This document shows, one piece after another, positions 1 to 64,000 of a stretch of 64,000 nt of DNA (positions are counted from its first letter, which is position 1; each line of letters starts with the position of its first letter). The DNA is from Escherichia coli (GTDB lineage: Bacteria > Pseudomonadota > Gammaproteobacteria > Enterobacterales > Enterobacteriaceae), in assembly GCF_017348835.2 (NCBI RefSeq), contig NZ_CP071375.1. One strand, 5' to 3'. Under the pieces are notes generated by a model. That model worked only from the letters and a program-made list of their open reading frames with translations, was not told where the DNA came from and did not search any database. The position numbers were made by a program, and so were the translations under genes.

Positions 1-2885
1 TCCAGCTGCACCCGCTGGTTTGTGCGGCATATAACGCCGACTTCGATGGTGACCAGATGGCTGTTCACGTACCGCTGACGCTGGAAGCCCAGCTGGAAGC
101 GCGTGCGCTGATGATGTCTACCAACAACATCCTGTCCCCGGCGAACGGCGAACCAATCATCGTTCCGTCTCAGGACGTTGTACTGGGTCTGTACTACATG
201 ACCCGTGACTGTGTTAACGCCAAAGGCGAAGGCATGGTGCTGACTGGCCCGAAAGAAGCAGAACGTCTGTATCGCTCTGGTCTGGCTTCTCTGCATGCGC
301 GCGTTAAAGTGCGTATCACCGAGTATGAAAAAGATGCTAACGGTGAATTAGTAGCGAAAACCAGCCTGAAAGACACGACCGTTGGCCGTGCCATTCTGTG
401 GATGATTGTACCGAAAGGTCTGCCTTACTCCATCGTCAACCAGGCGCTGGGTAAAAAAGCAATCTCCAAAATGCTGAACACCTGCTACCGCATTCTCGGT
501 CTGAAACCGACCGTTATTTTTGCGGACCAGATCATGTACACCGGCTTTGCATATGCAGCGCGTTCTGGTGCATCTGTTGGTATCGATGACATGGTCATCC
601 CGGAGAAGAAACACGAAATCATCTCCGAGGCAGAAGCAGAAGTTGCTGAAATTCAGGAGCAGTTCCAGTCTGGTCTGGTAACTGCGGGCGAACGCTACAA
701 CAAAGTTATCGATATCTGGGCTGCGGCGAACGATCGTGTATCCAAAGCGATGATGGATAACCTGCAAACTGAAACCGTTATTAACCGTGACGGTCAGGAA
801 GAGAAGCAGGTTTCCTTCAACAGCATCTACATGATGGCCGACTCCGGTGCGCGTGGTTCTGCGGCACAGATTCGTCAGCTTGCTGGTATGCGTGGTCTGA
901 TGGCGAAGCCGGATGGCTCCATCATCGAAACGCCAATCACCGCGAACTTCCGTGAAGGTCTGAACGTACTCCAGTACTTCATCTCCACCCACGGTGCTCG
1001 TAAAGGTCTGGCGGATACCGCACTGAAAACGGCGAACTCCGGTTACCTGACTCGTCGTCTGGTTGACGTGGCGCAGGACCTGGTGGTTACCGAAGACGAT
1101 TGTGGTACCCATGAAGGTATCATGATGACTCCGGTTATCGAGGGTGGTGACGTTAAAGAGCCGCTGCGCGATCGCGTACTGGGTCGTGTAACTGCTGAAG
1201 ACGTTCTGAAGCCGGGTACTGCTGATATCCTCGTTCCGCGCAACACGCTGCTGCACGAACAGTGGTGTGACCTGCTGGAAGAGAACTCTGTCGACGCGGT
1301 TAAAGTACGTTCTGTTGTATCTTGTGACACCGACTTTGGTGTATGTGCGCACTGCTACGGTCGTGACCTGGCGCGTGGCCACATCATCAACAAAGGTGAA
1401 GCAATCGGTGTTATCGCGGCACAGTCCATCGGTGAACCGGGTACACAGCTGACCATGCGTACGTTCCACATCGGTGGTGCGGCATCTCGTGCGGCTGCTG
1501 AATCCAGCATCCAGGTGAAAAACAAAGGTAGCATCAAGCTCAGCAACGTGAAGTCGGTTGTGAACTCCAGCGGTAAACTGGTTATCACTTCCCGTAACAC
1601 CGAACTGAAACTGATCGACGAATTCGGTCGTACCAAAGAAAGCTACAAAGTACCTTACGGTGCGGTACTGGCAAAAGGCGATGGCGAACAGGTTGCTGGC
1701 GGCGAAACCGTTGCAAACTGGGACCCGCACACCATGCCGGTTATCACCGAAGTAAGCGGTTTTGTACGCTTTACTGACATGATCGACGGCCAGACCATTA
1801 CTCGTCAGACCGACGAACTGACCGGTCTGTCTTCGCTGGTGGTTCTGGATTCCGCAGAACGTACCGCAGGTGGTAAAGATCTGCGTCCGGCACTGAAAAT
1901 CGTTGATGCTCAGGGTAACGACGTTCTGATCCCAGGTACCGATATGCCTGCGCAGTACTTCCTGCCGGGTAAAGCGATTGTTCAGCTGGAAGATGGCGTA
2001 CAGATCAGCTCTGGTGACACCCTGGCGCGTATTCCGCAGGAATCCGGCGGTACCAAGGACATCACCGGTGGTCTGCCGCGCGTTGCGGACCTGTTCGAAG
2101 CACGTCGTCCGAAAGAGCCGGCAATCCTGGCTGAAATCAGCGGTATCGTTTCCTTCGGTAAAGAAACCAAAGGTAAACGTCGTCTGGTTATCACCCCGGT
2201 AGACGGTAGCGATCCGTACGAAGAGATGATTCCGAAATGGCGTCAGCTCAACGTGTTCGAAGGTGAACGTGTAGAACGTGGTGACGTAATTTCCGACGGT
2301 CCGGAAGCGCCGCACGACATTCTGCGTCTGCGTGGTGTTCATGCTGTGACTCGTTACATCGTTAACGAAGTACAGGACGTATACCGTCTGCAGGGCGTTA
2401 AGATTAACGATAAACACATCGAAGTTATCGTTCGTCAGATGCTGCGTAAAGCTACCATCGTTAACGCGGGCAGCTCCGACTTCCTGGAAGGCGAACAGGT
2501 TGAATACTCTCGCGTCAAGATCGCAAACCGCGAACTGGAAGCGAACGGCAAAGTGGGTGCAACTTACTCCCGCGATCTGCTGGGTATCACCAAAGCGTCT
2601 CTGGCAACCGAGTCCTTCATCTCCGCGGCATCGTTCCAGGAGACCACTCGCGTGCTGACCGAAGCAGCCGTTGCGGGCAAACGCGACGAACTGCGCGGCC
2701 TGAAAGAGAACGTTATCGTGGGTCGTCTGATCCCGGCAGGTACCGGTTACGCGTACCACCAGGATCGTATGCGTCGCCGTGCTGCGGGTGAAGCTCCGGC
2801 TGCACCGCAGGTGACTGCAGAAGACGCATCTGCCAGCCTGGCAGAACTGCTGAACGCAGGTCTGGGCGGTTCTGATAACGAGTAA
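1..2885 (+). CDS. rpoC: DNA-directed RNA polymerase beta-prime subunit, C-terminal ~960 codons; 5' end lies outside the window
   Basis: Frame is open from position 3 and reads [22 protein letters not shown], containing the catalytic NADFDGD motif, then continues through the 942-aa ORF ending 2885. Confidence 0.97.
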
Positions 2886-2906
2886 TCGTTAATCCGCAAA
2901 TAACGT

Positions 2907-2933
2907 AAAAACCCGCTTCGGCGGGTTTTTTTA
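2907..2933 (+). terminator. Rho-independent terminator downstream of rpoC
   Basis: GC hairpin aaaacccgc-ttcg-gcgggt followed by a run of T. Confidence 0.85.
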
Positions 2934-3097
2934 TGGGGGGAGTTTAGGGAAAGAGCATTTGTCAGAATATTTAAGGAATTTCTGAATACTCATAATCAAT
3001 GTAGAGATGACTAATATCCTGAAACTGACTGAACTAATTGAGTCAAACTCGGCAAGGATTCGATACTATTCCTGTGTAACTTTCTTAAGGAACGAGA

Positions 3098-3627
3098 ATG
3101 AAACAGGAAGTGGAAAAGTGGCGACCTTTTGGACATCCGGATGGTGATATTCGTGATTTATCATTTCTTGATGCTCATCAGGCTGTCTACGTTCAGCATC
3201 ATGAGGGCTAGAGTATCGCTTTTGGGTTACCTACTCTCTTCACTGCTTCACAAAAGATTATGAACATCAGACGAACGAAGAAAAACAATCGTTAATGTAC
3301 CACGCGCCTAAAGAATCTCGTCCCTTCTGCCAGCACCGTTATAACTTAGCGCGCACACACTTAAAAAGAACCATTTTGGCGCTGCCAGAAAGCAATGTTA
3401 TTCATGCCGGGTATGGTAGCTATGCCGTGATTGAGGTGGACTTAGACGGAGGAGACAAGGCATTTTACTTTGTTGCGTTCAGGGCTTTCAGGGAAAAGAA
3501 AAAACTCCGTTTGCATGTAACTAGCGCTTACCCCATTTCTGAAAAACAGAAAGGTAAATCAGTGAAATTTTTCACCATTGCCTACAATTTATTGAGAAAT
3601 AAGCAGCTTCCTCAGCCCTCAAAATAA
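3098..3627 (+). pseudogene. yjaZ: yjaZ/htrC-like heat-shock protein gene disrupted by a 1-nt frameshift
   Basis: ATG 3098 with AAGGA RBS opens a frame that stops at TAG 3209-3211 after 37 codons. The frame one base over is open from 3205 to stop 3628-3630 (141 codons). Joined length ~177 aa matches the ~179 aa recalled for HtrC. The break sits at a GGG run. Confidence 0.6.
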
Positions 3628-3629
3628 CA

Positions 3630-3651
3630 AAACCCACCTTAAGGTGGGTTT
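3630..3651 (+). terminator. Hairpin downstream of yjaZ, possible terminator
   Basis: aaacccacc-ttaa-ggtgggttt inverted repeat; the T-run is short. Confidence 0.45.
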
Positions 3652-4036
3652 CGCCAGAGATAATTCTCTGGTATTCAGAACGCCATTACCGGACTTTGCC
3701 TTGACCTTGCGAGAATCGCAGGTTGCGGGATGTCTGAATTTCTTCAGTCTGCTGCATCCTGGAAGATGAGAACATGTGTTCTTATTTTCGTCTCTATCAT
3801 AGTTGAGTATTTACTCTCTTACAATCAGATCTCTTTCATTGCTCAACAGGCGATGGCTTCAGACTTTGCATTACGGAATTTTTAAGAAAGGCAGGGCGAA
3901 ACGAGGAAGAAGCTTTTCGCCCTGGACAACATTCCTGCTGACGGCACTACCATAAAAAAACACAACGCTTTCAACAACCTTGCGTTTTTCATCTTCCGTA
4001 GCGGCTCGGAATAAATTTACGTTCTTACATTCCGTC

Positions 4037-5170
4037 TCATAGTCTTTGCGAGGCGCGTCCCAGATAGCTGTCCCAGTCTTTCCATACCGGCTGCAAACCC
4101 TGAGCGGTTAACGCGGCAGCAACCGCTTCCGGTCTGCGATCGTCGTGCGGTGAGAACTGTTCCAGCTCGGGGTGATTGTCGGCATAGCCACCTGGCTGCG
4201 TTTTCGAAAAAGCGCTGACGTTATTAATTGCCAGCGGAATAACGCGATCGCGAAACCACGGTGATTCCCGCGTGGAGAGTGACAGTTCAATCTCCGGTGC
4301 AAGCAGTCGGAAGGCGCAGATGGTTTGCACTAACTGGCGTTCATCCATAATCGACGCAGGCTCAATGCCGCCAGTACACGGGCGCAGGCGCGGAAAGGAG
4401 ACAGAGTAACGGCTTTGCCAGTAATGCTGTTGCAGCCATAGCAAATGTTCGGCAACCATATAGCAGTCAACGCGCCAGTTGTCGGAAAGGCCAATTAGCG
4501 CGCCGAGGCCTATCTTATCAATCCCCGCACGCCCCAGCCGATCCGGCGTTTCCAGCCGCCAGAAGAAGTCCTGTTTTTTGCCTTTCAGATGATGGCGGGC
4601 ATAAGTCGCCTCGTGATATGTCTCCTGATAAACCATCACGCCATCCAGACCAAGCTGCTTTAACTCGGCGTATTCCGCCTCCGCGAGCGGTTGCACTTCT
4701 ATCTGTAGTGAAGAGAACTGTTCACGCAGGGCAGGGAGATGACGACGAAAGTAATCCATCCCCACTTTCGCCTGATGTTCACCAGTGACTAATAGCAGAT
4801 GTTCAAAGCCCATCTCCCGTATAGCGGCGCTTTCCTTGGCAATATCCGCTTCATCCAGCGTTTTGCGCTTGATGCGATTACTCATGGAAAATCCGCAGTA
4901 CGTGCAGTCGTTAGCGCAAAGATTGGAAAGATAAAGCGGGACGTAGAAACTAACTGTGTTGCCAAATCGCTGACGGGTCAGACGCTGCGCCCGTTGGGCC
5001 AGTTGTTCCAGATAGCCACTGGCGGCTGGCGATAACAGCGCCATCATATCGTCGCGGGTGAATTGCGAGGCATTTAGCGCCCGCTCTACGTCAACAGCCG
5101 TTTTGCCGTTGATACGCAGGCGGATGTCATCCCAGTCCAGTTGTCGCCAGCGATCGCTGAAGGTTTTCAT
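4037..5170 (-). CDS. thiH: Thiazole biosynthesis radical-SAM enzyme (2-iminoacetate synthase)
   Basis: 377-aa ORF with CxxxCxxC radical-SAM motif ([10 protein letters not shown]); position in the thiCEFSGH cluster. Confidence 0.93.
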
Positions 5171-5937
5171 GCCGATGCCTCCAGAAATCCAGTCAGCGGG
5201 CTGGTGGCATGAGCAAAATGACTGCGGCTGCCCGGTCCGGACTGACGTGCCAGCAGGCCTGCTTCTACCGCCAGACGAAATGCCTTCGCCATGTTGACGG
5301 GATCGTCCGCGACGGCAATCGCCGTATTCACTAACACCGCGTCGGCCCCCATTTCCAGCGCCTGCGCGGCATGGCTGGGAACGCCGATGCCAGCATCGAC
5401 AACCACCGGAACTGTGGCCTGCTGGATAATAATCTCCAGCATGGCACGGGTTTCCAGTCCCTGATTCGAGCCAATCGGCGCGCCGAGCGGCATCACCGCT
5501 GCACAGCCGACTTCTTCCAGACGTTTACACAATACCGGATCGGCCCCGCAGTAAGGCAGCACGACAAATCCCTGTTGTACCAGCGTTTCGGCGGCTTTCA
5601 GGGTTTCGATGGGATCGGGCAACAGCCAGCGGGCGTCAGGGTGAATCTCCAATTTTAGCCAGTTTGTGCCTAACGCTTCACGTGCCAGATGGGCGGCGAA
5701 AATGGCTTCTTCCGCTGTTTTCGCCCCGGAAGTATTCGGCAGCAGGGTCACACCCGCCGCGATAAGCGGTTCGAGGATAGCGTCGTTGTGCTGGCGCAAG
5801 TCGACACGTTTCATCGCCAGTGTCACCAGCTGGCTGCCGGAAGCGCGAATCGCCTCCACCATCAGTTGTGAAGAAGCGAATTTCCCGGTGCCGGTAAACA
5901 GATGTGAATCAAACGTTTTGTCCGCAATACGTAACAT
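5167..5937 (-). CDS. thiG: Thiazole synthase
   Basis: Start taken at MLRIADKTF inside the longer ORF, giving 256 aa; overlaps thiH start by 4 nt. Confidence 0.92.
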
Positions 5938-5938
5938 C

Positions 5939-6139
5939 TCAACCCCCTGCAATAACCTGAAAAAGCAGGATCTGGTCGCCATCCTGCACGATATGTTGCA
6001 TCCACTGCTCACGCGGGACGATTTGATGATTAATCGCCAGAGCCGCGCCCGCTTGTCGTTGGTCGAGTTGCTCCAGTAGTTCGTGAACAGTTTGCCCGGC
6101 GCCGCACTGCATCGGTTGATCGTTAAACAGGATCTGCAT
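5939..6139 (-). CDS. thiS: Sulfur-carrier protein ThiS
   Basis: 66-aa product MQILFNDQ...VIAGG with C-terminal GG, typical of ThiS. Confidence 0.9.
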
Positions 6140-6870
6140 TGCTTCCTCCGCATACCGGGCAACCACTGGCGCGGCGCAACGCCAGGCTGCGCCACTGGCT
6201 CGACTTACCGTCGAACAGTCGGAGTTCTCCCGCAGGCGTCTCTATACCGCTTAATAACTTAATGGCTTCCAGTGCCTGCAAAGTGCCCATAACCCCGACC
6301 ACCGGGCCAACCACGCCCGCCGTGCGGCAGTTGCGTTCTGGCTCCTGGTTATCTGGCCACAGGCAGCGGTAACACCCCTGCTCCCAGGGCGGCGTCAGTA
6401 CCATCAACTGACCGCCAAATCCGACCGCGCTGGCGGTGATAAGCGGCGTGTTGAGTGCCACGCAGGCGGCATTAATCTCCTGGCGAGTCGCCATATTGTC
6501 GGTACAGTCGAGCACCACATCGGCTTGTGCAACCGCATCTTTTAACGCCTCACCCGTTAACCGTTGTTGTAATGCTGTCAGTTGAATATCGGGATTCAAC
6601 TGTGTCAGTCGCTGATGGCTGACCTGCGATTTCGGGCGATCGATATCTTCAGTGGTAAAGAGGATTTGTCGTTGCAGATTGCTTAAATGCACATCGTCGT
6701 CATCTGCCAGTACCAGCGTCCCGACGCCAGCGCCCGCCAGGTATAGCGCAGCAGGTGTACCCAGCCCGCCAAGACCGATAATCAGCACCTGGCTGTCGAG
6801 CAGTTTTTGCTGCCCGTCAAGAGCGATATCGTCGAGCAGGATTTGGCGGCTATAACGCATAAAGTCACGG

Positions 6871-6878
<8 letters not shown>
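6123..6878 (-). CDS. thiF: ThiS adenylyltransferase (E1-like)
   Basis: 251 aa from [12 protein letters not shown]; GxGxxG nucleotide-binding motif ([10 protein letters not shown]) and CxxC pairs. Confidence 0.92.
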
Positions 6879-9404
<2,526 letters not shown>

Positions 9405-9444
9405 TCATTCCAAAAAGTTAAGGACGTGGCTTGTCAGACGACGG

Positions 9445-9580
9445 ATGAAGCAAGAGACGATCGCCGCAAAGGCGATGCGATAGCAGATTAACTCTTGTTC
9501 CCTTCGCAGGTATTAGCCTGATCAGGTTCCGCGGATCCCGAATAAACGGTCTCAGCCAGTTAAGGCACTCCGACAAGAAA
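9445..9580 (-). promoter_or_regulatory. TPP riboswitch (THI element) in the thiC leader
   Basis: Minus-strand leader contains CTGAGA followed by AACCTGATCAGGCTAATACCTGCGAAGGGAA, the conserved THI-box core; boundaries approximate. Confidence 0.7.
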
Positions 9581-9633
9581 TTAGCCCCACAAACGGGGCG
9601 TTGAATGTAAATTACGCGTTAACAGCGCAGAAC

Positions 9634-10110
9634 TCAAGCAGGATGTTTGACGCGGGCGGCGTCAAGCACCAGCAGAATCAGCTTATCTTCCAGCACAAAG
9701 CGCGCTTCCAGCGCCTCGCCGATGTCAGATAAAACCTGTTGAAACTCAAGGTAATTATCATGATCGATAGCGGTTTCCAGGCTGGAATCGTAGTAATCCA
9801 TAATCTGTTGGGTATTGGCTTCGAGTTGCGGCCAAATCTTCGCGGCGCGCGCGAGTTGCCCGTTGCCTTCCAGCTTATGAAGAATGCGCTCATAAATACT
9901 GAAATGTCCGGCAGACAAGTAATCGACCAGGCTCTGACAAAAATCATCAAGGGCTTTTTCGTTTAGCCTCATGTACGATTCTTTGCCAGGCTTAATGCCA
10001 ACCAGATTGTAGTAAGCCACGAGCAGATGCTTACGTACATGTAGCCAGCGATCAACCAGTTTGTTACTTCCTCTGACGCGCTCCGTCAGGTTATCGAGCT
10101 GGTTAAGCAT
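9634..10110 (-). CDS. rsd: Regulator of sigma-70 (anti-sigma D)
   Basis: 158-aa ORF MLNQLDNLTERVRGSNKLVDRWLHVRKHLL; position between thiC and nudC. Confidence 0.9.
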   Translation of the reverse strand: MLNQLDNLTERVRGSNKLVDRWLHVRKHLLVAYYNLVGIKPGKESYMRLNEKALDDFCQSLVDYLSAGHFSIYERILHKLEGNGQLARAAKIWPQLEANTQQIMDYYDSSLETAIDHDNYLEFQQVLSDIGEALEARFVLEDKLILLVLDAARVKHPA

Positions 10111-10204
10111 GATTGACTCCGCAAGTTTGTATTCAAAAACTGCTCAGTGAGAAATGTAAAAACCATGTTAAACATGCCAGTGATGCAAAGGTAGTGCAAG
10201 AGCT

Positions 10205-10978
10205 ATGGATCGTATAATTGAAAAATTAGATCACGGCTGGTGGGTCGTCAGCCATGAACAAAAATTATGGTTGCCGAAGGGAGAATTGCCATATGGCGAA
10301 GCGGCAAATTTCGATCTTGTGGGTCAGCGCGCACTACAAATCGGCGAATGGCAGGGGGAACCTGTTTGGTTAATACAACAGCAGCGGCGTCACGATATGG
10401 GGTCGGTACGTCAGGTCATTGATCTCGATGTTGGGCTGTTTCAACTGGCCGGACGTGGCGTGCAACTGGCGGAGTTTTACCGATCGCATAAATACTGTGG
10501 TTACTGCGGGCATGAAATGTATCCAAGCAAAACCGAATGGGCGATGCTGTGCAGCCATTGCCGTGAGCGTTACTACCCGCAAATCGCCCCCTGCATTATT
10601 GTTGCCATCCGTCGCGATGATTCGATCCTCCTCGCCCAGCATACCCGCCATCGTAACGGTGTCCATACGGTACTTGCCGGATTCGTCGAAGTGGGCGAAA
10701 CCCTCGAGCAGGCGGTCGCGCGGGAAGTGATGGAAGAGAGCGGAATTAAAGTTAAAAACTTGCGTTATGTGACTTCCCAGCCGTGGCCGTTTCCTCAGTC
10801 TTTAATGACCGCGTTTATGGCGGAATATGACAGCGGCGACATCGTGATCGACCCGAAAGAATTGCTCGAGGCGAACTGGTATCGCTATGACGATTTGCCG
10901 TTACTCCCGCCGCCCGGCACCGTGGCGCGCCGTCTGATAGAAGATACGGTGGCGCTGTGTCGGGCAGAGTACGAGTGA
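10205..10978 (+). CDS. nudC: NADH pyrophosphatase (Nudix hydrolase)
   Basis: 257-aa ORF with Cys4 zinc motif (CGYCG...CSHC) and Nudix box ([11 protein letters not shown]). Confidence 0.93.
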
Positions 10979-11017
10979 TGATACACTGACCGCCTGACGC
11001 ACTAAGGAACAGCCAAA

Positions 11018-12082
11018 ATGACCGAACTTAAAAACGATCGTTATCTGCGGGCGCTGCTGCGCCAGCCCGTTGATGTCACTCCAGTATGGATGATGCGCCA
11101 GGCGGGTCGCTATCTACCGGAATATAAAGCCACGCGCGCCCAGGCGGGCGATTTTATGTCGCTGTGCAAAAACGCCGAGCTGGCGTGCGAAGTGACTTTG
11201 CAACCGCTGCGTCGCTACCCGCTGGATGCGGCGATCCTCTTTTCCGATATCCTCACCGTGCCGGACGCGATGGGGTTAGGGCTCTATTTTGAAGCCGGAG
11301 AAGGTCCGCGTTTTACCTCGCCAGTCACCTGCAAAGCCGACGTCGATAAACTGCCAATTCCGGACCCGGAAGATGAGCTGGGTTACGTGATGAGCGCGGT
11401 GCGTACCATTCGCCGCGAACTGAAAGGCGACGTTCCGCTGATTGGTTTTTCCGGCAGCCCGTGGACGCTGGCGACCTACATGGTGGAAGGCGGTAGCAGC
11501 AAAGCGTTCACCGTGATCAAAAAAATGATGTATGCCGATCCGCAGGCGCTGCACGCGCTACTCGATAAACTGGCGAAAAGCGTCACCCTATACCTGAACG
11601 CGCAGATTAAAGCCGGTGCTCAGGCAGTGATGATTTTCGACACCTGGGGCGGTGTGCTTACCGGGCGCGATTATCAACAGTTCTCGCTCTATTACATGCA
11701 TAAAATTGTTGATGGTTTACTGCGTGAAAACGACGGTCGCCGCGTACCGGTCACGCTGTTTACCAAAGGCGGCGGACAGTGGCTGGAAGCCATGGCAGAA
11801 ACCGGTTGCGATGCGCTGGGCCTCGACTGGACAACGGACATCGCCGATGCGCGCCGCCGTGTGGGCAATAAAGTCGCGTTGCAGGGTAATATGGATCCGT
11901 CGATGCTGTACGCGCCGCCTGCCCGCATTGAAGAAGAAGTAGCGACTATACTTGCAGGTTTCGGTCACGGCGAAGGTCATGTCTTTAACCTTGGTCACGG
12001 CATTCATCAGGATGTGCCGCCAGAACATGCTGGCGTGTTCGTGGAGGCAGTGCATCGATTGTCTGAACAGTATCACCGCTAA
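11018..12082 (+). CDS. hemE: Uroporphyrinogen decarboxylase
   Basis: 354-aa ORF; N-terminal [27 protein letters not shown] signature. Confidence 0.95.
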
Positions 12083-12091
12083 GGAGCGATT

Positions 12092-12763
12092 ATGGATCTC
12101 GCGTCATTACGCGCTCAACAAATCGAACTGGCTTCTTCTGTGATCCGCGAGGATCGACTCGATAAGGATCCGCCGGATCTGATCGCCGGAGCCGATGTCG
12201 GGTTTGAGCAGGGCGGAGAAGTGACGCGAGCGGCGATGGTGCTGTTGAAACACCCCTCGCTTGAGCTGGTGGAGTATAAAGTGGCCCGCATCGCCACCAC
12301 CATGCCTTACATTCCAGGTTTTCTTTCCTTCCGCGAATATCCTGCGCTGCTGGCAGCGTGGGAGATGCTGTCACAAAAGCCGGATTTAGTGTTTGTCGAT
12401 GGTCATGGGATCTCGCATCCTCGCCGTCTTGGCGTCGCCAGCCATTTTGGTTTGCTGGTGGATGTGCCGACCATTGGCGTAGCGAAAAAACGACTATGCG
12501 GTAAATTCGAACCGCTCTCCAGCGAACCGGGCGCGCTGGCCCCACTGATGGATAAAGGCGAGCAGCTGGCCTGGGTCTGGCGCAGCAAAGCGCGCTGTAA
12601 CCCGTTGTTTATCGCTACCGGCCATCGGGTCAGCGTGGACAGCGCGCTGGCGTGGGTACAACGCTGCATGAAAGGCTATCGTCTGCCGGAGCCAACGCGC
12701 TGGGCGGACGCGGTGGCCTCGGAACGTCCGGCGTTCGTGCGCTATACAGCAAATCAGCCCTAA
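12092..12763 (+). CDS. nfi: Endonuclease V
   Basis: 223-aa ORF 9 nt after hemE; conserved synteny. Confidence 0.93.
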
Positions 12764-12805
12764 TTCAGGTAAACTGCGGATAATTTCCGTATTTGAGAAC
12801 TCAAC

Positions 12806-13396
12806 ATGTTACAAAACCCAATTCATCTGCGTCTGGAGCGCCTGGAAAGCTGGCAGCATGTCACTTTCATGGCTTGCTTATGCGAACGCATGTACCCCAA
12901 TTACGCCATGTTCTGCCAGCAAACCGGTTTTGGTGATGGGCAAATTTACCGTCGTATTCTCGATCTCATCTGGGAAACGCTGACCGTTAAAGACGCAAAA
13001 GTAAATTTCGACAGCCAACTGGAGAAATTTGAAGAAGCGATTCCTTCAGCCGACGATTTCGATCTGTACGGCGTTTATCCGGCAATCGATGCCTGCGTGG
13101 CGTTAAGTGAACTGGTCCATTCGCGTTTGAGTGGTGAAACGCTCGAACACGCGGTGGAAGTGAGTAAGACCTCCATCACGACCGTTGCGATGCTGGAAAT
13201 GACTCAGGCTGGTCGCGAAATGAGCGATGAAGAGCTCAAAGAAAACCCAGCTGTAGAGCAAGAATGGGACATTCAGTGGGAAATATTCCGACTTTTAGCT
13301 GAGTGCGAAGAACGTGATATCGAGCTGATAAAAGGCCTTAGGGCAGACCTGCGTGAGGCGGGTGAGAGCAATATTGGTATAATTTTTCAGCAATAA
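12806..13396 (+). CDS. yjaG: DUF416-family protein
   Basis: 196-aa ORF at the conserved position between nfi and hupA. Confidence 0.85.
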   Translation: MLQNPIHLRLERLESWQHVTFMACLCERMYPNYAMFCQQTGFGDGQIYRRILDLIWETLTVKDAKVNFDSQLEKFEEAIPSADDFDLYGVYPAIDACVALSELVHSRLSGETLEHAVEVSKTSITTVAMLEMTQAGREMSDEELKENPAVEQEWDIQWEIFRLLAECEERDIELIKGLRADLREAGESNIGIIFQQ

Positions 13397-13582
13397 GACC
13401 AGAAAACGTGATTTAACGCCTGATTTGTCGTACCTGGAGTCTTCCCTTTCGCCCCCCGTCTGGTCTACATTTGGGGGGCGAAAAAAAGTGGCTATCGGTG
13501 CGTGTATGCAGGAGAGTGCTATTCTGGCATTTCCGTCGCACTCGATGCTTAGCAAGCGATAAACACATTGTAAGGATAACTT

Positions 13583-13855
13583 ATGAACAAGACTCAACTG
13601 ATTGATGTAATTGCAGAGAAAGCAGAACTGTCCAAAACCCAGGCTAAAGCTGCTCTGGAGTCCACTCTGGCTGCAATTACTGAGTCTCTGAAAGAAGGCG
13701 ATGCTGTACAACTGGTTGGTTTCGGTACCTTCAAAGTGAACCACCGCGCTGAGCGTACTGGCCGCAACCCGCAGACCGGTAAAGAAATCAAAATTGCCGC
13801 AGCTAACGTACCGGCATTTGTTTCTGGCAAGGCACTGAAAGACGCAGTTAAGTAA
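13583..13855 (+). CDS. hupA: Nucleoid protein HU alpha subunit
   Basis: 90-aa [29 protein letters not shown]...; strong RBS. Confidence 0.97.
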
Positions 13856-13861
13856 GATTGC

Positions 13862-14563
13862 GTGGCAGTGAACAGTTTTAACGAAGGGGTGGTTTCACCC
13901 CTTTTGTCTTTCTGGCGTCGATCATTGATGCTGGCCGGCGCTCTGTTTCTCACTGCCTGTAGTCACAACTCTTCACTTCCTCCCTTTACCGCCAGTGGAT
14001 TTGCTGAAGACCAGGGCGCAGTACGTATCTGGCGAAAAGACAGCGGCGATAATGTGCATCTGCTTGCCGTGTTTAGCCCGTGGCGCAGTGGCGATACCAC
14101 GACGCGAGAGTATCGCTGGCAGGGCGATAACCTCACGCTCATCAATATCAATGTTTACAGCAAACCGCCGGTGAACATTCGCGCGCGTTTTGACGATCGC
14201 GGCGATCTGAGCTTTATGCAACGTGAATCCGATGGGGAAAAGCAGCAGCTTTCTAACGATCAAATCGATTTATACCGTTATCGTGCTGATCAGATCCGCC
14301 AGATTAGCGATGCCTTACGTCAGGGGAGAGTCGTGCTGCGCCAGGGGCGCTGGCATGCGATGGAACAGACCGTGACCACCTGCGAAGGGCAAACCATTAA
14401 ACCTGATTTAGATTCGCAGGCGATAGCGCATATCGAGCGCCGCCAGAGCCGCTCTTCTGTTGATGTCAGCGTGGCATGGCTGGAAGCGCCCGAAGGTTCG
14501 CAATTACTGTTGGTGGCAAACTCTGATTTCTGTCGCTGGCAACCCAACGAGAAAACGTTCTGA
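13862..14563 (+). CDS. yjaH: Putative lipoprotein (DUF1481-type); start codon uncertain
   Basis: ORF open from 13862, but the hupA terminator lies inside it. The internal ATG at 13928 precedes a lipobox-like LMLAGALFLTAC, so the real start may be 13928. Confidence 0.8.
   Translation: MAVNSFNEGVVSPLLSFWRRSLMLAGALFLTACSHNSSLPPFTASGFAEDQGAVRIWRKDSGDNVHLLAVFSPWRSGDTTTREYRWQGDNLTLININVYSKPPVNIRARFDDRGDLSFMQRESDGEKQQLSNDQIDLYRYRADQIRQISDALRQGRVVLRQGRWHAMEQTVTTCEGQTIKPDLDSQAIAHIERRQSRSSVDVSVAWLEAPEGSQLLLVANSDFCRWQPNEKTF
13885..13906 (+). terminator. Rho-independent terminator after hupA
   Basis: aggggtg-gtttc-cacccct hairpin followed by TTTT. Confidence 0.8.
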
Positions 14564-14564
14564 T

Positions 14565-14984
14565 TTACCAGTGGCCCATACCCATATGACCGCCACCACC
14601 GCAGCCGCCGTAACCCATTCCGGTACCGCGCGGAATACCCGCTTCAGCCATCGCAATATCTCGTTTCACCCGTAACTCATCTAACGACTGACGCAAATTC
14701 TCCATCTCTTTGGCGACCGCGTTAATTTTGCTGCTATCCGGTGGGTTCGCGGCTAACAGGGCATTGTATTCATAACGCTTCGTCACCAGTTGCTGTTGCA
14801 GTGCGCTGCTTTGAGCGTAAAAGTCATTATGGATTTTCTGCCACGCTGTCTGTTGTTCGCTGGTCAAAGGCGCGGCATTTTGCTGCCACATACCGTGTCC
14901 GCCGTGAGCAAATGCAGATGTCGATCCCATCGCCATTGCTGAAAGCGCCATCATTACCAGGGCAATTTTCGTGTTCCGTTTCAT
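14565..14984 (-). CDS. zraP: Periplasmic zinc-resistance-associated chaperone
   Basis: Start taken at MKRNTKIALVMMALSAMA (signal peptide); Gly/His-rich C-terminus GGCGGGGHMGMGHW. Confidence 0.9.
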   Translation of the reverse strand: MKRNTKIALVMMALSAMAMGSTSAFAHGGHGMWQQNAAPLTSEQQTAWQKIHNDFYAQSSALQQQLVTKRYEYNALLAANPPDSSKINAVAKEMENLRQSLDELRVKRDIAMAEAGIPRGTGMGYGGCGGGGHMGMGHW

Positions 14985-15019
14985 GGTTAATCCTCCAGTG
15001 GTTGTCTTACTTCGGGTAT

Positions 15020-15190
15020 TGCATTTTCCGTGCCAACGGTGAAACGCTGATATGACGGGCAATCTGGCGTGATAGGCGAGTAAAAATGACTCGCCTGCTG
15101 CGGGTGGCGAGTCATTTTTACTCATTGAAACTTAAGTCTTTGTGTTACAGCGCAGGGTAAGCGCTGATAAAAGATGGCATGATTTCTGCT
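15020..15190. promoter_or_regulatory. Divergent sigma-54-type promoters for zraP and zraSR
   Basis: Minus strand TGGCACGGAAAATGCA at 15020-15035; plus strand TGGCATGATTTCTGCT at 15175-15190. Both show GG-N10-GC spacing. Confidence 0.55.
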
Positions 15191-15221
15191 GTCAGAAAGG
15201 GATGAGCAGGCAAAGAAGAAG

Positions 15222-16598
15222 ATGCGTTTTATGCAATGTTCTAAAGACTCCTTCGCTAAATGGTTAAGCGCGATCCTCCCCGTAGTCATTGTTGGGCTGG
15301 TGGGGTTGTTTGCGGTAACGGTGATTCGCGATTATGGGCGCGAGACTGCCGCCGCCAGACAAACGCTGCTGGAAAAAGGCAGTGTACTTATTCGCGCTCT
15401 TGAATCCGGCTCGCGCGTCGGCATGGGGATGCGCATGCATCATGCGCAGCAGCAGGCCTTACTGGAAGAAATGGCCGGGCAGCCTGGAGTACGTTGGTTT
15501 GCGGTCACGGATGAACAAGGAACAATCGTGATGCATAGCAACTCCGGCATGGTGGGAAAACAGCTTTATTCCCCGCAGGAAATGCAGCAGTTACATCCGG
15601 GAGATGAAGAAGTGTGGCGGCGGATCGATAGCGCAGACGGCGAGCCTGTTCTGGAAATTTATCGCCAGTTTCAACCGATGTTTGCTGCTGGAATGCACCG
15701 GATGCGCCATATGCAGCAGTATGCCGCGACACCACAAGCAATTTTCATCGCTTTCGACGCCAGTAATATTGTGAGTGCCGAAGATCGTGAGCAGAGAAAC
15801 ACCCTGATTATCCTCTTCGCCCTGGCGACGGTCTTGCTGGCAAGCGTATTGTCATTCTTCTGGTATCGCCGTTATCTGCGCTCGCGCCAGCTTCTACAAG
15901 ATGAAATGAAGCGCAAAGAGAAGCTGGTGGCGCTGGGGCATCTTGCGGCAGGCGTTGCCCACGAAATCCGTAACCCACTTTCCTCGATTAAAGGACTGGC
16001 GAAATACTTTGCCGAGCGCGCGCCTGCAGGGGGAGAAGCGCATCAACTGGCGCAGGTGATGGCGAAAGAGGCCGACCGTTTAAACCGCGTGGTAAGCGAG
16101 TTGCTGGAACTGGTTAAGCCAACGCATCTGGCATTGCAGGCGGTGGATCTCAACACGCTGATTAACCACTCATTACAGCTGGTAAGCCAGGATGCAAACA
16201 GCCGGGAGATCCAGTTACGCTTTACCGCCAACGACACATTACCGGAAATTCAGGCCGATCCGGACAGGCTGACTCAGGTCCTGTTGAATCTCTATCTCAA
16301 TGCTATTCAGGCGATTGGTCAGCATGGCGTGATTAGCGTGACGGCCTGCGAAAGCGGCGCGGGCGTGAAAATCAGCGTTACCGACAGCGGTAAGGGAATT
16401 GCGGCAGATCAGCTTGAAGCCATCTTCACTCCGTACTTCACCACCAAAGCCGAAGGCACCGGATTGGGGCTGGCGGTCGTGCATAATATTGTTGAACAAC
16501 ACGGTGGTACAATTCAGGTCGCAAGCCAGAAGGGAAAAGGCTCAACGTTCACCCTCTGGCTTCCGGTCAATATTACGCGTAAGGACCCACAAGGATGA
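15222..16598 (+). CDS. zraS: Two-component sensor histidine kinase
   Basis: 458-aa ORF with H-box (AAGVAHEIRNPLSSIKG) and ATPase G-boxes; overlaps zraR by 4 nt. Confidence 0.93.
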   Translation: MRFMQCSKDSFAKWLSAILPVVIVGLVGLFAVTVIRDYGRETAAARQTLLEKGSVLIRALESGSRVGMGMRMHHAQQQALLEEMAGQPGVRWFAVTDEQGTIVMHSNSGMVGKQLYSPQEMQQLHPGDEEVWRRIDSADGEPVLEIYRQFQPMFAAGMHRMRHMQQYAATPQAIFIAFDASNIVSAEDREQRNTLIILFALATVLLASVLSFFWYRRYLRSRQLLQDEMKRKEKLVALGHLAAGVAHEIRNPLSSIKGLAKYFAERAPAGGEAHQLAQVMAKEADRLNRVVSELLELVKPTHLALQAVDLNTLINHSLQLVSQDANSREIQLRFTANDTLPEIQADPDRLTQVLLNLYLNAIQAIGQHGVISVTACESGAGVKISVTDSGKGIAADQLEAIFTPYFTTKAEGTGLGLAVVHNIVEQHGGTIQVASQKGKGSTFTLWLPVNITRKDPQG

Positions 16599-17920
16599 CG
16601 CACGATAATATCGATATTCTGGTGGTGGATGATGACATTAGCCACTGCACTATTTTGCAGGCTTTACTGCGCGGCTGGGGCTATAACGTCGCGCTGGCGA
16701 ACAGCGGGCGACAGGCGCTGGAGCAGGTGCGGGAACAGGTTTTTGATCTTGTGCTTTGCGATGTGCGAATGGCGGAGATGGACGGCATCGCCACGCTGAA
16801 AGAGATCAAAGCGTTAAACCCGGCGATTCCGGTACTGATTATGACCGCGTACTCCAGCGTCGAGACGGCGGTAGAAGCGTTGAAAACCGGGGCGCTGGAT
16901 TATCTCATCAAGCCGCTGGATTTCGATAACCTACAGGCGACGCTGGAAAAGGCGCTCGCGCATACGCACAGTATTGATGCTGAAACACCTGCGGTGACTG
17001 CCAGCCAGTTCGGTATGGTCGGTAAAAGCCCGGCGATGCAACACCTGCTCAGTGAAATCGCCCTCGTCGCGCCATCGGAAGCCACGGTGCTGATCCACGG
17101 CGATTCCGGCACCGGTAAAGAGCTGGTCGCCAGGGCGATTCACGCCAGTAGCGCACGTAGCGAAAAACCGCTGGTAACGCTCAACTGTGCGGCACTCAAC
17201 GAATCCTTGCTGGAATCTGAATTGTTCGGTCACGAAAAAGGGGCGTTTACCGGAGCCGATAAACGCCGGGAAGGGCGCTTTGTTGAGGCGGACGGCGGCA
17301 CGCTGTTTCTCGATGAAATTGGCGATATCTCGCCGATGATGCAGGTGCGTCTGCTGCGTGCGATTCAGGAGCGCGAAGTTCAGCGTGTCGGTAGCAACCA
17401 GACTATCTCGGTTGATGTCCGGCTGATTGCGGCGACCCATCGCGATCTTGCCGCAGAGGTGAATGCCGGGCGTTTTCGCCAGGATCTCTACTATCGCCTG
17501 AATGTGGTGGCGATTGAAGTACCATCGCTGCGGCAACGGCGGGAAGATATCCCTCTGCTGGCTGGCCATTTTCTGCAGCGCTTTGCCGAGCGTAATCGCA
17601 AGGCGGTAAAAGGCTTTACGCCACAGGCGATGGATTTGCTGATCCACTACGACTGGCCGGGAAATATTCGTGAACTGGAAAATGCGGTGGAACGGGCGGT
17701 GGTGCTGCTGACCGGGGAATATATTTCCGAACGCGAGCTGCCGCTGGCGATTGCCGGTACGCCGATCCCGCTGGGGCAAAGTCAGGATATTCAGCCGCTG
17801 GTGGAAGTCGAAAAAGAAGTGATTCTGGCGGCACTGGAGAAAACGGGCGGCAACAAAACCGAAGCCGCCCGTCAGTTAGGGATCACGCGCAAAACGCTAT
17901 TGGCAAAACTGTCGCGTTAG
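16595..17920 (+). CDS. zraR: Sigma-54-dependent response regulator
   Basis: 441-aa ORF with receiver domain, AAA+ sigma-54 interaction domain (GESGTGKE-like [14 protein letters not shown]) and C-terminal HTH. Confidence 0.93.
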
Positions 17921-19206
17921 TTCTGCTCGCGTTCGATGGCGCGCCAGCCGATATCTTTCCGGCAGAAGCAGTCGTCCCAGTGGATATCGGTCATTAAGTC
18001 ATAGGCGCGTTTCTGCGCTTCTGCTACGGTATGACCCAGCGCGGTGACGCACAGTACGCGCCCGCCGCTGGTCACTACCTGCTCGTCATCCGCCAGTTTT
18101 GTGCCCGCGTGGAACACTTTGCCGCCTGCCACTTCTTCCAGCGGCAGGCCGTGGATCACATCACCGGTGCGGTAATCACCCGGATATCCACCCGCAGCCA
18201 TCACCACGCCGAGAGAAGCGCGTTCATCCCACTCGGATGTTTTCTCGTCCAGCTTGCCTTCACAGGCTGCCAGGCAGAGTTCAACCAGATCGGACTTCAT
18301 GCGCAGCATAATCGGCTGGGTTTCTGGATCGCCAAAGCGGCAGTTAAATTCGATAACCTTCGGATTGCCCTGTTTGTCGATCATCAGACCCGCGTAGAGA
18401 AAACCGGTGTAGGTGTTGCCTTCCGCCGCCATGCCTTTCACGGTTGGCCAGATAATACGTTCCATGGTGCGCTGATGAACTTCATCGGTTACTACCGGCG
18501 CGGGGGAGTAAGCGCCCATCCCGCCGGTGTTTGGTCCGGTATCTTTATCGCCTACGCGTTTGTGATCCTGGCTGGTGGCCATCGGCAATACATGCTCGCC
18601 GTCCACCATCACGATAAAGCTCGCTTCTTCGCCATCGAGGAACTCTTCGATAACGATGCGATGACCCGCGTCGCCAAAAGCGTTGCCCGCCAGCATATCG
18701 TGAACAGCCGCTTCCGCTTCTTCCAGCGTCATCGCCACGATAACGCCTTTCCCGGCAGCCAGACCGTCAGCTTTAATGACGATTGGCGCGCCTTTCTCAC
18801 GCAGATACGCCAGCGCAGGTTCTACCTCGGTGAAGTTCTGGTATTCCGCCGTAGGGATCTTATGGCGGGCCAGGAAATCTTTGGTAAACGCTTTTGAGCC
18901 TTCCAGTTGGGCCGCACCTGCGGTTGGGCCGAAGATTTTCAGCCCGGCGGCGCGGAAGGTATCGACCACGCCTTTCACCAGCGGCGCTTCCGGGCCGACG
19001 ATGGTCAGATCAATCTTTTCGTTTTGTGCGAAATCCAACAGCGCCGGGATATCGGTCACGCCGATAGCAACGTTTTGCAGCGCGGGTTCCAGCGCAGTGC
19101 CTGCATTACCCGGAGCAACAAAAACAGTCTCAACCAGCGGCGACTGGGCCGCTTTCCAGGCCAGCGCGTGCTCGCGCCCGCCGTTACCAATCACTAATAC
19201 TTTCAT
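17917..19206 (-). CDS. purD: Phosphoribosylamine-glycine ligase
   Basis: 429-aa ORF MKVLVIGNGGREHALAWK...; operon with purH. Confidence 0.95.
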   Translation of the reverse strand: MKVLVIGNGGREHALAWKAAQSPLVETVFVAPGNAGTALEPALQNVAIGVTDIPALLDFAQNEKIDLTIVGPEAPLVKGVVDTFRAAGLKIFGPTAGAAQLEGSKAFTKDFLARHKIPTAEYQNFTEVEPALAYLREKGAPIVIKADGLAAGKGVIVAMTLEEAEAAVHDMLAGNAFGDAGHRIVIEEFLDGEEASFIVMVDGEHVLPMATSQDHKRVGDKDTGPNTGGMGAYSPAPVVTDEVHQRTMERIIWPTVKGMAAEGNTYTGFLYAGLMIDKQGNPKVIEFNCRFGDPETQPIMLRMKSDLVELCLAACEGKLDEKTSEWDERASLGVVMAAGGYPGDYRTGDVIHGLPLEEVAGGKVFHAGTKLADDEQVVTSGGRVLCVTALGHTVAEAQKRAYDLMTDIHWDDCFCRKDIGWRAIEREQN

Positions 19207-19217
19207 CTATTGCTCCA

Positions 19218-20807
19218 TTAATGGCGGAAGTGGCGCATGTCGGTGAAGAGCATCGCAATACCGTGCTCGTCGGCGGCGGCAATCACTTCGTCATCACGGA
19301 TGGAACCGCCAGGCTGGATTACGCAGGTCACGCCCGCAGCGGCGGCGGCATCAATACCGTCGCGGAACGGGAAGAACGCGTCAGAAGCCATCGAGGAACC
19401 TTTCACTTCCAGGCCTTCATCGGCAGCTTTAATACCGGCGATTTTCGCGGAGTACACGCGGCTCATCTGGCCCGCGCCAATACCGATGGTCATATTGTTT
19501 TTGGCATAGACGATAGCATTGGATTTCACGAACTTCGCCACTTTCCAGCAGAACAGCGCATCACGCAGTTCCTGTTCGGTCGGCTGACGTTGGGTGACGA
19601 CGCGCAGTTCTTCCGCACCGACCATCCCCAGGTCACGATCCTGAACCAGCAGACCGCCGTTCACGCGTTTGAAATCAAGACCCGGAACACGCTCGCCCCA
19701 CTGACCGCAGGTCAGAACGCGTACGTTCTGCTTGGCGGCGGTGATTTTCAGGGCTTCTTCGCTGGCGGAAGGCGCAATAATCACTTCGACAAACTGACGA
19801 GAAATGATGGCCTGTGCGGTTTCCGCATCCAGCTCGCGGTTAAAGGCAATGATGCCGCCGAATGCGGAGGTTGGGTCGGTTTTGTACGCGCGATCGTAAG
19901 CATCAAGAATGGAATTGCCGATAGCCACGCCGCAAGGGTTGGCGTGCTTCACAATCACACATGCCGGCTCGGCGAACTCTTTCACGCACTCCAGCGCCGC
20001 ATCGGTATCGGCGATGTTGTTATAAGAGAGGGCTTTACCCTGAACCTGGGTTGCGGTAGCAACGGAGGCCTCTTTCACATTCTCTTCTATATAGAAGGCA
20101 GCCTGCTGGTGGCTGTTCTCGCCGTAACGCATATCCTGCTTCTTAATGAAGTTCAGGTTCAGCGTGCGTGGGAAGCGACCGGCGGCTTCTTTGCTTTCAC
20201 CGTGGTAAGCCGGAACCATGCTGCCGAAGTAGTTGGCAATCATGCTGTCGTAGGCGGCAGTGTGTTCGAAGGCTTTGATGGCGAGGTCGAAACGGGTTGC
20301 AAGCGTCAGCGATCCTTCGTTGTCATCCATCTCTTTAATAATGGCGTCGTAGTCGCTGCTCTTCACCACGATTGCGACATCTTTATGGTTCTTGGCGGCG
20401 GAGCGCACCATCGTTGGGCCGCCGATATCGATGTTCTCAACCGCATCTTCCAGCGAGCAACCTTCACGGGCCACGGTCTGGGCGAACGGATACAGGTTAA
20501 CAACCACCATATCGATAGGCTGGATCTGATGTTCTTCCATAATGGCATCGTCCTGGCCGCGACGGCCCAGAATGCCACCATGTACTTTCGGATGCAGGGT
20601 CTTCACGCGTCCATCCATCATCTCTGGGAAACCGGTGTAATCGGAAACTTCGGTTACCGGCAGACCTTTTTCTGCTAACAGACGGGCAGTGCCCCCTGTA
20701 GACAGCAGCTCCACACCGCGTGCGGAAAGTGCCTGGGCGAATTCGACGATACCGGCTTTGTCAGAAACACTGAGCAGAGCGCGGCGGACTGGACGACGTT
20801 GTTGCAT
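19218..20807 (-). CDS. purH: Bifunctional AICAR transformylase / IMP cyclohydrolase
   Basis: 529-aa [30 protein letters not shown]... Confidence 0.95.
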
Positions 20808-20914
20808 GGTAAATCCCCTGGATTTGACTATTACAGAGAGCGTTAGCTGAATTTTTCGCGAAAAACTCAGCTAACGCCCCTAACGGGGCATCCTTATTTT
20901 TCGCTCGCATTGTA

Positions 20915-20930
20915 ACGAAAACGTTTGCGC
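20915..20930. promoter_or_regulatory. PurR operator (PUR box) upstream of purHD
   Basis: Minus strand reads GCGCAAACGTTTTCGT, a near-perfect match to the palindromic PurR box. Confidence 0.6.
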
Positions 20931-21094
20931 AACGCTCGCGAATTTTTCTCTTTCAATGGTGATCACAATTTTGACAGTGGTTACCGTGGGAAAAATACAG
21001 AAATTACATTGATGATTGTGGATAACTCTGTGCGTAAAAAGGTATAAAGCGGGCTTTTGCTGGGGAATGCAGCAGTCAGTCATTTTTCAGCAAT

Positions 21095-21245
21095 TTTTCT
21101 ATTGCGGCCTGCGGAGAACTCCCTATAATGCGCCTCCATCGACACGGCGGATGTGAATCACTTCACACAAACAGCCGGTTCGGTTGAAGAGAAAAATCCT
21201 GAAATTCAGGGTTGACTCTGAAAGAGGAAAGCGTAATATACGCCA
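21095..21245 (+). promoter_or_regulatory. rRNA operon tandem promoters P1 and P2
   Basis: P1: TTGCGG (21102-21107), 16-nt spacer, TATAAT (21124-21129), GC-rich discriminator. P2: TTGACT (21212-21217), 17-nt spacer, TAATAT (21235-21240). AT-rich upstream region. Confidence 0.7.
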
Positions 21246-21277
21246 CCTCGCGACAGTGCGCTAAAGCGCGTCGCAAC

Positions 21278-21290
21278 TGCTCTTTAACAA
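21278..21290 (+). promoter_or_regulatory. boxA antitermination element of the rRNA leader
   Basis: TGCTCTTTAACAA matches the rrn boxA consensus. Confidence 0.8.
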
Positions 21291-21421
21291 TTTATCAGAC
21301 AATCTGTGTGGGCACTCGAAGATACGGATTCTTAACGTCGCAAGACGAAAAATGAATACCAAGTCTCAAGAGTGAACACGTAATTCATTACGAAGTTTAA
21401 TTCTTTGAGCATCAAACTTTT

Positions 21422-22963
<1,542 letters not shown>

Positions 22964-23048
22964 CCTTAAAGAAGCGTTCTTTGTAGTGCTCACACAGATT
23001 GTCTGATAGAAAGTGAAAAGCAAGGCGTCTTGCGAAGCAGACTGATAC

Positions 23049-23124
23049 GTCCCCTTCGTCTAGAGGCCCAGGACACCGCCCTTTCACGGCGGTAACAGGG
23101 GTTCGAATCCCCTAGGGGACGCCA
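23049..23124 (+). tRNA. gltV: tRNA-Glu (anticodon UUC) in the 16S-23S spacer
   Basis: GTCCCCTTCGTCTAGAGGCCCAGGACACCGCCCTTTCACGGCGGTAACAGGGGTTCGAATCCCCTAGGGGACGCCA, 76 nt with encoded CCA. Confidence 0.95.
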
Positions 23125-23308
23125 CTTGCTGGTTTGTGAGTGAAAGTCACCTGCCTTGATATCTCAAAACTCATCTTCGGGTGATGTTTGAGATATTTGC
23201 TCTTTAAAAATCTGGATCAAGCTGAAAATTGAAACACTGAACAATGAAAGTTGTTCGTGAGTCTCTCAAATTTTCGCAACTCTGAAGTGAAACATCTTCG
23301 GGTTGTGA

Positions 23309-26212
<2,904 letters not shown>

Positions 26213-26305
26213 CAACGCCGAAGGTGTTTTGGCGGATTGAGAGAAGATTTTCAGCCTGATACAGATTAGATTAACCGGCGGTAAGCGGGTTAATACGACA
26301 GAATT

Positions 26306-26425
26306 TGCCTGGCGGCAGTAGCGCGGTGGTCCCACCTGACCCCATGCCGAACTCAGAAGTGAAACGCCGTAGCGCCGATGGTAGTGTGGGGTCTCCCCAT
26401 GCGAGAGTAGGGAACTGCCAGGCAT
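26306..26425 (+). rRNA. rrfE: 5S ribosomal RNA
   Basis: TGCCTGGCGGCAGTAGCGCGGTGGTCCCACCTGACCCC...GGGAACTGCCAGGCAT, 120 nt. Confidence 0.97.
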
Positions 26426-26434
26426 CAAATTAGA

Positions 26435-26466
26435 AAAACCCCGGTCCATAAGGCCGGGGTTTTTTG
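26435..26466 (+). terminator. rRNA operon terminator
   Basis: aaaaaccccggtccataaggccggggttttttg hairpin with T-run. Confidence 0.85.
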
Positions 26467-26499
26467 CATATCAATTATTTGCATGATGAAGGGAATCTC

Positions 26500-26883
26500 A
26501 TGTCAGTTCTGTATATCCAAATTCGTCGTAATCAAATTACTGTTCGCGATCTTGAAAGCAAACGTGAAGTGTCAGGAGACGCTGCCTTCAGTAACCAGCG
26601 CCTGTTAATCGCCAATTTCTTTGTTGCAGAAAAAGTTCTGCAAGATCTTGTTCTGCAACTCCACCCACGTTCAACCTGGCATTCTTTTTTGCCAGCAAAA
26701 CGTATGGATATTGTTGTGAGCGCGCTGGAAATGAATGAGGGCGGTTTGTCACAGGTTGAGGAACGCATTCTACATGAAGTGGTCGCTGGGGCAACGTTAA
26801 TGAAATATCGCCAGTTCCACATCCATGCGCAATCAGCGGTACTCAGTGATAGTGCGGTCATGGCAATGCTTAAGCAGAAATAA
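26500..26883 (+). CDS. yjaA: Conserved protein of unknown function
   Basis: 127-aa product from MSVLYIQIRRNQ; conserved position after the rrn operon. Confidence 0.85.
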   Translation: MSVLYIQIRRNQITVRDLESKREVSGDAAFSNQRLLIANFFVAEKVLQDLVLQLHPRSTWHSFLPAKRMDIVVSALEMNEGGLSQVEERILHEVVAGATLMKYRQFHIHAQSAVLSDSAVMAMLKQK

Positions 26884-26946
26884 TCGTGTCACCATTGGTG
26901 GGTACGAAACCTGAAGTTCAGCCCACCGGGATGAGAAAAAAATCAC

Positions 26947-27390
26947 CTACGCCCCCACATACGCCAGATTCAGCAACGGATACGGTTTCCCCAAATCGTC
27001 CACCTCAGAGCGTCCCGTAACCTTAAAACCCACCTTCTTATAGAACCCAACCGCCTGCTCATTTTGCTCATTAACGTTGGTTGTCAGTTCCGGTGCCATC
27101 GAGAGCGCATGCTCCACCAGCATCCGACCCACGCCGCAGCCGCGCACATCAGGATCGATAAACAGCGCATCCATATGCTGCCCACTTAACAACATAAACC
27201 CAACCGGCTGATCCCGTTCATTAACCGCGACCCACAACGGTGCTTCCGGCAGAAAGGAACGAACCAGCTCTTCCAGCTCGGCCCGATACTCTGCTGATAA
27301 AAAATCGTGAGTGGCATCGACAGAACGACACCAAATCGCAACGAGTTCCTCCCCTTCCTCATGCCGTGAGCGGCGAATACTAATAACCAT
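26947..27390 (-). CDS. yjaB: GNAT-family N-acetyltransferase
   Basis: 147-aa ORF with GNAT acetyl-CoA motif region (RGCGVGRMLVEHAL). Confidence 0.88.
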   Translation of the reverse strand: MVISIRRSRHEEGEELVAIWCRSVDATHDFLSAEYRAELEELVRSFLPEAPLWVAVNERDQPVGFMLLSGQHMDALFIDPDVRGCGVGRMLVEHALSMAPELTTNVNEQNEQAVGFYKKVGFKVTGRSEVDDLGKPYPLLNLAYVGA

Positions 27391-27495
27391 TTTCTCTCCT
27401 TTTCGTCATTCTTATATTCTAACGTAGCCTTTTCCTTGAAACTTTCTCACCTTCAACATGCAGGCTCGACATTGGCAAATTTTCTGGTTATCTTC

Positions 27496-27527
27496 AGCTA
27501 TCTGGATGTCTAAACGTATAAGCGTAT
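27496..27527 (+). promoter_or_regulatory. Tandem MetJ boxes in the metA promoter
   Basis: Four consecutive 8-bp units AGCTATCT-GGATGTCT-AAACGTAT-AAGCGTAT resembling the AGACGTCT met box. Confidence 0.55.
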
Positions 27528-27546
27528 GTGGTGAGGTAATCAGGTT

Positions 27547-28476
27547 ATGCCGATTCGTGTGCCGGACGAGCTGCCCGCCGTCAATTTCTTGCGTGAAGAA
27601 AACGTCTTTGTGATGACAACTTCTCGTGCGTCTGGTCAGGAAATTCGTCCACTTAAGGTTCTGATCCTTAACCTGATGCCGAAGAAGATTGAAACTGAAA
27701 ATCAATTTCTGCGCCTGCTTTCAAACTCACCTTTGCAGGTCGATATTCAGCTGTTGCGCATCGATTCCCGTGAATCGCGCAACACGCCCGCAGAGCATCT
27801 GAACAACTTCTACTGTAACTTTGAAGATATTCAGGAACAGAACTTTGACGGTCTGATTGTAACCGGTGCGCCGCTGGGCCTGGTGGAGTTTAATGATGTC
27901 GCTTACTGGCCGCAGATCAAACAGGTGCTGGAGTGGTCGAAAGATCACGTCACCTCGACGCTGTTTGTCTGCTGGGCGGTACAGGCCGCGCTCAATATCC
28001 TCTACGGCATTCCTAAGCAAACTCGCACCGACAAACTCTCTGGCGTTTACGAGCATCATATTCTCCATCCTCATGCGCTTCTGACGCGTGGCTTTGATGA
28101 TTCATTCCTGGCACCACATTCGCGCTATGCTGACTTTCCGGCAGCGTTGATTCGTGATTATACCGATCTGGAAATTCTGGCAGAGACAGAAGAAGGAGAT
28201 GCGTATCTGTTTGCCAGCAAAGACAAGCGTATCGCCTTTGTGACGGGGCATCCGGAATACGACGCACATACGCTGGCGCAGGAATATTTCCGCGATGAGG
28301 AAGCCGGACTAAAACCGGATGTACCGTATAACTATTTTCCGCACAACGATCCGCAAAACAAACCGCGAGCGAGCTGGCGTAGTCACGGTAATTTGCTATT
28401 TACCAACTGGCTCAACTATTACGTCTACCAGATCACGCCATACGATCTGCGCCGTATGAATCCAACGCTGGATTAA
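27547..28476 (+). CDS. metA: Homoserine O-succinyltransferase
   Basis: 309-aa [26 protein letters not shown]... Confidence 0.95.
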
Positions 28477-28482
28477 TCCTTA

Positions 28483-28510
28483 CAGCTCCCGAAACTTCAT
28501 TCGGGAGCTG
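28483..28510. terminator. Hairpin between convergent metA and the dehydratase gene
   Basis: cagctcccgaa-acttca-ttcgggagctg, 11-bp stem. Confidence 0.6.
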
Positions 28511-28516
28511 TCTCTG

Positions 28517-29704
28517 TCAGGCCATCCGACAAGCTACTGGTGAATAATCGAAGGCTTTATAGGTCAGAACAAACTCTTTATGCCCCAGCCGCTCTGCGCT
28601 ACAAAGTTTACCGCTGCTGACTTCCTCAATGCAGTGCAACATATCGCTTGCGACATCATCAAGCGATGCACCTTCACTGATAATCCTGCCAGCATTAATA
28701 TCCATATCATCCGCCATATTGGCCCAGGTTTGTGGGTTGTTACAGACTTTAATCACTGGCGCAATTACGGAGCCGATCACTGAACCTCGTCCGGTGGTAA
28801 ACAAAATCATATGACATCCGGTAGCGATAAGTTCCATCGCTTCTGATGAGTCATTGATGTTGGGATAGCCGAAACGCGCTTCGCCGTCGGGAACCACATC
28901 CATCAGATACAGACCAGGGTAAGGGGCATGTTCTGTCGGGAGTAAAACGCCCTGAATAGGGCTATCGCCTGACTTTGTATAGGCACCCAGCGATTTTTCT
29001 TCTTGCGTGGTTAACCCGCCGACGGCGTTACCGTTAGAAAAACTGCCTAAACCCATTGTCGCGTAATAGCGTTTAGCTTTATCCATTGCTGCATCAATCG
29101 CCTCTCTGGCCGCAGGTGTCGCCGCTCGCGCCATCATGTGGCCTTCACAACCAATCAACTCGCCGCTCTCTTCAAAAATGCAGGTCGCGCCTTGTGCGAG
29201 GAGTCGATCAAACGCGCGACCTACGGCAGGATTGCCCGTAATGCCGCTGGTGCCGTCGGAACCGCCGCAAATCGTACCAATAACTAAATCACTGAACGCA
29301 ATCGGGCGAACCGCCACCTGCTTAATTTGCGCCAGCATCTCTGTGACACAAACTTTGCCCCGTTTGATGGTTTCTGTAGTTCCCTTATTTTCCTGGATAA
29401 CCAGCTTATGGCATGGGCGACCACTGGCGATGACATCTTCATAAAGTTTATCGCGATCAAAGTTTTCGCAGCCGAGGGCGATAATCAACACCGCACCAAC
29501 ATTGGGATGGGTCGCCAGTCCTTTTACCAGTCGGTAGCCGTAGTCCGTGGGGTAACAGCCGGAAAAACCAAAATACTGCACGTCTTCATTTGTGAAAGAC
29601 TCAGCGATCGCTTTGGCAACGTGGCTGGCGCATTCCACCATAAAGATGACTTGTACGCTGTTACGTATACCGACTCTGCCATCTTGTCTCATGTAACCCT
29701 GCAT
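28517..29704 (-). CDS. UxaA-family (altronate/galactarate-type) sugar-acid dehydratase, catalytic large subunit
   Basis: 395-aa ORF resembling the C-terminal catalytic part of altronate dehydratase; start ATG overlaps the upstream stop by 1 nt. Confidence 0.7.
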   Translation of the reverse strand: MQGYMRQDGRVGIRNSVQVIFMVECASHVAKAIAESFTNEDVQYFGFSGCYPTDYGYRLVKGLATHPNVGAVLIIALGCENFDRDKLYEDVIASGRPCHKLVIQENKGTTETIKRGKVCVTEMLAQIKQVAVRPIAFSDLVIGTICGGSDGTSGITGNPAVGRAFDRLLAQGATCIFEESGELIGCEGHMMARAATPAAREAIDAAMDKAKRYYATMGLGSFSNGNAVGGLTTQEEKSLGAYTKSGDSPIQGVLLPTEHAPYPGLYLMDVVPDGEARFGYPNINDSSEAMELIATGCHMILFTTGRGSVIGSVIAPVIKVCNNPQTWANMADDMDINAGRIISEGASLDDVASDMLHCIEEVSSGKLCSAERLGHKEFVLTYKAFDYSPVACRMA

Positions 29705-30024
29705 CAGGCCTCTCCTGCTGGCTCATAGCCCGCATTATCATGGTGGAATACGGCGATATAATCGCTGTTCAGGTTATGGGAATGGATATGCTCGCCAATA
29801 GGGATAGCCTGACTGGCAGAGCCAATGCCTGCGCCATATTTACGAACTTTATCGCCCTGACATAACGTTTCGATTGCCAGCTTATGCCCAAGAGCAACGT
29901 AGCTTTGTGCCACAAATTCACCACCGTCATAGTGGACGCGATCGCCTTGCTGAATATCTTCCAGGGCGACAACGCAGTTATCGAGTTTGTGTAATAGCAG
30001 AGCGCGTTTATTCATGTTCACCAA
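29704..30024 (-). CDS. SAF-domain small subunit of a UxaA-family dehydratase
   Basis: 106-aa ORF resembling the N-terminal SAF domain of UxaA-type dehydratases; TGATG overlap with the large subunit. Confidence 0.65.
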   Translation of the reverse strand: MVNMNKRALLLHKLDNCVVALEDIQQGDRVHYDGGEFVAQSYVALGHKLAIETLCQGDKVRKYGAGIGSASQAIPIGEHIHSHNLNSDYIAVFHHDNAGYEPAGEA

Positions 30025-30071
30025 CTCTCCTGGTTGTGGGGATACAGGCGACCCACAGGCCGCCCGACTGT

Positions 30072-30836
30072 TTAGAAACCGATCAGCGCGCCGCCATCGA
30101 CAATCAGAACCTGACCGCTAACGAAACCGGCAGCATCAGAAGCCAGATAGGTTGCAGCCCAGCCGATATCTTCTGGTTTGCCGAATTTTTTCATCGGTGT
30201 ACGACCAAGAATTTTATTTTTACGCTCATCGTCACCCTCAATGGCTTTGCGCAGCATTGGCGTATCAATCCAGCCCGGAGCGACGCCGTTAACGCGGATC
30301 CCTGCGCCAGAAAGTTCGGTTGCCATGCCATGAATCAGCCCGAGGTAGGCAGACTTCGCGGCAGCATAGCCGGTGACATAAGGTTGACCGAGGAACGATG
30401 TCATTGAGGCGGTAAAAAGCACACAGGCATTGCCATGCTGTTTCATATGAGGGACCAGCGAGCGAGTCAGAGCGAACGCGCCAACGACATGGACATCAAG
30501 AACCGATTCAAAATCAGCGACGCTCATCTCTTCGATCGGTTTTTTACAGTGATTTCCGGCGTTATTGACCAGAATATCGATCTGATTATGCTGGCTCAGA
30601 AGGCCGTCTACCCAACTTTCCGTCTCGTCAGTGTGGGCCACATTGAACTGGCTCCAGGATGCATTTGGCCCCAGCGACTCGGCAGCGTTTTTGGCAGCTT
30701 CGCCATTGAGATCGGCAATGATGACTTTTGCGCCACAGGCGATCATGCATTTAGCCATTGCATAGCCCAGGCCACTGGCGGAACCGGTGATCAGGGCAGT
30801 TTTATTTTCCAGTGAAAAGGGGTTATTCATCGTCAT
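30072..30836 (-). CDS. Short-chain dehydrogenase/reductase (SDR) oxidoreductase
   Basis: 254-aa ORF with TGSASGLG cofactor motif and YAAAK catalytic pair. Confidence 0.8.
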   Translation of the reverse strand: MTMNNPFSLENKTALITGSASGLGYAMAKCMIACGAKVIIADLNGEAAKNAAESLGPNASWSQFNVAHTDETESWVDGLLSQHNQIDILVNNAGNHCKKPIEEMSVADFESVLDVHVVGAFALTRSLVPHMKQHGNACVLFTASMTSFLGQPYVTGYAAAKSAYLGLIHGMATELSGAGIRVNGVAPGWIDTPMLRKAIEGDDERKNKILGRTPMKKFGKPEDIGWAATYLASDAAGFVSGQVLIVDGGALIGF

Positions 30837-30861
30837 GATTTTTTTCTCGTCAGATAAAGGG

Positions 30862-31875
30862 TTAGAGGTCGATTAAAATTTTGGTGAATGCGCCGGGATC
30901 GGCGGCCCAGTCGCTGAACGCCCGATCGGCAGTATCAATCGGGTAGTGCGCGGAAATAATTAGCTCAATGGGGTAGCACTGCTTTTCCATTAAAGAGAGA
31001 ACTGCTCTGAAATCGGCAACGGTGGCGTTGCGGGAACCACGGATATCCAGCTCTTTCATGAGGAAGCGCGCGCTCTCATAATTCACCGGTTTTTTCGCAT
31101 AGCCGACGTACACCACGCGCCCGCAGAAGGCAGCCAGCTCGACTGCCTGCTCGATGGTTTTATCCAGGCCAATGGCTTCAATCACCACCGCAGGACCGCG
31201 GTCTTCGTTCAGTTTCGCCAGGATCTCAGCAACATTTTCGCGTGCGCTGTTGATATACCTTTCGGCACCACATGCCTTCGCTACCGCCTGCTTACGATCG
31301 TCGATATCAATGGCTACCACGCGACCGCCCATCGCGTTAGCTGCTGCAATAGCGCCAAGACCAATCACGCCGCAGCCCATAACGACGACCCATTCGCCAA
31401 CATTGATTTGCGCCCGGCGCGCAGCGTGAAGACCAACGGCTAATGGTTCGACTAACGCCAGTTCGTCACTGGAAAGGGAATTACAGACAATGACTTTATT
31501 GGCCGGAATAGACAGCAGCGGCACCATACCGCCCTGGCGCTGAACGCCAAGAGTCTGGTTGTTTTTACAGGCATTCGGGCGACCGCTCAGACAGGAACTG
31601 CAATGACCGCATTCGGTACAGGGCAGAACAACAACACGATCGCCTTCCAGAATATGTTTAACCTGGCTGCCTGTTTGCAGGATCTTGCCGCCGATTTCAT
31701 GACCGGGAATGCAAGGATACTGCGTGAGGGGATTTAGCCCGCGCCAGGTATTTAAATCTGAACCGCATAAACCAACTCGTTCAACACGAATTAATACATG
31801 GTCGGCTGGGCAATCAGGTTCGGCGATATCAATAAATCGCGTTACGGAACCTTTATCAATGGCTAACGCTTTCAT
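30862..31875 (-). CDS. Zinc-dependent medium-chain alcohol/polyol dehydrogenase
   Basis: Start taken at MKALAIDKG (337 aa); GHEIGG zinc motif, structural-zinc Cys cluster CTECGHCSSC, GCGVIG Rossmann motif. Confidence 0.8.
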   Translation of the reverse strand: MKALAIDKGSVTRFIDIAEPDCPADHVLIRVERVGLCGSDLNTWRGLNPLTQYPCIPGHEIGGKILQTGSQVKHILEGDRVVVLPCTECGHCSSCLSGRPNACKNNQTLGVQRQGGMVPLLSIPANKVIVCNSLSSDELALVEPLAVGLHAARRAQINVGEWVVVMGCGVIGLGAIAAANAMGGRVVAIDIDDRKQAVAKACGAERYINSARENVAEILAKLNEDRGPAVVIEAIGLDKTIEQAVELAAFCGRVVYVGYAKKPVNYESARFLMKELDIRGSRNATVADFRAVLSLMEKQCYPIELIISAHYPIDTADRAFSDWAADPGAFTKILIDL

Positions 31876-31888
31876 ATAAAAACCTTTT

Positions 31889-33187
31889 TTAAAGTGAATC
31901 GGATGAAATAACAGAATCGGTATTTTTAATATTTCTCTTAATAGGTTTAACGCCAAAGGCTACCCCAAGAGCGCCGATTACCCCAATGGCACCCGCAAGA
32001 ATAAATGCAGCAATAAAACTATTGGTATATTGGACAATGAAGCCAGTTAAAATAGGGGCGATAATTCCCGAGGTGTTTGCCAGTAAATGTACAAAACCAC
32101 CAACGCCACCGACTTTATCAGGGGAAATATTATCGGAGACAATTGCCCACGGCGCGGCAGCGGCGAGATACATAAAGAAGATACCCATTGCCATTAACAT
32201 CACTGCATTTGTTACGGAGGCAACCTGACCCGCAAAACTGATACAAATAGCCGAGAGAATTAACCCTCCAACGATAATTAACTTTCTGGCCAGCAGCAGA
32301 TTTTTGGTTTTGCGATATAACCAGTCTGAAAACATACCGCCAATAGCAATACCAACGCTACCAATAATCCACGGAATGGCCGAGGCAATACTCATCTCCT
32401 GAATATTTAGTCCCTTTTCCATTGAGAGATAACTTGGAAACCAGGTTAAAAAGAAATACAGAATATAGTTAATAGAGAAGAATGCCAGGCCAGTGAACAG
32501 AACTATAGGCTGGGTCAGGTAGAAGATAAAAGGCACTTTGGCTGAGTCAGTGCCGTAGCCTGGCGCGCCTTTTTGCGCCTCATCATACTCGGCAATTTCT
32601 TCTTTCGATGTATGAGGGTTATTATGTGGACGATCGGTAAATGCTTTAATCCAGAAAAATGTCCAGATAAAACCCAGAGACATTAAAATGATAAAAGCGA
32701 TGCGCCAGTTCCACATCACCACGATTGCGCCAACAATCGGACCCGCAATCGCACCACCCAAAGGGTTGCCCGCGTTTGCGATGCCCACAGCTCTGGCGCG
32801 CTGATCAAGCGGAACCCAGTTACTAATGCATTTGTTGATCGTCGTACTAATCGGGCCTTCGCTCATCCCGAATAATACGCGCACGATAAACAAAGATATA
32901 TAACCGAAAGCGAGGCCAGTCAGCCCACAGAACAATGACCAGGAAAGCATTGCAATGGCAAAAACTTTGCGGGGACCATAGAGATCGGATAAATAGCCAC
33001 CAACAAAGTTAAATAATGCATAACCAAAGAAAAAACTACTCAGCATAATCCCAACTTCGGCTGGGTTTAGGCCAAAATGATCTTTGATATAGGGCATTGC
33101 CACAGAAAATGCCGCACGATCGAGATAATTAATTATTCCAGCGATAAACAGCAGGAATAATATTTTGGAATGCTGTCGTTTGAACAT
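31889..33187 (-). CDS. MFS transporter, anion:cation symporter type (hexuronate/aldonate-like)
   Basis: 432-aa ORF with many hydrophobic segments and NYLDRAAFSVAMP motif near the N-terminus; AT-rich coding sequence. Confidence 0.75.
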   Translation of the reverse strand: MFKRQHSKILFLLFIAGIINYLDRAAFSVAMPYIKDHFGLNPAEVGIMLSSFFFGYALFNFVGGYLSDLYGPRKVFAIAMLSWSLFCGLTGLAFGYISLFIVRVLFGMSEGPISTTINKCISNWVPLDQRARAVGIANAGNPLGGAIAGPIVGAIVVMWNWRIAFIILMSLGFIWTFFWIKAFTDRPHNNPHTSKEEIAEYDEAQKGAPGYGTDSAKVPFIFYLTQPIVLFTGLAFFSINYILYFFLTWFPSYLSMEKGLNIQEMSIASAIPWIIGSVGIAIGGMFSDWLYRKTKNLLLARKLIIVGGLILSAICISFAGQVASVTNAVMLMAMGIFFMYLAAAAPWAIVSDNISPDKVGGVGGFVHLLANTSGIIAPILTGFIVQYTNSFIAAFILAGAIGVIGALGVAFGVKPIKRNIKNTDSVISSDSL

Positions 33188-33254
33188 AGCAAGTCCTGCA
33201 TAAATAATTTATGTGAATAGTGGTAGGGTAGAATTAATAATTTAAATATATGAT

Positions 33255-33941
33255 CTACATCACACCGAACTTTTCAAATACTTCCACGGTGCTCATGCCA
33301 TTTTTTATCGCCAGACGAACATCACTTTCGGTTGCGACTTTATTCAGTGCTTCAGCTATTACCTCCTTTTCAACTTCTTTTGGAATAACTAAAAGACCAT
33401 CGCAGTCGCCATAAATAATATCGCCGGGATTTATCACCACACCGCAAACTTCAACCGGGACGTTATAATCAATGACTTTTCCTCGCGGCCCCTGATCCTG
33501 AGCATAAGTACCATAACTAAATGTGGGGAAATTAATATCAAGAATTTCTTTAGAGTCCCGGACATAACCATCAAGAACAGCACCGGCGGCCTTAAGATGC
33601 ATAGCGCGAGTGGACATTAAACCGCCCCATAATGCGTAACGTAGCGAACTTCCTGTCGCAATATAAACATCGTTTTCTTTCAGCGAATCCAGCGCCTCAA
33701 ACATAATACCGAACGGTTTTTTACCAATTGCTGTATTCCCCGACGATGAGTGCAACTCATAAACATCGGCTTCAAGAACAGGCATAGCCCGCCCTGCGAG
33801 AACCATACTGGAGTGTAAAGGTTTCATTGAAGGAGAAACAAACTGATGCAAATATCCTTTGGTATCAAGAATATCGCCAACAACGGCAGTAAATAACTGC
33901 GTACGCATCAACTGAAAAAGTTCCTTGTCATTGTTCCACAT
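33255..33941 (-). CDS. RraA-like / class II aldolase-decarboxylase family protein
   Basis: 228-aa ORF; length and sequence resemble the RraA/HMG-CHA aldolase fold rather than 161-aa RraA itself. Confidence 0.6.
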   Translation of the reverse strand: MWNNDKELFQLMRTQLFTAVVGDILDTKGYLHQFVSPSMKPLHSSMVLAGRAMPVLEADVYELHSSSGNTAIGKKPFGIMFEALDSLKENDVYIATGSSLRYALWGGLMSTRAMHLKAAGAVLDGYVRDSKEILDINFPTFSYGTYAQDQGPRGKVIDYNVPVEVCGVVINPGDIIYGDCDGLLVIPKEVEKEVIAEALNKVATESDVRLAIKNGMSTVEVFEKFGVM

Positions 33942-33992
33942 AATTAACGATCCTGAATTGTAGTGAGGAGGTGTGAACAGAGACTAGAGTAG

Positions 33993-34025
33993 AACCTATA
34001 AACCTGTCAAACAGGTTTATAGGTT
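33993..34025. promoter_or_regulatory. Perfect 15-bp inverted repeat, candidate operator in the divergent promoter region
   Basis: AACCTATAAACCTGT-caa-ACAGGTTTATAGGTT, 52 bp upstream of the RraA-like gene start and ~210 bp upstream of the GntR-type regulator gene. Confidence 0.55.
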
Positions 34026-34236
34026 GAAGAGTGTAAACGATCGCACTCTGCGAGCCTCTTCACAATTTCAGCTATGGTTTACTGCGATCGCTTTTCAACC
34101 GGATGCGTCCTATCGCTGCTACGCCTTTTTCGGTAACATACGAACCAAAGGTAGGAGGGATTATCTGTAACGCTATGATTTTTAAGTTTTAGATAAGATA
34201 TGTTGCGGCTGAAACAGGTAATATCTGCTCGGTAAA

Positions 34237-34965
34237 TTGATGGCAAGAATGATGACAACGAAAATTCAGCTAGAAAGTAACACGCTCTCAGCCCAGGTAC
34301 GAGACTACATACTGTCGTTAATTGCGCGGCAAAAGTTAACCGTCGGGATGCCGGTGCCCAGTGAAATGCAACTTACCCAGGAACTTGGCGTCAGTAAGGG
34401 CGTTGTCCGTGAGGCCTATCGTTCACTTGCCGCCCTTGGAATACTCGAAACCAAAAGTGGTAAAGTGCCACGCATTAAAGCCTTTGATTCTAGCGTGTTG
34501 CAGGTCATTTTTTCCTTTGCGACGCTGACCGAGCAGGTCAGTTCTTCACAGATACTTGCCGCCAGACGTTGGCTGGAAGCCGGATGCGTACAAATGGCGG
34601 CGCTCAATGGAGATGAAGAGGATTTTGCTGCGCTGAAGCAAGAAATGTCGTTGATACGCGAAGAGTTTTCTGACACCGAGCGTTTCCTGGAACATGATTT
34701 AAATTTCCATTTGCTGTTATCGCAGGCATCTAAAAATCCTTTATTCAGCATTCTGTTGCAGGCTTTACACACCCAGTTAACCCACTCAATGCGAGCGGGT
34801 CTGGAAGCACAACGCAATAATCATGAATATGAGCGTGGGATAATTGCATTGCACCAACGTGTTTGTGACTGTGTTTGTAATCGCGATGCTGAAGGTGCGA
34901 TGAAAGCCATGGATGAGCATTTCAACCTCTCTTCTGATGCTTTAAACAATCAGTCTCCTCTTTAA
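34237..34965 (+). CDS. GntR/FadR-family transcriptional regulator
   Basis: 242-aa ORF with N-terminal winged-HTH (QLTQELGVSKGVVREAYRSLAALGILE) and a C-terminal helical ligand domain; divergent from the catabolic genes. Confidence 0.8.
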   Translation: MMARMMTTKIQLESNTLSAQVRDYILSLIARQKLTVGMPVPSEMQLTQELGVSKGVVREAYRSLAALGILETKSGKVPRIKAFDSSVLQVIFSFATLTEQVSSSQILAARRWLEAGCVQMAALNGDEEDFAALKQEMSLIREEFSDTERFLEHDLNFHLLLSQASKNPLFSILLQALHTQLTHSMRAGLEAQRNNHEYERGIIALHQRVCDCVCNRDAEGAMKAMDEHFNLSSDALNNQSPL

Positions 34966-34989
34966 TTAAGCGATTCAGCACCTTATCTC

Positions 34990-35013
34990 AGGCACCTTCG
35001 GGTGCCTTTTTTG
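34990..35013 (+). terminator. Rho-independent terminator after the GntR-type regulator gene
   Basis: aggcacc-ttcg-ggtgcct followed by TTTTTT. Confidence 0.8.
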
Positions 35014-35213
35014 TACCCGAAACGCCCTTCATAAAGTGAATGTTTTTTATTTATATTGTTATCAATAAGTTATCAAGTATTTTTAATTAAAATGGAAATT
35101 GTTTTTGATTTTGCATTTTAAATGAGTAGTCTTAGTTGTGCTGAACGAAAAGCGCACAACGATCCTTCGTTCACAGTGGGGAAGTTTTCGGATCCATGAC
35201 GAGGAGCTGCACG

Positions 35214-36815
35214 ATGACTGAACAGGCAACAACAACCGATGAACTGGCTTTCACAAGGCCTTATGGCGAGCAGGAGAAGCAAATTCTTACTGCCGAAGCG
35301 GTAGAATTTCTGACTGAGCTGGTGACGCATTTTACGCCACAACGCAATAAACTTCTGGCGGCGCGTATTCAGCAGCAGCAAGATATTGATAACGGAACGT
35401 TGCCTGATTTTATTTCGGAAACAGCTTCCATTCGTGATACAGACTGGAAAATTCGTGGTATTCCCGCGGACTTACAAGATCGTCGAGTCGAGATAACTGG
35501 CCCGGTTGAGCGCAAGATGGTGATCAACGCACTCAACGCCAATGTGAAAGTCTTTATGGCCGATTTCGAAGATTCACTGGCACCAGACTGGAACAAAGTG
35601 ATCGACGGGCAAATAAACCTGCGTGATGCAGTTAACGGCACCATCAGCTATACCAATGAAGCAGGCAAAATTTATCAGCTCAAGCCCAATCCAGCGGTTT
35701 TGATTTGTCGGGTACGCGGTCTGCACTTGCCGGAAAAACATGTCACCTGGCGTGGTGAGGCAATCCCCGGTAGCCTGTTTGATTTTGTGCTCTATTTCTT
35801 CCACAACTATCAGGCACTGTTGGCAAAGGGCAGCGGTCCCTATTTCTATCTGCCGAAAACCCAGTCCTGGCAGGAAGCGGCCTGGTGGAGCGAAGTCTTC
35901 AGCTATGCAGAAGATCGCTTTAATCTGCCGCGCGGCACCATCAAGGCGACGTTGCTGATTGAAACGCTGCCCGCCGTGTTCCAGATGGACGAAATCCTTC
36001 ACGCACTGCGTGACCATATTGTTGGTCTGAACTGCGGTCGTTGGGATTACATCTTCAGTTATATCAAAACGTTGAAAAACTATCCCGATCGCGTCCTGCC
36101 AGACAGACAGGCAGTGACGATGGATAAACCATTCCTGAATGCTTACTCACGCCTGTTAATCAAAACCTGCCATAAACGCGGTGCTTTTGCGATGGGCGGC
36201 ATGGCGGCGTTTATTCCGAGCAAAGATGAAGAGCGCAATAACCAGGTGCTCAACAAAGTAAAAGCGGATAAATCGCTGGAAGCCAACAACGGTCACGATG
36301 GCACATGGATCGCTCACCCAGGCCTTGCGGATACGGCAATGGCGGTATTCAACGACATTCTCGGCTCCCGTAAAAATCAGCTTGAAGTGATGCGCGAACA
36401 AGACGCGCCGATTACTGCCAATCAGCTACTGGCACCTTGTGATGGTGAACGCACCGAAGAAGGTATGCGCGCCAACATTCGCGTGGCTGTGCAGTACATC
36501 GAAGCGTGGATCTCCGGCAACGGCTGCGTGCCGATTTATGGCCTGATGGAAGATGCGGCGACGGCTGAAATTTCCCGTACCTCGATCTGGCAGTGGATCC
36601 ATCATCAAAAAACGTTGAGCAATGGCAAACCGGTGACCAAAGCCTTGTTCCGCCAGATGCTGGGCGAAGAGATGAAAGTCATTGCCAGCGAACTGGGCGA
36701 AGAACGTTTCTCCCAGGGGCGTTTTGACGATGCCGCACGCTTGATGGAACAGATCACCACTTCCGATGAGTTAATTGATTTCCTGACCCTGCCAGGCTAC
36801 CGCCTGTTAGCGTAA
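35214..36815 (+). CDS. aceB: Malate synthase A
   Basis: 533 aa from [21 protein letters not shown]; first gene of aceBAK. Confidence 0.95.
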
Positions 36816-36844
36816 ACCACCACATAACTATGGAGCATCTGCAC

Positions 36845-38149
36845 ATGAAAACCCGTACACAACAAATTGAAGAATTACAGAAAGAGTGGACTCAACCGCG
36901 TTGGGAAGGCATTACTCGCCCATACAGCGCGGAAGATGTGGTGAAATTACGCGGTTCAGTCAATCCTGAATGCACGCTGGCGCAACTGGGCGCGGCGAAA
37001 ATGTGGCGTCTGCTGCATGGCGAGTCGAAAAAAGGCTACATCAACAGCCTCGGCGCACTGACTGGCGGTCAGGCGCTGCAACAGGCGAAAGCGGGTATTG
37101 AAGCAGTCTATCTGTCGGGATGGCAGGTAGCGGCGGACGCTAACCTGGCGGCCAGCATGTATCCGGATCAGTCGCTCTATCCGGCAAACTCGGTGCCAGC
37201 TGTGGTGGAGCGGATCAACAACACCTTCCGTCGTGCCGATCAGATCCAATGGTCCGCGGGCATTGAGCCGGGCGATCCGCGCTATGTCGATTACTTCCTG
37301 CCGATCGTTGCCGATGCGGAAGCCGGTTTTGGCGGTGTCCTGAATGCCTTTGAACTGATGAAAGCGATGATTGAAGCCGGTGCAGCGGCAGTTCACTTCG
37401 AAGATCAGCTGGCGTCAGTGAAGAAATGCGGTCACATGGGCGGCAAAGTTTTAGTGCCAACTCAGGAAGCTATTCAGAAACTGGTCGCGGCGCGTCTGGC
37501 AGCTGACGTGACGGGCGTTCCAACCCTGCTGGTTGCCCGTACCGATGCTGATGCGGCGGATCTGATCACCTCCGATTGCGACCCGTATGACAGCGAATTT
37601 ATTACCGGCGAGCGTACCAGTGAAGGCTTCTTCCGTACTCATGCGGGCATTGAGCAAGCGATCAGCCGTGGCCTGGCGTATGCGCCGTATGCTGACCTTG
37701 TATGGTGTGAAACTTCTACACCGGATCTGGAACTGGCGCGTCGCTTTGCACAAGCTATCCACGCGAAATATCCGGGCAAACTGCTGGCTTATAACTGCTC
37801 GCCGTCGTTCAACTGGCAGAAAAACCTCGACGACAAAACTATTGCCAGCTTCCAGCAGCAGCTGTCGGATATGGGCTACAAGTTCCAGTTCATCACCCTG
37901 GCAGGTATCCACAGCATGTGGTTCAACATGTTTGACCTGGCAAACGCCTATGCCCAGGGCGAGGGTATGAAGCACTACGTTGAGAAAGTGCAGCAGCCGG
38001 AATTTGCCGCCGCGAAAGATGGCTATACCTTCGTATCTCACCAGCAGGAAGTGGGTACAAGTTACTTCGATAAAGTGACGACTATTATTCAGGGCGGCAC
38101 GTCTTCAGTCACCGCGCTGACCGGCTCCACTGAAGAATCGCAGTTCTAA
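36845..38149 (+). CDS. aceA: Isocitrate lyase
   Basis: 434 aa from [15 protein letters not shown]; contains KKCGHMGGK active-site motif. Confidence 0.96.
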
Positions 38150-38159
38150 GCAACCTACA

Positions 38160-38320
38160 AACGTTGCTGACTGTAGGCCGGATAAGGCATTTACGCCGCA
38201 TCCGGCAATCAGTGCACGATGCCTGATGCGACGCTTGCGCGTCTTATCATGCCTACAACCGTTGCCGAACGTAGGCTGGATAAGGCGTTTACGCCGCATC
38301 CGGCAATTCTCTGCTCCTGA
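38160..38320. repeat. REP (repetitive extragenic palindromic) elements between aceA and aceK
   Basis: Repeated GCCGGATAAGGCATTTACGCCGCATCCGGCA / GCCTGATGCGACGCTTGCGCGTCTTATCA units in alternating orientation. Confidence 0.8.
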
Positions 38321-38332
38321 TGAGGGCGCTAA

Positions 38333-42224
<3,892 letters not shown>

Positions 42225-42540
42225 TTAAATATCTCATTGTTTATTGATGTCTTGAATTTTAACTATCAGAACAGTGAAAAAATTTAATATGATTACAACT
42301 AAAGAAATATCATAAATCGCTCAATCTCATAATGCAGCCGTAAAAGTTTCGGTGGAATGAGATCTTGCGATTTTGTTAATAATTAAGTGGTTTGATGTTT
42401 AAAAATAATGCTGAGTTAATAAAAGTGTGTGAAGTGTATGACATTAAGTTATTTTGGCGTCAATGCGATTAACAGACACCCTTATTCTATTGCCACTCAG
42501 GTATGATGGGCAGAATATTGCCTCTGCCCGCCAGAAAAAG

Positions 42541-43365
42541 TCAGCGCATTCCACCGTACGCCAGCGTCACTTCCTTCGCCGCTTTAATCACCATCGCGCC
42601 AAACTCGGTCACGCGGTCATCGGTAATACGTGAAATCGGTCCGGAAATAGAAATTGCGGCAAACGGTTCACGGTGCTCATCGAAAATACACGCTGCAAGG
42701 CAACGTAGCCCCAGTGCATGTTCCTCATCGTCAAATGAATAACCCCGTTTGCGCGTTTGGGCGAGATCTTCTTTTAAATGCACAGGAGACACCAGCGTTG
42801 CGTGGGTATAGGCATGTAACCCTTTGCGGTGCAGCAGCTTCGTCACCTGTTCTTCGCTCAGTTGGGCTAAAAAGGCTTTACCCGCACCGGAAGCGTGCAT
42901 CGGCAATTTACCGCCGATAGGCGCGGACATTCGCATCAGATGCGTACACTGTACCTGGTCGATAATAATCGCTTCGTGATCGCTTTGATCAAGCACCGCC
43001 ATATTGACCGTTTCACCAGATTCTTCCATTAGATTGCGCAGGATAGGGTGAACAATCGCTAACAAATTACGGCTCTGGAGAAAGCTGCTGCCGACCATAA
43101 AGGCATGTGCGCCGATTGCCCAATGTCCTAGTTCGCCGACCTGACGCACGAAACCCTGCTGTTGCATCGTGGTTAGCAGGCGGTGGGTCGTGGAGTTGGG
43201 TAACCCGGCTTGTTGCGCCAGCTCTGTGAGTGCCACACTGCCATTGGATTCGGCAATCCACTCCAGTAATTTCAGGCCACGCGTTAAAGACTGAACCTGT
43301 CCAGTCGCTGGTGCGGTGGCAACGGCGGGTTTTCTGCCGCGTTTCGCGGGAATGGGTGCGACCAT
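42541..43365 (-). CDS. iclR: Glyoxylate-shunt repressor, IclR family
   Basis: Start taken at MVAPIPAKRGRKPAV (274 aa); HTH near the N-terminus. Confidence 0.93.
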   Translation of the reverse strand: MVAPIPAKRGRKPAVATAPATGQVQSLTRGLKLLEWIAESNGSVALTELAQQAGLPNSTTHRLLTTMQQQGFVRQVGELGHWAIGAHAFMVGSSFLQSRNLLAIVHPILRNLMEESGETVNMAVLDQSDHEAIIIDQVQCTHLMRMSAPIGGKLPMHASGAGKAFLAQLSEEQVTKLLHRKGLHAYTHATLVSPVHLKEDLAQTRKRGYSFDDEEHALGLRCLAACIFDEHREPFAAISISGPISRITDDRVTEFGAMVIKAAKEVTLAYGGMR

Positions 43366-43564
43366 GACAGTCTCCTTTTTCTGTATCGTGGAAATCATTT
43401 TCATTTTTATTGTTAGCTAATGCAATAGTTGCTGAACTGATCCGATGAGTTAATGTTGAACAAATCTCATGTTGCGTGGTGGTCGCTTTTACCACAGATG
43501 CGTTTATGCCAGTATGGTTTGTTGAATTTTTATTAAATCTGGGTTGAGCGTGTCGGGAGCAAGT

Positions 43565-47248
<3,684 letters not shown>

Positions 47249-47276
47249 TTCACAAATCTGTCACTTTTCCTTACAA

Positions 47277-47310
47277 CAAACAGGGCGCTCAATGAGTGCC
47301 CTGTCTCTTT
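47277..47310 (+). terminator. Imperfect hairpin downstream of metH, possible terminator
   Basis: aacagggcgctca-a-tgagtgccctgt with one mismatch, followed by a T-rich stretch. Confidence 0.5.
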
Positions 47311-47467
47311 ATTAATATGAAACACTTATACTGGAATCAGGCTGGAATAATCTTAGCTGGAAAAACGAATGTTAAAAGGCACAGTAAAGATGCCAGTCAG
47401 CGTGTTTCCGGTCCTTTGGTCATTCAATTGCTTCAGGAACATATAACGATAAGGAGAACCTGAACTC

Positions 47468-49099
47468 GTGTTAACGCTGCTTCACCTGCTTTCTGCCGTC
47501 GCCCTGCTGGTCTGGGGGACTCATATTGTTCGAACCGGCGTAATGCGCGTCTTCGGCGCGCGTCTGCGTACTGTCCTTAGCCGGAGCGTCGAAAAAAAGC
47601 CGCTCGCCTTTTGCGCGGGGATCGGCGTTACCGCACTGGTACAGAGCAGTAATGCCACCACCATGCTGGTGACCTCGTTCGTCGCTCAGGATCTGGTAGC
47701 CCTCGCACCGGCTCTGGTGATTGTGCTGGGGGCAGATGTCGGGACGGCGCTAATGGCGCGTATTCTCACCTTCGACTTATCCTGGCTGTCACCGTTACTT
47801 ATTTTTATCGGCGTGATTTTTTTCCTCGGACGCAAACAGTCACGCGCCGGGCAACTGGGCCGCGTCGGTATTGGTCTTGGGCTGATTTTACTGGCGCTGG
47901 AGTTGATTGTGCAGGCCGTAACGCCGATCACCCAGGCAAACGGCGTTCAGGTGATCTTTGCCTCGCTGACCGGCGATATTCTGCTGGATGCGCTGATTGG
48001 CGCGATGTTCGCCATTATCAGCTACTCCAGCCTTGCTGCTGTACTGCTGACCGCGACTCTGACCGCCGCAGGCATTATCTCCTTCCCCGTGGCACTCTGT
48101 CTGGTGATTGGTGCTAACCTCGGTTCCGGCCTGCTGGCGATGCTCAACAACAGTGCCGCCAATGCCGCAGCCCGCCGTGTCGCGCTGGGTAGTCTGCTGT
48201 TTAAGCTGGTGGGTAGCCTGATTATCCTGCCGTTTGTCCATTTGCTGGCAGAGACAATGGGGAAGCTGTCATTGCCAAAAGCGGAACTGGTTATCTATTT
48301 CCACGTCTTCTACAACCTTGTACGTTGCCTGGTCATGCTGCCATTTGTTGACCCGATGGCACGGTTTTGCAAAACGATTATTCGCGATGAACCGGAACTG
48401 GATACCCAGCTACGGCCTAAACATCTGGATGTCAGCGCGCTGGATACACCCACGCTTGCTCTGGCGAACGCCGCGCGCGAAACCCTGCGCATTGGCGACG
48501 CCATGGAACAGATGATGGAAGGGCTGAATAAAGTGATGCACGGCGAGCCAAGGCAGGAGAAAGAGCTGCGTAAGCTGGCAGATGATATCAACGTTCTCTA
48601 TACCGCCATTAAGCTGTATCTGGCGCGGATGCCAAAAGAGGAACTGGCAGAAGAAGAGTCGCGCCGCTGGGCGGAGATCATCGAAATGTCGCTCAACCTT
48701 GAACAGGCCTCCGATATCGTCGAGCGCATGGGGAGCGAAATTGCCGACAAATCGCTGGCTGCAAGGCGAGCATTTTCGCTTGATGGCTTGAAGGAACTGG
48801 ATGCGCTCTATGAGCAATTGCTCAGTAATTTAAAGCTGGCAATGTCGGTGTTCTTCTCTGGTGATGTTACCAGCGCCCGTCGTTTGCGCCGCAGCAAGCA
48901 TCGCTTTCGCATTCTTAATCGCCGCTATTCCCACGCCCACGTCGATCGCCTGCATCAGCAAAACGTGCAGAGCATTGAAACCAGTTCGCTACATTTAGGC
49001 TTACTGGGAGATATGCAGCGTCTGAACTCGCTGTTTTGTTCGGTGGCTTACAGTGTGCTGGAACAGCCGGATGAAGATGAAGGACGGGACGAGTATTAA
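47468..49099 (+). CDS. yjbB: Na/Pi-cotransporter-family membrane protein
   Basis: 543-aa ORF; hydrophobic N-terminal half and soluble C-terminal region. Confidence 0.88.
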   Translation: MLTLLHLLSAVALLVWGTHIVRTGVMRVFGARLRTVLSRSVEKKPLAFCAGIGVTALVQSSNATTMLVTSFVAQDLVALAPALVIVLGADVGTALMARILTFDLSWLSPLLIFIGVIFFLGRKQSRAGQLGRVGIGLGLILLALELIVQAVTPITQANGVQVIFASLTGDILLDALIGAMFAIISYSSLAAVLLTATLTAAGIISFPVALCLVIGANLGSGLLAMLNNSAANAAARRVALGSLLFKLVGSLIILPFVHLLAETMGKLSLPKAELVIYFHVFYNLVRCLVMLPFVDPMARFCKTIIRDEPELDTQLRPKHLDVSALDTPTLALANAARETLRIGDAMEQMMEGLNKVMHGEPRQEKELRKLADDINVLYTAIKLYLARMPKEELAEEESRRWAEIIEMSLNLEQASDIVERMGSEIADKSLAARRAFSLDGLKELDALYEQLLSNLKLAMSVFFSGDVTSARRLRRSKHRFRILNRRYSHAHVDRLHQQNVQSIETSSLHLGLLGDMQRLNSLFCSVAYSVLEQPDEDEGRDEY

Positions 49100-49188
49100 T
49101 ACCGTGACCCTGTAGGCCTGATAAGACGCGTAAAGCGTCGCATCAGGCACTATGAACAAGATGCCGGATCATGCATCCGGCAATTCAC
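49100..49188. repeat. REP elements between yjbB and pepE
   Basis: GCCTGATAAGACGCGTAAAGCGTCGCATCAGGC and GCCGGATCATGCATCCGGCA palindromic units. Confidence 0.75.
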
Positions 49189-49878
49189 TTAAAAACGGTG
49201 ACCCGCTTCCAGCGGAACCGCTTCTTCACCGGCCTTAAACACATAGGTGGTGTTCGGGCCACCCAGCGTTGCGTGACCTTTACTCACTGTGATCCAGTTA
49301 CCTTCCGGTAGACCAATAATTGTGAGTTCTGGCGCGACGACCAGCAGTTCGCGAATACGCTGTTCACGGGTTTCACCTTTATGGCCTTCCGGCAGCGCGT
49401 TGGTGAAGTGCGGGTTGATTTGCAACGGGAACAGATTCAGCGCATCGAAACCTTGTGGATCGACAATCGGCATATCGTTGGTGGTACGAATGGTTGGGCA
49501 AGCAAGGTTAGCGCCAGCGCTCCAGCCAATATACAGCGCGCCACGTTTAACCACGTCAGTAATTGGTGCCAGCAGCCCGCGCTCGCGGCACTGTTTCAGC
49601 AACTGGAAAGTATTACCGCCGCCGACAATCACGATCTCAGCATTTTCAATCGCGGCAACGGGATCGACAACGCTATGAATACCGGTGACAGAAACACCCA
49701 GCGGAGCAAGAACCGCAGCCGTTTTCGCTGTGTAATCATCCCAGGTCTGCGTTACGCCAGCGAAAGGGATAAACACCGCTGAGCGGCGACCCTGCAACTG
49801 TTCAGCAATTAGCGGCAGTGCATGTTCCAGCCAGGCTTTACCCGGCAGCGTCGAGTTACTCAATAAAAGCAGTTCCAT
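49189..49878 (-). CDS. pepE: Dipeptidase E (alpha-aspartyl dipeptidase)
   Basis: 229-aa [31 protein letters not shown]... Confidence 0.93.
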
Positions 49879-49959
49879 TACTTCTCCGGTTAGTAAGAAA
49901 TCACGGAAGGAATGCTACCACTGCGAATTTAACCACTTACTGACATGGCTCACGATGTC

Positions 49960-50110
49960 ACGTATTGCACAGGCGCTGAGACTGATGACAAACACAGCAT
50001 TGCCTGATGCGCTACGCTTACCTGACCTACCAGATAACTGCAATATATTGAATTTTCAAAATTATGTAGACCGAATAAGGCTTCATTCCGCATCCGGCAT
50101 AAACAATGTG
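49960..50110. repeat. REP-like elements downstream of pepE
   Basis: GCCTGATGCGCTACGCTTACCTGACCTAC and CATTCCGCATCCGGCATAAACAATGTGCAC units. Confidence 0.65.
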
Positions 50111-50258
50111 CACTTTGCCACCAATTTGAGCGCCCCTTAAGGCGCTGATATTTTTTATGCTTCTCGTGCAAATTGTGCTGCTTCAGCAATCAGCAGCTCA
50201 TCCGGTCGCGAAGTTGCTGGTGCGACCAGCCAGCGACATGCAGAGTTGAGTAACGCGA

Positions 50259-51488
50259 TTAATCATGGGAAATTGCCTCTGCATGAGTGAGCAGATATTG
50301 CTCCGCCTCACCGGACCAGATCCCCTGATGACGCGCCAGAATCGCCGCCAGTGCTTGATCCTGAATCTGCGTGAGTGACGTCAGCGGCAGGTATTTCTCG
50401 GTATACACCAGCTTTTTGCCGCCGCCGACGGCAGGCAATTCAAGCGTGGTTTCGCCCGCGGCATTCAGCCCAAGAATATGTGTTACCACTTTTGCGGCCT
50501 GCACTTTTTTCTCTTCGATCAGTTTGACCGCCGCGCGCATGTCGTCGGTATTGCCGCCTGACGTGCCCACGTAGTGGGTAAATGCATAATGCACATCGTA
50601 GAAATTAATTGGCGCGCTGAAATGTTTATCCTGCGGTCCGGCGAAGAAATTCAGGCAACCATCTGTCGCCAGCAAGGAAGAGGCGAGAGTCACCAGTCCT
50701 TCATTAGGCACAAAGACGAAAATATCATCGAAGCCGTGACCGCCACTCAGCGCCATTAGCGTATCAAATGCTGCATCGGTGGCATTGAGATAATGAATCA
50801 GTGTTTGCGGTTCTGATGGATAGTGCTTGCGCGCATAACTCAATTTATCGTTGTCGGTATCGGTAATGACGAGCAGCGACGGGTTAACGGGTCCATGTAG
50901 CGCATAATCAATCGCCAACAGTCCCATTGGTCCGGTGCCGCCGAGGATCAGCGTGCGCCCTTGCGGGCGAATCCCCATCGTGTGGTTATAACTACCTTCC
51001 TGAAGATGATAGTTGGCGTTGAACGCGCCAATCACGCAGGAAAGTGGTTCAACCAGCGAGCCTTCAAAATAGGTTTCGCCGTCGTATGCCAGCAGGCAAT
51101 CTTGTTCCATGACCTCGTTGGGAATAACCACATGCGTGGCTTCGCCGCCCACCCACGGGAAGGAGTAGCCGGGGCAGTCCGGGCGATCCGGCAATTGCAG
51201 GTTGGCCTGAATCACATAACGCTGACCCGGCTGGAATTTGTGCTGCCACTTTTTACCCACGGCCAGAATATCGCCGCAAAACTCGTGGCCGATGATGATT
51301 GGGTTGGTCGCCACATCGTCGGGTACTTTTTTATGGTTTTCACCCAGGTTGGCCTCTTTCCAGGAAGAGAGGCACAGGCTGTCAGTGACCACCGTCGCGA
51401 GGATTTCATCCTCCTGCATTTCAGGAAGGTCAAAGGTTTCCAGGCGTAAATCACGTTTACCATAAAGACGCAGAGCTGTTGTTTTCAT
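50259..51488 (-). CDS. sorE: Zinc-dependent dehydrogenase, sorbose-1-phosphate reductase-like
   Basis: Start taken at MKTTALRLYG with GAGGTG RBS (409 aa); GHEFCG zinc motif; last gene of a sor-type operon. Confidence 0.7.
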   Translation of the reverse strand: MKTTALRLYGKRDLRLETFDLPEMQEDEILATVVTDSLCLSSWKEANLGENHKKVPDDVATNPIIIGHEFCGDILAVGKKWQHKFQPGQRYVIQANLQLPDRPDCPGYSFPWVGGEATHVVIPNEVMEQDCLLAYDGETYFEGSLVEPLSCVIGAFNANYHLQEGSYNHTMGIRPQGRTLILGGTGPMGLLAIDYALHGPVNPSLLVITDTDNDKLSYARKHYPSEPQTLIHYLNATDAAFDTLMALSGGHGFDDIFVFVPNEGLVTLASSLLATDGCLNFFAGPQDKHFSAPINFYDVHYAFTHYVGTSGGNTDDMRAAVKLIEEKKVQAAKVVTHILGLNAAGETTLELPAVGGGKKLVYTEKYLPLTSLTQIQDQALAAILARHQGIWSGEAEQYLLTHAEAISHD

Positions 51489-51539
51489 AAACCACCTCAT
51501 GTTGAGCGATGGCCCCGGCAGTCGTGCCGGGGCGAAGAA

Positions 51540-52394
51540 TCAGGACAGGAAGCCCAGCGCATTGCCGATAATCCCTAAGCCAAACAGGGCGAAAATCAGC
51601 CATACCGGGTTAATTTTTTTGTTGAGCAGACGAACCATTAGTAGCGTCAGACCGAGCGCCAGCAAACCAGGGCAAAGTTGGTCGAGAATGTTCTGCACGG
51701 TCATGATGACGGTGGAGCCATCGGCGGCATGCGTTTGTGAAACCACCAACGGTACGTTGATTGACGTCCATTTGGTGACCAGCACGCCCATCACAAACAG
51801 TCCGAGAATCGACGCGCCTTCGGTGAGTTTTTGCAGCAAATTACCGCCCATATCGCTGACGATATTCACCCCTTTGCGAAAGCCGAGCTGGAGGCCATAC
51901 CACTTCATCGCCAGACGCACCGCGTTGAAAATAAAGAAGAACAGCAGCGGGCCGAGAATGTTGCCCGAAAGTGCCAGAGATGCGCCGAGCGCGGCGGTAA
52001 TCGGGCGCAGCGTTCCCCAGACCAGTGGATCGCCAACCCCTGCCAATGGTCCCATCAGACCGACTTTGATGCCGTTAATGGTGCCGTCATCAATTTCCGC
52101 GCCGTTGGCCCGCGCCTCTTCCATGGCGGCAGTGACGCCGATGACCGGGCCACATACGGCTGGCGTGGTATTGAAGAACACCAGGTGTCGCCTGAGCGCC
52201 GCAACCTGATCCTCTTTTAATGGGTAAAGTCGCTTGATGGCGGGGATCATGTCGTAGCAAAAGCCCAGCCCGTGAATACGTTCAAAGTTAAAGGACGCCT
52301 GTTGCAGGTTGGAGCGCAGAAACATGCTCACCAGATCGCTGCGTGTAATTTTTCTCTGTTCCATGATGGCTCCGTTAATCGTCAAGTTGGTCAA
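51540..52394 (-). CDS. sorM: PTS mannose/sorbose-family EIID component
   Basis: 284-aa hydrophobic ORF; start may be the internal MEQRK at 52364. Confidence 0.8.
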   Translation of the reverse strand: MTNLTINGAIMEQRKITRSDLVSMFLRSNLQQASFNFERIHGLGFCYDMIPAIKRLYPLKEDQVAALRRHLVFFNTTPAVCGPVIGVTAAMEEARANGAEIDDGTINGIKVGLMGPLAGVGDPLVWGTLRPITAALGASLALSGNILGPLLFFFIFNAVRLAMKWYGLQLGFRKGVNIVSDMGGNLLQKLTEGASILGLFVMGVLVTKWTSINVPLVVSQTHAADGSTVIMTVQNILDQLCPGLLALGLTLLMVRLLNKKINPVWLIFALFGLGIIGNALGFLS

Positions 52395-53172
52395 GGGCGG
52401 TGGAAGCGGGGGCCTGGAGCTGAGGTTCAGCTTTACGCCACTGTGGATTTAACTGGATGTAGACCAGGGCCATGATCACGCCGACGCCACCGAACGCCAG
52501 CAGACTGAGATCGAGGTAGCCACCTGCGAGGAAACCGAGGAAAAAGAAAGGCATCAAATATTTCACGCCCATCATACGTAGCACCATGGCGTAACCGACC
52601 ACCACGATAAAACCGCCAGCAATCTGTAGTCCTCGGGTCACAAATTCGGGAATGGCGTTTAACATATTGCTCACCATATCGGCGCTGACGAACAGCGAGA
52701 CAATCAGTGCCGGAACAGCAACGCGCAGCGCCTGCACGCCAAGCGCGGAGACATGCAGAATATCGAGAGTGCGAAACCGTGCTTCTTCCGCTGCTTTATC
52801 CGCCGCGTGCTGGAACACTACGGTGATGGTACGTGCAAACACCGTCAGCACCTGGCCTGCCGCAGCCACAGGCAACGCGATGGCGATTCCGGTGGCGATG
52901 CTTTGCTGACCAACGATAACCAGAATGGCGGAGATTATGCTGGCGAGTGCAGAATCCGGAGATTGCGCCGCGCCGACGTTCATCCAGCCGAGAGCTATCA
53001 ATTCCAGCGTACCACCGAGTATTATTCCGGTTTTTAAATCACCGAGAATTAAACCAATCACCGTACAGGCAATTAACGGGCGATGAGTCTGGAATTCATC
53101 CAGCACGCTGCCCATTCCGGCAATACAGGAAAAAAGAAATATAGCAATAATTTGTAGGGTACTTATTTCCAT
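52375..53172 (-). CDS. sorA: PTS mannose/sorbose-family EIIC component
   Basis: 265-aa integral membrane ORF MEISTLQIIAIFLFSCIAGMGSVLDEF... Confidence 0.8.
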   Translation of the reverse strand: MEISTLQIIAIFLFSCIAGMGSVLDEFQTHRPLIACTVIGLILGDLKTGIILGGTLELIALGWMNVGAAQSPDSALASIISAILVIVGQQSIATGIAIALPVAAAGQVLTVFARTITVVFQHAADKAAEEARFRTLDILHVSALGVQALRVAVPALIVSLFVSADMVSNMLNAIPEFVTRGLQIAGGFIVVVGYAMVLRMMGVKYLMPFFFLGFLAGGYLDLSLLAFGGVGVIMALVYIQLNPQWRKAEPQLQAPASTALDQLDD

Positions 53173-53237
53173 GATTTGTCACCTTTTAAGTGTCGTCATC
53201 CCTGCCTGTTAAAGCATATGTACACAGGCGCTATTAT

Positions 53238-53732
53238 TTAATTTGCGATTAACTGTTCGTTTATTTTGTCGATAATATTGATTGAGGGATCTGACGCTAC
53301 GACGCGTAAATCCAGTATGACGCCAAGATTATTTAACTCATGAAATGCGTTAATATCATCATCATCTAATGAAACCGCTTTGGTTAACTGTTTTTTACCG
53401 GGCCGCCAGGCCATGCCGCCAATATTCAGGGTGCCTATTTTTACCCCCTGGCGAACCATCGCTAAGGCATCCTGTGGGCGAGTGAAAAGATAAAAAACGG
53501 TTTCGTCCTGATATTGCGGGTTGTGATAAACCGCGACGGCTTTTTCAATATTGACCACGTTAACCTTCATTCCCGGTGGCGCAGCCTGACGCAATAATGT
53601 CCGGCGAACTTCATCGTTATAAACTTCGTCATTGCAGATAATAATGCGCTGGGCGTTAGCCACTTTCGACCAGACGGTAGTGACCTGACCGTGGATCAGG
53701 CGGTCATCAATGCGGGCGAGCGTAATGTTCAT
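53238..53732 (-). CDS. sorB: PTS mannose/sorbose-family EIIB component
   Basis: 164-aa ORF with the IIB-Man signature ARIDDRLIHGQV (phospho-His). Confidence 0.85.
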   Translation of the reverse strand: MNITLARIDDRLIHGQVTTVWSKVANAQRIIICNDEVYNDEVRRTLLRQAAPPGMKVNVVNIEKAVAVYHNPQYQDETVFYLFTRPQDALAMVRQGVKIGTLNIGGMAWRPGKKQLTKAVSLDDDDINAFHELNNLGVILDLRVVASDPSINIIDKINEQLIAN

Positions 53733-54139
53733 CAGAAATCCTCCTCTGCCGTTGCCACCTGTCTCCAGACGACGCAGGATTGCTTTGCGATTTGCGTCAG
53801 GTGTTCACACAGTTCATCAACATTCATGCTGTCCTGGTTATCAACCAGTTCGAGCGCCAGCGGCAGAGAAAGGCCGCTGATTACCCGCAAACGAGGATTG
53901 CGCATCGCAAGCATCGCTGCCGCATTCCACGGGCTGCCGCACTGTAAATCCACGGCAATCAGCCACTCATCTTGATTGTGAATGCTTACTAACTTTTCCA
54001 GCTTTACCACAATGTCTCCGGCGTTTTCACCGGGCACAAATTCAACGGCTTCAACATTGGCGTTGCCGTAAACCATCTGAACCGATTCCAGCATGGCGCA
54101 AGCTAATTTGCCGTGGGCACAAAAAATGGCGTTGACCAT
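53732..54139 (-). CDS. sorF: PTS mannose/sorbose-family EIIA component
   Basis: 135-aa ORF MVNAIFCAHGKLA... (IIA-Man N-terminal His); 1-nt overlap with sorB. Confidence 0.8.
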   Translation of the reverse strand: MVNAIFCAHGKLACAMLESVQMVYGNANVEAVEFVPGENAGDIVVKLEKLVSIHNQDEWLIAVDLQCGSPWNAAAMLAMRNPRLRVISGLSLPLALELVDNQDSMNVDELCEHLTQIAKQSCVVWRQVATAEEDF

Positions 54140-54148
54140 AAAGCCTCC

Positions 54149-54955
54149 TTATCCGCGCGTTTTGCCGCCCGCAATGTTAGTGGTTACTCCGGTGATGTAG
54201 CTGGCGCGTTCAGACAACAGATAACAAACAAAATCAGCGACTTCTGCTAATCTACCGGCGCGCCCAATAGGAATGGCGTTTTTGGTATAGCCTTCACGCA
54301 GCTGCTCGACGGTGATATTGCGCGTCCACGCCAGCGCTTCTTCATATTCCGGCGTGCGCAGTCCTGTTTTTTCCAGAATCCCCGGCGCGATACCGACCAC
54401 ACGGATACCGTGTTTACCCAATTCTTTCGACCAGGAGCGCGTGAAGCTATTGAGCGCGGCTTTGGTAGCGGCGTAACAGCTTTGTCCTTCTGAGCCTTCC
54501 AGCCCACTTTCTGAGGAAACATTCACAATCACGCCATCATGTTGTTTGACCATCTGTCGCGCCACCGCCTGCGACATCAGAAAAACACCTTTCTGGTTGA
54601 TATTGACCATTTTTTCGAATGCAGCTTCGTTGAGTTCATACTGCCCGGCAGGCGCTTTCTCATCGACCAGCAGACGCGGGAAATTGACCCCGGCGTTATT
54701 GACCAGACCGTCGATGCGACCAAAACGCTGGATAATTTCCGCTACCGTATGATTTACCTCTTTGGCGCTGGAAATATCGGTCGGCCAAAACTGATAGCCT
54801 TTATGACCTTCATATTGTCCATCGCCACCGTGAATATCGACCATCTGTACATTCGCGCCTTGTGCTAATAATTCCTCTACAATCGCCAGACCAATACCGG
54901 ATGCGCCGCCGGTGACGATAATGATTTTATCCTGCAAATTTAACCACGTTTGCAT
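54149..54955 (-). CDS. sorD: SDR dehydrogenase, sorbitol-6-phosphate dehydrogenase-like
   Basis: 268-aa ORF with TGGASGIG and YAATK motifs. Confidence 0.78.
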   Translation of the reverse strand: MQTWLNLQDKIIIVTGGASGIGLAIVEELLAQGANVQMVDIHGGDGQYEGHKGYQFWPTDISSAKEVNHTVAEIIQRFGRIDGLVNNAGVNFPRLLVDEKAPAGQYELNEAAFEKMVNINQKGVFLMSQAVARQMVKQHDGVIVNVSSESGLEGSEGQSCYAATKAALNSFTRSWSKELGKHGIRVVGIAPGILEKTGLRTPEYEEALAWTRNITVEQLREGYTKNAIPIGRAGRLAEVADFVCYLLSERASYITGVTTNIAGGKTRG

Positions 54956-55024
54956 AACAGACTCCTGATTTTAGATAATAGGGACCCGCCGTAATTTTTA
55001 TTACGATAAACATCGGGAAGATTT

Positions 55025-55972
55025 TTATTTCAGTAATAGTTCAGCTGTGCTGCTATTCGTTACCAGACAATTAATATATTTTCCACGCAGTGCACCAATA
55101 ATTCCGCTGTATTTTTCTTCACTCATGGCAATGCCAATGGAATATCGTGCCTGCTTTAATTTATTCATTTCGATAGAGAGTGTTTTTTCGCTCATATTCG
55201 TTTCAACCATTGCGCCGTGAATATCAAAAAAGCGCGAGCAAATATCGCCAGCAACCTGGCGGGCATTCAGGTCGTCACTCTCTTCACCACCATAAAACGC
55301 ATGCCAGTTAGCGCCGTCGCGAATGGCCGGTGAGCCAATTCCCACCAGGGCGACATCCAGATTATCCCAGTAGGCAGAGATGGTTTTAAAGTGCTGAGAC
55401 TGCATGATCCCATTACGAATTAAGGGGTTATCCAGCAGAGCCGGAAAATCCGCGAGATGCGATTCCCCTTTCAGCTTCGCTGCCGCGCTGTAGGTTAATG
55501 TGTTTACGTGATAGCGGCTTTCGAGTTTACCGGACGGTCCGCCAATAATTGGCACGCAGATTAACTGCCGCGATTGCCCCGCTTGCGGCAAGTTTTCAAC
55601 CAGTGCGCTCACCGCGCGACCCCAGGAAAAACCGACAATATCGCCAGGCTCCAGCAAGCGATCCAGCAGTTGCGCGCCGTGTAACCCCATCATCGCCAGT
55701 TGAGTCTCTTCATCCTCATCATTTCCCGACACCACCACAACGTCTTTCAGGCCAAACTTTTGCTTCAGTTGCTGCTCGAGCCAGAGATTTTCGTTGTAGT
55801 CATAGTTGATGGCGATGGTGACAATTCCCTGATCGCGGCCTCGTTTAAGCAAGCGGCTGATGGTGGTGCGGTAAATACCCAGTTCGCGCGCGATTTGCGC
55901 CTGCGTCATATCCTGTTCGTAATAGAGTTGGGCAATCTTCACAATCAAACGGATATCGTCACTGTTTTCCAT
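55025..55972 (-). CDS. sorC: SorC-family transcriptional regulator
   Basis: Start taken at MENSDDIRL with AGGAGG RBS (315 aa); N-terminal HTH (MTQAQIARELGIYRTTISRLL) plus sugar-binding domain. Confidence 0.8.
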   Translation of the reverse strand: MENSDDIRLIVKIAQLYYEQDMTQAQIARELGIYRTTISRLLKRGRDQGIVTIAINYDYNENLWLEQQLKQKFGLKDVVVVSGNDEDEETQLAMMGLHGAQLLDRLLEPGDIVGFSWGRAVSALVENLPQAGQSRQLICVPIIGGPSGKLESRYHVNTLTYSAAAKLKGESHLADFPALLDNPLIRNGIMQSQHFKTISAYWDNLDVALVGIGSPAIRDGANWHAFYGGEESDDLNARQVAGDICSRFFDIHGAMVETNMSEKTLSIEMNKLKQARYSIGIAMSEEKYSGIIGALRGKYINCLVTNSSTAELLLK

Positions 55973-56319
55973 TGCCGCCTCCTGGTTCTGCACATTTGTG
56001 CAAATACGCTTTCTCACCGCTTGATCTGATATAACCCCATCATGATGGCCTTTCAAAGCGATTTTTCACTCTTTGCATGGGGAGAAATAGCGCTTTCTCT
56101 TGCACATTTGTTTCTCTGCGCAGTAGTCATCAGCACAGGTGTGCAGCGATTCGTAATATGTTGATTATCCTTATTTTGCCAGGCAAATTTGCATTGTACT
56201 TCCGGAGACACTTTTGTGATAAAAGGCGTGGCAGATCACATTTAATTTCGACGTTGCCGCATAACTCTGTTTTTCCCTGCTAAGAGGTACGGTATATTCC
56301 GCGTTTTACAGGAGAATTT

Positions 56320-57192
56320 ATGCTGCCCGACTCATCAGTCCGTTTAAATAAATACATCAGCGAAAGCGGAATTTGCTCACGCCGCGAAGCGGATCGCTAT
56401 ATCGAGCAAGGCAATGTGTTCCTTAATGGCAAGCGAGCCACCATTGGCGATCAGGTGAAACCCGGCGACGTTGTGAAAGTAAACGGTCAGTTGATTGAGC
56501 CTCGGGAAGCCGAAGATTTGGTACTTATCGCCTTGAACAAGCCCGTCGGTATTGTCAGCACCACCGAAGATGGCGAGCGCGATAACATTGTCGATTTCGT
56601 TAACCACAGCAAACGCGTGTTCCCGATTGGTCGTCTGGATAAAGATTCCCAGGGGCTGATTTTCCTCACCAACCACGGTGATCTGGTGAATAAGATCCTG
56701 CGTGCTGGCAATGATCATGAAAAAGAGTATTTGGTAACGGTCGATAAACCGATTACCGATGAATTTATTCGTGGTATGGGGGCGGGAGTGCCGATCCTCG
56801 GGACGGTGACGAAAAAGTGCAAAGTCAAAAAAGAAGCACCGTTTGTCTTCCGCATTACCCTGGTGCAGGGGTTGAACCGTCAGATCCGTCGCATGTGCGA
56901 GCACTTTGGTTACGAAGTGAAAAAGCTGGAACGTACGCGCATTATGAACGTCAGCTTAAGCGGCATTCCGCTGGGTGAGTGGCGCGATTTAACTGACGAT
57001 GAGTTAATCGACCTCTTTAAGCTCATCGAAAATTCCTCTTCCGAGGCAAAACCTAAAGCGAAGGCCAAACCGAAAACAGCGGGCATCAAACGTCCAGTCG
57101 TTAAGATGGAAAAAACGGCGGAAAAAGGCGGTCGCCCGGCGTCCAACGGTAAGCGTTTTACCTCGCCGGGGCGAAAAAAGAAGGGGCGCTAA
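56320..57192 (+). CDS. rluF: 23S rRNA pseudouridine synthase F
   Basis: 290-aa ORF with S4 domain and RsuA-type catalytic core; Lys/Ala-rich tail. Confidence 0.93.
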
Positions 57193-57465
57193 TCAGCGCC
57201 TGCCGCGCGTCGACGTATTTGCTGACCAGCTAAATGACGCTTCAGGATCCGGTTTATAAGCCTGCTTTTTCTTTAACTGGCGGGCTTTTTTCGCTTCAGC
57301 CTCACGCTCGACCATTAATTTATCGATGTACTCTTTCTTAATGCTGTTGGTTTCGGAGTTGGTCAGTACGCGACCATGCGCAATCCGCGCCCGATCCAGC
57401 AGTGTTTTAAGTTCACGTTGCTCGCGTTCAGTCATCTCTTTTTGAGTAATACGGGGGAGTGCCAT
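57193..57465 (-). CDS. yjbD: DUF3811-family small protein
   Basis: 90-aa ORF; its stop codon abuts the rluF stop codon. Confidence 0.85.
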   Translation of the reverse strand: MALPRITQKEMTEREQRELKTLLDRARIAHGRVLTNSETNSIKKEYIDKLMVEREAEAKKARQLKKKQAYKPDPEASFSWSANTSTRGRR

Positions 57466-57678
57466 GATGGTGCCCTCAGTGAGCCAGAGAGTTCAGTGTA
57501 CGGGAATTCGTTTGCGAGCAGAACTGATAATATTCCTTTGTTCTCTTCTTAAATATTTATCTTTCTTGATAATTGACGATAAATACAGATACAAATTTAG
57601 CGAAAAAATCTCCCCCTACAAACAACAATGATTTATTAAATCTTTATTTTTCATGTAATTAAAATTTTTTATCACTTC

Positions 57679-57694
57679 TGGCACGCTTCTCGCA
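57679..57694 (+). promoter_or_regulatory. Candidate sigma-54-type promoter ~300 nt upstream of the SPFH gene
   Basis: TGGCACGCTTCTCGCA with GG-N10-GC spacing; motif match only. Confidence 0.3.
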
Positions 57695-57993
57695 ATAACA
57701 CTTTTGCGTTGATACTGAATTACAAAGGGGGTTAAACCCCGTCGGCACACCAGGAACGGCCAGGCTGTTTTCCGGGCGTGTTCCGTCAGCCTTTGACGCC
57801 AATTACGGGTTCGATTCCCACATTCATTCCTGAAATGAATACTGGTTGTAACTTATTAAATAAAAAATGAGGGATTGCGCAGTCTGCGGTCCCCGATAAC
57901 GTCACCGATAAAGATGCCGGGTAACAGGCAAAAGGGAATTCCCCTGTCGCTTCGTGTCTGCTTCCGCGACGGCTATTAAGCAAGGAATAGATA

Positions 57994-59121
57994 ATGATTA
58001 AAAAAATAAGCGTAAGAAAAGATCAGCTGGCATTACTCTCCAGAAACGGCGATTACTACAAAGTGCTGCATGCAGGCGAGCATATTTTACCCTGGTTAAA
58101 TACCCCGGAAGTGTTGCTGATTACGCTGGATGGTAGCGAAGTTCCCGACGTGCTTGCGGATTATTTGCGCCGCTTTCAGCCTGATTGGGTGGAGAAATAT
58201 TGCCTGGTGGCAGACTTGTCGGAGACTGAAGCCGGGGTGTTGTATATGGACGGTATTTTGTTGGAGATCCTGCCGCCATCAACGCGTCGTTTGTACTGGC
58301 GTGTAGAGGATGATTTGACGCTGGTGCGGATGAATACGCAGCAAGTCCCGGTACAAACGGAGGTGATGAATGCGGTATTACAGCCACGGCGCAAAGGAGT
58401 TGTTAAAGGCCGCGATGCGATACTGACGGTGCAGGTTCCGGCCTGGCATGTAGGCGTGCTGAAAATCGATGGTGAAACGCAGGCGCTGTTACCGCCGGGG
58501 CTGACTGCGTACTGGAAAATAAATCATCTGGTTGAAGCTGAAGTTGTCGACACCCGCTTGCAGGTACTGGAAGTCAGCGGGCAAGAAATCTTAACGAAAG
58601 ATAAGGTCAATCTGCGGATTAATCTCGCCGCTAACTGGCGCTATAGCGATGTGTTGCTGGCATTTAGTCAGCTAACGAAGCCGATTGATCATTTGTATCG
58701 GGAATTACAATTTGCCCTGCGTGAAGCGGTAGGTACGCGCACACTGGATGAACTGCTGGAAGATAAACAGGTCATTGATGACGTTGTTAGCGAGCAGGTG
58801 AAACTACGCATGAAGCCGTTCGGTATGGAGATCGCTTCGTTAGGAGTAAAAGATATCGTCCTGCCTGGCGATATGAAAAATATTCTTGCGCAACTGGTAG
58901 AGGCGGAGAAATCCGCGCAGGCCAATGTGATTCGCCGACGTGAAGAAACGGCAGCGACGCGCTCGTTACTGAACACCGCCAAAGTCATGGAGAACAATCC
59001 GGTAGCGTTGCGTTTAAAAGAGCTGGAAACGCTGGAGAGAGTGGCTGAGCGGATTGATAACATCTCTGTATTTGGCGGTCTGGATCAGGTTCTGCATGGG
59101 TTGGTTAATATCAAAGGGTGA
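57994..59121 (+). CDS. SPFH/band-7 (stomatin-like) domain protein with an unassigned ~180-aa N-terminal region
   Basis: 375-aa ORF with RBS. C-terminal half (GQEILTKDKVNLRINLAANWRY...IASLGVKDIVLPGDMKNILAQLVEAEKSAQANVIRRRE...) is stomatin/prohibitin-like. No obvious transmembrane helix. Confidence 0.7.
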   Translation: MIKKISVRKDQLALLSRNGDYYKVLHAGEHILPWLNTPEVLLITLDGSEVPDVLADYLRRFQPDWVEKYCLVADLSETEAGVLYMDGILLEILPPSTRRLYWRVEDDLTLVRMNTQQVPVQTEVMNAVLQPRRKGVVKGRDAILTVQVPAWHVGVLKIDGETQALLPPGLTAYWKINHLVEAEVVDTRLQVLEVSGQEILTKDKVNLRINLAANWRYSDVLLAFSQLTKPIDHLYRELQFALREAVGTRTLDELLEDKQVIDDVVSEQVKLRMKPFGMEIASLGVKDIVLPGDMKNILAQLVEAEKSAQANVIRRREETAATRSLLNTAKVMENNPVALRLKELETLERVAERIDNISVFGGLDQVLHGLVNIKG

Positions 59122-59126
59122 GTAAC

Positions 59127-59918
59127 ATGCCATTAAATGGAGTCAGTGCTGCGATGCGCGAAAGGGTATCGCAGCAGTTAAAAGAAATTGAACGTCGCTA
59201 TGGCGTGAAAGTGCTGTACGCCTGCGAATCGGGGAGTCGCGGCTGGGGATTTGCTTCGCCCGACAGCGATTACGATGTGCGGTTTTTGTATGTCCATCCG
59301 CTGGAATGGTATCTGCGGGTAGAGGCACCACGCGATGTTATCGAACTGCCCATCGACGACGAGTTAGATGTTTCCGGTTGGGAATGGCGCAAAGCGCTGG
59401 GATTGCTGAAAGGTGCGAATCCCACGCTAATTGAATGGCTGGATTCACCGGTGGTCTATCAGCAAGATGAAGAGACGATAACGGCGCTTAAGGCAATGGT
59501 CCCAACGTGGTTTTCTCCGTTGCGTGCGCGCTGGCATTACTATTCGATGGCGCAGAAAAACTTCCGCGGATATTTGCAGGGCGATGAAGTTCGACTGAAA
59601 AAATACTTTTACGTGCTGCGTCCGTTGCTGGCCGTGCGTTGGGTTGAAGCGGGAAAAGGCGTACCGCCAATGCGTTTTTCCGAATTGCTGGCGGGAAGTG
59701 AGTTGGATGCGGCCTTACGCGCAGAAATAGATGAATTACTGGAACGTAAACAGCGTGCGGGTGAAGCGGAATATGGCCCACGCCGTCCATTGCTACATGC
59801 GTTTATCCATGCGGAACTGGCGCGTGGGGAAATTCCGCCTGTGTTACCGGATAGTAGAGAAGGGGACGTTAAGAAACTGGATAGCTTACTGTACCAGACG
59901 GTAATGCGCCGGGCGTGA
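59127..59918 (+). CDS. Pol-beta-superfamily nucleotidyltransferase
   Basis: 263 aa from ATG 59127 (a GTG at 59118 would overlap the upstream stop by 4 nt); motif GSRGWGFASPDSDYDV fits GS-x10-DhDh. Confidence 0.7.
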   Translation: MPLNGVSAAMRERVSQQLKEIERRYGVKVLYACESGSRGWGFASPDSDYDVRFLYVHPLEWYLRVEAPRDVIELPIDDELDVSGWEWRKALGLLKGANPTLIEWLDSPVVYQQDEETITALKAMVPTWFSPLRARWHYYSMAQKNFRGYLQGDEVRLKKYFYVLRPLLAVRWVEAGKGVPPMRFSELLAGSELDAALRAEIDELLERKQRAGEAEYGPRRPLLHAFIHAELARGEIPPVLPDSREGDVKKLDSLLYQTVMRRA

Positions 59919-59933
59919 TGCCCGGCGTTATTT
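59908..59933. terminator. Bidirectional terminator-like hairpin between convergent genes
   Basis: cgccgggc-gtga-gcccggcg followed by TTATTT; spans the nucleotidyltransferase stop codon. Confidence 0.6.
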
Positions 59934-59950
59934 CAGGTCATCAGCTTTTA

Positions 59951-60880
59951 TTATTCTTGTGCACTTCCGCTGATTTCATTTTGTATATGCGTTGCAATAT
60001 CGCAATTGGTTGCCGCTTGTGAACTAAATATCATCTTCTCACGCGAATACACCGCAAACTTATCTGCCAGGTTTGAAGCAAACACCTTGCTGGCATTTTC
60101 TGCTAGCAAATCGGTAACGATATCATGGTGATTTTTATCCACTTTGCGGGCGATATTTCCCGCCTCTTTGTCCTTATTATACCCTTCGTTGGTGCTTTCC
60201 CAGCTTAATGCCGCTGAGGTGGTTTTTATCATGACTTCTGTTCGGTAGCCTGCATCTTTGAGTTTTTTTAATGTTTGTAGCGGCGTAGCGGCATTACGAA
60301 ATGTTCCTTCGACAACAATATTGAGTTTATTGGCTATGGCCCTCTCTATTGCACGTTCGACCGTTTCGCCGGAAAATTTTGCCGTATGGGTAACAAAATC
60401 GTCGCCATAAGTTTGATATATATAATTAAAATCAGGGTGTAGAAATCTGAAATCATCACCATTAATAATCATTATATTATTCTTTGTTTCCCTTTTTGCT
60501 AATTCGATTAGGGCGGATTTTCCGGCTCCTGGTTGTCCACCTAAAACAAAACCAATGGGACTCTGCTGGGATGTGACGTCATGGTTTGTCAGACGCTGCC
60601 AAATAGAATCAAAAGACGCTTTATTTTCTGAATGCGCAGTATTATTAAATTCACGCTGATACTTTTTTCTGACCTGCTGGAGGCGTAACTTTCCCTGTGT
60701 AAAATCAACAAGTTCTGCTGGAGTGGAATAAAGATTGTCGCGATAGCTGACTAATTGTGATAGCTCATCGTCTGAGTCCTGAACTTGTGAGGAAAAACAA
60801 CTGTCGACGATATTTGATAAAAACGCGATGCACTGACTGGTGCCGTTTAAAAGTGCATCTTTTTCCATTAAAGTAGCCAT
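59951..60880 (-). CDS. Zeta-toxin-family kinase with ~100-aa N-terminal extension (EzeT-like)
   Basis: 309 aa from ATG 60880 with AGGAG RBS; Walker A GGQPGAGKS ~115 residues from the N-terminus; AT-rich codon usage. Confidence 0.65.
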   Translation of the reverse strand: MATLMEKDALLNGTSQCIAFLSNIVDSCFSSQVQDSDDELSQLVSYRDNLYSTPAELVDFTQGKLRLQQVRKKYQREFNNTAHSENKASFDSIWQRLTNHDVTSQQSPIGFVLGGQPGAGKSALIELAKRETKNNIMIINGDDFRFLHPDFNYIYQTYGDDFVTHTAKFSGETVERAIERAIANKLNIVVEGTFRNAATPLQTLKKLKDAGYRTEVMIKTTSAALSWESTNEGYNKDKEAGNIARKVDKNHHDIVTDLLAENASKVFASNLADKFAVYSREKMIFSSQAATNCDIATHIQNEISGSAQE

Positions 60881-60981
60881 TAACACTCCTGTTAAATAAT
60901 ATTTTTCGGTGATTATAATACTGTTCTACAGGAGTGATTTTGCATTTCAGATATTATTTAATCTATGTTTGCAGTGAGGAT

Positions 60982-61012
60982 GGCGTATAACAATTGGTGA
61001 GCGTTATACGCC
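60982..61012. promoter_or_regulatory. 10-bp perfect inverted repeat between lysC stop and the zeta-like gene
   Basis: GGCGTATAAC-11 nt-GTTATACGCC; no T-run follows on either strand. Confidence 0.4.
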
Positions 61013-61024
61013 AGTAGGAAAATA

Positions 61025-62374
61025 TTACTCAAACAAATTACTATGCAGTTTTTGCACCACCTGCTCGGCATCTTCGCCGGGCACCAGGAAGCACAGGTTA
61101 TGGCTGGATGCGCCGTAACAAATCATGCGAATGTTGAACGGTTCCAGTACGCCGAATACCTCTTTGCCAACGCCGCAGGCTTTTGACAGGTCATTGCCAA
61201 TCAACGCGACCAGCGCCAGACCTTCTTCTACTTCCACCCGGCACAGTGCGGAAAGCTCCATCAGCAGAGATTGCGTCAGCAACGTATCGCCAGTGGAGGT
61301 TGAACCGGTGGTATCAAGGGTTAATGCCACGCTCACTTCTGACGTGGTGATTAAGTCTACCGAAATATTATGCCGCGCGAGGATGCCGAAAACTTCCGCG
61401 AGGAAGCCGCGAGAATGCAGCATATTCAGGCTGTGCAAAGTGAGCAGAGTCTGATTGCGACGAAGCGCCAGCGCGCGGAACAGCGGCGGATTTTCAGTTT
61501 TATTGCATACCAGCGTACCACCTGCGCGTGGGTCTTTGCTGGAGCCGACAAAGACCGGGATATCGCTGCGTACTGCGGGTAGCAATGTTGCCGGATGCAG
61601 TACTTTTGCACCAAAAGTTGCCATCTCTGCTGCTTCGGCAAACGCGATTTCATCAATGCGTTTTGCTGCGGAAACCACGCGTGGATCGGTGGTGTAGATG
61701 CCCGGGACGTCGGTCCAGATATCAACACGAGATGCGTGTAAAGCCTCCGCCAGCAAGGCTGCCGTATAATCGCTGCCTCCACGGCCAAGCGTCGTTGTAC
61801 GACCTTTATTTTCGCTACCGATAAATCCCTGGGTGATCACTAAACCTTCATTGAGACGTGGGAGCAGCTGCAGCGCGGCCAGTTCCGCCAGCGCGGCTAT
61901 ATCTGGCTCTGCACGACCAAATCGGTCGTTGGTACGCATCACTTTACGTACATCAAACCACTGTGCCTGAACATCGCGTTCGCGCAGGATCTCAACAAAC
62001 AGCAGGGTCGACATCAGCTCGCCGTGGCTGACCAGCTCATCTGTCAGCGCCGGAGACGTTGCCAGCGCCGCCGCTTCTGCCAGAACAGTAATGTTCTCCA
62101 GCAGACGTTCAATCTCTTCACGGATAACGTTCGGGTAACGCAGACGTTCCAGAATGGCAAACTGGATGTTGCGAATAGCGTCGAGTTTTTCGAATCGCTC
62201 GCCAGGTTCCAGCCCTTCCGCTAAAGCGACCAGCAGATTAGTGATACCAGCAGAAGCCGAGAGGACAACTAAACGCACGTTGGCATCAGAAAGCACAATA
62301 TCAGCGCTGCGGTTCATGGCGTCAAAATCAGCTACGCTGGTACCGCCAAATTTGGAGACAACAATTTCAGACAT
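61025..62374 (-). CDS. lysC: Lysine-sensitive aspartokinase III
   Basis: 449-aa ORF MSEIVVSKFGGTSVADFDAMNRSADIVL... with C-terminal ACT domains. Confidence 0.96.
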   Translation of the reverse strand: MSEIVVSKFGGTSVADFDAMNRSADIVLSDANVRLVVLSASAGITNLLVALAEGLEPGERFEKLDAIRNIQFAILERLRYPNVIREEIERLLENITVLAEAAALATSPALTDELVSHGELMSTLLFVEILRERDVQAQWFDVRKVMRTNDRFGRAEPDIAALAELAALQLLPRLNEGLVITQGFIGSENKGRTTTLGRGGSDYTAALLAEALHASRVDIWTDVPGIYTTDPRVVSAAKRIDEIAFAEAAEMATFGAKVLHPATLLPAVRSDIPVFVGSSKDPRAGGTLVCNKTENPPLFRALALRRNQTLLTLHSLNMLHSRGFLAEVFGILARHNISVDLITTSEVSVALTLDTTGSTSTGDTLLTQSLLMELSALCRVEVEEGLALVALIGNDLSKACGVGKEVFGVLEPFNIRMICYGASSHNLCFLVPGEDAEQVVQKLHSNLFE

Positions 62375-62399
62375 AACTACCTCGTGTCAGGGGATCCAT

Positions 62400-62640
62400 T
62401 TTCAGCCTTGGCACAAGGGAAGAGCGGAAGACGGGTGGGCGCAGAGCGATACTTCGCTACTATTTTCACCCAGAAGTGCTCCACCACTTGCGAAACGCCC
62501 GACTGCGAACGCTTCTGGTGACAACCCAGGGGATTCAGCCCCTGTAGCCGATGATGAACGTGGCCAGCCGTTCAATCACCTCGGCGATGCACCCCCTCAG
62601 GTGTTATCACAGGACTGGCTCCTCCAACACCGTTACTTGG
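62400..62640 (-). promoter_or_regulatory. Lysine riboswitch (LYS element) in the lysC leader
   Basis: Long structured leader within the ~525-bp divergent lysC-pgi region; assigned from the known lysC leader, boundaries approximate. Confidence 0.5.
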
Positions 62641-62844
62641 GCAACGCGCCTCTTCTGGCCTGCGCTAGCGCAGGTAGTACATTTATAAATAAAGGGTGAG
62701 CGGGGCGGTTGTCAACGACGGGGTCATGCGGATTTTTCATCCACTCCTGGCGGTCAGTAGTTCAGCTAATAAATGCTTCACTGCGCTAAGGGTTTACACT
62801 CAACATTACGCTAACGGCACTAAAACCATCACATTTTTCTGTGA

Positions 62845-64000
<1,156 letters not shown>

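What the first reader, a model, noticed from the sequence alone, without database searches (positions are those of the whole stretch)
31889..33187. AT-rich composition of the MFS transporter gene
By eye this gene has long A/T-rich runs (e.g. aataaatgcagcaataaaactattggtatattgg) that contrast with the GC-rich flanking enzyme genes. Part of this is expected for a membrane protein rich in Ile, Phe and Leu, but the contrast hints at a mosaic origin for the cluster.
Basis: seen in the sequence. Interest (0 to 1): 0.25.

Follow-up and report, generated by a model that had tools for sequence, protein, structure and literature searches.

The report
AT-rich half of a sugar-acid island
The transporter gene really is unusually A+T-rich, but so are the two genes beside it. 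Together they form one half of a seven-gene sugar-acid utilisation island that most E. coli lack, which is an ordinary kind of accessory DNA whose composition pattern is old, not a sign of recent transfer.

Summary
The MFS gene (31889-33187, minus strand) has GC 0.436 and GC3 0.439. Its amino acids and the window's own codon usage predict GC3 0.604 (z -7.5); amino-acid content explains only about 40% of the GC deficit against core genes. The AT-rich block covers about 3.2 kb (31749-34965): the first 45 codons of the Zn-ADH gene, the MFS gene, an RraA-family aldolase-like gene, a control region with a conserved palindrome, and a GntR/FCD regulator. All lie in a 6.5-kb, seven-gene island between metA and aceB, present in 2 of 5,426 complete E. 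coli genomes. Comparative data support a mosaic cluster. A sister E. coli island and a Propionivibrio cluster carry the same enzymes with a TRAP transporter and no MFS, and per-gene distances are discordant. The GC3 step, however, is old. It recurs at the same place in orthologous islands at the same site in Citrobacter and a third lineage (dS 1.2-2.1, like flanking core genes), and polymorphisms show no amelioration. It is therefore not a trace of recent transfer. Its cause is unresolved: an old imported segment or a local compositional equilibrium. The finding is ordinary and of low interest.

The parts
28479..34965 (.). Accessory island between metA and aceB. K-12 has 18 bp in its place.
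   Evidence: Alignment to K-12 stops at 28478 and resumes at 34966. The full island is in 2 of 5,426 complete E. coli genomes. There are no border repeats longer than 8 bp, no adjacent tRNA and no integrase.
31749..34965 (.). AT-rich block: 5' end of the Zn-ADH gene, the MFS gene, the RraA-like gene, the control region and the GntR gene.
   Evidence: Change-point at 31749. GC3 is 0.433 observed against 0.601 expected from the amino acids, z -10.9. The first 45 Zn-ADH codons have GC3 0.31 against 0.55-0.59 for the rest.
31889..33187 (-). ACS-family (SLC17-like) MFS organic-anion transporter; this is the gene of the finding.
   Evidence: Pfam MFS_1 scores 209.8 bits. The closest solved structure is DgoT 6E9N, E 5e-51, followed by VGLUT and sialin. 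GC 0.436, GC3 0.439, CAI 0.273.
33255..33941 (-). RraA-family protein, a probable class II pyruvate aldolase. It is the first gene of the operon and the most AT-rich gene of the island.
   Evidence: Pfam RraA-like scores 113.8 bits. R128-D129 and E205 align with the R123-D124 and E199 of HMG/CHA aldolase 3NOJ. GC3 0.389.
33993..34025 (.). 33-bp perfect palindrome AACCTATAAACCTGT-TTG-ACAGGTTTATAGGTT, 52 bp upstream of the RraA start codon. It is the probable operator of the GntR/FCD regulator.
   Evidence: It is the only conserved stretch of the divergent spacer across 7 clusters. The core ACCTGT-N3-ACAGGT occurs once upstream of RraA in the 32 matching loci and in none of the other 80 loci held then; one locus with the RraA-MFS pair, Providencia L029, has no exact match.
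34240..34965 (+). GntR/FadR-type (FCD) transcriptional regulator, divergent from the operon.
   Evidence: Pfam GntR and FCD domains. GC3 0.471 against 0.609 expected, z -4.7.
30862..31875 (-). Zinc-binding alcohol dehydrogenase family gene.
   Evidence: Pfam ADH_N and ADH_zinc_N. GC3 0.541 overall. Absent from the Sodalis ligni and Propionivibrio clusters.
30072..30836 (-). SDR family oxidoreductase.
   Evidence: Pfam adh_short_C2 scores 193.6 bits. 77% identical to the Propionivibrio homologue. GC3 0.541.
29704..30015 (-). Small (SAF-domain) subunit of a split UxaA/GarD-type dehydratase.
   Evidence: Pfam SAF. dS to Citrobacter is only 0.48 with dN/dS 0.19, unlike its neighbours.
28517..29704 (-). 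Large subunit of a split UxaA/GarD-type sugar-acid dehydratase.
   Evidence: Pfam GD_AH_second and GD_AH_C. The closest solved structure is GarD 6U7L, E 5e-32. GC3 0.508.
28482..28511 (.). Hairpin with a 12-bp stem between the convergent metA and UxaA_C genes; possibly a two-way terminator.
   Evidence: Read directly from the sequence printed. The terminator scan did not list it because it has no T-run.
34990..35007 (+). Terminator-like hairpin with a T-run. In K-12 it directly follows metA; here it follows the GntR gene.
28079..28478 (+). Left flank (3' end of metA) carrying an unusually diverged haplotype linked to the island.
   Evidence: 92.5-93% identity to K-12 against about 98% further out. 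Identity is 90-95% to 5,418 of 5,425 E. coli genomes.
34966..35565 (+). Right flank (aceB promoter and 5' end) with locally raised divergence.
   Evidence: 200-bp windows at 92.0% and 92.5% identity to K-12. No island-free genome exceeds 97.3% identity.

Best explanation
What is shown:
- The A+T-richness is real and lies largely in synonymous codon choice.
- It is a property of a roughly 3.2-kb block, not of the transporter gene alone. The block holds the GntR/FCD regulator, its palindromic operator, the RraA-family aldolase-like gene, the ACS-family MFS transporter and the first 45 codons of the Zn-ADH gene.
- The block is the promoter-proximal half of a seven-gene accessory island between metA and aceB that nearly all E. 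coli lack.

What is inferred about function: the transporter imports an acidic sugar (an aldonate or hexuronate). The Zn-ADH and SDR interconvert or reduce it. The split UxaA-type dehydratase makes a 2-keto-3-deoxy acid. The RraA-type aldolase cleaves that acid to pyruvate plus an aldehyde, without a kinase. The regulator holds the operon off through the palindrome.

What is shown about history:
- The cluster family is a mosaic. The enzyme set recurs with a TRAP transporter in place of the MFS, and the gene distances to a betaproteobacterial cluster are discordant.
- The composition step is ancient. It sits at the same point inside the Zn-ADH gene in orthologous islands of Citrobacter and a third enterobacterial lineage.

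Most likely cause, inferred at about 45%: the GntR-RraA-MFS-5'ZnADH segment was brought in long ago by homologous recombination from a more AT-rich carrier of the same cluster type. The difference has persisted because accessory DNA here gains few AT-to-GC changes.
For: Codon-level deficit:
- Amino-acid-controlled GC3 is 0.433 against 0.601 for the block (z -10.9) and 0.523 against 0.590 for the enzyme half (z -4.8). The difference between the halves is -0.100 (z -4.8).
- CAI is 0.21-0.27 in the block and 0.29-0.37 in the enzyme half.

Position of the step:
- Change-points fall 126 bp inside the Zn-ADH gene in E. coli and 87 bp inside it in Citrobacter.
- The first 45 Zn-ADH codons have GC3 0.31-0.36 in three lineages, against 0.51-0.59 for the rest.

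Accessory status: 2 of 5,426 genomes carry the island, and the linked flanks are diverged.

Orthology and age:
- The island sits at the same metA/aceB site in 14 Citrobacter genomes.
- Nucleotide identity between E. coli and Citrobacter is a uniform 0.75-0.88 across flanks and island.
- dS is 1.22-2.13 for island genes other than the small UxaA_N gene (0.48) and 0.93-1.27 for core genes (yjaB 1.78). dN/dS is 0.02-0.05.

Mosaic structure:
- The sister E. coli island has TRAP and no MFS.
- In Propionivibrio, SDR and UxaA_C are 77% and 72% identical but RraA and GntR only 59% and 40%.
- GntR|RraA-MFS is paired with a UxuA-like dehydratase in Citrobacter sp., Serratia and Providencia.
- The dehydratase is replaced in Dryocola and the regulator is swapped in Buttiauxella.
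- The nearest outgroups differ by gene: Firmicutes for MFS, Bacteroidota and Rhodocyclales for RraA, Beta- and Alphaproteobacteria for UxaA_C.

The pattern is not intrinsic to the genes:
- GC3 is uniform in Sodalis and Buttiauxella.
- RraA has GC3 0.55 in the sister E. coli island.

No amelioration: in Citrobacter, GC-to-AT versus AT-to-GC changes number 35:12 in the block and 28:7 in the enzyme half. AT-to-GC changes per AT site are 19/975 in the island against 51/766 in core genes, p 9e-7.

Function: and the conserved operator.
Against: - No donor was identified. Both halves are about equally distant from the Sodalis and Buttiauxella homologues (RraA 79/79, MFS 79/74, SDR 81/78, UxaA_C 79/77%), so no tree incongruence separates the two halves within the MFS-type clusters.
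- My own two-state arithmetic (an inference) argues against a simple relic. With dS of 1.2-2.1, a purely historical difference should have decayed to about a quarter. That implies an implausibly large starting gap of about 0.3-0.5 in GC3.
- The GC3 profile also correlates with the Dryocola-type clusters (r 0.60 and 0.48), although third positions there are as saturated as against Sodalis. This fits a maintained regional pattern at least as well.
- Polymorphism-implied equilibria do not differ between the halves: 0.23 and 0.23, with wide intervals, Fisher p 0.61.
- The function is entirely inferred. No equivalog model reaches its cut-off.
Confidence: 0.5

Rival explanations
1. Local compositional equilibrium without any role for history. 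The promoter-proximal block (regulator, aldolase, transporter) is held at a lower GC3 than the distal enzyme genes. The cause could be weaker codon selection, or selection for an AT-rich H-NS-bound silencing domain around the promoter of a rarely used operon.
For: - The step is conserved in E. coli, Citrobacter and lineage X despite near-saturated synonymous sites (pS 0.64-0.71 in the block).
- The window-scale GC3 profile correlates with Citrobacter (r 0.72) and also with the saturated Dryocola-type clusters (r 0.60 and 0.48).
- CAI is lowest in the block.
- No excess of AT-to-GC changes is seen.
- The amelioration arithmetic (an inference) disfavours a simple relic.
Against: - The same genes are compositionally uniform in Sodalis and Buttiauxella.
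- In the same host species, the promoter-proximal RraA of the sister island has GC3 0.55.
- Polymorphism-implied equilibria are the same for both halves.
- The transition lies 45 codons inside a gene, and the AT-richness is not a gradient centred on the promoter.
- H-NS binding could not be tested.
Confidence: 0.3
2. Generic AT-ward drift of accessory DNA. The whole island decays toward a low GC3. The block is simply further along because its synonymous sites evolve faster; neither import nor selection is involved.
For: - Both halves lie below core GC3 (-0.168 and -0.067).
- The related four-gene clusters also lie below their host flanks, by about 0.1-0.2, in Citrobacter sp., Serratia and Providencia.
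- dS is higher in the block (1.55-2.13) than in the enzyme half (1.22-1.35).
- Polymorphisms are GC-to-AT biased in both halves, and AT-to-GC changes are rare.
Against: - It does not explain a sharp step at the same codon position in three lineages.
- It does not explain why the MFS codons 60-180 stay at GC3 0.50-0.63.
- The rate difference is modest, and the JC correction is unreliable near saturation.
Confidence: 0.15
3. The low GC is only the amino-acid composition of a membrane protein rich in Ile, Phe and Leu.
For: - Amino-acid content lowers the expected GC of the MFS gene to 0.500, against 0.541 for core genes. That is 39% of the deficit.
- In Sodalis the MFS gene has lower total GC than its neighbours at equal GC3.
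Against: - GC3 is 0.439 against 0.604 expected from the same amino acids (z -7.5).
- Three other membrane proteins in the window show no deficit.
- The soluble RraA and GntR proteins share the deficit.
Confidence: 0.01
4. The MFS gene, or the island, was recently transferred into this E. coli from an AT-rich donor and has not yet ameliorated.
For: - The island is in only 2 of 5,426 complete genomes.
- E. coli alleles of its proteins differ by 1-2 residues.
- The flanks are locally diverged.
- Lineage X shows that the island can move between genera: island dS to Citrobacter is 0.18-0.55, while metA dS is 1.10.
Against: - The E. coli copy is as far from the Citrobacter copy as metA and the ace genes are (dS at least 1.2 except UxaA_N; uniform identity 0.75-0.88), and it has the same GC3 step.
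- No close homologue exists in any AT-rich genome, in plasmids (best 51%) or in 100,044 species representatives, apart from Sodalis.
- No mobility genes are present.
- The diverged flanks fit import from, or retention with, a sister Escherichia lineage of similar GC.
Confidence: 0.03

Closest known systems
Sister accessory island of E. coli between gltA and abrB (RefSeq-annotated and, as far as I could find, uncharacterised)
   Same: It has the same six genes in the same order, GntR|RraA-ZnADH-SDR-UxaA_N-UxaA_C, at 62-80% amino-acid identity. It is also accessory, present in 661 of 5,426 genomes, and sits slightly below core GC3.
   Different: It uses a TRAP transporter (DctPQM) placed after the dehydratase instead of an MFS gene between RraA and ZnADH. 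Its RraA is not AT-rich (GC3 0.55). The exact operator core ACCTGT-N3-ACAGGT is absent.
Hexuronate (Ashwell) and aldarate (gar/gud) pathways of E. coli: ExuT/GarP/GudP transporters, UxaA/GarD dehydratases, KdgK-Eda or GarL aldolase steps (from my own knowledge and PMC6336799)
   Same: The logic is the same: an ACS-family acid-sugar transporter, a UxaA/GarD-superfamily dehydratase, aldol cleavage to pyruvate, and a GntR-family repressor. The Propionivibrio relative even has uxaC next to the cluster.
   Different: The dehydratase is split into SAF and catalytic subunits. In PMC6336799, SuyAB is the only heteromeric member named. There is no kinase. The aldolase candidate belongs to the RraA/HMG-CHA family, not the Eda or HpcH families. 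No equivalog model reaches its cut-off. The substrate is unknown.
HMG/CHA aldolase of Pseudomonas putida (RraA-fold class II pyruvate aldolase, PDB 3NOJ; PMC5065237)
   Same: It has the same Pfam family, and the essential Arg-Asp pair and the metal-binding Glu align (R128-D129, E205).
   Different: Similarity is only E 2e-11. It scores below the equivalog cut-off (76.8 against 179 bits). Its genomic context is sugar-acid rather than aromatic catabolism. The position matching Asp-102 is Gly.
Compositionally atypical genomic islands and the amelioration model (Lawrence and Ochman 1997; from my own knowledge)
   Same: The distribution is sporadic, GC3 and CAI are low relative to core genes, and the location is between conserved core genes.
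   Different: There is no integrase, tRNA or border repeats. The atypical composition is shared by an orthologous copy in another genus at dS above 1 and shows no upward relaxation. It therefore does not behave as recently imported, ameliorating DNA.

Membership tests
Horizontally acquired genomic island (classical criteria) | Sporadic presence within the species | tested here: met
   The full island is in 2 of 5,426 complete E. coli genomes, and K-12 has 18 bp in its place.
Horizontally acquired genomic island (classical criteria) | Base composition and codon usage atypical for the host | tested here: met
   The block has GC3 0.433 against 0.601 expected (z -10.9). The enzyme half has 0.523 against 0.590 (z -4.8). 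Core genes deviate by -0.018 with SD 0.051.
Horizontally acquired genomic island (classical criteria) | Mobility hallmarks at the borders (integrase, tRNA target, direct repeats) | tested here: not met
   No integrase or transposase is annotated. The only shared word at the borders is 8 bp. The nearest tRNA lies inside the rrn operon about 5 kb away.
Horizontally acquired genomic island (classical criteria) | Island phylogeny incongruent with the flanking core genes | tested here: inconclusive
   Between E. coli and Citrobacter, island dS is about equal to core dS. Between lineage X and Citrobacter, island dS is 0.18-0.55 while metA dS is 1.10.
MFS superfamily, ACS (anion:cation symporter, SLC17-like) family | MFS_1 domain above Pfam's cut-off | tested here: met
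   209.8 bits against a cut-off of 33.4.
MFS superfamily, ACS (anion:cation symporter, SLC17-like) family | Closest characterised relatives are ACS/SLC17 members | tested here: met
   DgoT 6E9N at E 5e-51, then VGLUT2/3 and sialin. Source databases name its relatives 'ACS family hexuronate transporter-like'.
MFS superfamily, ACS (anion:cation symporter, SLC17-like) family | Reaches the NCBIfam D-galactonate transporter subfamily cut-off (TIGR00893) | tested here: not met
   333.1 bits against a cut-off of 395.
MFS superfamily, ACS (anion:cation symporter, SLC17-like) family | Transported substrate | not testable with these tools
   Needs uptake assays.
RraA / HMG-CHA class II pyruvate aldolase family | RraA-like domain above Pfam's cut-off | tested here: met
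   113.8 bits against a cut-off of 24.5.
RraA / HMG-CHA class II pyruvate aldolase family | Essential Arg, with adjacent metal-binding Asp and a second acidic ligand (R123, D124, E199 of 3NOJ) | tested here: met
   R128, D129 and E205 align with them in the HMMER alignment. This is an alignment of sequence only.
RraA / HMG-CHA class II pyruvate aldolase family | Reaches an equivalog cut-off (CHA aldolase NF006731, or RraA NF006875) | tested here: not met
   76.8 against 179 bits, and 49.6 against 136 bits.
UxaA/GarD sugar-acid dehydratase superfamily | SAF, GD_AH_second and GD_AH_C domains | tested here: met
   All three are found, but split over two genes: SAF at 29704-30015 and the other two at 28517-29704.
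UxaA/GarD sugar-acid dehydratase superfamily | Reaches the galactarate dehydratase equivalog cut-off (TIGR03248) | tested here: not met
   167.6 against 730.85 bits. It is therefore a superfamily member of unknown specificity.
UxaA/GarD sugar-acid dehydratase superfamily | Four conserved iron-binding cysteines described in PMC6336799 | not tested
   No alignment to the characterised enzymes was made.
GntR family, FadR/FCD subfamily regulator | N-terminal GntR winged helix plus C-terminal FCD domain | tested here: met
   49.4 and 80.2 bits, both above their cut-offs.
GntR family, FadR/FCD subfamily regulator | Palindromic operator near the regulated promoter | tested here: inconclusive
   A perfect 33-bp palindrome is conserved upstream of RraA in nearly all related clusters (the exact core is missing in Providencia L029). 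Binding itself cannot be tested here.

The most novel reading that the evidence does not exclude
The island and its TRAP-type sister encode an undescribed kinase-free route for an acidic sugar. In this route a split UxaA-type dehydratase feeds an RraA-fold class II aldolase, under a GntR/FCD repressor that recognises ACCTGT-N3-ACAGGT. Separately, the GC3 step inside one operon is conserved at the same codon across genera at synonymous saturation. That would be a case of a regionally maintained compositional equilibrium rather than a fossil of transfer.
Probability: 0.3. Interest if true: 0.4.

Novelty: new member of a known kind. Interest (0 to 1): 0.2.

Why it matters
For genome scanning, this is a caution. 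A compositional contrast inside a gene cluster correctly flagged accessory, modular DNA. It mislocated the unit (three genes, not one), and it would have misdated the event. The same step exists in another genus at the same chromosomal site. For biology, the interest is modest. Two related accessory islands in E. coli (one rare, one in about 12% of genomes) probably add an uncharacterised sugar-acid catabolic route. Both have a clear candidate operator and interchangeable transporters, so the route is directly testable.

Tried and rejected
- Amino-acid composition as the sole cause: rejected by the fixed-protein GC3 expectation and by three control membrane proteins.
- Recent import from an AT-rich donor: rejected. 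The Citrobacter orthologue at the same site is as diverged as the core genes and has the same step. Nothing closer than 51% is on plasmids. Only Sodalis appears among 100,044 species representatives.
- Classical mobile island: no integrase, tRNA or border repeats.
- A first module partition of {GntR, RraA, MFS} against {ZnADH, SDR, UxaA}, based on the paralogous clusters, had to be revised. The sister island shows that RraA travels with the enzymes and that the transporter is the swapped part.
- Polarised polymorphisms in 14 Citrobacter alleles were meant to separate 'relic' from 'equilibrium'. They showed no amelioration, but the counts were too few to separate the two halves.
- Lineage X could not be identified because its metA is truncated and the 90% protein cluster spans many genera.
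- Biopython's codon-adaptation table was unavailable.
- Literature searches found no description of the island or of metA-aceB as an insertion site.
Full report
**Observation**

The window is E. coli chromosome. Right of about position 23288 it is identical to pig isolate PE164; left of that a 12-base indel shifts the register.

- Sliding GC falls from 0.55 at 31.0-31.7 kb to 0.39-0.43 between 31.75 and 34.25 kb. It does not settle above 0.50 again until about 35.5 kb.
- Per gene:

| Gene | GC | GC3 |
|---|---|---|
| MFS | 0.436 | 0.439 |
| RraA-like | 0.434 | 0.389 |
| GntR | 0.471 | 0.471 |
| Zn-ADH | 0.532 | 0.541 |
| SDR | 0.522 | 0.541 |
| UxaA_N | 0.494 | 0.471 |
| UxaA_C | 0.507 | 0.508 |

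- The 42 core genes pooled have GC 0.541 and GC3 0.594.

Each protein sequence was kept fixed and synonymous codons were drawn from the window's core usage.

- The MFS gene should then have GC 0.500 and GC3 0.604. The observed GC3 is 7.5 SD lower.
- RraA is at z -6.6 and GntR at z -4.7. The four enzyme genes are at z -1.8 to -3.5. Three other membrane proteins deviate by +0.009.
- Amino-acid content accounts for 39% of the MFS deficit against core genes and 52% against the enzyme genes.
- The step inside the island is significant. The change-point is at 31749 (GC 0.522 | 0.436), matched by 0 of 300 block shuffles. The amino-acid-controlled GC3 difference between the halves is -0.100, z -4.8.

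It belongs to three genes plus the 5' end of a fourth, and one of the two 'flanking enzyme genes' is the most AT-rich gene of all.

**What is there**

- Alignment to K-12 stops one base pair after the metA stop codon (28478) and resumes at 34966. K-12 has 18 bp in place of 6,487 bp.
- Only 2 of 5,426 complete E. coli genomes carry the island.
- It has no integrase, no adjacent tRNA and no border repeats longer than 8 bp.
- The 400 bp of metA next to it are 92.5-93% identical to K-12, against about 98% elsewhere, and 90-95% identical to 5,418 of 5,425 genomes. The first 600 bp on the aceB side are also locally diverged.
- The seven genes are:
  - a GntR/FCD regulator, divergent from the operon;
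  - an RraA-family protein;
  - an ACS-family MFS transporter, whose closest solved structure is the D-galactonate symporter DgoT;
  - a Zn-ADH;
  - an SDR;
  - a UxaA/GarD-type dehydratase split into SAF and catalytic subunits.
- The RraA-like protein keeps the Arg-Asp pair and the Glu that are essential in HMG/CHA aldolase (PMC5065237).
- The divergent spacer holds a perfect 33-bp palindrome at 33993-34025. Its core, ACCTGT-N3-ACAGGT, occurs once upstream of RraA in the 32 matching loci and in none of the 80 other loci held at the time. One locus with the RraA-MFS pair, Providencia L029, has no exact match.
- dN/dS of 0.02-0.05 against Citrobacter shows that the genes are maintained.

From the families involved, I infer a kinase-free sugar-acid route: uptake, redox interconversion, dehydration to a 2-keto-3-deoxy acid, then aldol cleavage to pyruvate. 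This is analogous to the uronate and aldarate pathways and to the non-phosphorylative routes reviewed in PMC6336799. The substrate is unknown, and no equivalog model reaches its cut-off.

**Age and relatives**

- The whole cluster is syntenic in Sodalis, Buttiauxella and Dryocola-type genomes at about 70-85% identity for most proteins.
- In Citrobacter freundii-complex genomes it lies at exactly the same site: metH-iclR-aceKAB-[island]-metA-yjaB. This holds in 14 genomes.
- E. coli and Citrobacter are a uniform 0.75-0.88 identical across flanks and island, with no discontinuity at the borders.
- dS values against Citrobacter:

| Genes | dS |
|---|---|
| Core genes | 0.93-1.27 |
| yjaB (core outlier) | 1.78 |
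| Enzyme genes | 1.22-1.35 |
| UxaA_N (outlier) | 0.48 |
| AT-rich block | 1.55-2.13 |

- Citrobacter shows the same GC3 step: RraA 0.37-0.39, MFS 0.46-0.49, enzymes 0.52-0.57, most core genes 0.57-0.68.
- A third, unidentified enterobacterial lineage shows the step too. Its island is much closer to the Citrobacter one (dS 0.18-0.55) than its metA is (1.10). The island therefore also moves between genera, presumably through flank homology.
- In all three lineages the transition lies about 45 codons inside the Zn-ADH gene: GC3 0.31-0.36 there, then 0.51-0.59.
- In Sodalis and Buttiauxella the cluster is uniform and host-like.

**Is the cluster a mosaic?**

Yes, on comparative evidence.

- A sister island between gltA and abrB occurs in 661 of 5,426 E. 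coli genomes. It has GntR|RraA-ZnADH-SDR-UxaA_N-UxaA_C at 62-80% identity, no MFS gene, and a TRAP transporter at the far end.
- Propionivibrio has GntR-TRAP-RraA-SDR-SAF-UxaA_C-UxaC. Its SDR and UxaA_C are 77% and 72% identical to the window's, almost as close as the enterobacterial versions are to each other. Its RraA and GntR are only 59% and 40% identical.
- GntR|RraA-MFS homologues at 40-58% identity are joined to a UxuA-like dehydratase in Citrobacter sp., Serratia and Providencia.
- Sodalis ligni lacks the Zn-ADH. Dryocola has a different dehydratase (43% identity). Buttiauxella has the regulator of the other cluster type.
- The nearest outgroups differ by gene: Firmicutes for MFS, Bacteroidota and Rhodocyclales for RraA, Beta- and Alphaproteobacteria for UxaA_C.

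**Does composition record that history?**

Only doubtfully.

- Both halves are equally distant from the Sodalis and Buttiauxella homologues.
- With dS of 1.2-2.1, my two-state estimate (an inference) is that an inherited difference should have decayed to about a quarter.
- Polarised third-position polymorphisms in Citrobacter show no upward relaxation: GC-to-AT versus AT-to-GC is 35:12 in the block, 28:7 in the enzyme half and 103:51 in the core.
- AT-to-GC changes per AT site are far rarer in the island (19/975 against 51/766, p 9e-7). The two halves do not differ from each other.
- The window-scale GC3 profile correlates with Citrobacter (r 0.72) and with the saturated Dryocola-type clusters (r 0.60 and 0.48). 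It does not correlate with Sodalis, Buttiauxella or the sister island.
- The pattern is not intrinsic to the proteins, and RraA in the sister E. coli island has GC3 0.55. A breakpoint-like transition sits inside the Zn-ADH gene.

Given these last points, I rank the explanations as follows:

- About 0.45-0.5: an old homologous replacement of the GntR-RraA-MFS-5'ZnADH segment by an allele from a more AT-rich host. I give this rank despite the decay arithmetic above, on the assumption that weak AT-to-GC fixation has preserved the difference.
- About 0.3: a regionally maintained equilibrium.
- About 0.15: generic AT-ward drift.
- Excluded: amino-acid composition alone, and recent transfer.

**Verdict**

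This is ordinary accessory DNA with a long-lived compositional step. It counts as a new member of a known kind and is of low interest. The useful by-products are two related uncharacterised sugar-acid islands in E. coli, a candidate operator, and a clear case of transporter swapping.

Noticed in passing
window 33993-34025: A perfect 33-bp palindrome upstream of the RraA-like gene. Its core, ACCTGT-N3-ACAGGT, is conserved upstream of RraA in nearly all related clusters across Enterobacterales; in Propionivibrio the core occurs once, upstream of the GntR gene. It is a likely GntR/FCD operator.
   Followed up: yes
L114 (E. coli FDAARGOS_497, NZ_CP033850.1 3117306-3124134), between gltA and abrB: A sister island with the same six regulator and enzyme genes but a TRAP transporter. 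It is present in 661 of 5,426 complete E. coli genomes and absent from the strain of the window.
   Followed up: partly
window 29704-30015: The small dehydratase subunit gene has dS of only 0.48 against Citrobacter, where its neighbours have 1.2-1.35, and a raised dN/dS of 0.19. This could reflect a later exchange or a constraint on the nucleotide sequence. It is unexplained.
   Followed up: no
L110-L112 (Logan contigs SRR28408695, SRR31617678, SRR30144280): A third enterobacterial lineage carries the island; in L110, the one contig that reaches the flank, it lies next to metA. Its island is close to the Citrobacter one (dS 0.18-0.55) but its metA is not (dS 1.10), which implies transfer of the island between genera. 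The organism was not identified.
   Followed up: partly
window 40038-42224: The gene annotated espL4 here (arpA in K-12) is the most AT-rich gene of the window (GC 0.376, GC3 0.348, z -14). Even so, it is present in K-12 at about 98% identity.
   Followed up: no
window 50259-55972: An L-sorbose PTS operon (sorC to sorE) lies between pepE and rluF and is absent from K-12. Its composition is host-like.
   Followed up: no
window 57994-60880: Three genes between yjbD and lysC are absent from K-12: a slipin-family gene, a DNA polymerase beta-superfamily gene and a zeta-toxin-family gene. The zeta-toxin gene is AT-rich (GC3 0.367).
   Followed up: no
window about 23288 (23S rRNA gene): The window differs from strain PE164 by a 12-base indel inside the rrn operon. 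Everything to the right of it is identical.
   Followed up: partly
window 15514-15797 (zraS 5' part): This stretch does not align with K-12 in megablast, and the gene is 21 bp shorter than in K-12.
   Followed up: no
L006/L007 (Buttiauxella noackiae) 369-2684 and 16165-20909: In Buttiauxella the same cluster sits between IS66 genes and a P4-type integrase, DUF3987 and YfjJ-like genes. It is therefore inside a likely integrative element, and its GC3 is uniform and host-like.
   Followed up: no
L026, L028, L029 positions 8300-12400: Four-gene paralogous clusters (GntR|RraA-MFS-UxuA-like dehydratase) occur in Citrobacter sp., Serratia quinivorans and Providencia heimbachae. Each lies roughly 0.1-0.2 below its host flanks in GC3.
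   Followed up: partly

What the first reader, a model, noticed from the sequence alone, without database searches (positions are those of the whole stretch)
33255..33941. RraA-like protein as first gene of a catabolic operon
A 228-aa RraA/HMG-CHA-aldolase-like protein sits at the head of the operon, next to the regulator. Larger RraA-fold proteins in other bacteria act as divalent-metal pyruvate aldolases or oxaloacetate decarboxylases, so this is more likely the terminal carbon-carbon lyase of the pathway than an RNase E regulator.
Basis: inference. Interest (0 to 1): 0.4.

Follow-up and report, generated by a model that had tools for sequence, protein, structure and literature searches.

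The report
RraA-fold enzyme heading sugar-acid operon
A 228-residue protein with the RraA fold is the first gene of a rare six-gene sugar-acid breakdown island in E. coli; it belongs to a widespread, uncharacterised enzyme family that most likely splits the pathway's 2-keto-3-deoxy acid into pyruvate and a small aldehyde, rather than regulating RNase E.

Summary
Window 33255-33941 (minus strand) encodes a 228-aa Pfam RraA-like protein. It is the first gene of a six-gene operon (RraA-like, MFS acid-sugar transporter, Zn-ADH, SDR, split UxaA-type dehydratase), divergent from a GntR/FCD regulator. The operon lies on a 6.5-kb island between metA and aceB, found in 2 of 5,426 complete E. coli genomes.

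The protein keeps the Arg-Asp/Glu catalytic and metal-binding residues of HMG/CHA aldolase. It scores below the curated cut-offs of every named subfamily, including RNase E regulator RraA. Its family is tightly conserved (61-82% identity) in at least 557 loci across several phyla. In 46 of 71 loci the gene lies near a dehydratase (UxuA, UxaA or enolase type) or the GH88/DUF4861 setting beside KduI/KduD, all of which yield 2-keto-3-deoxy sugar acids; one further locus has an IlvD/Edd dehydratase.

The best reading is a metal-dependent pyruvate aldolase for an L-galactonate/L-fuconate-type route (confidence about 0.5). Rivals are a C-C hydrolase, an FlDet-like dehydratase, or accessory enolate chemistry. 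Evidence against a simple aldolase: KdgK/Eda co-occur in a few clusters, and no conserved aldehyde-handling partner was found. No characterisation was found in the literature searched.

The parts
33255..33941 (-). RraA-like protein, 228 aa; first gene of the operon; proposed metal-dependent 2-oxo-acid lyase
   Evidence: ORF and translation. PF03737 113.8 bits. Below all NCBIfam cut-offs. R128/D129/E205/G106 align with 3NOJ R123/D124/E199/G101 and are invariant in the family. AF2 pLDDT 86.5 and Foldseek matches to RraA-fold entries.
31889..33187 (-). MFS transporter of the anion:cation symporter type (similar to the D-galactonate transporter)
   Evidence: PF07690 209.8 bits. TIGR00893 333 bits, below its cut-off of 395. 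RefSeq 'MFS transporter'.
30862..31875 (-). Zn-dependent alcohol/polyol dehydrogenase, 337 aa (RefSeq start; the mechanical ORF runs to 31956); proposed aldonate 5-dehydrogenase
   Evidence: ADH_N and ADH_zinc_N. Best NCBIfam match PRK10083; best PDB match RspB 4ILK at 136 bits. RefSeq coordinates.
30072..30836 (-). SDR oxidoreductase, 254 aa; proposed 5-keto-aldonate (uronate) reductase
   Evidence: adh_short families. PDB neighbours include the gluconate 5-dehydrogenase/KduD-like group; L-KDF 4-dehydrogenase is not among the 50 best hits.
29704..30015 (-). UxaA-family small subunit (SAF domain), 103 aa
   Evidence: PF08666 SAF. RefSeq 'UxaA family hydrolase'. Its stop overlaps the start of the large subunit.
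28517..29704 (-). UxaA/GarD-family dehydratase large subunit, 395 aa
   Evidence: GD_AH_second and GD_AH_C. TIGR03248 167.6 bits, below its cut-off. Only PDB relative is galactarate dehydratase 6U7L.
34240..34965 (+). Divergent GntR/FCD-family transcriptional regulator, 241 aa
   Evidence: GntR and FCD domains. RefSeq 'FadR/GntR family transcriptional regulator'. A GntR/FCD gene is always divergent from the RraA-like gene in 18 related loci.
33993..34025 (.). Perfect palindrome AACCTATAAACCTGT-caa-ACAGGTTTATAGGTT in the divergent promoter region; candidate operator of the GntR/FCD regulator
   Evidence: 15-nt arms, 100% complementary. The core ACCTGT-N3-ACAGGT recurs about 20-100 bp upstream of the orthologous gene in Serratia, Sodalis and Entomohabitans loci.
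28483..28510 (.). 11-bp-stem hairpin between the convergent metA and UxaA large-subunit genes; possible bidirectional terminator
   Evidence: Read directly from the sequence printed (CAGCTCCCGAA-ACTTCA-TTCGGGAGCTG). The terminator scan did not call it because it has no T-run.
34990..35007 (+). Intrinsic terminator; the ancestral metA terminator, now located after the regulator gene
   Evidence: Terminator scan. The same sequence follows metA directly in DH5alpha.
28479..34965 (.). The whole 6,487-bp island, inserted between the metA stop codon and its terminator
   Evidence: blastn against the K-12-type metA-aceB junction: flanks 97.7-97.8% identical, island absent. Present in 2 of 5,426 complete E. 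coli genomes.

Best explanation
The gene encodes a divalent-metal-dependent 2-oxo-acid lyase of the RraA/HMG-CHA-aldolase fold. It fills the 'pyruvate aldolase' slot of an acquired aldonate-catabolic operon.

Proposed flow (inferred, not shown):
1. An L-aldonate of the L-galactonate/L-fuconate type enters through the MFS permease.
2. The Zn-ADH oxidises C5 and the SDR re-reduces it, so C5 is epimerised to the D-altronate configuration. IdnD/IdnO do this for L-idonate, and LgoD/UxaB for L-galactonate.
3. The two-subunit UxaA-type dehydratase forms a 2-keto-3-deoxy-hexonate (KDG, or its 6-deoxy analogue).
4. The RraA-like enzyme binds the 2-oxo-carboxylate on Mg2+/Mn2+ through D129 and E205, stabilises the enolate with R128, and cleaves C3-C4. 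The products are pyruvate plus glyceraldehyde or lactaldehyde.

The GntR/FCD repressor bound to the 33993-34025 palindrome would keep the operon off until the acid sugar or an intermediate appears.

Shown here: the gene, the fold, the conserved catalytic residues, the operon, the island, and the cross-phylum association with dehydratases that make 2-keto-3-deoxy acids.
Inferred: the substrate, the order of reactions, and the aldol cleavage itself.
For: 1. Catalytic machinery. 3NOJ R123/D124/E199/G101 align with R128/D129/E205/G106 and are invariant in 22 family members spanning several phyla. PMC5065237 documents these residues as enolate-stabilising and metal-binding, and states that most homologues carrying the motif are likely class II pyruvate aldolases.

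2. Fold. The AF2 model (pLDDT 86.5) matches 3NOJ, YER010c, 3K4I and 5IR2 better than the classical RraAs.

3. Conserved gene context. The module RraA-like + Zn-ADH + SDR + UxaA recurs with three different transporters: MFS, TRAP, and (in Rhizobium rhizogenes L070) ABC. It is found in E. coli, E. albertii, Serratia, Sodalis, Mesorhizobium, Uliginosibacterium and Rhizobium. A minimal RraA + SDR + UxaA set lies next to a GH28 in Pedobacter.

4. Census of species-representative loci. 46 of 71 loci carry a UxuA, UxaA or enolase-type dehydratase, or the GH88/DUF4861 setting, within 8 kb; in Aquimarina that setting also holds KduI and KduD. A Variovorax locus has an IlvD/Edd dehydratase overlapping the gene's stop codon. 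The common denominator is a 2-keto-3-deoxy acid product.

5. Complete four-step sets. The rhizobial and flavobacterial clusters hold SDR + lactonase + UxuA + RraA-like, which is the complete set for a non-phosphorylative route (dehydrogenase, lactonase, dehydratase, aldolase; scheme in PMC6336799). PfkB kinase is near in only 6 of 71 loci and Eda in 3 of 71.

6. Substrate clue. The TRAP binding protein of the paralogous E. coli island is 68% identical to PDB 4OVT. An orthologous TRAP system sits beside the canonical LgoD-UxaB-UxaA L-galactonate genes in Salipiger, without an RraA-like gene. PMC5507952 describes that pathway and TRAP systems with dual L-fuconate/L-galactonate specificity.

7. 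Established knowledge (EcoCyc-level, recalled). E. coli aldonate and aldarate islands pair a dehydratase with a pyruvate aldolase: yjhG/yjhH, yagF/yagE, rhmD/rhmA, garD/garL, dgoD/dgoA.
Against: - No characterised relative is closer than about 30% identity, so the reaction type is extrapolated across a wide gap.
- FlDet, an RraA-family enzyme, acts on a 2-keto-3-deoxy acid as a dehydratase/decarboxylase and did not cleave KDG.
- In three Bacteroidota loci the cluster continues with KdgK and Eda. In two Rhodobacteraceae loci a PfkB kinase follows the gene. In those loci a KDG aldolase would look redundant.
- No aldehyde dehydrogenase, aldehyde reductase or glycerate kinase is enriched among 143 further neighbours.
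- E. coli already has kdgK/eda (established knowledge), and the canonical L-galactonate route needs no aldolase.
- 17 of 71 loci, mostly Burkholderiales, show no sugar-acid genes.
- The residues that bind the distal part of the substrate in HMG/CHA aldolase are not conserved.
Confidence: 0.5

Rival explanations
1. C-C hydrolase of a 2,4-diketo-3-deoxy acid ('route 3'). The UxaA-type enzyme would dehydrate L-fuconate or L-galactonate directly. The SDR would oxidise C4 of the 2-keto-3-deoxy acid. The RraA-like protein would replace the FAH-family hydrolase and give pyruvate plus lactate or glycerate.
For: - Route 3 is established for L-fucose, L-rhamnose and pentonates, with an SDR plus an FAH hydrolase, and UxaA-family enzymes can be D-arabinonate or L-galactonate dehydratases.
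- The minimal conserved set RraA + SDR + UxaA mirrors dehydratase + dehydrogenase + hydrolase.
- The SDR is the commonest neighbour (46 of 71 loci).
- NCBIfam holds an FAH-RraA fusion family, PRK12764.
- No aldehyde-handling partner would be needed, which is consistent.
Against: - The window SDR groups with the gluconate 5-dehydrogenase/KduD-like enzymes, and L-KDF 4-dehydrogenase is not among its 50 best PDB hits.
- Rhizobial and flavobacterial clusters have a single SDR together with a lactonase, so that SDR is needed as the sugar 1-dehydrogenase.
- No RraA-fold hydrolase is known.
- The Zn-ADH would be left without a role.
Confidence: 0.12
2. FlDet-like dehydratase (with or without decarboxylation). 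The enzyme would remove the 4-OH of a 2-keto-3-deoxy acid and feed a semialdehyde route (Weimberg-like) instead of cleaving it.
For: - FlDet of Flavobacterium sp. UMI-01 is an RraA-family protein that converts 2-keto-3-deoxy-glucarate to alpha-ketoglutarate semialdehyde.
- FlDet shares R, D and E with the window protein.
- The UxaA large subunit's only PDB relative is galactarate dehydratase.
Against: - Only 29% identity to FlDet.
- The family's signature loop YAQDQGPRGKV is absent from FlDet.
- No aldehyde dehydrogenase of the alpha-ketoglutarate-semialdehyde type is in the island or enriched among neighbours.
- The contexts are aldonate and uronate routes (UxuA, KduI/KduD, GH38), not aldarate routes.
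Confidence: 0.1
3. Accessory enolate chemistry that is not the main carbon-flux step. Examples: keto-enol tautomerase or C-H exchange on the dehydratase product, epimerase, oxaloacetate decarboxylase, or removal of a side product.
For: - The gene co-occurs with complete KDG-KdgK-Eda sets in some loci.
- It is absent from the canonical L-galactonate locus that uses an orthologous transporter.
- HMG/CHA aldolase itself catalyses pyruvate proton exchange and oxaloacetate decarboxylation.
- Some Burkholderiales neighbours are PLP-dependent eliminating enzymes, which also make 2-oxo acids.
Against: - An accessory role fits poorly with 61-82% identity maintained across phyla and the position at the head of the operon.
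- UxaA-family dehydration is reported as stereospecific at C3, so no free enol needs processing.
- No precedent exists.
Confidence: 0.13
4. RNase E (degradosome) regulator, like E. coli RraA.
For: Shares the RraA fold. Some sources name homologues 'regulator of RNase E activity RraA'. S. coelicolor RraAS2, a long-form family member, inhibits RNase ES (title).
Against: - Scores 49.6 bits against the 136-bit cut-off of the RraA equivalog.
- E. coli RraA is the weakest structural match (15-16% identity, TMq about 0.5).
- The catalytic residues are retained.
- The gene sits in catabolic operons in phyla with very different RNA decay machinery.
- E. coli already carries rraA and rraB (established knowledge).
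Confidence: 0.03

Closest known systems
[quoted passage not shown]
   Same: Same alpha-beta-beta-alpha fold (Foldseek E 3e-15, TM 0.69). Similar length of about 230 aa. The Arg-Asp pair, the metal-binding Glu and the Gly of the pyruvate pocket are conserved. Both occupy the last, pyruvate-releasing position of a catabolic pathway.
   Different: Only about 21% identity. Far below the equivalog cut-offs: 72.5 against 304.5 and 76.8 against 179 bits. The distal substrate-binding residues differ (His-75 aligns with Phe-81; Asn-71 lies outside the alignment). The context is sugar-acid catabolism, not aromatic ring-cleavage.
FlDet, 2-keto-3-deoxy-glucarate dehydratase/decarboxylase of Flavobacterium sp. 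UMI-01 (PMC8563752)
   Same: An RraA-family protein of about 230 aa that acts on a 2-keto-3-deoxy sugar acid in uronate catabolism and is stimulated by Mg2+/Co2+/Ni2+. It shares the R, D and E residues.
   Different: 29% identity. It lacks the family's YAQDQGPRGKV loop. Its chemistry is dehydration plus decarboxylation of an aldarate derivative, followed by an aldehyde dehydrogenase that this island lacks.
E. coli RraA (regulator of RNase E activity A) and RraAS2
   Same: Same superfamily and core fold.
   Different: Classical RraA is about 160 aa. This protein has an extra N-terminal helical segment, an insert (residues about 60-75) and a long C-terminal helix. It is the weakest match by sequence and structure. 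From memory, E. coli RraA has Gln in place of the metal-binding Asp.
Class I and class II 2-keto-3-deoxy-acid aldolases of E. coli aldonate/aldarate islands (YjhH/YagE, RhmA, GarL, DgoA) and L-KDF aldolase
   Same: Same proposed role and the same operon logic: transporter, regulator, dehydratase, aldolase. Route 1 of the non-phosphorylative pathways.
   Different: Unrelated folds (DHDPS/NAL, HpcH/HpaI and KDPG-aldolase TIM barrels). If the proposal is right, this would be a further, independent recruitment of a fold to the same step.
Canonical L-galactonate pathway (LgoD, UxaB, UxaA) and L-idonate pathway (IdnD, IdnO)
   Same: A Zn-ADH plus a second dehydrogenase, followed by a UxaA-type dehydratase. 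An orthologous TRAP binding protein is found next to LgoD-UxaB-UxaA in Salipiger.
   Different: An SDR replaces the mannitol-dehydrogenase-type UxaB. UxaA is split into two subunits. An RraA-like gene is added at the head of the operon.

Membership tests
RraA-like superfamily (Pfam PF03737) | Full-length domain match above the gathering score | tested here: met
   113.8 bits against 24.5; profile positions 1-152 of 152.
RraA-like superfamily (Pfam PF03737) | [quoted passage not shown] | tested here: met
   AF2 pLDDT 86.5, pTM 0.84. All 26 Foldseek PDB hits with E <= 0.001 are RraA-fold entries.
HMG/CHA aldolase (TIGR02798 / NF006731 equivalogs) | Score above the curated equivalog cut-off | tested here: not met
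   72.5 against 304.5 bits, and 76.8 against 179 bits.
HMG/CHA aldolase (TIGR02798 / NF006731 equivalogs) | Catalytic Arg-123, metal ligands Asp-124 and Glu-199, and Gly-101 of the pyruvate pocket | tested here: met
   R128, D129, E205 and G106 align with these residues and are invariant in the family. Their roles are described in PMC5065237.
HMG/CHA aldolase (TIGR02798 / NF006731 equivalogs) | Residues for the distal carboxylate and phosphate site (Asn-71, His-75, Thr-145, Lys-147, Arg-195) | tested here: inconclusive
   His-75 aligns with Phe-81, Lys-147 roughly with Arg-153, Arg-195 with Lys-201. Asn-71 lies outside the HMMER alignment.
HMG/CHA aldolase (TIGR02798 / NF006731 equivalogs) | Genomic context of protocatechuate 4,5-cleavage or gallate degradation | tested here: not met
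   The neighbours are MFS, Zn-ADH, SDR, UxaA and GntR. No aromatic-cleavage genes appear in the 80-locus census.
RNase E regulator RraA (NF006875 equivalog) | Score above the curated cut-off; protein of about 160 aa | tested here: not met
   49.6 against 136 bits, matching only residues 88-191 of 228.
RNase E regulator RraA (NF006875 equivalog) | Binding to and inhibition of RNase E / RhlB | not testable with these tools
   Needs a pull-down or an in vitro cleavage assay.
FlDet-type 2-keto-3-deoxy-glucarate dehydratase/decarboxylase | Orthology-level similarity to FlDet (its reported relatives are 63-80% identical) | tested here: not met
   29% identity over 215 residues. The range of FlDet relatives comes from PMC8563752.
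FlDet-type 2-keto-3-deoxy-glucarate dehydratase/decarboxylase | Partner alpha-ketoglutarate-semialdehyde dehydrogenase in the pathway | tested here: not met
   No aldehyde dehydrogenase in the island, and none recurring among 143 additional neighbours.
Class II (metal-dependent) pyruvate aldolase, as a functional class | Metal-dependent retro-aldol release of pyruvate from a 4-hydroxy-2-oxo acid | not testable with these tools
   Needs an enzyme assay. Only the residues required for enolate chemistry could be checked.
L-galactonate-type aldonate catabolic module | Zn-ADH (LgoD-like) + second reductase + UxaA-family dehydratase + acid-sugar transporter + GntR regulator | tested here: met
   All five components are present by family. 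The pathway definition comes from PMC5507952. Substrate identity was not tested.
L-galactonate-type aldonate catabolic module | Transporter shared with demonstrated L-galactonate/L-fuconate systems | tested here: inconclusive
   The window has an MFS transporter, not a TRAP system. The paralogous island (enzymes 62-80% identical) has a TRAP binding protein 68% identical to 4OVT. An orthologue flanks LgoD-UxaB-UxaA in Salipiger. The 4OVT ligand (L-fuconate) is recalled from memory only.

The most novel reading that the evidence does not exclude
This tightly conserved RraA-fold family, present at 557 or more loci in species-representative genomes from Proteobacteria, Bacteroidota and other phyla, is a previously unrecognised metal-dependent aldolase for non-phosphorylated 2-keto-3-deoxy-hexonates (KDG or 6-deoxy-KDG type). 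It would be a further, independent evolutionary solution for the last step of non-phosphorylative sugar-acid, hexuronate and mannose catabolism. It would also let gut E. coli use host- or microbiota-derived L-fuconate/L-galactonate without KdgK/Eda.
Probability: 0.35. Interest if true: 0.6.

Novelty: new variant of a known kind. Interest (0 to 1): 0.45.

Why it matters
- **Annotation.** Thousands of genomes label this family 'RraA family protein', 'RNase E regulator', '4-hydroxy-4-methyl-2-oxoglutarate aldolase' or 'dimethylmenaquinone methyltransferase'. A tested function would correct all of these.
- **Pathway gaps.** It would fill the unexplained extra gene in sugar-acid, pectin/uronate and alpha-mannoside utilisation clusters of gut, rumen, soil and marine bacteria.
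- **E. coli biology.** It would define the substrate range of an accessory metabolic island (MFS form rare; TRAP form in about 12% of complete genomes, including the ExPEC strains IAI39 and CE10). This is relevant to niche use of oxidised sugars in the gut.
- **Enzymology.** It would add a new substrate class, or a new reaction, to the RraA fold. That fold is already known for aldol cleavage, decarboxylation and dehydration.

Tried and rejected
1. **FlDet orthology.** I expected the flavobacterial homologues to be FlDet orthologues. FlDet is only 29% identical and belongs to a different subfamily.
2. **'RraA-like replaces KdgK+Eda'.** This is too simple. PfkB and Eda follow the cluster in L043, L051 and L053, and PfkB follows the gene in L018 and L039.
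3. **Conserved glyceraldehyde/glycerate partner.** I looked for aldehyde dehydrogenase or glycerate kinase among 143 unlabelled neighbours and found no recurrence.
4. **Recurrent neighbours without Pfam hits.** c12 matches nothing in Pfam, NCBIfam or the PDB and may be a shadow ORF in high-GC genomes. unk142 is only weakly cupin-like.
5. **Ligands of PDB 4OVT and 4O8M.** Vetting et al. 2015 is not held. Foldseek titles are cut off before the ligand name. The TRAP review does not list them. The ligands therefore remain recollections.
6. **PDB 5IR2 'cellulase'.** It is the best sequence and structure match, but no paper was found. The label is uninformative for an RraA-fold protein.
7. **Literature searches.** Searches for RraA combined with UxaA, KduI, uronate, mannonate, KDG, Entner-Doudoroff, GapMind or RB-TnSeq found no characterisation of this family.
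8. **ORF caller.** My first length-greedy ORF caller lost the target in 18 high-GC loci. I replaced it with selection based on cross-locus conservation.
9. **SuyAB-like sulfolactate sulfo-lyase reading of the split UxaA.** Considered because only SuyAB is known to be heteromeric. It is not favoured: the dehydratase is fused in Uliginosibacterium and the context is sugar acids. However, three Ensifer loci do carry a TauE sulfite exporter nearby.
Full report
**1. Observation**

An ATG-initiated ORF of 228 codons lies at window 33255-33941 on the minus strand. It matches Pfam PF03737 (Aldolase/RraA) over the full profile at 113.8 bits, E 1.1e-32. The identical locus exists in two complete 'pig' E. 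coli genomes, PE164 and F2_81, where RefSeq names the product 'RraA family protein' WP_053883805.1.

It is the first of six co-directional genes:

| Gene | Window coordinates |
|---|---|
| RraA-like | 33941-33255 |
| MFS transporter | 33187-31889 |
| Zn-ADH | 31875-30862 |
| SDR | 30836-30072 |
| UxaA-family small SAF subunit | 30015-29704 |
| UxaA-family large subunit | 29704-28517 |

A GntR/FCD regulator (34240-34965) is transcribed divergently.

**2. The island**

Comparison with the K-12-type metA-aceB junction shows a 6,487-bp insertion (28479-34965). It lies exactly between the metA stop codon and the ancestral metA terminator, which now follows the regulator gene. The flanks are 97.7-97.8% identical to DH5alpha. 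A new 11-bp-stem hairpin (28483-28510) separates the convergent metA and dehydratase genes.

The divergent promoter region holds a perfect palindrome with 15-nt arms (33993-34025). Its core ACCTGT-N3-ACAGGT recurs just upstream of the orthologous gene in Serratia, Sodalis and Entomohabitans. This makes it a credible operator for the GntR/FCD protein.

G+C is 41-46% over the RraA-like, MFS and regulator genes and 51-53% over the dehydrogenase and dehydratase genes.

**3. What kind of RraA-fold protein it is**

The protein scores below every curated NCBIfam cut-off:

| Model | Score (bits) | Cut-off (bits) |
|---|---|---|
| PRK06201 'hypothetical protein' (best match) | 99.9 | 231 |
| HMG/CHA aldolase equivalog TIGR02798 | 72.5 | 304.5 |
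| HMG/CHA aldolase equivalog NF006731 | 76.8 | 179 |
| RNase E regulator RraA, NF006875 | 49.6 | 136 |

Sequence matches to solved structures are all remote: 5IR2 ('cellulase'), 3K4I, YER010c, HMG/CHA aldolase 3NOJ, T. thermophilus RraA, RraAS2, and P. aeruginosa RraA last.

An AlphaFold2 model built on a 22-sequence family alignment is confident (pLDDT 86.5, pTM 0.84). Foldseek ranks the long-form proteins first (5IR2, 3K4I, 3NOJ, YER010c, RraAS2; TMq 0.64-0.77). The classical 160-residue RraAs come last (TMq 0.50-0.57, 15-23% identity).

This is not met. However, no characterised protein is close either.

**4. Catalytic residues**

In the HMMER alignment to 3NOJ, Arg-123 and Asp-124 align with R128 and D129, Glu-199 with E205, and Gly-101 with G106. 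PMC5065237 describes Arg-123 as essential for stabilising the pyruvate enolate and Asp-124/Glu-199 as the metal ligands. It also states that most homologues carrying the motif probably are class II pyruvate aldolases.

These four residues are invariant in the family across phyla, and FlDet shares them. The family additionally has its own nearly invariant loop, YAQDQGPRGKV (146-156), and polar residues H32, Q33, E57 and D59. The distal substrate-binding residues of HMG/CHA aldolase are not conserved.

I conclude that this is an enzyme that forms a metal-bound 2-oxo-acid enolate, with a distal pocket of its own. The residues alone cannot separate aldol cleavage from decarboxylation, dehydration or hydrolysis.

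**5. A cautionary precedent**

The only literature link between the RraA family and 2-keto-3-deoxy sugar acids that I found is FlDet of Flavobacterium sp. UMI-01. It converts 2-keto-3-deoxy-glucarate to alpha-ketoglutarate semialdehyde (dehydration plus decarboxylation) and did not act on KDG, KDPG or DEHU. I took its sequence from the paper's supplement. It is 29% identical to the window protein, so the two are not orthologues. It does show that this fold is not limited to aldolase chemistry.

**6. Family and genomic context**

The family is tightly conserved: 61-82% identity from Enterobacterales to Flavobacteriia, Rhizobiales, Burkholderiales, Anaerolineae and Terriglobia.

I called genes in 80 loci using cross-locus conservation, clustered them, and annotated cluster representatives with Pfam. 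Four architectures recur:

| Type | Taxa | Gene order |
|---|---|---|
| A | Window, Sodalis, Serratia, Entomohabitans, E. coli/E. albertii, Succinivibrionaceae, rumen Bacteroidales, Pedobacter, Rhizobium rhizogenes, Mesorhizobium, Uliginosibacterium | GntR \| RraA-like, [MFS, TRAP or ABC], [Zn-ADH], SDR, UxaA |
| B | Ensifer, Rhizobium, Rhodobacteraceae | SGL-lactonase, UxuA, SDR, sugar ABC transporter, GntR \| UxuA, RraA-like |
| C | About 22 Bacteroidota loci | LacI, GH38, RraA-like, sugar MFS, 142-aa cupin-like protein, SDR, lactonase, (SBP, enoyl-CoA hydratase, CoA-transferase III), UxuA |
| D | Flavobacteriia | GH88, AraC \| DUF4861, RraA-like (KduI and KduD lie beside GH88 in Aquimarina) |

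Maribellus has RraA-like, UxaC, SDR, Nramp and UxuA. One Variovorax locus has an IlvD/Edd dehydratase overlapping the gene's stop codon.

Of 71 loci with adequate flanks:
- 46 have a UxuA, UxaA or enolase-type dehydratase, or the GH88/DUF4861 setting, within 8 kb.
- 46 have an SDR.
- 26 have a lactonase.
- 6 have a PfkB kinase.
- 3 have an Eda aldolase.

The only metabolite common to all these settings is a 2-keto-3-deoxy-hexonate, typically KDG. A published haloarchaeal mannan cluster likewise places an RraA-family gene beside mannonate dehydratases, with only a putative annotation.

**7. The window's module**

The Zn-ADH is nearest to RspB and to polyol/aldonate dehydrogenases. The SDR is nearest to gluconate-5-dehydrogenase/KduD-like enzymes, and L-KDF 4-dehydrogenase is not among its 50 best PDB relatives. 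The dehydratase belongs to the UxaA/GarD superfamily.

A Zn-ADH plus a second reductase plus UxaA is the published L-galactonate route: LgoD converts L-galactonate to D-tagaturonate, UxaB reduces that to D-altronate, and UxaA dehydrates it to KDG (PMC5507952). From established knowledge, it also parallels IdnD/IdnO in L-idonate catabolism.

E. coli has a second version of the module between abrB and gltA, with a TRAP transporter in place of the MFS. Its enzymes are 62-80% identical to those of the window, and it is present in 661 of 5,426 complete genomes. Its binding protein is 68% identical to PDB 4OVT (Ochrobactrum anthropi Oant_3902) and 43% identical to 4O8M. From memory only, those entries hold L-fuconate and L-galactonate. 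I could not confirm this with the tools.

Two tool-based observations support the link:
- In Mesorhizobium, an orthologous TRAP system is embedded in the RraA module.
- In Salipiger, an orthologous TRAP system flanks the canonical LgoD, UxaB-type and full-length UxaA genes, with no RraA-like gene.

The window's module is therefore a variant of an L-galactonate/L-fuconate-type route in which an RraA-like enzyme has been added.

**8. Mechanism proposed**

The most economical single function that fits types A to D is retro-aldol cleavage of the non-phosphorylated 2-keto-3-deoxy acid into pyruvate plus an aldehyde. This is route 1 of the non-phosphorylative pathways. Three lines of reasoning support it:
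- It completes the four-step set (dehydrogenase, lactonase, dehydratase, aldolase) in types B and C.
- It fits the habit of E. coli aldonate and aldarate islands of pairing a dehydratase with a pyruvate aldolase (established knowledge).
- It would be indispensable if the substrate is a 6-deoxy acid such as L-fuconate, because the 6-deoxy product cannot be phosphorylated by KdgK (inference).

I put this at about 0.5.

**9. What speaks against it, and the rivals**

- KdgK and Eda are co-linear with the cluster in L043 and L051 and lie nearby in L053. A PfkB kinase follows the gene in L018 and L039.
- No aldehyde-handling enzyme is conserved nearby.
- 17 of 71 loci, mostly Burkholderiales, lack sugar-acid genes. 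Their neighbours include PLP-dependent eliminating enzymes and a creatininase-family protein.

| Rival | Probability | Status |
|---|---|---|
| C-C hydrolase of a 2,4-diketo-3-deoxy acid, replacing the FAH-family enzyme of route 3 | 0.12 | Attractive because RraA + SDR + dehydratase is the minimal conserved set and an FAH-RraA fusion family exists. Weakened by the SDR's affinities and by the single SDR in types B and C. |
| FlDet-like dehydratase | 0.10 | Weakened by low identity and the missing semialdehyde dehydrogenase. |
| Accessory enolate chemistry (tautomerase, epimerase, oxaloacetate decarboxylase) | 0.13 | No precedent; fits poorly with the strong conservation. |
| RNase E regulator | 0.03 | Contradicted by sequence, structure and context. 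|

**10. Comparison with what is known, and novelty**

The protein is a member of the RraA-like superfamily. It is not a member of the HMG/CHA aldolase, RraA or FlDet subfamilies, because their defining scores or identities were tested and not met. It probably works like a class II pyruvate aldolase.

I found no publication characterising this subfamily or noting its association with KDG-forming pathways. That library is not exhaustive. I rate it a new variant of a known kind.

It is of moderate interest: not startling, but a widespread and mis-annotated family with a sharply testable hypothesis, and a plausible link to the use of oxidised fucose or galactose derivatives by gut E. coli.

Noticed in passing
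L002:8024-15829 (E. coli; also L003, L013, and L014 in E. albertii): A paralogous island between abrB and gltA carries the same RraA-like/Zn-ADH/SDR/split-UxaA module, with a TRAP DctPQM transporter in place of the MFS. It is present in 661 of 5,426 complete E. coli genomes, including IAI39 and CE10, and is annotated only generically.
   Followed up: partly
L010:12938-14486 (Serratia) compared with window 28517-30015: Serratia's RraA-like, MFS, Zn-ADH and SDR proteins are 71-82% identical to the window's, but its two UxaA subunits are only 37-44% identical. The dehydratase component seems to have been exchanged within an otherwise orthologous operon.
   Followed up: no
window 31500-35500 compared with 28500-31500: The island has a mosaic composition. 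G+C is 41-46% over the RraA-like, MFS and regulator genes and 51-53% over the Zn-ADH, SDR and UxaA genes. This suggests assembly from two sources.
   Followed up: no
L017, L020, L023, L042-L045, L051, L055, L084 (Bacteroidota): A conserved GH38-linked cluster combines the RraA-like gene with a sugar MFS, an unannotated 142-aa cupin-like protein (no Pfam hit; weak WbuC-cupin match), SDR, 7-bladed lactonase, a solute-binding-protein-like gene, an enoyl-CoA hydratase, a family III CoA-transferase and a UxuA-like dehydratase that scores below the mannonate dehydratase cut-off. The CoA-dependent trio has no obvious role in mannose oxidation.
   Followed up: partly
L016, L019, L028, L050, L062, L066, L069, L081 (Rhizobiaceae and Rhodobacteraceae): These loci carry two UxuA paralogues. 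One is in a two-gene operon with the RraA-like gene. The other is in the divergent sugar-ABC/SDR/SGL-lactonase operon. The sugar is unknown.
   Followed up: no
L021:10684-12441 (Variovorax); L022, L046, L047, L076 (other Burkholderiales): An IlvD/Edd-family dehydratase overlaps the stop codon of the RraA-like gene. In other Burkholderiales loci the gene sits beside a threonine-dehydratase-like PALP/ACT protein or a Cys/Met gamma-lyase-type PLP enzyme, outside any sugar context.
   Followed up: partly
PDB 5IR2 (no window coordinates): The best sequence and structure match of the window protein is deposited as a 'novel cellulase from microbes associated with the gut ecosystem', although it has the RraA fold. 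No paper was found, and the label looks unreliable.
   Followed up: partly
L028, L060, L062 (Ensifer), about 11200-14450: Downstream of the UxuA/RraA-like pair lie a class V aminotransferase-like gene, a metallo-beta-lactamase-fold gene and a TauE/SafE sulfite exporter. This hints at a sulfur-containing substrate in these rhizobia.
   Followed up: no
window 40038-42224 (minus strand): A 728-aa ORF with a ShET2-enterotoxin N-terminal domain and ankyrin repeats lies between aceK and iclR. By position it corresponds to arpA of E. coli K-12 (from memory), so it is probably ordinary.
   Followed up: no
L093:3546-7145 (Salipiger thiooxidans): A canonical L-galactonate-type locus (Zn-ADH, mannitol-dehydrogenase-type reductase, full-length UxaA) lies next to two GntR genes and a TRAP system orthologous to that of the E. 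coli RraA island, without any RraA-like gene. It is a natural comparator for experiments.
   Followed up: partly

What the first reader, a model, noticed from the sequence alone, without database searches (positions are those of the whole stretch)
33993..34025. Perfect 15-bp inverted repeat in the divergent promoter region of the sugar-acid cluster
AACCTATAAACCTGT-CAA-ACAGGTTTATAGGTT is a 33-nt perfect palindrome between the catabolic genes and the divergent GntR-type regulator gene. Such dyads are typical operators for dimeric GntR/FadR repressors. A perfect site of this length is unlikely by chance.
Basis: seen in the sequence. Interest (0 to 1): 0.45.

Follow-up and report, generated by a model that had tools for sequence, protein, structure and literature searches.

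The report
Operator of a sugar-acid gene cluster
The perfect 33-bp palindrome is real and is almost certainly the DNA site where the neighbouring FadR/GntR-type regulator binds to switch off an uncharacterised sugar-acid operon; this is an ordinary kind of bacterial control element, here in an unusually clean form.

Summary
The dyad AACCTATAAACCTGT-CAA-ACAGGTTTATAGGTT is at 33993-34025 exactly as described. It is single-copy and far beyond chance.

It lies in the 298-bp gap between an RraA-like/MFS/Zn-ADH/SDR/split-UxaA operon (minus strand) and a divergent FadR-subfamily (GntR wHTH + FCD) regulator gene. Both sit in a rare 6.5-kb island between metA and aceB.

- **Conservation.** The core CCTGT-N3-ACAGG is present next to every regulator orthologue of 38% identity or more that I fetched, except two. 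These span Escherichia, Citrobacter, Serratia, Sodalis, Aquitalea, Pelomonas and Steroidobacter. The flanks diverge, and regulators of 34% identity or less lack the core.
- **Specificity.** A matrix built from the orthologous sites alone picks this site as the only strong hit in 64 kb (46.7 bits; next best 15.6).
- **Family fit.** The core fits the FadR-subfamily GT-N3-AC rule. The outer CCTAT/ATAGG boxes match the auxiliary half-sites described for this family.
- **Promoter overlap.** On the operon strand the centre reads TTGACA, with TAnnnT 17-18 nt downstream in 13 of 15 sites. The operator therefore appears to contain the -35 element of the catabolic promoter, which implies repression by occlusion.
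- **Activator.** A CRP-like site lies upstream at a conserved offset.

Binding, effector and transcription start are untested.

The parts
33993..34025 (.). 33-bp perfect dyad, the proposed operator. It has four boxes at 8-bp spacing: CCTAT, CCTGT | ACAGG, ATAGG.
   Evidence: It is 100% identical in Citrobacter freundii where the flanks are 70-74% identical, and 88-91% identical in more distant loci where the flanks are 42-53% identical. PWM score is 46.7 bits against 15.6 for the next best hit.
34001..34017 (.). Inner core AACCTGTCAAACAGGTT, a canonical-length FadR-type palindrome with GT-N3-AC.
   Evidence: CCTGT/ACAGG is invariant or nearly so in 19 non-redundant sites. It is the only invariant block in the alignment of seven intergenic regions.
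33995..33999 (.). Left outer auxiliary box CCTAT. It is a direct repeat of the inner CCTGT box, 8 bp further out.
   Evidence: CCTAT or CCTGT is present in most Enterobacterales sites, degenerate in some, and absent in Betaproteobacteria. It matches the 'additional half-sites' of PMC4494728.
34019..34023 (.). Right outer auxiliary box ATAGG.
   Evidence: ATAGG or ACAGG occurs in 9-10 of 13 Enterobacterales sites.
34005..34010 (-). TTGACA on the operon strand, the inferred -35 hexamer of the catabolic promoter. It is formed by the spacer plus half of the right box.
   Evidence: The spacer orientation is conserved. TTGACA always points at a downstream operon.
33981..33986 (-). TAGTCT, the inferred -10 hexamer, 18 nt after TTGACA. 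The predicted transcription start is near 33974.
   Evidence: TAnnnT lies 17 or 18 nt after TTGACA in 13 of 15 sites, against a 1.5% background per position. The same pattern appears in metagenome sites next to regulators. The consensus scan did not call it because it matches only 3 of 6 positions.
34049..34064 (.). CRP-like site TGCGAGCCTCTTCACA (9 of 10 consensus positions), upstream of the inferred catabolic promoter.
   Evidence: A CRP-like site lies 46.5-47.5 nt from the dyad centre (window, Citrobacter, L005, TRAP-type loci) or 36.5 nt (Serratia, Sodalis, Acerihabitans). With a start near 33974 the window site would be centred near -82.5.
28517..33941 (-). Proposed target operon: RraA-like (33255-33941), MFS transporter similar to the D-galactonate transporter subfamily, score below its cut-off (31889-33187), Zn-ADH (30862-31875), SDR (30072-30836), and a split UxaA-family dehydratase (SAF 29704-30015; C-terminal part 28517-29704).
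   Evidence: The same gene order is found in the orthologous loci.
34240..34965 (+). FadR/GntR-family regulator gene (GntR wHTH + FCD domain), the proposed binder.
   Evidence: The wHTH signature VPSE[MV][QK]...GVS[RK]G..RE...SG[KR].PR is shared by all regulators that have the site and is absent from those that do not.
28482..28511 (.). GC-rich 12-bp perfect hairpin between the convergent metA and the last operon gene. It is a likely terminator at the distal end of the island.
   Evidence: I13. Not examined further.

Best explanation
The dyad is the operator of the divergently encoded FadR-subfamily regulator.

**Proposed mechanism.** A regulator dimer recognises the inner palindrome AACCTGT-N3-ACAGGTT. 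The outer CCTAT/ATAGG boxes, 8 bp further out on each side, give extra contacts, probably for further subunits. On the operon strand the centre of the site reads TTGACA and serves as the -35 element of the catabolic promoter: TTGACA, 18 nt, TAGTCT, with a start near 33974. A bound regulator would therefore exclude RNA polymerase and keep the RraA-MFS-ADH-SDR-UxaA operon off. A pathway metabolite, probably a sugar acid, would bind the FCD domain and release the regulator. CRP at 34049-34064 probably supplies activation.

**Shown:**
- existence and uniqueness of the site;
- the family of the regulator;
- conservation of the site and its co-occurrence with the regulator;
- the conserved TTGACA-17/18-TAnnnT geometry.

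**Inferred:**
- binding and repression (rather than activation);
- stoichiometry;
- the transcription start;
- the role of CRP;
- the effector.
For: 1. **Regulator family.** The neighbouring gene has GntR + FCD domains.
2. **Family signature.** The core has GT-N3-AC in an A/T-rich palindrome, as in DgoR, ExuR, FadR, GlcC, LldR and PdhR sites (PMC4494728).
3. **Footprint.** The exact core CCTGTNNNACAGG lies next to the regulator gene in Escherichia, Citrobacter, Serratia, Sodalis, Acerihabitans, Entomohabitans, Aquitalea, Pelomonas and Steroidobacter loci, plus a one-mismatch version in two further loci. There are 23 exact cores in 367 kb of fetched loci. Every one listed lies in a regulator-adjacent or lar intergenic region; the five duplicate loci not scanned there are presumed alike. 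About 0.35 are expected by chance.
4. **Flanks diverge.** They are 42-74% identical while the dyad is 88-100% identical. The core is the only invariant block in the intergenic alignment.
5. **Co-variation with the protein.** Regulators of 34% identity or less, which have a different wing and recognition signature, have no site.
6. **Independent matrix.** A matrix built without the window and its Citrobacter twin scores the dyad 46.7 bits against 15.6 for the next best in 64 kb.
7. **Reverse test.** 22 of 120 metagenome hits to the 17-bp core lie 332 nt or less from a regulator homologue, against one homologue in the remaining 98 loci.
8. **Second target.** A second four-box site lies between larBCE and MFS-larA, next to the cluster, in three Sodalis/Acerihabitans genomes.
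9. **Promoter geometry.** TAnnnT lies 17-18 nt after TTGACA in 13 of 15 sites against a 1.5% background.
10. **Auxiliary boxes have precedent.** Extra boxes beside the palindrome are a described feature of this family.
Against: - No experiment exists: no binding, footprint, transcription start or expression data.
- The box is CTGT/ACAG rather than the family's TKGT/ACMA. The first position differs.
- In the TRAP-type paralogous clusters (661 of 5426 E. coli genomes) and in the Aquitalea locus L019 the same kind of site has no TTGACA. In the TRAP-type loci the spacer is TTTAA and the centre is only 23-29 nt from the RraA start codon; in L019 the centre is 38 nt from it. The '-35 inside the operator' layout is therefore not universal.
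- The window's -10 candidate TAGTCT is weak, and the consensus scan found no promoter.
- Two regulators with the same wHTH signature (L018 Martelella, L020 Scleromatobacter) have no site in the DNA fetched.
- 98 of 120 metagenome hits have no regulator nearby. Most are probably chance or unrelated elements.
- Some FadR-family proteins, such as GlcC, are activators (from memory), so the sign of regulation is inferred from position only.
Confidence: 0.85

Rival explanations
1. The site is bound by the adjacent regulator, but the regulator acts as an activator or dual regulator. Alternatively the site mainly autoregulates the regulator gene, which would be transcribed from a promoter with its -10 in the left arm: TGAACA (33974-33979), 17 nt, TATAAA (33997-34002), on the plus strand.
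For: The arms contain TATAAA on both strands, and a 4/6 + 5/6 promoter can be read on the plus strand (sequence). In the Betaproteobacteria-like loci the TTGACA promoter points at the regulator gene itself, 43-107 nt upstream. From memory, some FadR-family members activate.
Against: The plus-strand -35 is not conserved even in C. freundii, where it reads ATGCAT/TGCATT. A perfect TTGACA inside the site argues against a need for an activator there. The site is always nearer the catabolic gene than the regulator gene in Enterobacterales. Sugar-acid FadR-type regulators such as DgoR are repressors that overlap the promoter (PMC11705089).
Confidence: 0.1
2. The palindrome acts as a nucleic-acid hairpin: an RNA stem-loop (terminator, attenuator or stabiliser) or a DNA cruciform, not a protein site.
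For: As RNA it folds to -20.1 kcal/mol, z = -4.5 against shuffles.
Against: There is no U-tract on either strand and the terminator scan did not call it. Across orthologues the box sequences are kept invariant. Pair 6/28 alternates A:T and G:C, as a symmetric binding site also allows. Linker pairs are broken in up to 6 of 13 Enterobacterales sites (pair 10/24) and the outermost in 7 of 13. Sequence, not pairing, is conserved. There is no Rfam match. Under the best-supported promoter the dyad is not transcribed into the operon mRNA.
Confidence: 0.03
3. It is the site of another protein (a global regulator, a recombinase or a nucleoid protein), or a remnant of a mobile element such as terminal inverted repeats or a MITE, connected with the island's acquisition.
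For: The cluster is a rare island: 2 of 5426 complete E. coli genomes carry it. The 17-bp core also occurs in unrelated metagenome contigs, including a repeated element in one sample.
Against: There is one copy per genome and no second copy or partner in the window. The dyad is internal to the island, not at its edges. It keeps its position next to the regulator in clusters inserted at four or more different chromosomal sites. It does not match the CRP consensus.
Confidence: 0.02

Closest known systems
DgoR operator of the E. coli D-galactonate (dgo) operon
   Same: A FadR-subfamily (FCD) regulator of a sugar-acid pathway. A/T-rich inverted repeats with GT-N3-AC (IR1 core TTGTAGTACAA) overlap the inducible promoter, giving repression that the pathway substrate relieves. 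Two homodimers are thought to bind (PMC11705089).
   Different: DgoR uses two separate, closely spaced palindromes. Here one palindrome is flanked by single auxiliary boxes, giving nested symmetry. The box sequence differs (CCTGT against TTGTA). dgoR is the first gene of its operon, whereas here the regulator is divergent. The regulator scores far below any named NCBIfam equivalog.
FadR-subfamily operators with additional half-site boxes (Suvorova, Korostelev and Gelfand 2015)
   Same: A palindrome with conserved GT/AC pairs 3 nt apart, a weaker box beside it on one or both sides, and a position in a divergon slightly nearer the structural operon (PMC4494728).
   Different: In the window both auxiliary boxes are as good as the core, so the whole 33 bp is perfectly symmetric. 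The four core 13-mers were not found in that paper's held supplementary files, so this orthologous group does not appear to be among those catalogued there.
SdhR site (HutC subfamily), a 'palindrome with additional symmetry' TCTTATGTCTTATATAAGACATAAGA
   Same: Each arm is itself a direct repeat of the half-site, as in AACCTAT-AAACCTGT (PMC4494728).
   Different: It belongs to a different GntR subfamily and has a different sequence and spacing.
Atu1419 (Agrobacterium fabrum) and NanR (E. coli), GntR-family regulators that bind as higher oligomers
   Same: They are precedents for more than one dimer engaging a multi-box site (cited in PMC11705089).
   Different: Atu1419 is a tetramer and NanR uses direct GGTATA repeats. 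Nothing here shows the oligomeric state of this regulator.

Membership tests
FadR-subfamily (GntR family) operator | Palindrome with conserved GT and AC pairs separated by 3 nt (NyGT-N3-ACNy) in an A/T-rich context | tested here: met
   CCTGT-CAA-ACAGG at 34003-34015, flanked by AA/TT. The consensus is as stated in PMC4494728.
FadR-subfamily (GntR family) operator | TKGT/ACMA boxes | tested here: inconclusive
   The boxes read CTGT/ACAG, so 3 of 4 positions fit. The first position is C, not T, and this is so in all 19 sites. This probably reflects group-specific recognition.
FadR-subfamily (GntR family) operator | Lies in the regulatory region of genes next to a gene for a FadR-subfamily protein | tested here: met
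   GntR (PF00392) and FCD (PF07729) domains are in the divergent gene. The site is in the shared 298-bp gap.
FadR-subfamily (GntR family) operator | Site conserved with orthologous regulators in other genomes while the flanks diverge, and lost when the DNA-binding signature changes | tested here: met
FadR-subfamily (GntR family) operator | Bound by the regulator in vitro or in vivo and released by an effector | not testable with these tools
   Needs EMSA, footprinting or ChIP, plus an effector screen.
Sigma-70 promoter overlapped by the operator | A -35 and a -10 hexamer at 16-18 nt spacing upstream of the regulated gene | tested here: inconclusive
   TTGACA (6/6), 18 nt, TAGTCT (3/6, with A2 and T6). 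The geometry is conserved in 13 of 15 sites, but the consensus scan called no promoter and no transcription start is mapped.
CRP-binding site (neighbouring element) | TGTGA-N6-TCACA | tested here: inconclusive
   TGCGAGCCTCTTCACA matches 9 of 10 positions. The offset from the dyad is conserved at 46.5-47.5 or 36.5 nt. No binding data.
Intrinsic terminator | G+C-rich stem followed by a T-run | tested here: not met
   The stem is A/T-rich and no T-run follows on either strand. It was not called by the scan.
Repeated or mobile element (REP, MITE, IS ends) | Multiple copies per genome, or paired ends flanking an insert | tested here: not met
   One place per genome in the two E. coli genomes that carry it. 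No other copy in the window.
Known structured RNA (Rfam 15) | Match to a covariance model | tested here: not met
   No match at E of 1 or less in 33800-34400.

The most novel reading that the evidence does not exclude
The four evenly spaced boxes (centres 8 bp apart, oriented > > < <) may be the footprint of a higher-order FadR-family complex, a dimer of dimers or a dimer plus flanking subunits, that covers 33 bp including the -35 element. This would differ from the canonical one-dimer, one-palindrome mode. The same regulator family would also tie a UxaA/RraA sugar-acid route to a nickel-pincer LarA-type epimerase module, since a second four-box site lies between larBCE and MFS-larA in Sodalis and Acerihabitans. 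That would point to the substrate of an uncharacterised LarA homologue.
Probability: 0.3. Interest if true: 0.45.

Novelty: new member of a known kind. Interest (0 to 1): 0.3.

Why it matters
It gives a well-supported operator motif (AACCTGT-N3-ACAGGTT plus auxiliary CCTRT boxes) for an uncharacterised group of FadR-family regulators. These control an uncharacterised sugar-acid-type pathway. The pathway occurs in a rare metA-aceB island (2 of 5426 complete E. coli genomes) and, as a TRAP-transporter variant, in about 12% of complete E. coli genomes.

The motif can be used to define the regulon, to design reporter or biosensor constructs, and to look for the inducer and hence the substrate of the pathway. 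The link to lar genes in Sodalis is a lead for assigning a LarA homologue. In kind, however, it is a standard local-repressor operator.

Tried and rejected
- **Terminator or RNA hairpin.** Rejected. There is no T-run, no Rfam hit, and boxes rather than pairing are conserved.
- **Repeat or mobile element.** Rejected. The 33-mer is single-copy.
- **Further sites in the window.** None found. The only near match to the core, at 22456, lies in the rRNA operon and is within chance expectation. The next-best PWM hit scores 15.6 bits, at 60049.
- **Whole-genome regulon scan of strain PE164.** Not possible with these tools.
- **Literature.** No paper was found on this cluster or regulator. The core 13-mers are absent from the supplements of PMC4494728.
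- **NCBIfam.** No protein of the cluster reaches an equivalog cut-off, so the substrate stays unknown.
- **Alternative CRP/promoter registers for the window** (CRP at -41.5, -61.5 or -71.5). By my own reading of the sequence, these give no acceptable -10. Only about -82.5 does.
- **Promoter architecture of the TRAP-type loci.** It could not be resolved from sequence.
- **Open-reading-frame test** to separate real from chance metagenome hits. It was uninformative because of high G+C content.
- **L018 (Martelella) and L020 (Scleromatobacter).** No site was found in the DNA fetched.

Full report
**Observation.** The window reads AACCTATAAACCTGT-CAA-ACAGGTTTATAGGTT at 33993-34025, with 15-nt arms that are perfectly complementary and a 3-nt spacer. 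From first principles such a repeat is expected about 6e-4 times in 64 kb, and none appeared in 100 shuffles. It occurs once in the window and once per genome in the only two complete E. coli genomes that contain it.

**Context.** The window is an E. coli-type chromosome segment running rpoC, thi, zraPSR, purHD, an rRNA operon, metA, aceBAK and espL4. Between metA (27547-28476) and aceB lies a 6.5-kb insert that 5424 of 5426 complete E. coli genomes lack. Citrobacter freundii carries the insert at the same place.

The insert encodes the following on the minus strand:
- an RraA-like protein (33255-33941);
- an MFS transporter most similar to the D-galactonate transporter subfamily, though below its cut-off (31889-33187);
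- a Zn-dependent dehydrogenase;
- an SDR;
- a UxaA-family dehydratase split into SAF and C-terminal parts (down to 28517).

On the plus strand it encodes a 241-aa protein with GntR wHTH and FCD domains, that is, a FadR-subfamily regulator (34240-34965). No protein of the insert reaches the cut-off of any named NCBIfam equivalog, and I found no paper on the cluster. 'Sugar-acid cluster' is therefore reasonable, but the substrate is unknown. The dyad centre (34009) is 68 nt from the RraA start codon and about 231-240 nt from the regulator start.

**Comparative test, from regulator to site.** Homologues of the regulator were traced to their contigs. A profile of 16 of them was then used to scan one genome per species.

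In every locus with an RraA-like gene divergent from the regulator, the intergenic region contains the exact core CCTGT-N3-ACAGG. These loci are:
- E. coli and C. freundii;
- an unassigned metagenome lineage (L005/L006);
- Serratia, Sodalis ligni, Sodalis sp. and Acerihabitans;
- C. amalonaticus and Entomohabitans;
- E. whittamii, E. albertii and E. coli (the TRAP-type variant);
- Aquitalea.

More distant regulators (38-43% identity; Pelomonas, a Burkholderiales MAG, Steroidobacter) sit in a different gene context. They carry the same core with at most one mismatch, 85-104 nt upstream of the regulator gene. L022 also has a second one-mismatch site 193 nt upstream.

Regulators of 34% identity or less have no site. 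They also differ in the wHTH: sites go with VPSE[MV][QK]...GVS[RK]G..RE...SG[KR].PR, and non-sites with LP.E[KR]EL...QGDGT[YF]V. Two regulators with the 'site' signature, Martelella L018 and Scleromatobacter L020, showed no site in the DNA fetched. In L018 the regulator is the last gene of an operon whose upstream end may lie outside the locus.

In 367 kb of fetched loci there are 23 exact cores. Every one listed lies in one of these regulatory gaps; the five duplicate loci not scanned there are presumed alike. About 0.35 are expected by chance.

**Footprint quality.** The dyad stays far more conserved than its flanks:

| Compared with | Dyad identity | Left flank | Right flank |
|---|---|---|---|
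| C. freundii (L002) | 33/33 | 70% | 74% |
| L005 | 30/33 | 47% | 53% |
| Serratia (L011) | 29/33 | 42% | 44% |

In a seven-way alignment of the intergenic regions the core is the only invariant block. A position matrix built from 17 orthologous sites, leaving out the window and its Citrobacter twin, scores the window dyad 46.7 bits. The next best position in 64 kb scores 15.6, and the background is -36 +/- 10.

**Reverse test, from site to regulator.** The 17-bp core AACCTGTTTGACAGGTT was searched in metagenome contigs. Of the 120 hits returned, 22 lie 332 nt or less from a regulator homologue (32-93% identity over the matched segment, some of them fragments at contig ends), and most sit 43-107 nt upstream on the same strand. 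In the other 98 loci only one homologue was seen, 6.2 kb from its site. The remaining hits look like chance matches in a very large collection or unrelated elements: coding sequence, a repeat family in one sample, and longer palindromes in low-G+C contigs. A few high-G+C hits with the same downstream CATAGTC may be further regulon members.

**Anatomy.** The inner 17 bp (34001-34017) have the length and the GT-N3-AC signature of FadR-subfamily operators such as those of DgoR, ExuR, FadR, GlcC, LldR and PdhR (PMC4494728). The box reads CTGT rather than TKGT.

Each arm also contains a second copy of the box 8 bp further out, CCTAT at 33995-33999 and ATAGG at 34019-34023. Four boxes thus lie at 8-bp intervals, oriented > > < <. 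The outer boxes read CCTAT or CCTGT in most Enterobacterales sites, are degenerate on one side in some, and are absent in Betaproteobacteria. This fits the weaker 'additional half-sites' reported beside many GntR-family palindromes and proposed to bind extra subunits (PMC4494728). It also fits 'palindromes with additional symmetry' such as the SdhR site.

A second complete four-box site lies between larBCE and MFS-larA, a few kb from the cluster, in Sodalis ligni, Sodalis sp. and Acerihabitans. The architecture therefore recurs at an independent target.

**Protein site or hairpin?** The RNA would fold well (-20.1 kcal/mol, z = -4.5). Three things argue against a hairpin:
- No T-run follows on either strand.
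- Rfam has no match.
- Across orthologues the five inner pairs are invariant in sequence. Pair 6/28 alternates A:T and G:C, which a symmetric protein site also allows, while linker pairs are often broken, for example pair 10/24 in 6 of 13 Enterobacterales sites.

Sequence, not pairing, is under selection.

**Mechanism.** The 3-nt spacer is asymmetric yet conserved. On the operon strand the centre reads CCTGT-TTG-ACAGG, which contains a perfect -35 hexamer TTGACA (34010 to 34005).

In 13 of 15 TTGACA-type sites a TAnnnT hexamer follows at 17 or 18 nt, against a background of 1.5% per position. In the window and Citrobacter it is TAGTCT at 18 nt. The remaining sites with TAnnnT are:

| Locus | Hexamer |
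|---|---|
| Serratia | TAATTT |
| Sodalis lar site | TAATCT |
| Pelomonas aquatica (L021) | TAATGT |
| Pelomonas sp. KK5 (L023) | TACTCT |
| Burkholderiales MAG | TAGGCT |
| Steroidobacter | TAGATT |
| Sodalis/Acerihabitans catabolic sites | TACCCT or TACTCT |

By eye, many of the 22 regulator-linked metagenome sites show the same pattern; I did not score them. TTGACA always points at a gene or operon: the catabolic operon in Enterobacterales, MFS-larA in Sodalis, and the regulator gene itself in the Betaproteobacteria-like loci.

I therefore infer that the operator contains the -35 element of its target promoter and that the bound regulator blocks RNA polymerase. This is the same logic as DgoR, whose inverted repeats overlap the dgo promoter (PMC11705089). 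For the window this predicts a -10 at 33986 to 33981, a start near 33974 and a leader of about 33 nt.

Upstream, TGCGAGCCTCTTCACA (34049-34064) matches the CRP consensus at 9 of 10 positions. A CRP-like site recurs 46.5-47.5 nt or 36.5 nt from the dyad centre in the other lineages, a difference of about one helical turn. With the predicted start these would be near -82.5 and -71.5, which I recall as class I activation positions.

**Caveats.**
- Nothing here has been measured.
- The window's -10 is weak, and the consensus scan called no promoter.
- In the TRAP-type paralogous cluster, present in 661 of 5426 E. coli genomes, the spacer is TTTAA and the site centre is only 23-29 nt from the RraA start codon. 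In Aquitalea L019 the centre reads CTTACA and lies 38 nt from it. There the operator must act at or after the transcription start, so the -35 overlap is not universal.
- Whether the window's regulator gene is autoregulated is open. A plus-strand TGAACA-17-TATAAA promoter can be read with its -10 in the left arm, but it is not conserved in Citrobacter.
- The sign of regulation is inferred from position only.

**Comparison and novelty.** This works like the operator of a local FadR-family sugar-acid repressor, with DgoR the closest studied case. It meets the testable defining features of that class. It is not a member of any named regulon: the regulator scores far below the NanR, LldR, GlcC, UxuR, PdhR and FadR equivalog cut-offs. 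The motif was not found in the supplements of the main comparative survey. It is best filed as a new member of a known kind. The least ordinary aspects are the perfect nested four-box symmetry, which may indicate more than one dimer, and the apparent co-regulation of lar genes in Sodalis.

Noticed in passing
window 28477-35195: The whole sugar-acid cluster is a 6.5-kb island inserted between metA and aceB. Only 2 of 5426 complete E. coli genomes carry it, both pig isolates (PE164 and F2_81). Citrobacter freundii has it at the same metA-aceB position with 85-97% protein identity, which suggests exchange by flanking homology.
   Followed up: partly
window 34049-34064: A CRP-like site, TGCGAGCCTCTTCACA, lies upstream of the inferred catabolic promoter. 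Its offset from the dyad centre is conserved at 46.5-47.5 or 36.5 nt across lineages.
   Followed up: partly
L007 14203-14235; L008 12778-12810; L012 8549-8581: A second four-box site (AACCTCACAACCTGTTTGACAGGATTACAGGTT) lies between larB-larC-larE (nickel-pincer cofactor synthesis) and an MFS-LarA-like operon, next to the cluster, in Sodalis and Acerihabitans. This implies that a LarA-type 2-hydroxyacid epimerase belongs to the same regulon.
   Followed up: partly
L009, L010, L013, L014, L017 (E. coli, E. whittamii, E. albertii), L015 (Entomohabitans): A paralogous cluster has a TRAP transporter (DctPQM) in place of the MFS transporter and a regulator 62% identical to the window's. It is present in 661 of 5426 complete E. 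coli genomes. In the loci where flanks were read (L009/L010) it lies next to abrB and nei. Its operator has a TTTAA spacer and sits 23-29 nt from the RraA start codon.
   Followed up: partly
window 34212-34219: A lone half-site-like AAACAGGT lies about 25 nt before the regulator start codon. An ACAGG at the equivalent place is shared with the Citrobacter locus and two Sodalis loci in the alignment. It could be a ribosome-binding region or an extra box.
   Followed up: no
window 15078-15123: This is the only other perfect long inverted repeat in the window (18-nt arms, 10-nt gap; GAGTAAAAATGACTCGCC). It lies in the zraS-zraP divergent gap. From memory this is the known ZraR (sigma-54 activator) binding region.
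   Followed up: partly
window 28482-28511: A perfect 12-bp G+C-rich hairpin (ACAGCTCCCGAA / TTCGGGAGCTGT) lies between the convergent metA and the last gene of the island. It is probably a two-way terminator at the island edge.
   Followed up: no
L035, L059, L076, L111 (low-G+C metagenome contigs): The same 17-bp core sits inside a longer palindrome, TCTAAAAACCTGTTTGACAGGTTTTTAGA, followed by TATAAT or TATAAA at promoter spacing. No homologue of this regulator is nearby. This may be the operator of an unrelated regulator that also overlaps a -35 element.
   Followed up: no
window 30862-31956: The mechanical ORF for the Zn-dehydrogenase starts at a TTG that overlaps the MFS gene (364 aa). RefSeq and the orthologues use the internal start, giving 337 aa (30862-31875).
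   Followed up: yes

What the first reader, a model, noticed from the sequence alone, without database searches (positions are those of the whole stretch)
50259..56056. Sorbose-type PTS operon inserted between pepE and rluF
Seven co-directional genes (SorC-type regulator, SDR dehydrogenase, EIIA, EIIB with ARIDDRLIHGQV, EIIC, EIID, Zn-dehydrogenase) match the order of the Klebsiella sorCDFBAME sorbose operon. From memory this locus is absent from K-12, and sor genes of natural E. coli isolates map near metH. REP clusters lie on the pepE side.
Basis: partly seen in the sequence, partly recalled or inferred. Interest (0 to 1): 0.45.

Follow-up and report, generated by a model that had tools for sequence, protein, structure and literature searches.

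The report
Known E. coli L-sorbose (sor) operon
This is the well-known seven-gene operon that lets many natural E. coli strains take up and burn the sugar L-sorbose; it sits at its usual, ancestral place next to metH, and laboratory K-12 lacks it because it was lost there, so the finding is correct but ordinary.

Summary
Seven intact co-directional minus-strand genes lie between pepE and rluF: sorC, sorD, sorF, sorB, sorA, sorM and sorE. The window is 100% identical here to E. coli PE164, where NCBI's PGAP annotation names sorE as L-sorbose-1-phosphate reductase.

SorC and SorB align over their full length with the solved Klebsiella proteins. All seven proteins are 96-100% identical to those of Nissle 1917. 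The orthologous CFT073 operon was cloned and shown to confer growth on L-sorbose. Knock-out and knock-in work exists for ST131 and ST10 strains.

2865 of 5426 complete E. coli genomes carry the operon. MG1655 does not.

One correction concerns polarity. The order rluF-sorCDFBAME-...-pepE/yjbB-metH is shared with other Escherichia species, Pseudocitrobacter, Citrobacter, Klebsiella, Raoultella, Enterobacter and Cedecea. There are no mobile-element marks and GC is normal. The locus is therefore ancestral, and the K-12 state is most likely a deletion.

Two small additions:
- A 112-nt scar of an eighth gene, shikimate-dehydrogenase-like sdhL, lies just after sorE. The gene is intact in 177 E. coli genomes and in most other genera.
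- Conserved GCAC-N4-GTGC palindromes upstream of sorC are candidate SorC operators.

Novelty: already known. Interest: low.

The parts
55025..55972 (-). sorC, SorC-family regulator (315 aa) that activates the operon with L-sorbose and represses it without
   Evidence: Pfam Sugar-bind 269 bits plus an N-terminal HTH. Aligns 1-315 to 1-315 with Klebsiella SorC 2w48, E 1e-183. RBS AGGAGG lies before the ATG. The dual role is taken from Woehrl et al. 1990 as cited in PMC12817954.
54149..54955 (-). sorD, SDR D-glucitol-6-phosphate dehydrogenase (268 aa)
   Evidence: NCBIfam NF004817 at 501 bits against a cut-off of 304. Motifs TGGASGIG, NNAG and YAATK are present.
53732..54139 (-). sorF, EIIA-Sor (135 aa)
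   Evidence: TIGR00824 EIIA-man at 147.6 bits against a cut-off of 98. The histidine of the AHG motif is at residue 9. Its stop overlaps the sorB start by 1 nt.
53238..53732 (-). sorB, EIIB-Sor (164 aa)
   Evidence: TIGR00854 at 223 bits. Matches Klebsiella IIB-Sor 1nrz at E 6e-91 over residues 1-160. The RIDDRLIHGQV histidine is present.
52375..53172 (-). sorA, EIIC-Sor (265 aa)
   Evidence: TIGR00822 at 423.7 bits against a cut-off of 339.85; Pfam EII-Sor.
51540..52364 (-). sorM, EIID-Sor (274 aa)
   Evidence: TIGR00828 at 472 bits against a cut-off of 292.75. The start is as in the PGAP annotation of the identical PE164 sequence.
50259..51488 (-). sorE, L-sorbose-1-phosphate reductase (409 aa, Zn/MDR fold)
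   Evidence: PGAP gene name sorE on the identical sequence. Pfam ADH_N (above its cut-off) and ADH_zinc_N (30.0 bits, just under its cut-off of 31.8). Motifs GHE, CLSS and GTGPMG are present. 84-97% identical orthologues lie in the same place in other enterobacteria.
50155..50266 (-). Scar of an eighth gene, shikimate-dehydrogenase-like sdhL. The first 58 nt and last 54 nt are joined at 50209|50208 after a 701-bp internal deletion, and the frame is shifted.
   Evidence: Aligned to the intact gene of E. coli 4973 (L084 2501-3313) and of E. whittamii (L004 11223-12035). The intact protein hits NF009202 at 462 bits and HI0607 (1npy) at E 6e-113.
50129..50146 (.). GC-rich hairpin AGCGCCCCTTAAGGCGCT after the sdhL scar. 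The T-run lies on the + strand only, so it is a weak terminator candidate for sor.
   Evidence: Its first stem arm (about 10 nt, to window 50139) is also matched after sdhL in strain 4973.
49969..50138 (.). About 170 bp present here but not in the sdhL-intact haplotype. It contains a convergent REP pair (BIME), with REPs at 50002-50030 (+) and 50066-50098 (-).
55973..56319 (-). Divergent sorC-rluF control region with conserved blocks. These are palindromes TTGCACAAATGTGCA (55989-56003) and GCACACCTGTGC (56133-56144), half-site CAAATGTGCAA (56100-56110), CACAAAAGTGT (56208-56218), a CRP-like TAAATGTGATCT... (56222-56244), and a candidate -35 TTGAAA (56051-56056) with -10 TTATAT/TATATC (56028-56034).
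   Evidence: Alignment of 9 loci from Escherichia, Pseudocitrobacter, Klebsiella and Citrobacter, coordinates. 2 of the 3 GCAC-N4-GTGC sites in the 64 kb fall in these 347 bp. Their function is inferred, not shown.

Best explanation
This is the chromosomal L-sorbose utilisation operon sorCDFBAME of E. coli, at its ancestral enterobacterial position between rluF and pepE, next to metH.

Mechanism, taken from the established Klebsiella and E. coli work:
- L-sorbose is taken up and phosphorylated to L-sorbose-1-phosphate by a four-polypeptide mannose-family PTS permease. The phosphate passes from HPr to the SorF histidine, then to the SorB histidine, then to the sugar, through the SorA/SorM membrane complex.
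- SorE reduces L-sorbose-1-phosphate to D-glucitol-6-phosphate.
- SorD oxidises that to D-fructose-6-phosphate, which enters glycolysis.
- SorC, encoded by the first gene, represses the operon without sorbose and activates it with sorbose.

Shown here: gene content, integrity, orthology, position, distribution and conservation of the control region.

Inferred: that SorC acts through the conserved GCAC-N4-GTGC palindromes, one of which lies between the candidate promoter and the sorC RBS and two further upstream.

The sor-negative state of K-12 and about half of E. coli is a deletion of sorC through sdhL. The window's own haplotype has separately lost the eighth gene (sdhL) and gained a BIME.
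For: Gene content and motifs.

Identity and annotation: 100% identity to PE164, annotated sorE / PTS IIA-IID / SDR / sugar-binding regulator, with no pseudogene flags.

Orthology to solved proteins: SorC against 2w48 and SorB against 1nrz.

Similarity to tested alleles: 96-100% protein identity to Nissle 1917.

Published function:
- CFT073 c4981-c4987 cloned into DH5alpha gives growth on L-sorbose, with 82-97% similarity to the Klebsiella Sor proteins (PMC2831201).
- EAEC 042 has sorEMABFDC next to rluF and uses sorbose, whereas MG1655 does not (PMC2808357).
- The operon is induced by sorbose. A sorE deletion abolishes use and a knock-in confers it (PMC12817954).

Distribution: 2865 of 5426 genomes, always chromosomal, usually one copy per genome (median 1, highest 3).

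Ancestral position:
- 27 loci from Escherichia whittamii and cryptic Escherichia, Pseudocitrobacter, Citrobacter, Klebsiella, Raoultella, Enterobacter and Cedecea have rluF next to sorC, and usually pepE/yjbB/metH beyond sorE.
- Divergence of the sor genes is similar to that of the flanking genes.
- GC is 0.516 in the operon against 0.515 in the window.
- There is no tRNA and no terminal repeat.
- MG1655 shares the spacer CATTGCTTCTGG with the sdhL-intact haplotype, past the point where the window diverges.
Against: - No growth or expression data exist for this particular strain.
- Published sorAM deletion mutants still grew on sorbose, so other PTS permeases can import it and the transporter is not strictly essential (PMC12817954).
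- About 45 bp of the MG1655 spacer has no detectable counterpart in any sor-positive locus.
- The 30 bp upstream of rluF in MG1655 resemble Citrobacter and Klebsiella more than the E. coli sor-positive allele. The deletion is therefore not a simple excision from an allele like this one.
- The sigma-70 consensus scan found no more sites than chance. Promoter and operator assignments rest on conservation only.
Confidence: 0.93

Rival explanations
1. The operon is a horizontally acquired insertion (a genomic islet) that entered this E. coli lineage at the pepE-rluF spacer, and the K-12 state is ancestral.
For: It is absent from MG1655 and from 2558 of 5426 complete genomes. The two states differ by a replacement, about 95 bp against about 6.3 kb, rather than a clean indel. 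REP/BIME elements lie at one edge.
Against: - The same location holds in 27 loci of at least 7 genera, with divergence tracking the flanks.
- GC is normal.
- There is no integrase, IS, tRNA or flanking repeat.
- The published distribution is above 86% in all phylogroups except A and B1 (PMC12817954).
- The MG1655 spacer continues into sequence of the sdhL-intact haplotype.
Confidence: 0.07
2. The transporter and enzymes serve a different ketose or hexosamine, and L-sorbose is only a side substrate.
For: Mannose-family permeases are often broad. SorE has no NCBIfam model above its cut-off. sorAM deletion mutants still use sorbose through other systems.
Against: - Orthology to the biochemically characterised Klebsiella system is direct.
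- The equivalog models for Man, Aga and Gam subunits all score far below their cut-offs.
- The seven genes are the most strongly sorbose-induced genes in ST131 and ST648 strains, and a sorE deletion blocks sorbose use.
- The cloned operon suffices for growth of DH5alpha on sorbose.
Confidence: 0.03
3. The operon is present but cryptic (not expressed or not functional) in this strain.
For: Sorbose use varies among isolates (Lehmacher and Bockemuehl 2007, as quoted in PMC2831201). This allele is rare, with only 3-5 genomes at 99% identity or more. SorA has 10 amino-acid differences from Nissle 1917.
Against: All ORFs are intact and have ribosome-binding sites. The catalytic and phosphorylation motifs are present. 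Every conserved block of the control region is retained.
Confidence: 0.08

Closest known systems
Klebsiella pneumoniae sorCDFBAME operon (Sprenger and Lengeler 1984; Woehrl et al. 1990; references as cited in PMC2831201 and PMC12817954)
   Same: Same seven genes in the same order and orientation. SorC aligns over its full length with 2w48, and SorB aligns over residues 1-160 of 164 with 1nrz. Klebsiella, Raoultella and related loci show 74-96% protein identity. The genus-level loci sampled here have the same neighbours, rluF and pepE/yjbB/metH. The control-region blocks are the same.
   Different: SorF (IIA) is the most diverged protein, at 74-79% identity. The Klebsiella-group loci keep the eighth gene, sdhL, and carry extra genes between it and pepE. 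The window has only the sdhL scar and a BIME.
E. coli sor operon as already described: CFT073 c4981-c4987, EAEC 042 Ec042-4384 to 4390, ST131/ST648 strains, and strain EC3132 mapped near metH and iclR
   Same: Same locus and same genes. Proteins are 96-100% identical to the B2-type allele of Nissle 1917. The CFT073 cloning primers quoted in PMC2831201 closely resemble, by eye, the sequence read at about window 50230-50259 and 56293-56320.
   Different: This is an allelic variant only, about 97% DNA identity to B2 strains and 98.2-98.6% to several other lineages.
E. coli mannose PTS ManXYZ
   Same: Same PTS superfamily. The IIC and IID proteins hit the shared subfamily models, and IIB is similar to the ManX IIB domain.
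   Different: IIA and IIB are separate polypeptides here, whereas ManX is a fused IIAB. The ManX equivalog scores 63 and 211 bits against a cut-off of 400. The sor locus carries dedicated catabolic enzymes and a SorC regulator.
Sorbose clusters of Firmicutes (Enterococcus loci L033 and L035) and of Gilliamella
   Same: Enterococcus has the same order C-D-F-B-A-M-E at 28-73% identity. Gilliamella has F-B-A-M-E at about 57-74% identity.
   Different: These are distant sequences in other chromosomal contexts. In Gilliamella the regulator follows sorE and no close sorD is adjacent.
SdhL (HI0607, PDB 1npy), the shikimate-dehydrogenase-like protein of Haemophilus influenzae, compared with the eighth gene
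   Same: The intact gene of related loci matches 1npy over residues 1-268 at E 6e-113, and NF009202 above its cut-off.
   Different: In the window only 112 nt remain. Its role next to sor is unknown. It is not needed for growth on sorbose, because the sdhL-less CFT073 fragment suffices.

Membership tests
Enterobacterial L-sorbose operon sorCDFBAME | Seven co-directional genes in the order regulator, SDR, IIA, IIB, IIC, IID, Zn-dehydrogenase | tested here: met
   Intergenic gaps run from -1 to 69 nt.
Enterobacterial L-sorbose operon sorCDFBAME | Close orthology to the characterised Klebsiella Sor proteins | tested here: met
   SorC against 2w48 (E 1e-183, residues 1-315) and SorB against 1nrz (E 6e-91). 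All seven proteins are 74-96% identical to the Klebsiella and Raoultella loci. Published values for the near-identical CFT073 allele are 82-97%.
Enterobacterial L-sorbose operon sorCDFBAME | Split mannose-family EII with phosphorylatable histidines in IIA and IIB | tested here: met
   TIGR00824, TIGR00854, TIGR00822 and TIGR00828 all score above their cut-offs. The AHG and LIHGQ motifs are present.
Enterobacterial L-sorbose operon sorCDFBAME | SorD is a D-glucitol-6-phosphate dehydrogenase of the SDR type | tested here: met
   NF004817 at 501 bits against a cut-off of 304, with the cofactor and catalytic motifs present. Enzyme activity was not assayed.
Enterobacterial L-sorbose operon sorCDFBAME | SorE has L-sorbose-1-phosphate reductase activity | not testable with these tools
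   Only sequence evidence is available. That is the PGAP name sorE on the identical sequence, MDR motifs and conserved position. A sorE deletion in an ST131 strain abolishes sorbose use (PMC12817954).
Enterobacterial L-sorbose operon sorCDFBAME | Confers growth on L-sorbose and is induced by L-sorbose | not testable with these tools
   Shown for orthologous E. coli operons, not for this strain.
Enterobacterial L-sorbose operon sorCDFBAME | Map position near metH in E. coli | tested here: met
   metH ends at 47248 and sorE ends at 50259. The title of Wehmeier et al. 1992 is cited in PMC9836092.
Horizontally acquired genomic island | Atypical composition, integrase or transposase, tRNA or direct-repeat borders, variable location | tested here: not met
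   GC is 0.516 against 0.515. No tRNA was found. Only chance-level repeats were found, none at the borders. It is always chromosomal, usually one copy per genome (median 1, highest 3), and at the pepE-rluF site in every annotated record examined. The position is conserved across genera.
Man, Aga or Gam PTS systems (other specificities of the same superfamily) | Score above the equivalog cut-offs for ManX, AgaF/V/W/E or the Gam subunits | tested here: not met
   All of these equivalog models score far below their cut-offs.

The most novel reading that the evidence does not exclude
The enterobacterial sor operon is ancestrally an eight-gene unit. A SdhL-type shikimate-dehydrogenase-like gene overlaps the sorE stop by 8 nt and follows sorE in about 29 loci of about 10 genera. 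It is sorbose-induced in the one E. coli lineage where it was examined (ST648). There it was described as a lineage-specific extra gene. Most E. coli, including this window, instead carry a 112-nt deletion scar of it. Its substrate, possibly a ketose or polyol related to sorbose, is unknown. In addition, the conserved GCAC-N4-GTGC palindromes would be the so far undefined SorC operators.
Probability: 0.6. Interest if true: 0.3.

Novelty: already known. Interest (0 to 1): 0.1.

Why it matters
The main finding matters little as a discovery. The operon, its function, its map position and its patchy distribution in E. coli have been published since the 1980s and 1990s and were re-examined in 2010 and 2025.

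It is useful as annotation. This strain is predicted to be sorbose-positive, a trait enriched in extraintestinal and high-risk lineages.

The refinements are modest:
- The sor-negative state of K-12 is a loss at an ancestral locus.
- A lost eighth gene (sdhL) has left a scar here.
- The control region offers concrete candidate SorC operators for footprinting.

Tried and rejected
- **Mobile-element reading.** I searched for a tRNA, border repeats and a composition shift. Nothing was found, so this reading was rejected.
- **Sigma-70 and terminator scan.** The counts equal the chance expectation. The best promoter-like hit (56222-56193) is not conserved in other species, so it was not adopted. 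The hairpin at 50129-50146 has its T-run on the wrong strand for sor.
- **Strict REP pattern.** A full-length consensus with a fixed loop missed the two local REPs. The REP head motif found them.
- **RNA structure of the sorE-pepE spacer.** The z-score was -1.37, which is not remarkable.
- **Rfam scan of 49000-57600.** No family was matched.
- **Origin of the K-12 filler.** I looked for the source of the roughly 45-bp K-12-specific filler by sensitive blastn against all 83 loci and found none.
- **The 1992 cloning paper (PMC207494).** It is not held in the library, so I cite it only through another paper's reference list.
- **CRP site.** The conserved TAAATGTGATCT block has a perfect left half-site, but the right half is poor. 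A TGTGA-N16-TCACA arrangement is not a standard CRP site. I kept it only as 'CRP-like'.

Full report
**1. What is there**

Between pepE (49189-49878, minus) and rluF (56320-57192, plus) lie seven uninterrupted minus-strand ORFs. Profile searches assign them as follows:
- a SorC-type regulator (Sugar-bind domain plus N-terminal HTH);
- an SDR that passes the NCBIfam 'sorbitol-6-phosphate dehydrogenase subunit' model (501 bits, cut-off 304);
- separate EIIA, EIIB, EIIC and EIID polypeptides of the mannose/fructose/sorbose PTS family, all above their curated cut-offs;
- a 409-aa Zn/MDR-type dehydrogenase.

The stretch 49100-57300 is 100% identical to E. coli PE164. There, NCBI's PGAP annotation gives the same seven genes without pseudogene flags and names the last one sorE, L-sorbose-1-phosphate reductase.

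Homology and annotation set the true starts at 55972 (sorC), 52364 (sorM) and 51488 (sorE). The finding's outer coordinate 56056 is only the longest mechanical ORF.

Each gene has a Shine-Dalgarno sequence. The intergenic gaps run from -1 to 69 nt. The expected motifs are present:
- the IIA AHG histidine;
- the IIB RIDDRLIHGQV histidine;
- the SDR motifs TGGASGIG, NNAG and YAATK;
- the MDR motifs GHE, Cys and GTGPMG.

Two REP elements in convergent orientation (a BIME) lie at 50002-50030 and 50066-50098. The window holds 7 REP heads against 0.57 expected.

**2. Identity**

SorC aligns residue 1-315 to 1-315 with the crystallised Klebsiella pneumoniae SorC (2w48, E 1e-183). SorB aligns with Klebsiella IIB-Sor (1nrz, E 6e-91). 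All seven proteins are 96-100% identical to those of E. coli Nissle 1917.

The literature settles the function for the E. coli orthologues:
- CFT073 genes c4981-c4987 were cloned into DH5alpha and conferred growth on L-sorbose. They are 82-97% similar to Klebsiella SorE/M/A/B/F/D/C (PMC2831201).
- EAEC 042 carries sorEMABFDC next to rluF and uses sorbose, whereas MG1655 does not (PMC2808357).
- A 2025 study found the operon in more than 86% of genomes of all phylogroups except A (9.6%) and B1 (12.1%). It showed induction by L-sorbose, loss of use in a sorE deletion mutant, and gain of use after knock-in into an ST10 strain (PMC12817954).
- The E. coli sor genes were cloned and mapped near metH and iclR in 1992. 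I have that reference only from the list in PMC9836092, because the paper itself is not held.

**3. Distribution and borders**

The sor-specific DNA (49960-56284) is found in 2868 of 5426 complete E. coli genomes, and at 80% coverage or more in 2865. It is always chromosomal, usually one copy per genome (median 1, highest 3). The remaining genomes have only the flanks.

MG1655 has pepE and rluF separated by 211 bp. Against that allele, similarity ends near window 49959 and resumes near 56285. About 95 bp of the empty allele therefore stand in place of about 6.3 kb.

**4. Polarity: not an insertion**

A scan of one genome per species with SorE returned 80 loci. In 27 of them rluF (with yjbD) lies directly upstream of sorC, and usually pepE, yjbB and metH lie beyond sorE. 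These loci come from Escherichia whittamii, cryptic Escherichia, Pseudocitrobacter, several Citrobacter, Klebsiella grimontii, K. michiganensis, K. oxytoca, K. spallanzanii and K. indica, Raoultella, Enterobacter spp. and Cedecea. Identity of the Sor proteins is in the same range as that of the flanking proteins.

Other evidence agrees:
- GC is 0.516 in the operon against 0.515 in the window.
- There is no tRNA.
- There are no border repeats.
- There is no integrase or IS.
- The MG1655 spacer continues for a further 12 bp (CATTGCTTCTGG) into sequence of the sdhL-intact E. coli haplotype, beyond the point where the window diverges because of its BIME.

The most likely history is an ancestral locus, followed by deletion of sorC through sdhL in the lineages that are now sor-negative.

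Two details are not explained:
- About 45 bp of the MG1655 spacer match nothing in any sor-positive locus.
- The 30 bp upstream of rluF in MG1655 resemble Citrobacter and Klebsiella more than the E. coli sor-positive allele.

**5. An eighth gene and its scar**

In E. whittamii, a 270-aa ORF starts 8 nt before the sorE stop. It passes the NCBIfam shikimate 5-dehydrogenase model NF009202 (462 bits) and matches the SdhL protein HI0607 (1npy) at E 6e-113. tblastn finds it directly after sorE in about 29 enterobacterial loci. It is also present in 177 complete E. coli genomes, where it is annotated 'shikimate 5-dehydrogenase'.

The window keeps only its first 58 nt and last 54 nt (50155-50266). They are joined at 50209|50208 after a 701-bp deletion, and the frame is shifted. 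The 2025 paper mentions sdhL as present and sorbose-induced only in ST648. The comparison here suggests instead that it is ancestral and was lost in most E. coli. It is dispensable for growth on sorbose, because the CFT073 fragment, taken to carry only the scar like its close relative Nissle 1917, suffices.

**6. Control region (inference)**

I aligned the 347-bp sorC-rluF spacer from nine loci of four genera. The alignment shows invariant or near-invariant blocks on the sor strand:
- TAAATGTGATCT (56233-56244);
- CACAAAAGTGT (56208-56218);
- GCAC-N4-GTGC with a variable centre (56133-56144);
- CAAATGTGCAA (56100-56110);
- GGTTATATCAGATCA (56022-56036), preceded by TTGAAA (56051-56056);
- the palindrome TTGCACAAATGTGCA (55989-56003), just before the sorC RBS.

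Two of the three GCAC-N4-GTGC sites in the whole 64 kb lie in this spacer. SorC-family repressors bind as tetramers to paired palindromic half-operators with short AT-rich centres (PMC11229326). I therefore propose these palindromes as SorC operators, with the proximal one acting as a roadblock downstream of a weak, activator-dependent promoter. This is not shown. The generic promoter scan was at chance level, and no Rfam family matches.

**7. Verdict**

It is an already known system, and the interest is low.

The only mildly new points are:
- the sdhL scar;
- the ancestral eight-gene architecture;
- the candidate operators.

Noticed in passing
window 50155-50266 (minus strand): [quoted passage not shown] The gene is intact in 177 E. 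coli genomes and after sorE in about 29 enterobacterial loci. It was reported in the literature as ST648-specific.
   Followed up: yes
window 57994-60886: A three-gene islet lies between yjbD and lysC (61025-62374). It encodes a slipin-family protein, a DNA polymerase beta superfamily (nucleotidyltransferase) protein and a zeta-toxin family protein on the opposite strand. In MG1655, lysC follows yjbD directly. Strain M9 (sor-negative) also has the slipin gene.
   Followed up: partly
window 53732-54139 (sorF) and the GC trough 53000-53500: SorF is by far the most diverged Sor protein. It is 91% identical to other Escherichia species and 74-79% to Klebsiella and Raoultella, against 93-99% for SorA and SorM. 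GC falls to 0.42 around sorB and the sorB-sorA spacer. The 2025 paper also notes four sorF clusters.
   Followed up: no
L086 (MG1655) 4244-4330 compared with window 56250-56290: The roughly 30 bp upstream of the rluF promoter region in the sor-negative allele (GACTATTTTTTATCAACCCAAAGG) resemble Citrobacter and Klebsiella sor-positive loci more than the E. coli sor-positive allele. About 45 bp of the MG1655 spacer have no detectable source.
   Followed up: partly
L002 3355-3486 compared with window 57192/57193: K-12-type genomes carry about 132 extra bp between the convergent rluF and yjbD genes. In the window and in strain M9 the two genes abut.
   Followed up: no
E. coli records H32 (YPE3), H51 (K_EC180) and H70 (HS-01): Some strains have a sor operon that appears interrupted by an insertion of about 0.8 kb (an IS1 family transposase is annotated under the match in K_EC180). 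Strain HS-01 keeps only an 8% remnant at 93% identity.
   Followed up: no
L033, L035 (Enterococcus) and L036-L047 (Gilliamella): Enterococcus crotali and E. ureilyticus have the same C-D-F-B-A-M-E order at 28-73% protein identity. Gilliamella has F-B-A-M-E followed by the regulator, with no close sorD adjacent.
   Followed up: no
window 49139-49148: A further REP head lies in the short yjbB-pepE spacer. A cluster of three lies at 38197-38304.
   Followed up: no

Follow-up and report, generated by a model that had tools for sequence, protein, structure and literature searches.

Background

The rtcR-rtcBA locus of Escherichia coli (Genschik 1998; Hughes 2020, PMC7790460; Kotta-Loizou 2022, PMC9650030) has a sigma-54 promoter, and its regulator RtcR is activated by damaged tRNA fragments (PMC7790460). 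The Salmonella rsr-yrlBA-rtcBA operon, likewise under RtcR and sigma-54, combines a scaffold-type protein, the Ro60 homologue, with tRNA-like noncoding RNA in the form of tRNA-mimicking Y RNAs (PMC4201824, PMC7790460). In Pseudomonas fluorescens and P. aeruginosa, rlaP is located between rtcB and rtcA, and for two RlaP enzymes of Pseudomonas the addition of 1-2 NMP to the 3'-OH ends of RNA has been reported (preprint 10.64898/2025.12.29.696909); the SPFH protein PaFlo8 of P. aeruginosa is encoded within the rtc locus (PMC13086221). A zeta-type kinase, the experimentally studied EzeT (WP_000212693.1), adjoins lysC in B1 strains of E. coli (PMC10532202; PMC4826407); its UDP-GlcNAc kinase activity is quenched in cis by the N-terminal domain (Rocker & Meinhart 2015, summarised in PMC4826407 and PMC10532202), and it is self-contained, with the antitoxin in cis (PMC4826407).

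The region between yjbD and lysC of an E. coli genome (NZ_CP071375.1) has parts related to these systems. With a probability of about 0.65, it holds two unrelated units, which form two layers with different histories: unit 1 (57557-59934, + strand) would be a cut-down RtcR/sigma-54 RNA repair operon, unit 2 (about 59935-61024, - strand) would be an ezeT gene functionally independent of unit 1, and K-12 would be a deletion derivative.

Organization of the yjbD–lysC region

In the window, which is the whole 64,000-nucleotide stretch of DNA analyzed, the yjbD–lysC spacer has 3,559 bp, compared with 252 bp in K-12, and contains three intact genes (slipin, RlaP and zeta toxin) in two convergent units (Table 1). 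The alignment with the K-12-type genome L001 stops at position 57595 and restarts exactly at the lysC stop codon (61025), 122 bp of the K-12 spacer standing in place of 3,429 bp of the window. An earlier note had described this extra DNA and its convergent gene layout, and both were borne out by the alignment and the gene calls. The extra DNA is a real presence/absence polymorphism, with the three genes found jointly at this locus in 1,424 of 5,426 complete E. coli genomes and absent from K-12 and O157 types. The AT-rich codon usage that the note had seen in the zeta-like gene was also recovered (40.9% GC, GC3 of 36.8%, against 51.5% GC for the whole window); slipin (50.1%) and RlaP (53.0%) are host-like, foreign base composition being limited to ezeT. 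As the note had likewise claimed, mobility genes and border repeats are missing: the ORF calls contain no integrase or transposase in the region, no tRNA gene was called there, and flanking direct repeats do not exceed chance 11-14-mers. An integrative genomic island or mobile element was rejected on these observations, which include the lack of a tRNA/att target.

Table 1. Coordinates of the features in and around the yjbD–lysC spacer, counted from the first base of the window.
Feature	Position	Strand	Description or evidence
yjbD	57193-57465	-	gene call
Upstream activator-type site, GATA-box array TTATC-N6-GATAA-N5-GATAA-N5-GATA	57557-57591	+	composite motif search
Segment without counterpart in K-12-type genomes	57596-61024	.	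blastn, window against L001
Sigma-54 promoter TGGCACGCTTCTCGCA	57679-57694	+	-24 GG at 57680-81, -12 GC at 57692-93
Leader RNA 5' domain	57695-57801	+	covariance model R1 and covariation
Leader stem H1 (closing)	57714-18 / 57786-90	+	5' domain
Leader hairpin H2	57724-30 / 57737-42	+	5' domain
Leader long hairpin H3/H4	57743-60 / 57764-85	+	5' domain
tRNA T-arm-like hairpin CGGG-UUCGAUU-CCCA	57806-57820	+	motif and covariation
Small hairpin AUUCAUU-CCUGA-AAUGAAU	57822-57840	+	predicted fold, 3' of the T-arm-like element
Leader RNA 3' domain, extended hairpin H6-H9	57900-57971	+	22 pairs, 14 with compensatory changes
Slipin/SPFH (Band-7) gene	57994-59121	+	375 aa, domain match
RlaP (PF10127) Pol-beta-type nucleotidyltransferase gene	59127-59918	+	263 aa, Pfam match
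Intrinsic-terminator-like hairpin, slipin-RlaP unit	59906-59934	+	9-bp G+C-rich stem, UUAUUU tail
ezeT allele	59951-60880	-	309 aa; zeta-toxin-family kinase with N-terminal cis-antitoxin domain
ezeT 5' region	60881-61024	-	inverted repeats, lysC terminator
lysC	61025-62374	-	gene call

Promoter, upstream site and terminator of the slipin-RlaP unit

The GATA-box array falls inside the stretch still common to K-12 and is presumed to be a putative RtcR binding region. Each of the 16 copies of its composite motif in 2.15 Mb (the loci and the window, both strands) sits 122-146 bp upstream of a slipin operon's sigma-54 promoter, Pseudomonas included, and where a species has rtcR, the site directly adjoins the start codon of that gene. 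At the native E. coli rtcBA promoter, an ATATCC box lies at much the same distance (129 bp) and the ATATCC...CGATA core is similar, but the spacing of the boxes differs from that of the module's array. The sigma-54 pattern occurs twice in the 64 kb (0.4 expected), one match being the promoter at 57679, from which transcription is predicted to start near 57705. The same pattern, TGGCAY-N5-YNGCW, is present upstream of the slipin start in about 50 of 80 species loci, typically 310-680 nt away, and the Citrobacter promoter differs from that of the window by one base. Both elements hold their position across loci; by conserved sequence and position, the combination of sigma-54 promoter and upstream activator site is predicted to be present in unit 1.

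At the other end of the unit, the RlaP UGA stop codon sits in the loop of a hairpin (59906-59928, -20.5 kcal/mol, z = -2.4) that had been taken as a terminator shared by the two convergent units. The hairpin itself stands, and its symmetric use does not: because the U-rich tail is found 3' of it on the + strand only, it is predicted to terminate mainly the slipin-RlaP unit.

Leader RNA

A structured leader of ~290 nt lies between the sigma-54 promoter and slipin. The covariance model R1, derived from 32 loci outside E. coli and containing no E. coli sequence, matches the window leader with 45.3 bits (E = 1.7e-9). In 56 of 86 sources it gives one + strand match upstream of slipin, and neither K-12 nor the native rtc locus yields a match. 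By this model, the 5' domain would clearly be a member of the family, and the T-arm hairpin is also present. Pairing in the proposed structure is kept in 94.9% of cells, compared with 87.2% in shuffles (0/500) and about 43% with the partners slid, and 26 of the 51 leader pairs have compensatory changes. These include the 3' domain, in which covariation was counted among 12 Enterobacterales and which stops about 15 nt before the Shine-Dalgarno sequence AAGGA. The small hairpin following the T-arm-like element also has compensatory changes, seen in the alignment in Citrobacter, Phytobacter, Pluralibacter and Pseudocitrobacter. The noncoding leader of C. freundii is 80% identical to that of the window. 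Thermodynamic folding of the leader was no better than that of shuffled sequence (z about 0), and the leader matches no Rfam family.

The T-arm motif GGTTCGAWTCC was found downstream of the sigma-54 promoter in about 55 of 80 species loci (at about 125-265 nt where both were found), and its stem covaries between GGG/CCC and AGG/CCU. Other lineages have real or odd tRNAs at the leader position, and in Enterobacter the match to the Rfam tRNA model is limited to the T-arm. The E. coli leader has lost about 16 nt, these bases forming the acceptor-like 5' strand in Kosakonia, Enterobacter and Siccibacter. In the window allele, the fourth pair is a C.A mismatch and only three G-C pairs are kept, and no tool (ARAGORN, Rfam tRNA) gives a tRNA-like call for the leader, with neither cloverleaf nor acceptor stem; the function of the leader RNA may therefore be reduced in E. 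coli.

Slipin and RlaP

In the slipin product, two N-terminal beta-rich repeats are followed by the SPFH domain and then by a long C-terminal helix. Transmembrane segments are absent (maximum hydropathy of 1.0), and the protein is predicted to be a cytosolic, membrane-less SPFH protein. Unlike the membrane slipin/stomatin-NfeD proteins (e.g., QmcA-YbbJ), it has neither a membrane anchor nor an NfeD partner; a membrane slipin-NfeD pair was ruled out from the hydropathy and the lack of an NfeD neighbour. The eukaryotic major vault protein was listed as a further comparison for this slipin. For the slipin family, 545 clusters (50% identity) contain full-length matches, and in 55-56 of 80 species loci a full-length homologue adjoins RtcB or RtcR.

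The RlaP gene begins 5 bp past the slipin stop codon, with an alternative GTG start at 59118. Its product covers positions 1-248 of the 249 of the Pfam RlaP profile (E = 1.3e-96), carries the G-S...D-x-D motif, and is 58-60% identical to the RlaP of Pseudomonas slipin-rtcB-rlaP(-rtcA) operons.

Relatives and origin of the module

In other Proteobacteria, the operon consists of a divergent rtcR followed by the upstream site, the sigma-54 promoter, the structured tRNA-like leader, slipin, rtcB, rlaP and, in some cases, rtcA. The neighbours of slipin in 80 species loci, with the Rtc identities confirmed using NCBIfam, are RtcB (56), RtcR (55), RlaP (31) and RtcA (19). The same module is found at the same locus in other Enterobacteriaceae, accompanied by a divergent rtcR and, in most cases, by rtcB. 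It takes the form rtcR | slipin-(rtcB)-RlaP, between or adjoining yjbD and lysC, in Citrobacter, Kosakonia, Enterobacter, Siccibacter, Pseudocitrobacter and Phytobacter, the order in C. freundii being rluF-yjbD-relE/xre-rtcR | slipin-RlaP-lysC-pgi. RtcR-slipin-RlaP without RtcB occurs in only 4 of the 80 species loci, and the E. coli arrangement, in which rtcR, rtcB and rtcA are all missing in cis, in none. There is no rtcR in the window region, a locus-type rtcR was found in 0 of 5,426 E. coli genomes, and the yjbD–lysC interval has no RtcB ORF, RtcB being encoded only at the separate native locus. The native rtcR is present in 5,423 of the 5,426 genomes; its product is 62% identical to the RtcR of the Citrobacter locus, with a near-identical C-terminal DNA-binding region, and the native RtcB shares 73% identity with a locus-type RtcB.

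The K-12 spacer retains a decayed version of the upstream GATA-box site and a collinear 26-nt leader fragment corresponding to 57902-57928 of the window, which scores 32 compared with 22 +/- 2.3 in 300 shuffles, none of which reaches 32. Because of these relics and of the same-locus module in other genera, the empty site of K-12 is best read as a deletion of the module, and the leader-slipin-RlaP layer looks ancestral to the yjbD–lysC locus. The rtcR next to the module and the rtcB inside it would have been deleted in the Escherichia lineage, and the control region, leader, slipin and RlaP kept; K-12-type genomes would descend from this state and have later lost unit 1.

The single ~3.5-kb insertion of the earlier note gives way here to two layers. 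The rival reading, a recent horizontally acquired islet of three cooperating genes inserted whole into a short ancestral spacer, is consistent with only 26-30% of E. coli genomes carrying the genes, with the AT-rich ezeT part, and with the deep divergence of the window haplotype from the common one (dS of 0.2-0.4 for slipin and RlaP versus 0.05 for yjbD), a divergence suggestive of import through recombination. However, this origin is distinctly improbable given the host-like GC content of slipin and RlaP, the presence of the module at this locus in no fewer than six further enterobacterial genera, the collinear relics in K-12, and the absence of integrase, repeats and att-like features. The genes also separate: slipin-RlaP lacks an accompanying ezeT in about 200 E. 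coli genomes and in every other genus, and strain XJ6-3 has ezeT but no RlaP.

ezeT and the slot next to lysC

The zeta-like gene of unit 2 encodes a protein 88% identical to WP_000212693.1, and by sequence this allele is assigned to ezeT, with a predicted PezT-like P-loop kinase and an EzeT-homologous N-terminal domain. The product matches Pfam Zeta_toxin (E = 8.9e-39) and the PezT structure 2p5t (E = 3e-31), the kinase domain covering about residues 97-293 with the Walker A motif GGQPGAGKS from residue 114. It shares with EzeT (Rocker & Meinhart 2015) the kinase core and the position next to lysC, but has diverged from it, more so in the antitoxin domain (81% identity) than in the kinase domain (91%). 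Epsilon/zeta and PezAT systems have a separate antitoxin gene, unlike the window ezeT; a two-gene module of this type was ruled out, as the 144-bp region upstream of ezeT contains no ORF. In this 5' region there is an imperfect inverted repeat (60884-60903 / 60917-60936), described as lying across the start codon, and the lysC terminator hairpin (60981-61013, -15.7 kcal/mol, z = -6.8).

Among the loci examined, ezeT is found only in Escherichia, where it is present in 1,433 of 5,426 complete E. coli genomes, and its segment has 41% GC. The slot between RlaP and lysC is 42 bp long in Citrobacter, and in E. coli PK12 it is filled by a 15.7-kb phage-tail cluster. The RlaP terminator hairpin forms the junction with whatever fills this slot, being retained in PK12 and Superficieibacter, where it is followed by a phage-tail cluster and not by ezeT. 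The ezeT segment looks like a later addition into this variable slot.

The adjacency of the three convergent genes around a hairpin could also point to one toxin-based defence or abortive-infection system, with the zeta kinase as effector and slipin and the nucleotidyltransferase as sensor or regulator. Some defence systems contain SPFH proteins and nucleotidyltransferases, and the slot is a conflict-gene hot spot (relE/xre in Citrobacter, the tail cluster in PK12). However, PADLOC 2.0 matched no system, with no hit for slipin or RlaP and a single weak one for the zeta protein (E = 0.0011, P-loop only). The two units differ in distribution, composition and strand, EzeT is self-contained (PMC4826407), and in organisms other than Escherichia slipin-RlaP is associated with RtcR, RtcB and RtcA, which makes a joint system highly improbable.

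Distribution and selection

Of the 5,426 complete E. coli genomes, 1,631 have slipin-RlaP. The module is dispensable in E. coli, because 70% of the genomes are without it and partial deletions exist, as in XJ6-3, a truncated variant. Between the window haplotype and the common haplotype, slipin has dN/dS = 0.06 (dS 0.22) and RlaP dN/dS = 0.055 (dS 0.40), values indicative of strong purifying selection on both genes in the two E. coli haplotypes, and the leader is 93% identical. The losses of the module and its truncation, the loss of rtcR and rtcB, and the degenerate tRNA-like element would fit a non-functional relic with silent genes heading for deletion. This is unlikely, however, as the ORFs are intact in about 1,600 genomes, dN/dS remains low at considerable dS, conservation of the promoter, upstream site and leader clearly exceeds the synonymous level, and compatible RtcR and RtcB would be available in trans.

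Proposed function

The slipin-RlaP module would be a cut-down form of a known operon type; its neighbour ezeT is already published. It has the slipin and RlaP families, sigma-54 promoter, GATA-box site and leader 5' domain of the slipin(Band-7)-RtcB-RlaP-(RtcA) operons (the P. aeruginosa rtc locus, PaFlo8), but differs from them in lacking rtcR, rtcB and rtcA in cis and in the tRNA-like part being reduced to the T-arm hairpin. The native rtcR-rtcBA locus shares the kind of promoter, the upstream box and the paralogous regulator and ligase, and differs in its leader of only about 30 nt and in having no slipin or RlaP. Compared with the Salmonella operon, the scaffold is SPFH instead of Ro/TROVE and the RNA is an mRNA 5' leader; a Ro60/Rsr-Y RNA module was rejected, with no TROVE ORF and no Rfam Y-RNA match (leader at E <= 10, region at E <= 1).

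RNA damage leaving tRNA fragments that bear a 2',3'-cyclic phosphate would activate the remaining RtcR, encoded at the rtcBA locus, which would bind the GATA-box site and fire the sigma-54 promoter at 57679. The transcript would provide the structured leader RNA and the two proteins. RlaP would then restore one or two nucleotides on trimmed RNA 3' ends, and RtcB, acting in trans, would religate functional RNA, while the membrane-less, multi-repeat SPFH protein would serve as an oligomeric scaffold, probably binding the leader/tRNA-like RNA or the substrates. Burroughs and Aravind reportedly proposed in 2016, on comparative-genomic grounds, that SPFH/Band-7 scaffolds, cognate tRNA-like RNA and RlaP are RNA repair components. 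A bolder proposal, speculative and rather doubtful, is that the E. coli module is a working, trans-wired extension of the Rtc regulon, in which the leader is a functional RNA of a widespread non-Rfam family and the helix-bearing SPFH protein assembles round it into a vault-like RNP scaffold presenting damaged tRNA/tmRNA ends to RlaP and RtcB. More generally, the function of the module in E. coli is likely RNA 3'-end repair, which would be under the control of sigma-54 and RtcR in trans.

Gene content and distribution of the yjbD-lysC region

The spacer between yjbD and lysC is 3,559 bp long in the window and contains three intact genes, as the earlier note had described: two on the plus strand, for a slipin/SPFH protein and a nucleotidyltransferase (RlaP), and one on the minus strand, for a zeta-toxin-family protein (ezeT). 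In a K-12-type genome the spacer is indeed short (252 bp) and the three genes are missing; homology to the window ends at 57595 and begins again at the lysC stop codon, with 3,429 bp in the window standing in place of 122 bp. The AT-rich character noticed for the zeta gene is borne out by its GC content of 40.9% (GC3 36.8%), whereas slipin and RlaP are host-like (50-53%). The region lacks signs of mobility: no integrase or meaningful flanking repeat is present, as noticed before, and no tRNA gene either.

Features of the yjbD-lysC region (window positions)
Feature	Position	Strand	Remarks
yjbD	57193-57465	-	
GATA-box array	57557-57591		TTATC-N6-GATAA-N5-GATAA-N5-GATA; 122 bp upstream of the sigma-54 promoter
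Predicted sigma-54 promoter	57679-57694	+	TGGCACGCTTCTCGCA; pattern match
Leader, 5' domain	57714-57790		
Leader, T-arm-like hairpin	57806-57820		GGG-UUCGAUU-CCC
Leader, small hairpin			third of four structural parts
Leader, long 3' domain	57900-57971		
Slipin/SPFH protein	57994-59121	+	375 aa
RlaP nucleotidyltransferase	59127-59918	+	263 aa
RlaP terminator hairpin	59906-59928	+	-20.5 kcal/mol; RlaP stop codon in loop
Zeta-toxin-family protein (ezeT)	59951-60880	-	309 aa
lysC	61025-62374	-	

Among 5,426 complete E. coli genomes, the three genes were found together in 1,424, the module of leader RNA, slipin and RlaP in 1,631 and the zeta gene in 1,433, all copies being chromosomal. The slipin-RlaP module, with its own ligase and regulator absent, is present in about 30% of E. 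coli, O104:H4 and many B1 strains among them. No true mobile carrier was found in the plasmid and phage collections searched; "plasmid" matches were rejected as carriers, being chromosomes or chromids, or RlaP-like genes alone in jumbo phages. A PADLOC scan for defence systems gave no system. At face value, this is an ordinary accessory region; it combines a reduced form of a known RNA-repair operon type with an already published toxin-antitoxin gene.

Outside the spacer, a cluster for a sorbose-type PTS, an SDR oxidoreductase and a SorC-like regulator (55025-56056, minus strand) lies at about 50000-56056, upstream of rluF. It is missing from the K-12-type genome and from strain H3, where pepE abuts rluF, and its presence is independent of the module. 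The stop codons of rluF and yjbD abut in the window (57192/57193), and K-12-type genomes have 132 extra bp between them (L001 1694-1825).

Slipin and RlaP

The slipin has a Band_7 domain at residues 147-318, and no hydrophobic segment was found in it; its predicted structure (pLDDT 85, confident) includes two N-terminal beta-rich repeats, an SPFH domain and a long helix. The nucleotidyltransferase is a full-length RlaP (PF10127, E = 1.3e-96). Two Pseudomonas RlaP enzymes, encoded between rtcB and rtcA, add one or two nucleotides at RNA 3'-OH ends, which makes over-trimmed tRNA functional again after ligation (preprint 10.64898/2025.12.29.696909).

A comparison of the window haplotype with the one common in E. 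coli gives a dS of 0.22 for slipin (dN/dS 0.06), 0.40 for RlaP (dN/dS 0.055) and 0.05 for yjbD, and 93% identity for the leader. The module genes, where present, are under constraint. The window haplotype is rare, with 100% identity to the pig isolate PE164 only and about 45 genomes at 95% identity or more; its deep divergence suggests that its alleles belong to old lineages or were imported by recombination.

The operon in other bacteria

With a profile of the slipin family, and relatives taken from a 50%-clustered search, 80 species-level loci were gathered. A tblastn census with defined queries placed RtcB beside slipin in 56 of the 80, RtcR in 55, RlaP in 31 and RtcA in 19; the identities of RtcB, RtcR and RtcA were backed by NCBIfam. 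The most frequent gene orders were rtcR(-) slipin rtcB rlaP, with or without rtcA. The operon is located at or beside yjbD/lysC in Kosakonia, Enterobacter sp., Siccibacter, Pseudocitrobacter and Phytobacter. A Citrobacter freundii record has the order rluF-yjbD-relE/xre-rtcR / slipin-RlaP-lysC-pgi, and its noncoding DNA 5' of slipin shares 80% identity with window 57596-57993. In four genera rtcB is lost and rtcR retained; among the loci compared, E. coli alone has lost both. A locus-type rtcR, adjoining slipin, was present in none of the 5,426 complete E. coli genomes; the native rtcR-rtcBA locus is found elsewhere in nearly all E. coli genomes.

In C. freundii, yjbD and rtcR are separated by a relE/parE-xre toxin-antitoxin pair (L004 3579-4270). 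This record is labelled a 425-kb plasmid, yet it may be a mis-assigned chromosome piece, because it carries the core chromosomal rluF, lysC, pgi and yjbEFGH. A ribonuclease Z/BN gene adjoins rtcR in the operons of Providencia, Proteus and Xenorhabdus (L013 2934-3848, with equivalents in L014, L022 and L049). Additionally, arrays of 5 to 18 tRNA genes directly adjoin slipin in several uncultured beta- and gammaproteobacteria and in Aliikangiella (L042 3538-5582, L075 215-2455, L083 5539-11697, L038 4497-5761), which suggests that the SPFH family is tied to spare tRNA sets.

Control region and leader RNA

The pattern of the predicted sigma-54 promoter recurs 5' of slipin, typically at 310-680 nt, in about 50 of the 80 loci; its second and only other match in the window is at 36299-36314 (plus strand, TGGCACATGGATCGCT). 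The composite GATA-box motif occurs 16 times in the 2.15 Mb searched, each time 122-146 bp upstream of the sigma-54 promoter of a slipin operon, Pseudomonas included, and it abuts the rtcR start codon in rtcR-bearing species. A related element, ATATCC...CGATA, lies 129 bp upstream of the native rtcBA promoter. The native RtcR shares 62% identity with RtcR of the Citrobacter locus, and their C-terminal DNA-binding segments are nearly the same; the native RtcB and a locus-type RtcB share 73%. Judged by this element and these similarities, trans-activation by native RtcR and trans-ligation by native RtcB are plausible.

The noncoding leader spans about 290 nt, from about 57705 to the slipin start codon. 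RNAalifold predicted 51 pairs for 12 Enterobacterales, and compensatory changes occur in 26 of these; 94.9% of the alignment cells are paired, versus 87.2% in shuffles (0/500 reach 94.9%) and about 43% when the partners are slid. Thermodynamic folding of the whole leader gave a z of about 0 on either strand, and it is comparison between species that supports the predicted structure. When the 5' domain was modelled by covariance with all E. coli sequence left out, the model matched the window (45.3 bits, E = 1.7e-9) and, in 56 of 86 sources, the plus strand 5' of slipin; it gave no match in K-12 or at the native rtc locus. One or two tRNA-like genes follow the 5' domain in betaproteobacteria and Pseudomonas; they were called by ARAGORN and Rfam and often have aberrant anticodon loops. 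Whole tRNA arrays are present at some loci. The E. coli/Citrobacter group lacks about 16 nt that in Kosakonia and Enterobacter provide an acceptor-like strand, and in its leaders the T-arm is the only surviving tRNA-like part. Burroughs and Aravind (in NAR, 2016) reportedly proposed SPFH/Band-7 scaffolds, cognate tRNA-like RNA and RlaP proteins as RNA-repair components.

Rfam has no family for the leader, and Rfam and ARAGORN scans of the window gave no RNA or tRNA apart from a SorX-like match on the terminator, regarded as chance. An open reading frame at 57786-57983 (minus strand, 65 aa) was dismissed because it is antisense inside the conserved RNA structure.

Probable loss of the operon in K-12

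The K-12 spacer still has a degraded GATA-box array, which matches the Citrobacter rtcR-proximal GATAA-TAA-GAGAG...GATAAAAAAATTAA. Collinear with it are 26 nt from the 3' domain of the leader (22/26 matches), with a score of 32 against 22 +/- 2.3 in 300 shuffles, none of which reached 32; the lysC-proximal 80 bp of this spacer had no match in other loci. Together with the cross-genus synteny, these relics indicate that the K-12 state arose by deletion from a locus that formerly contained the operon. The earlier note had proposed an insertion of about 3.5 kb, which is only partly right: the extra DNA relative to K-12 is real, and the synteny, the relics and the apparent independence of ezeT speak against a single insertion. 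Decay of the module is ongoing, with E. coli XJ6-3 as an intermediate, in which slipin is truncated and RlaP is gone (L090 3355-3864) and ezeT and lysC are intact.

ezeT and the variable slot next to lysC

The zeta gene is an allele of ezeT; its product shares 88% identity with WP_000212693.1, which the common haplotype encodes at this position. WP_000212693.1 is the experimentally characterised EzeT, a toxin that is a UDP-GlcNAc kinase and carries a fused antitoxin domain acting in cis, and its gene adjoins lysC in B1 strains (PMC10532202; PMC4826407); this part of the region is therefore already published. An imperfect 20-nt inverted repeat across the ezeT start codon and 5' region (60884-60903/60917-60936) may serve as an operator or in translational control. 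The hairpin between RlaP and ezeT, previously read as shared by the two, is real but has a U-rich tail on the plus strand only. In its composition, strand, separate distribution and self-contained biology, ezeT stands apart from the RNA-repair unit, which argues for its independence.

Between the RlaP terminator and lysC is a slot that varies, being 42 bp long in Citrobacter and holding ezeT in most module-positive E. coli. In E. coli PK12, a 15.7-kb phage-tail-only cluster (L091 24211-39896) takes the place of ezeT, with its junction at the RlaP terminator hairpin (window 59933). It encodes a Mor-type activator, holin, transglycosylase, tail sheath, tube, tape measure, baseplate and fibres, and it looks like a tailocin, since no capsid, integrase or replication genes were found in it. 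Its first genes have homologues 3' of RlaP in Phytobacter and Superficieibacter.

Proposed function and significance

On the basis of conservation, synteny and the literature on homologues, it is proposed that RtcR/sigma-54 would induce the module in trans, that RlaP would heal RNA ends ahead of RtcB ligation and that the SPFH protein with its structured RNA would act as a scaffold. The direction of the difference between K-12 and the pangenome is corrected, with K-12 as the probable deletion derivative, and the leader represents a predicted structured RNA family of gamma- and betaproteobacteria that is uncatalogued in Rfam. The module is a natural minimal version of the slipin-RlaP RNA-repair accessory in the best-understood Rtc model organism, which makes testable the contribution of an SPFH protein and a leader RNA to RNA repair, as well as the use of one RtcR for two loci.
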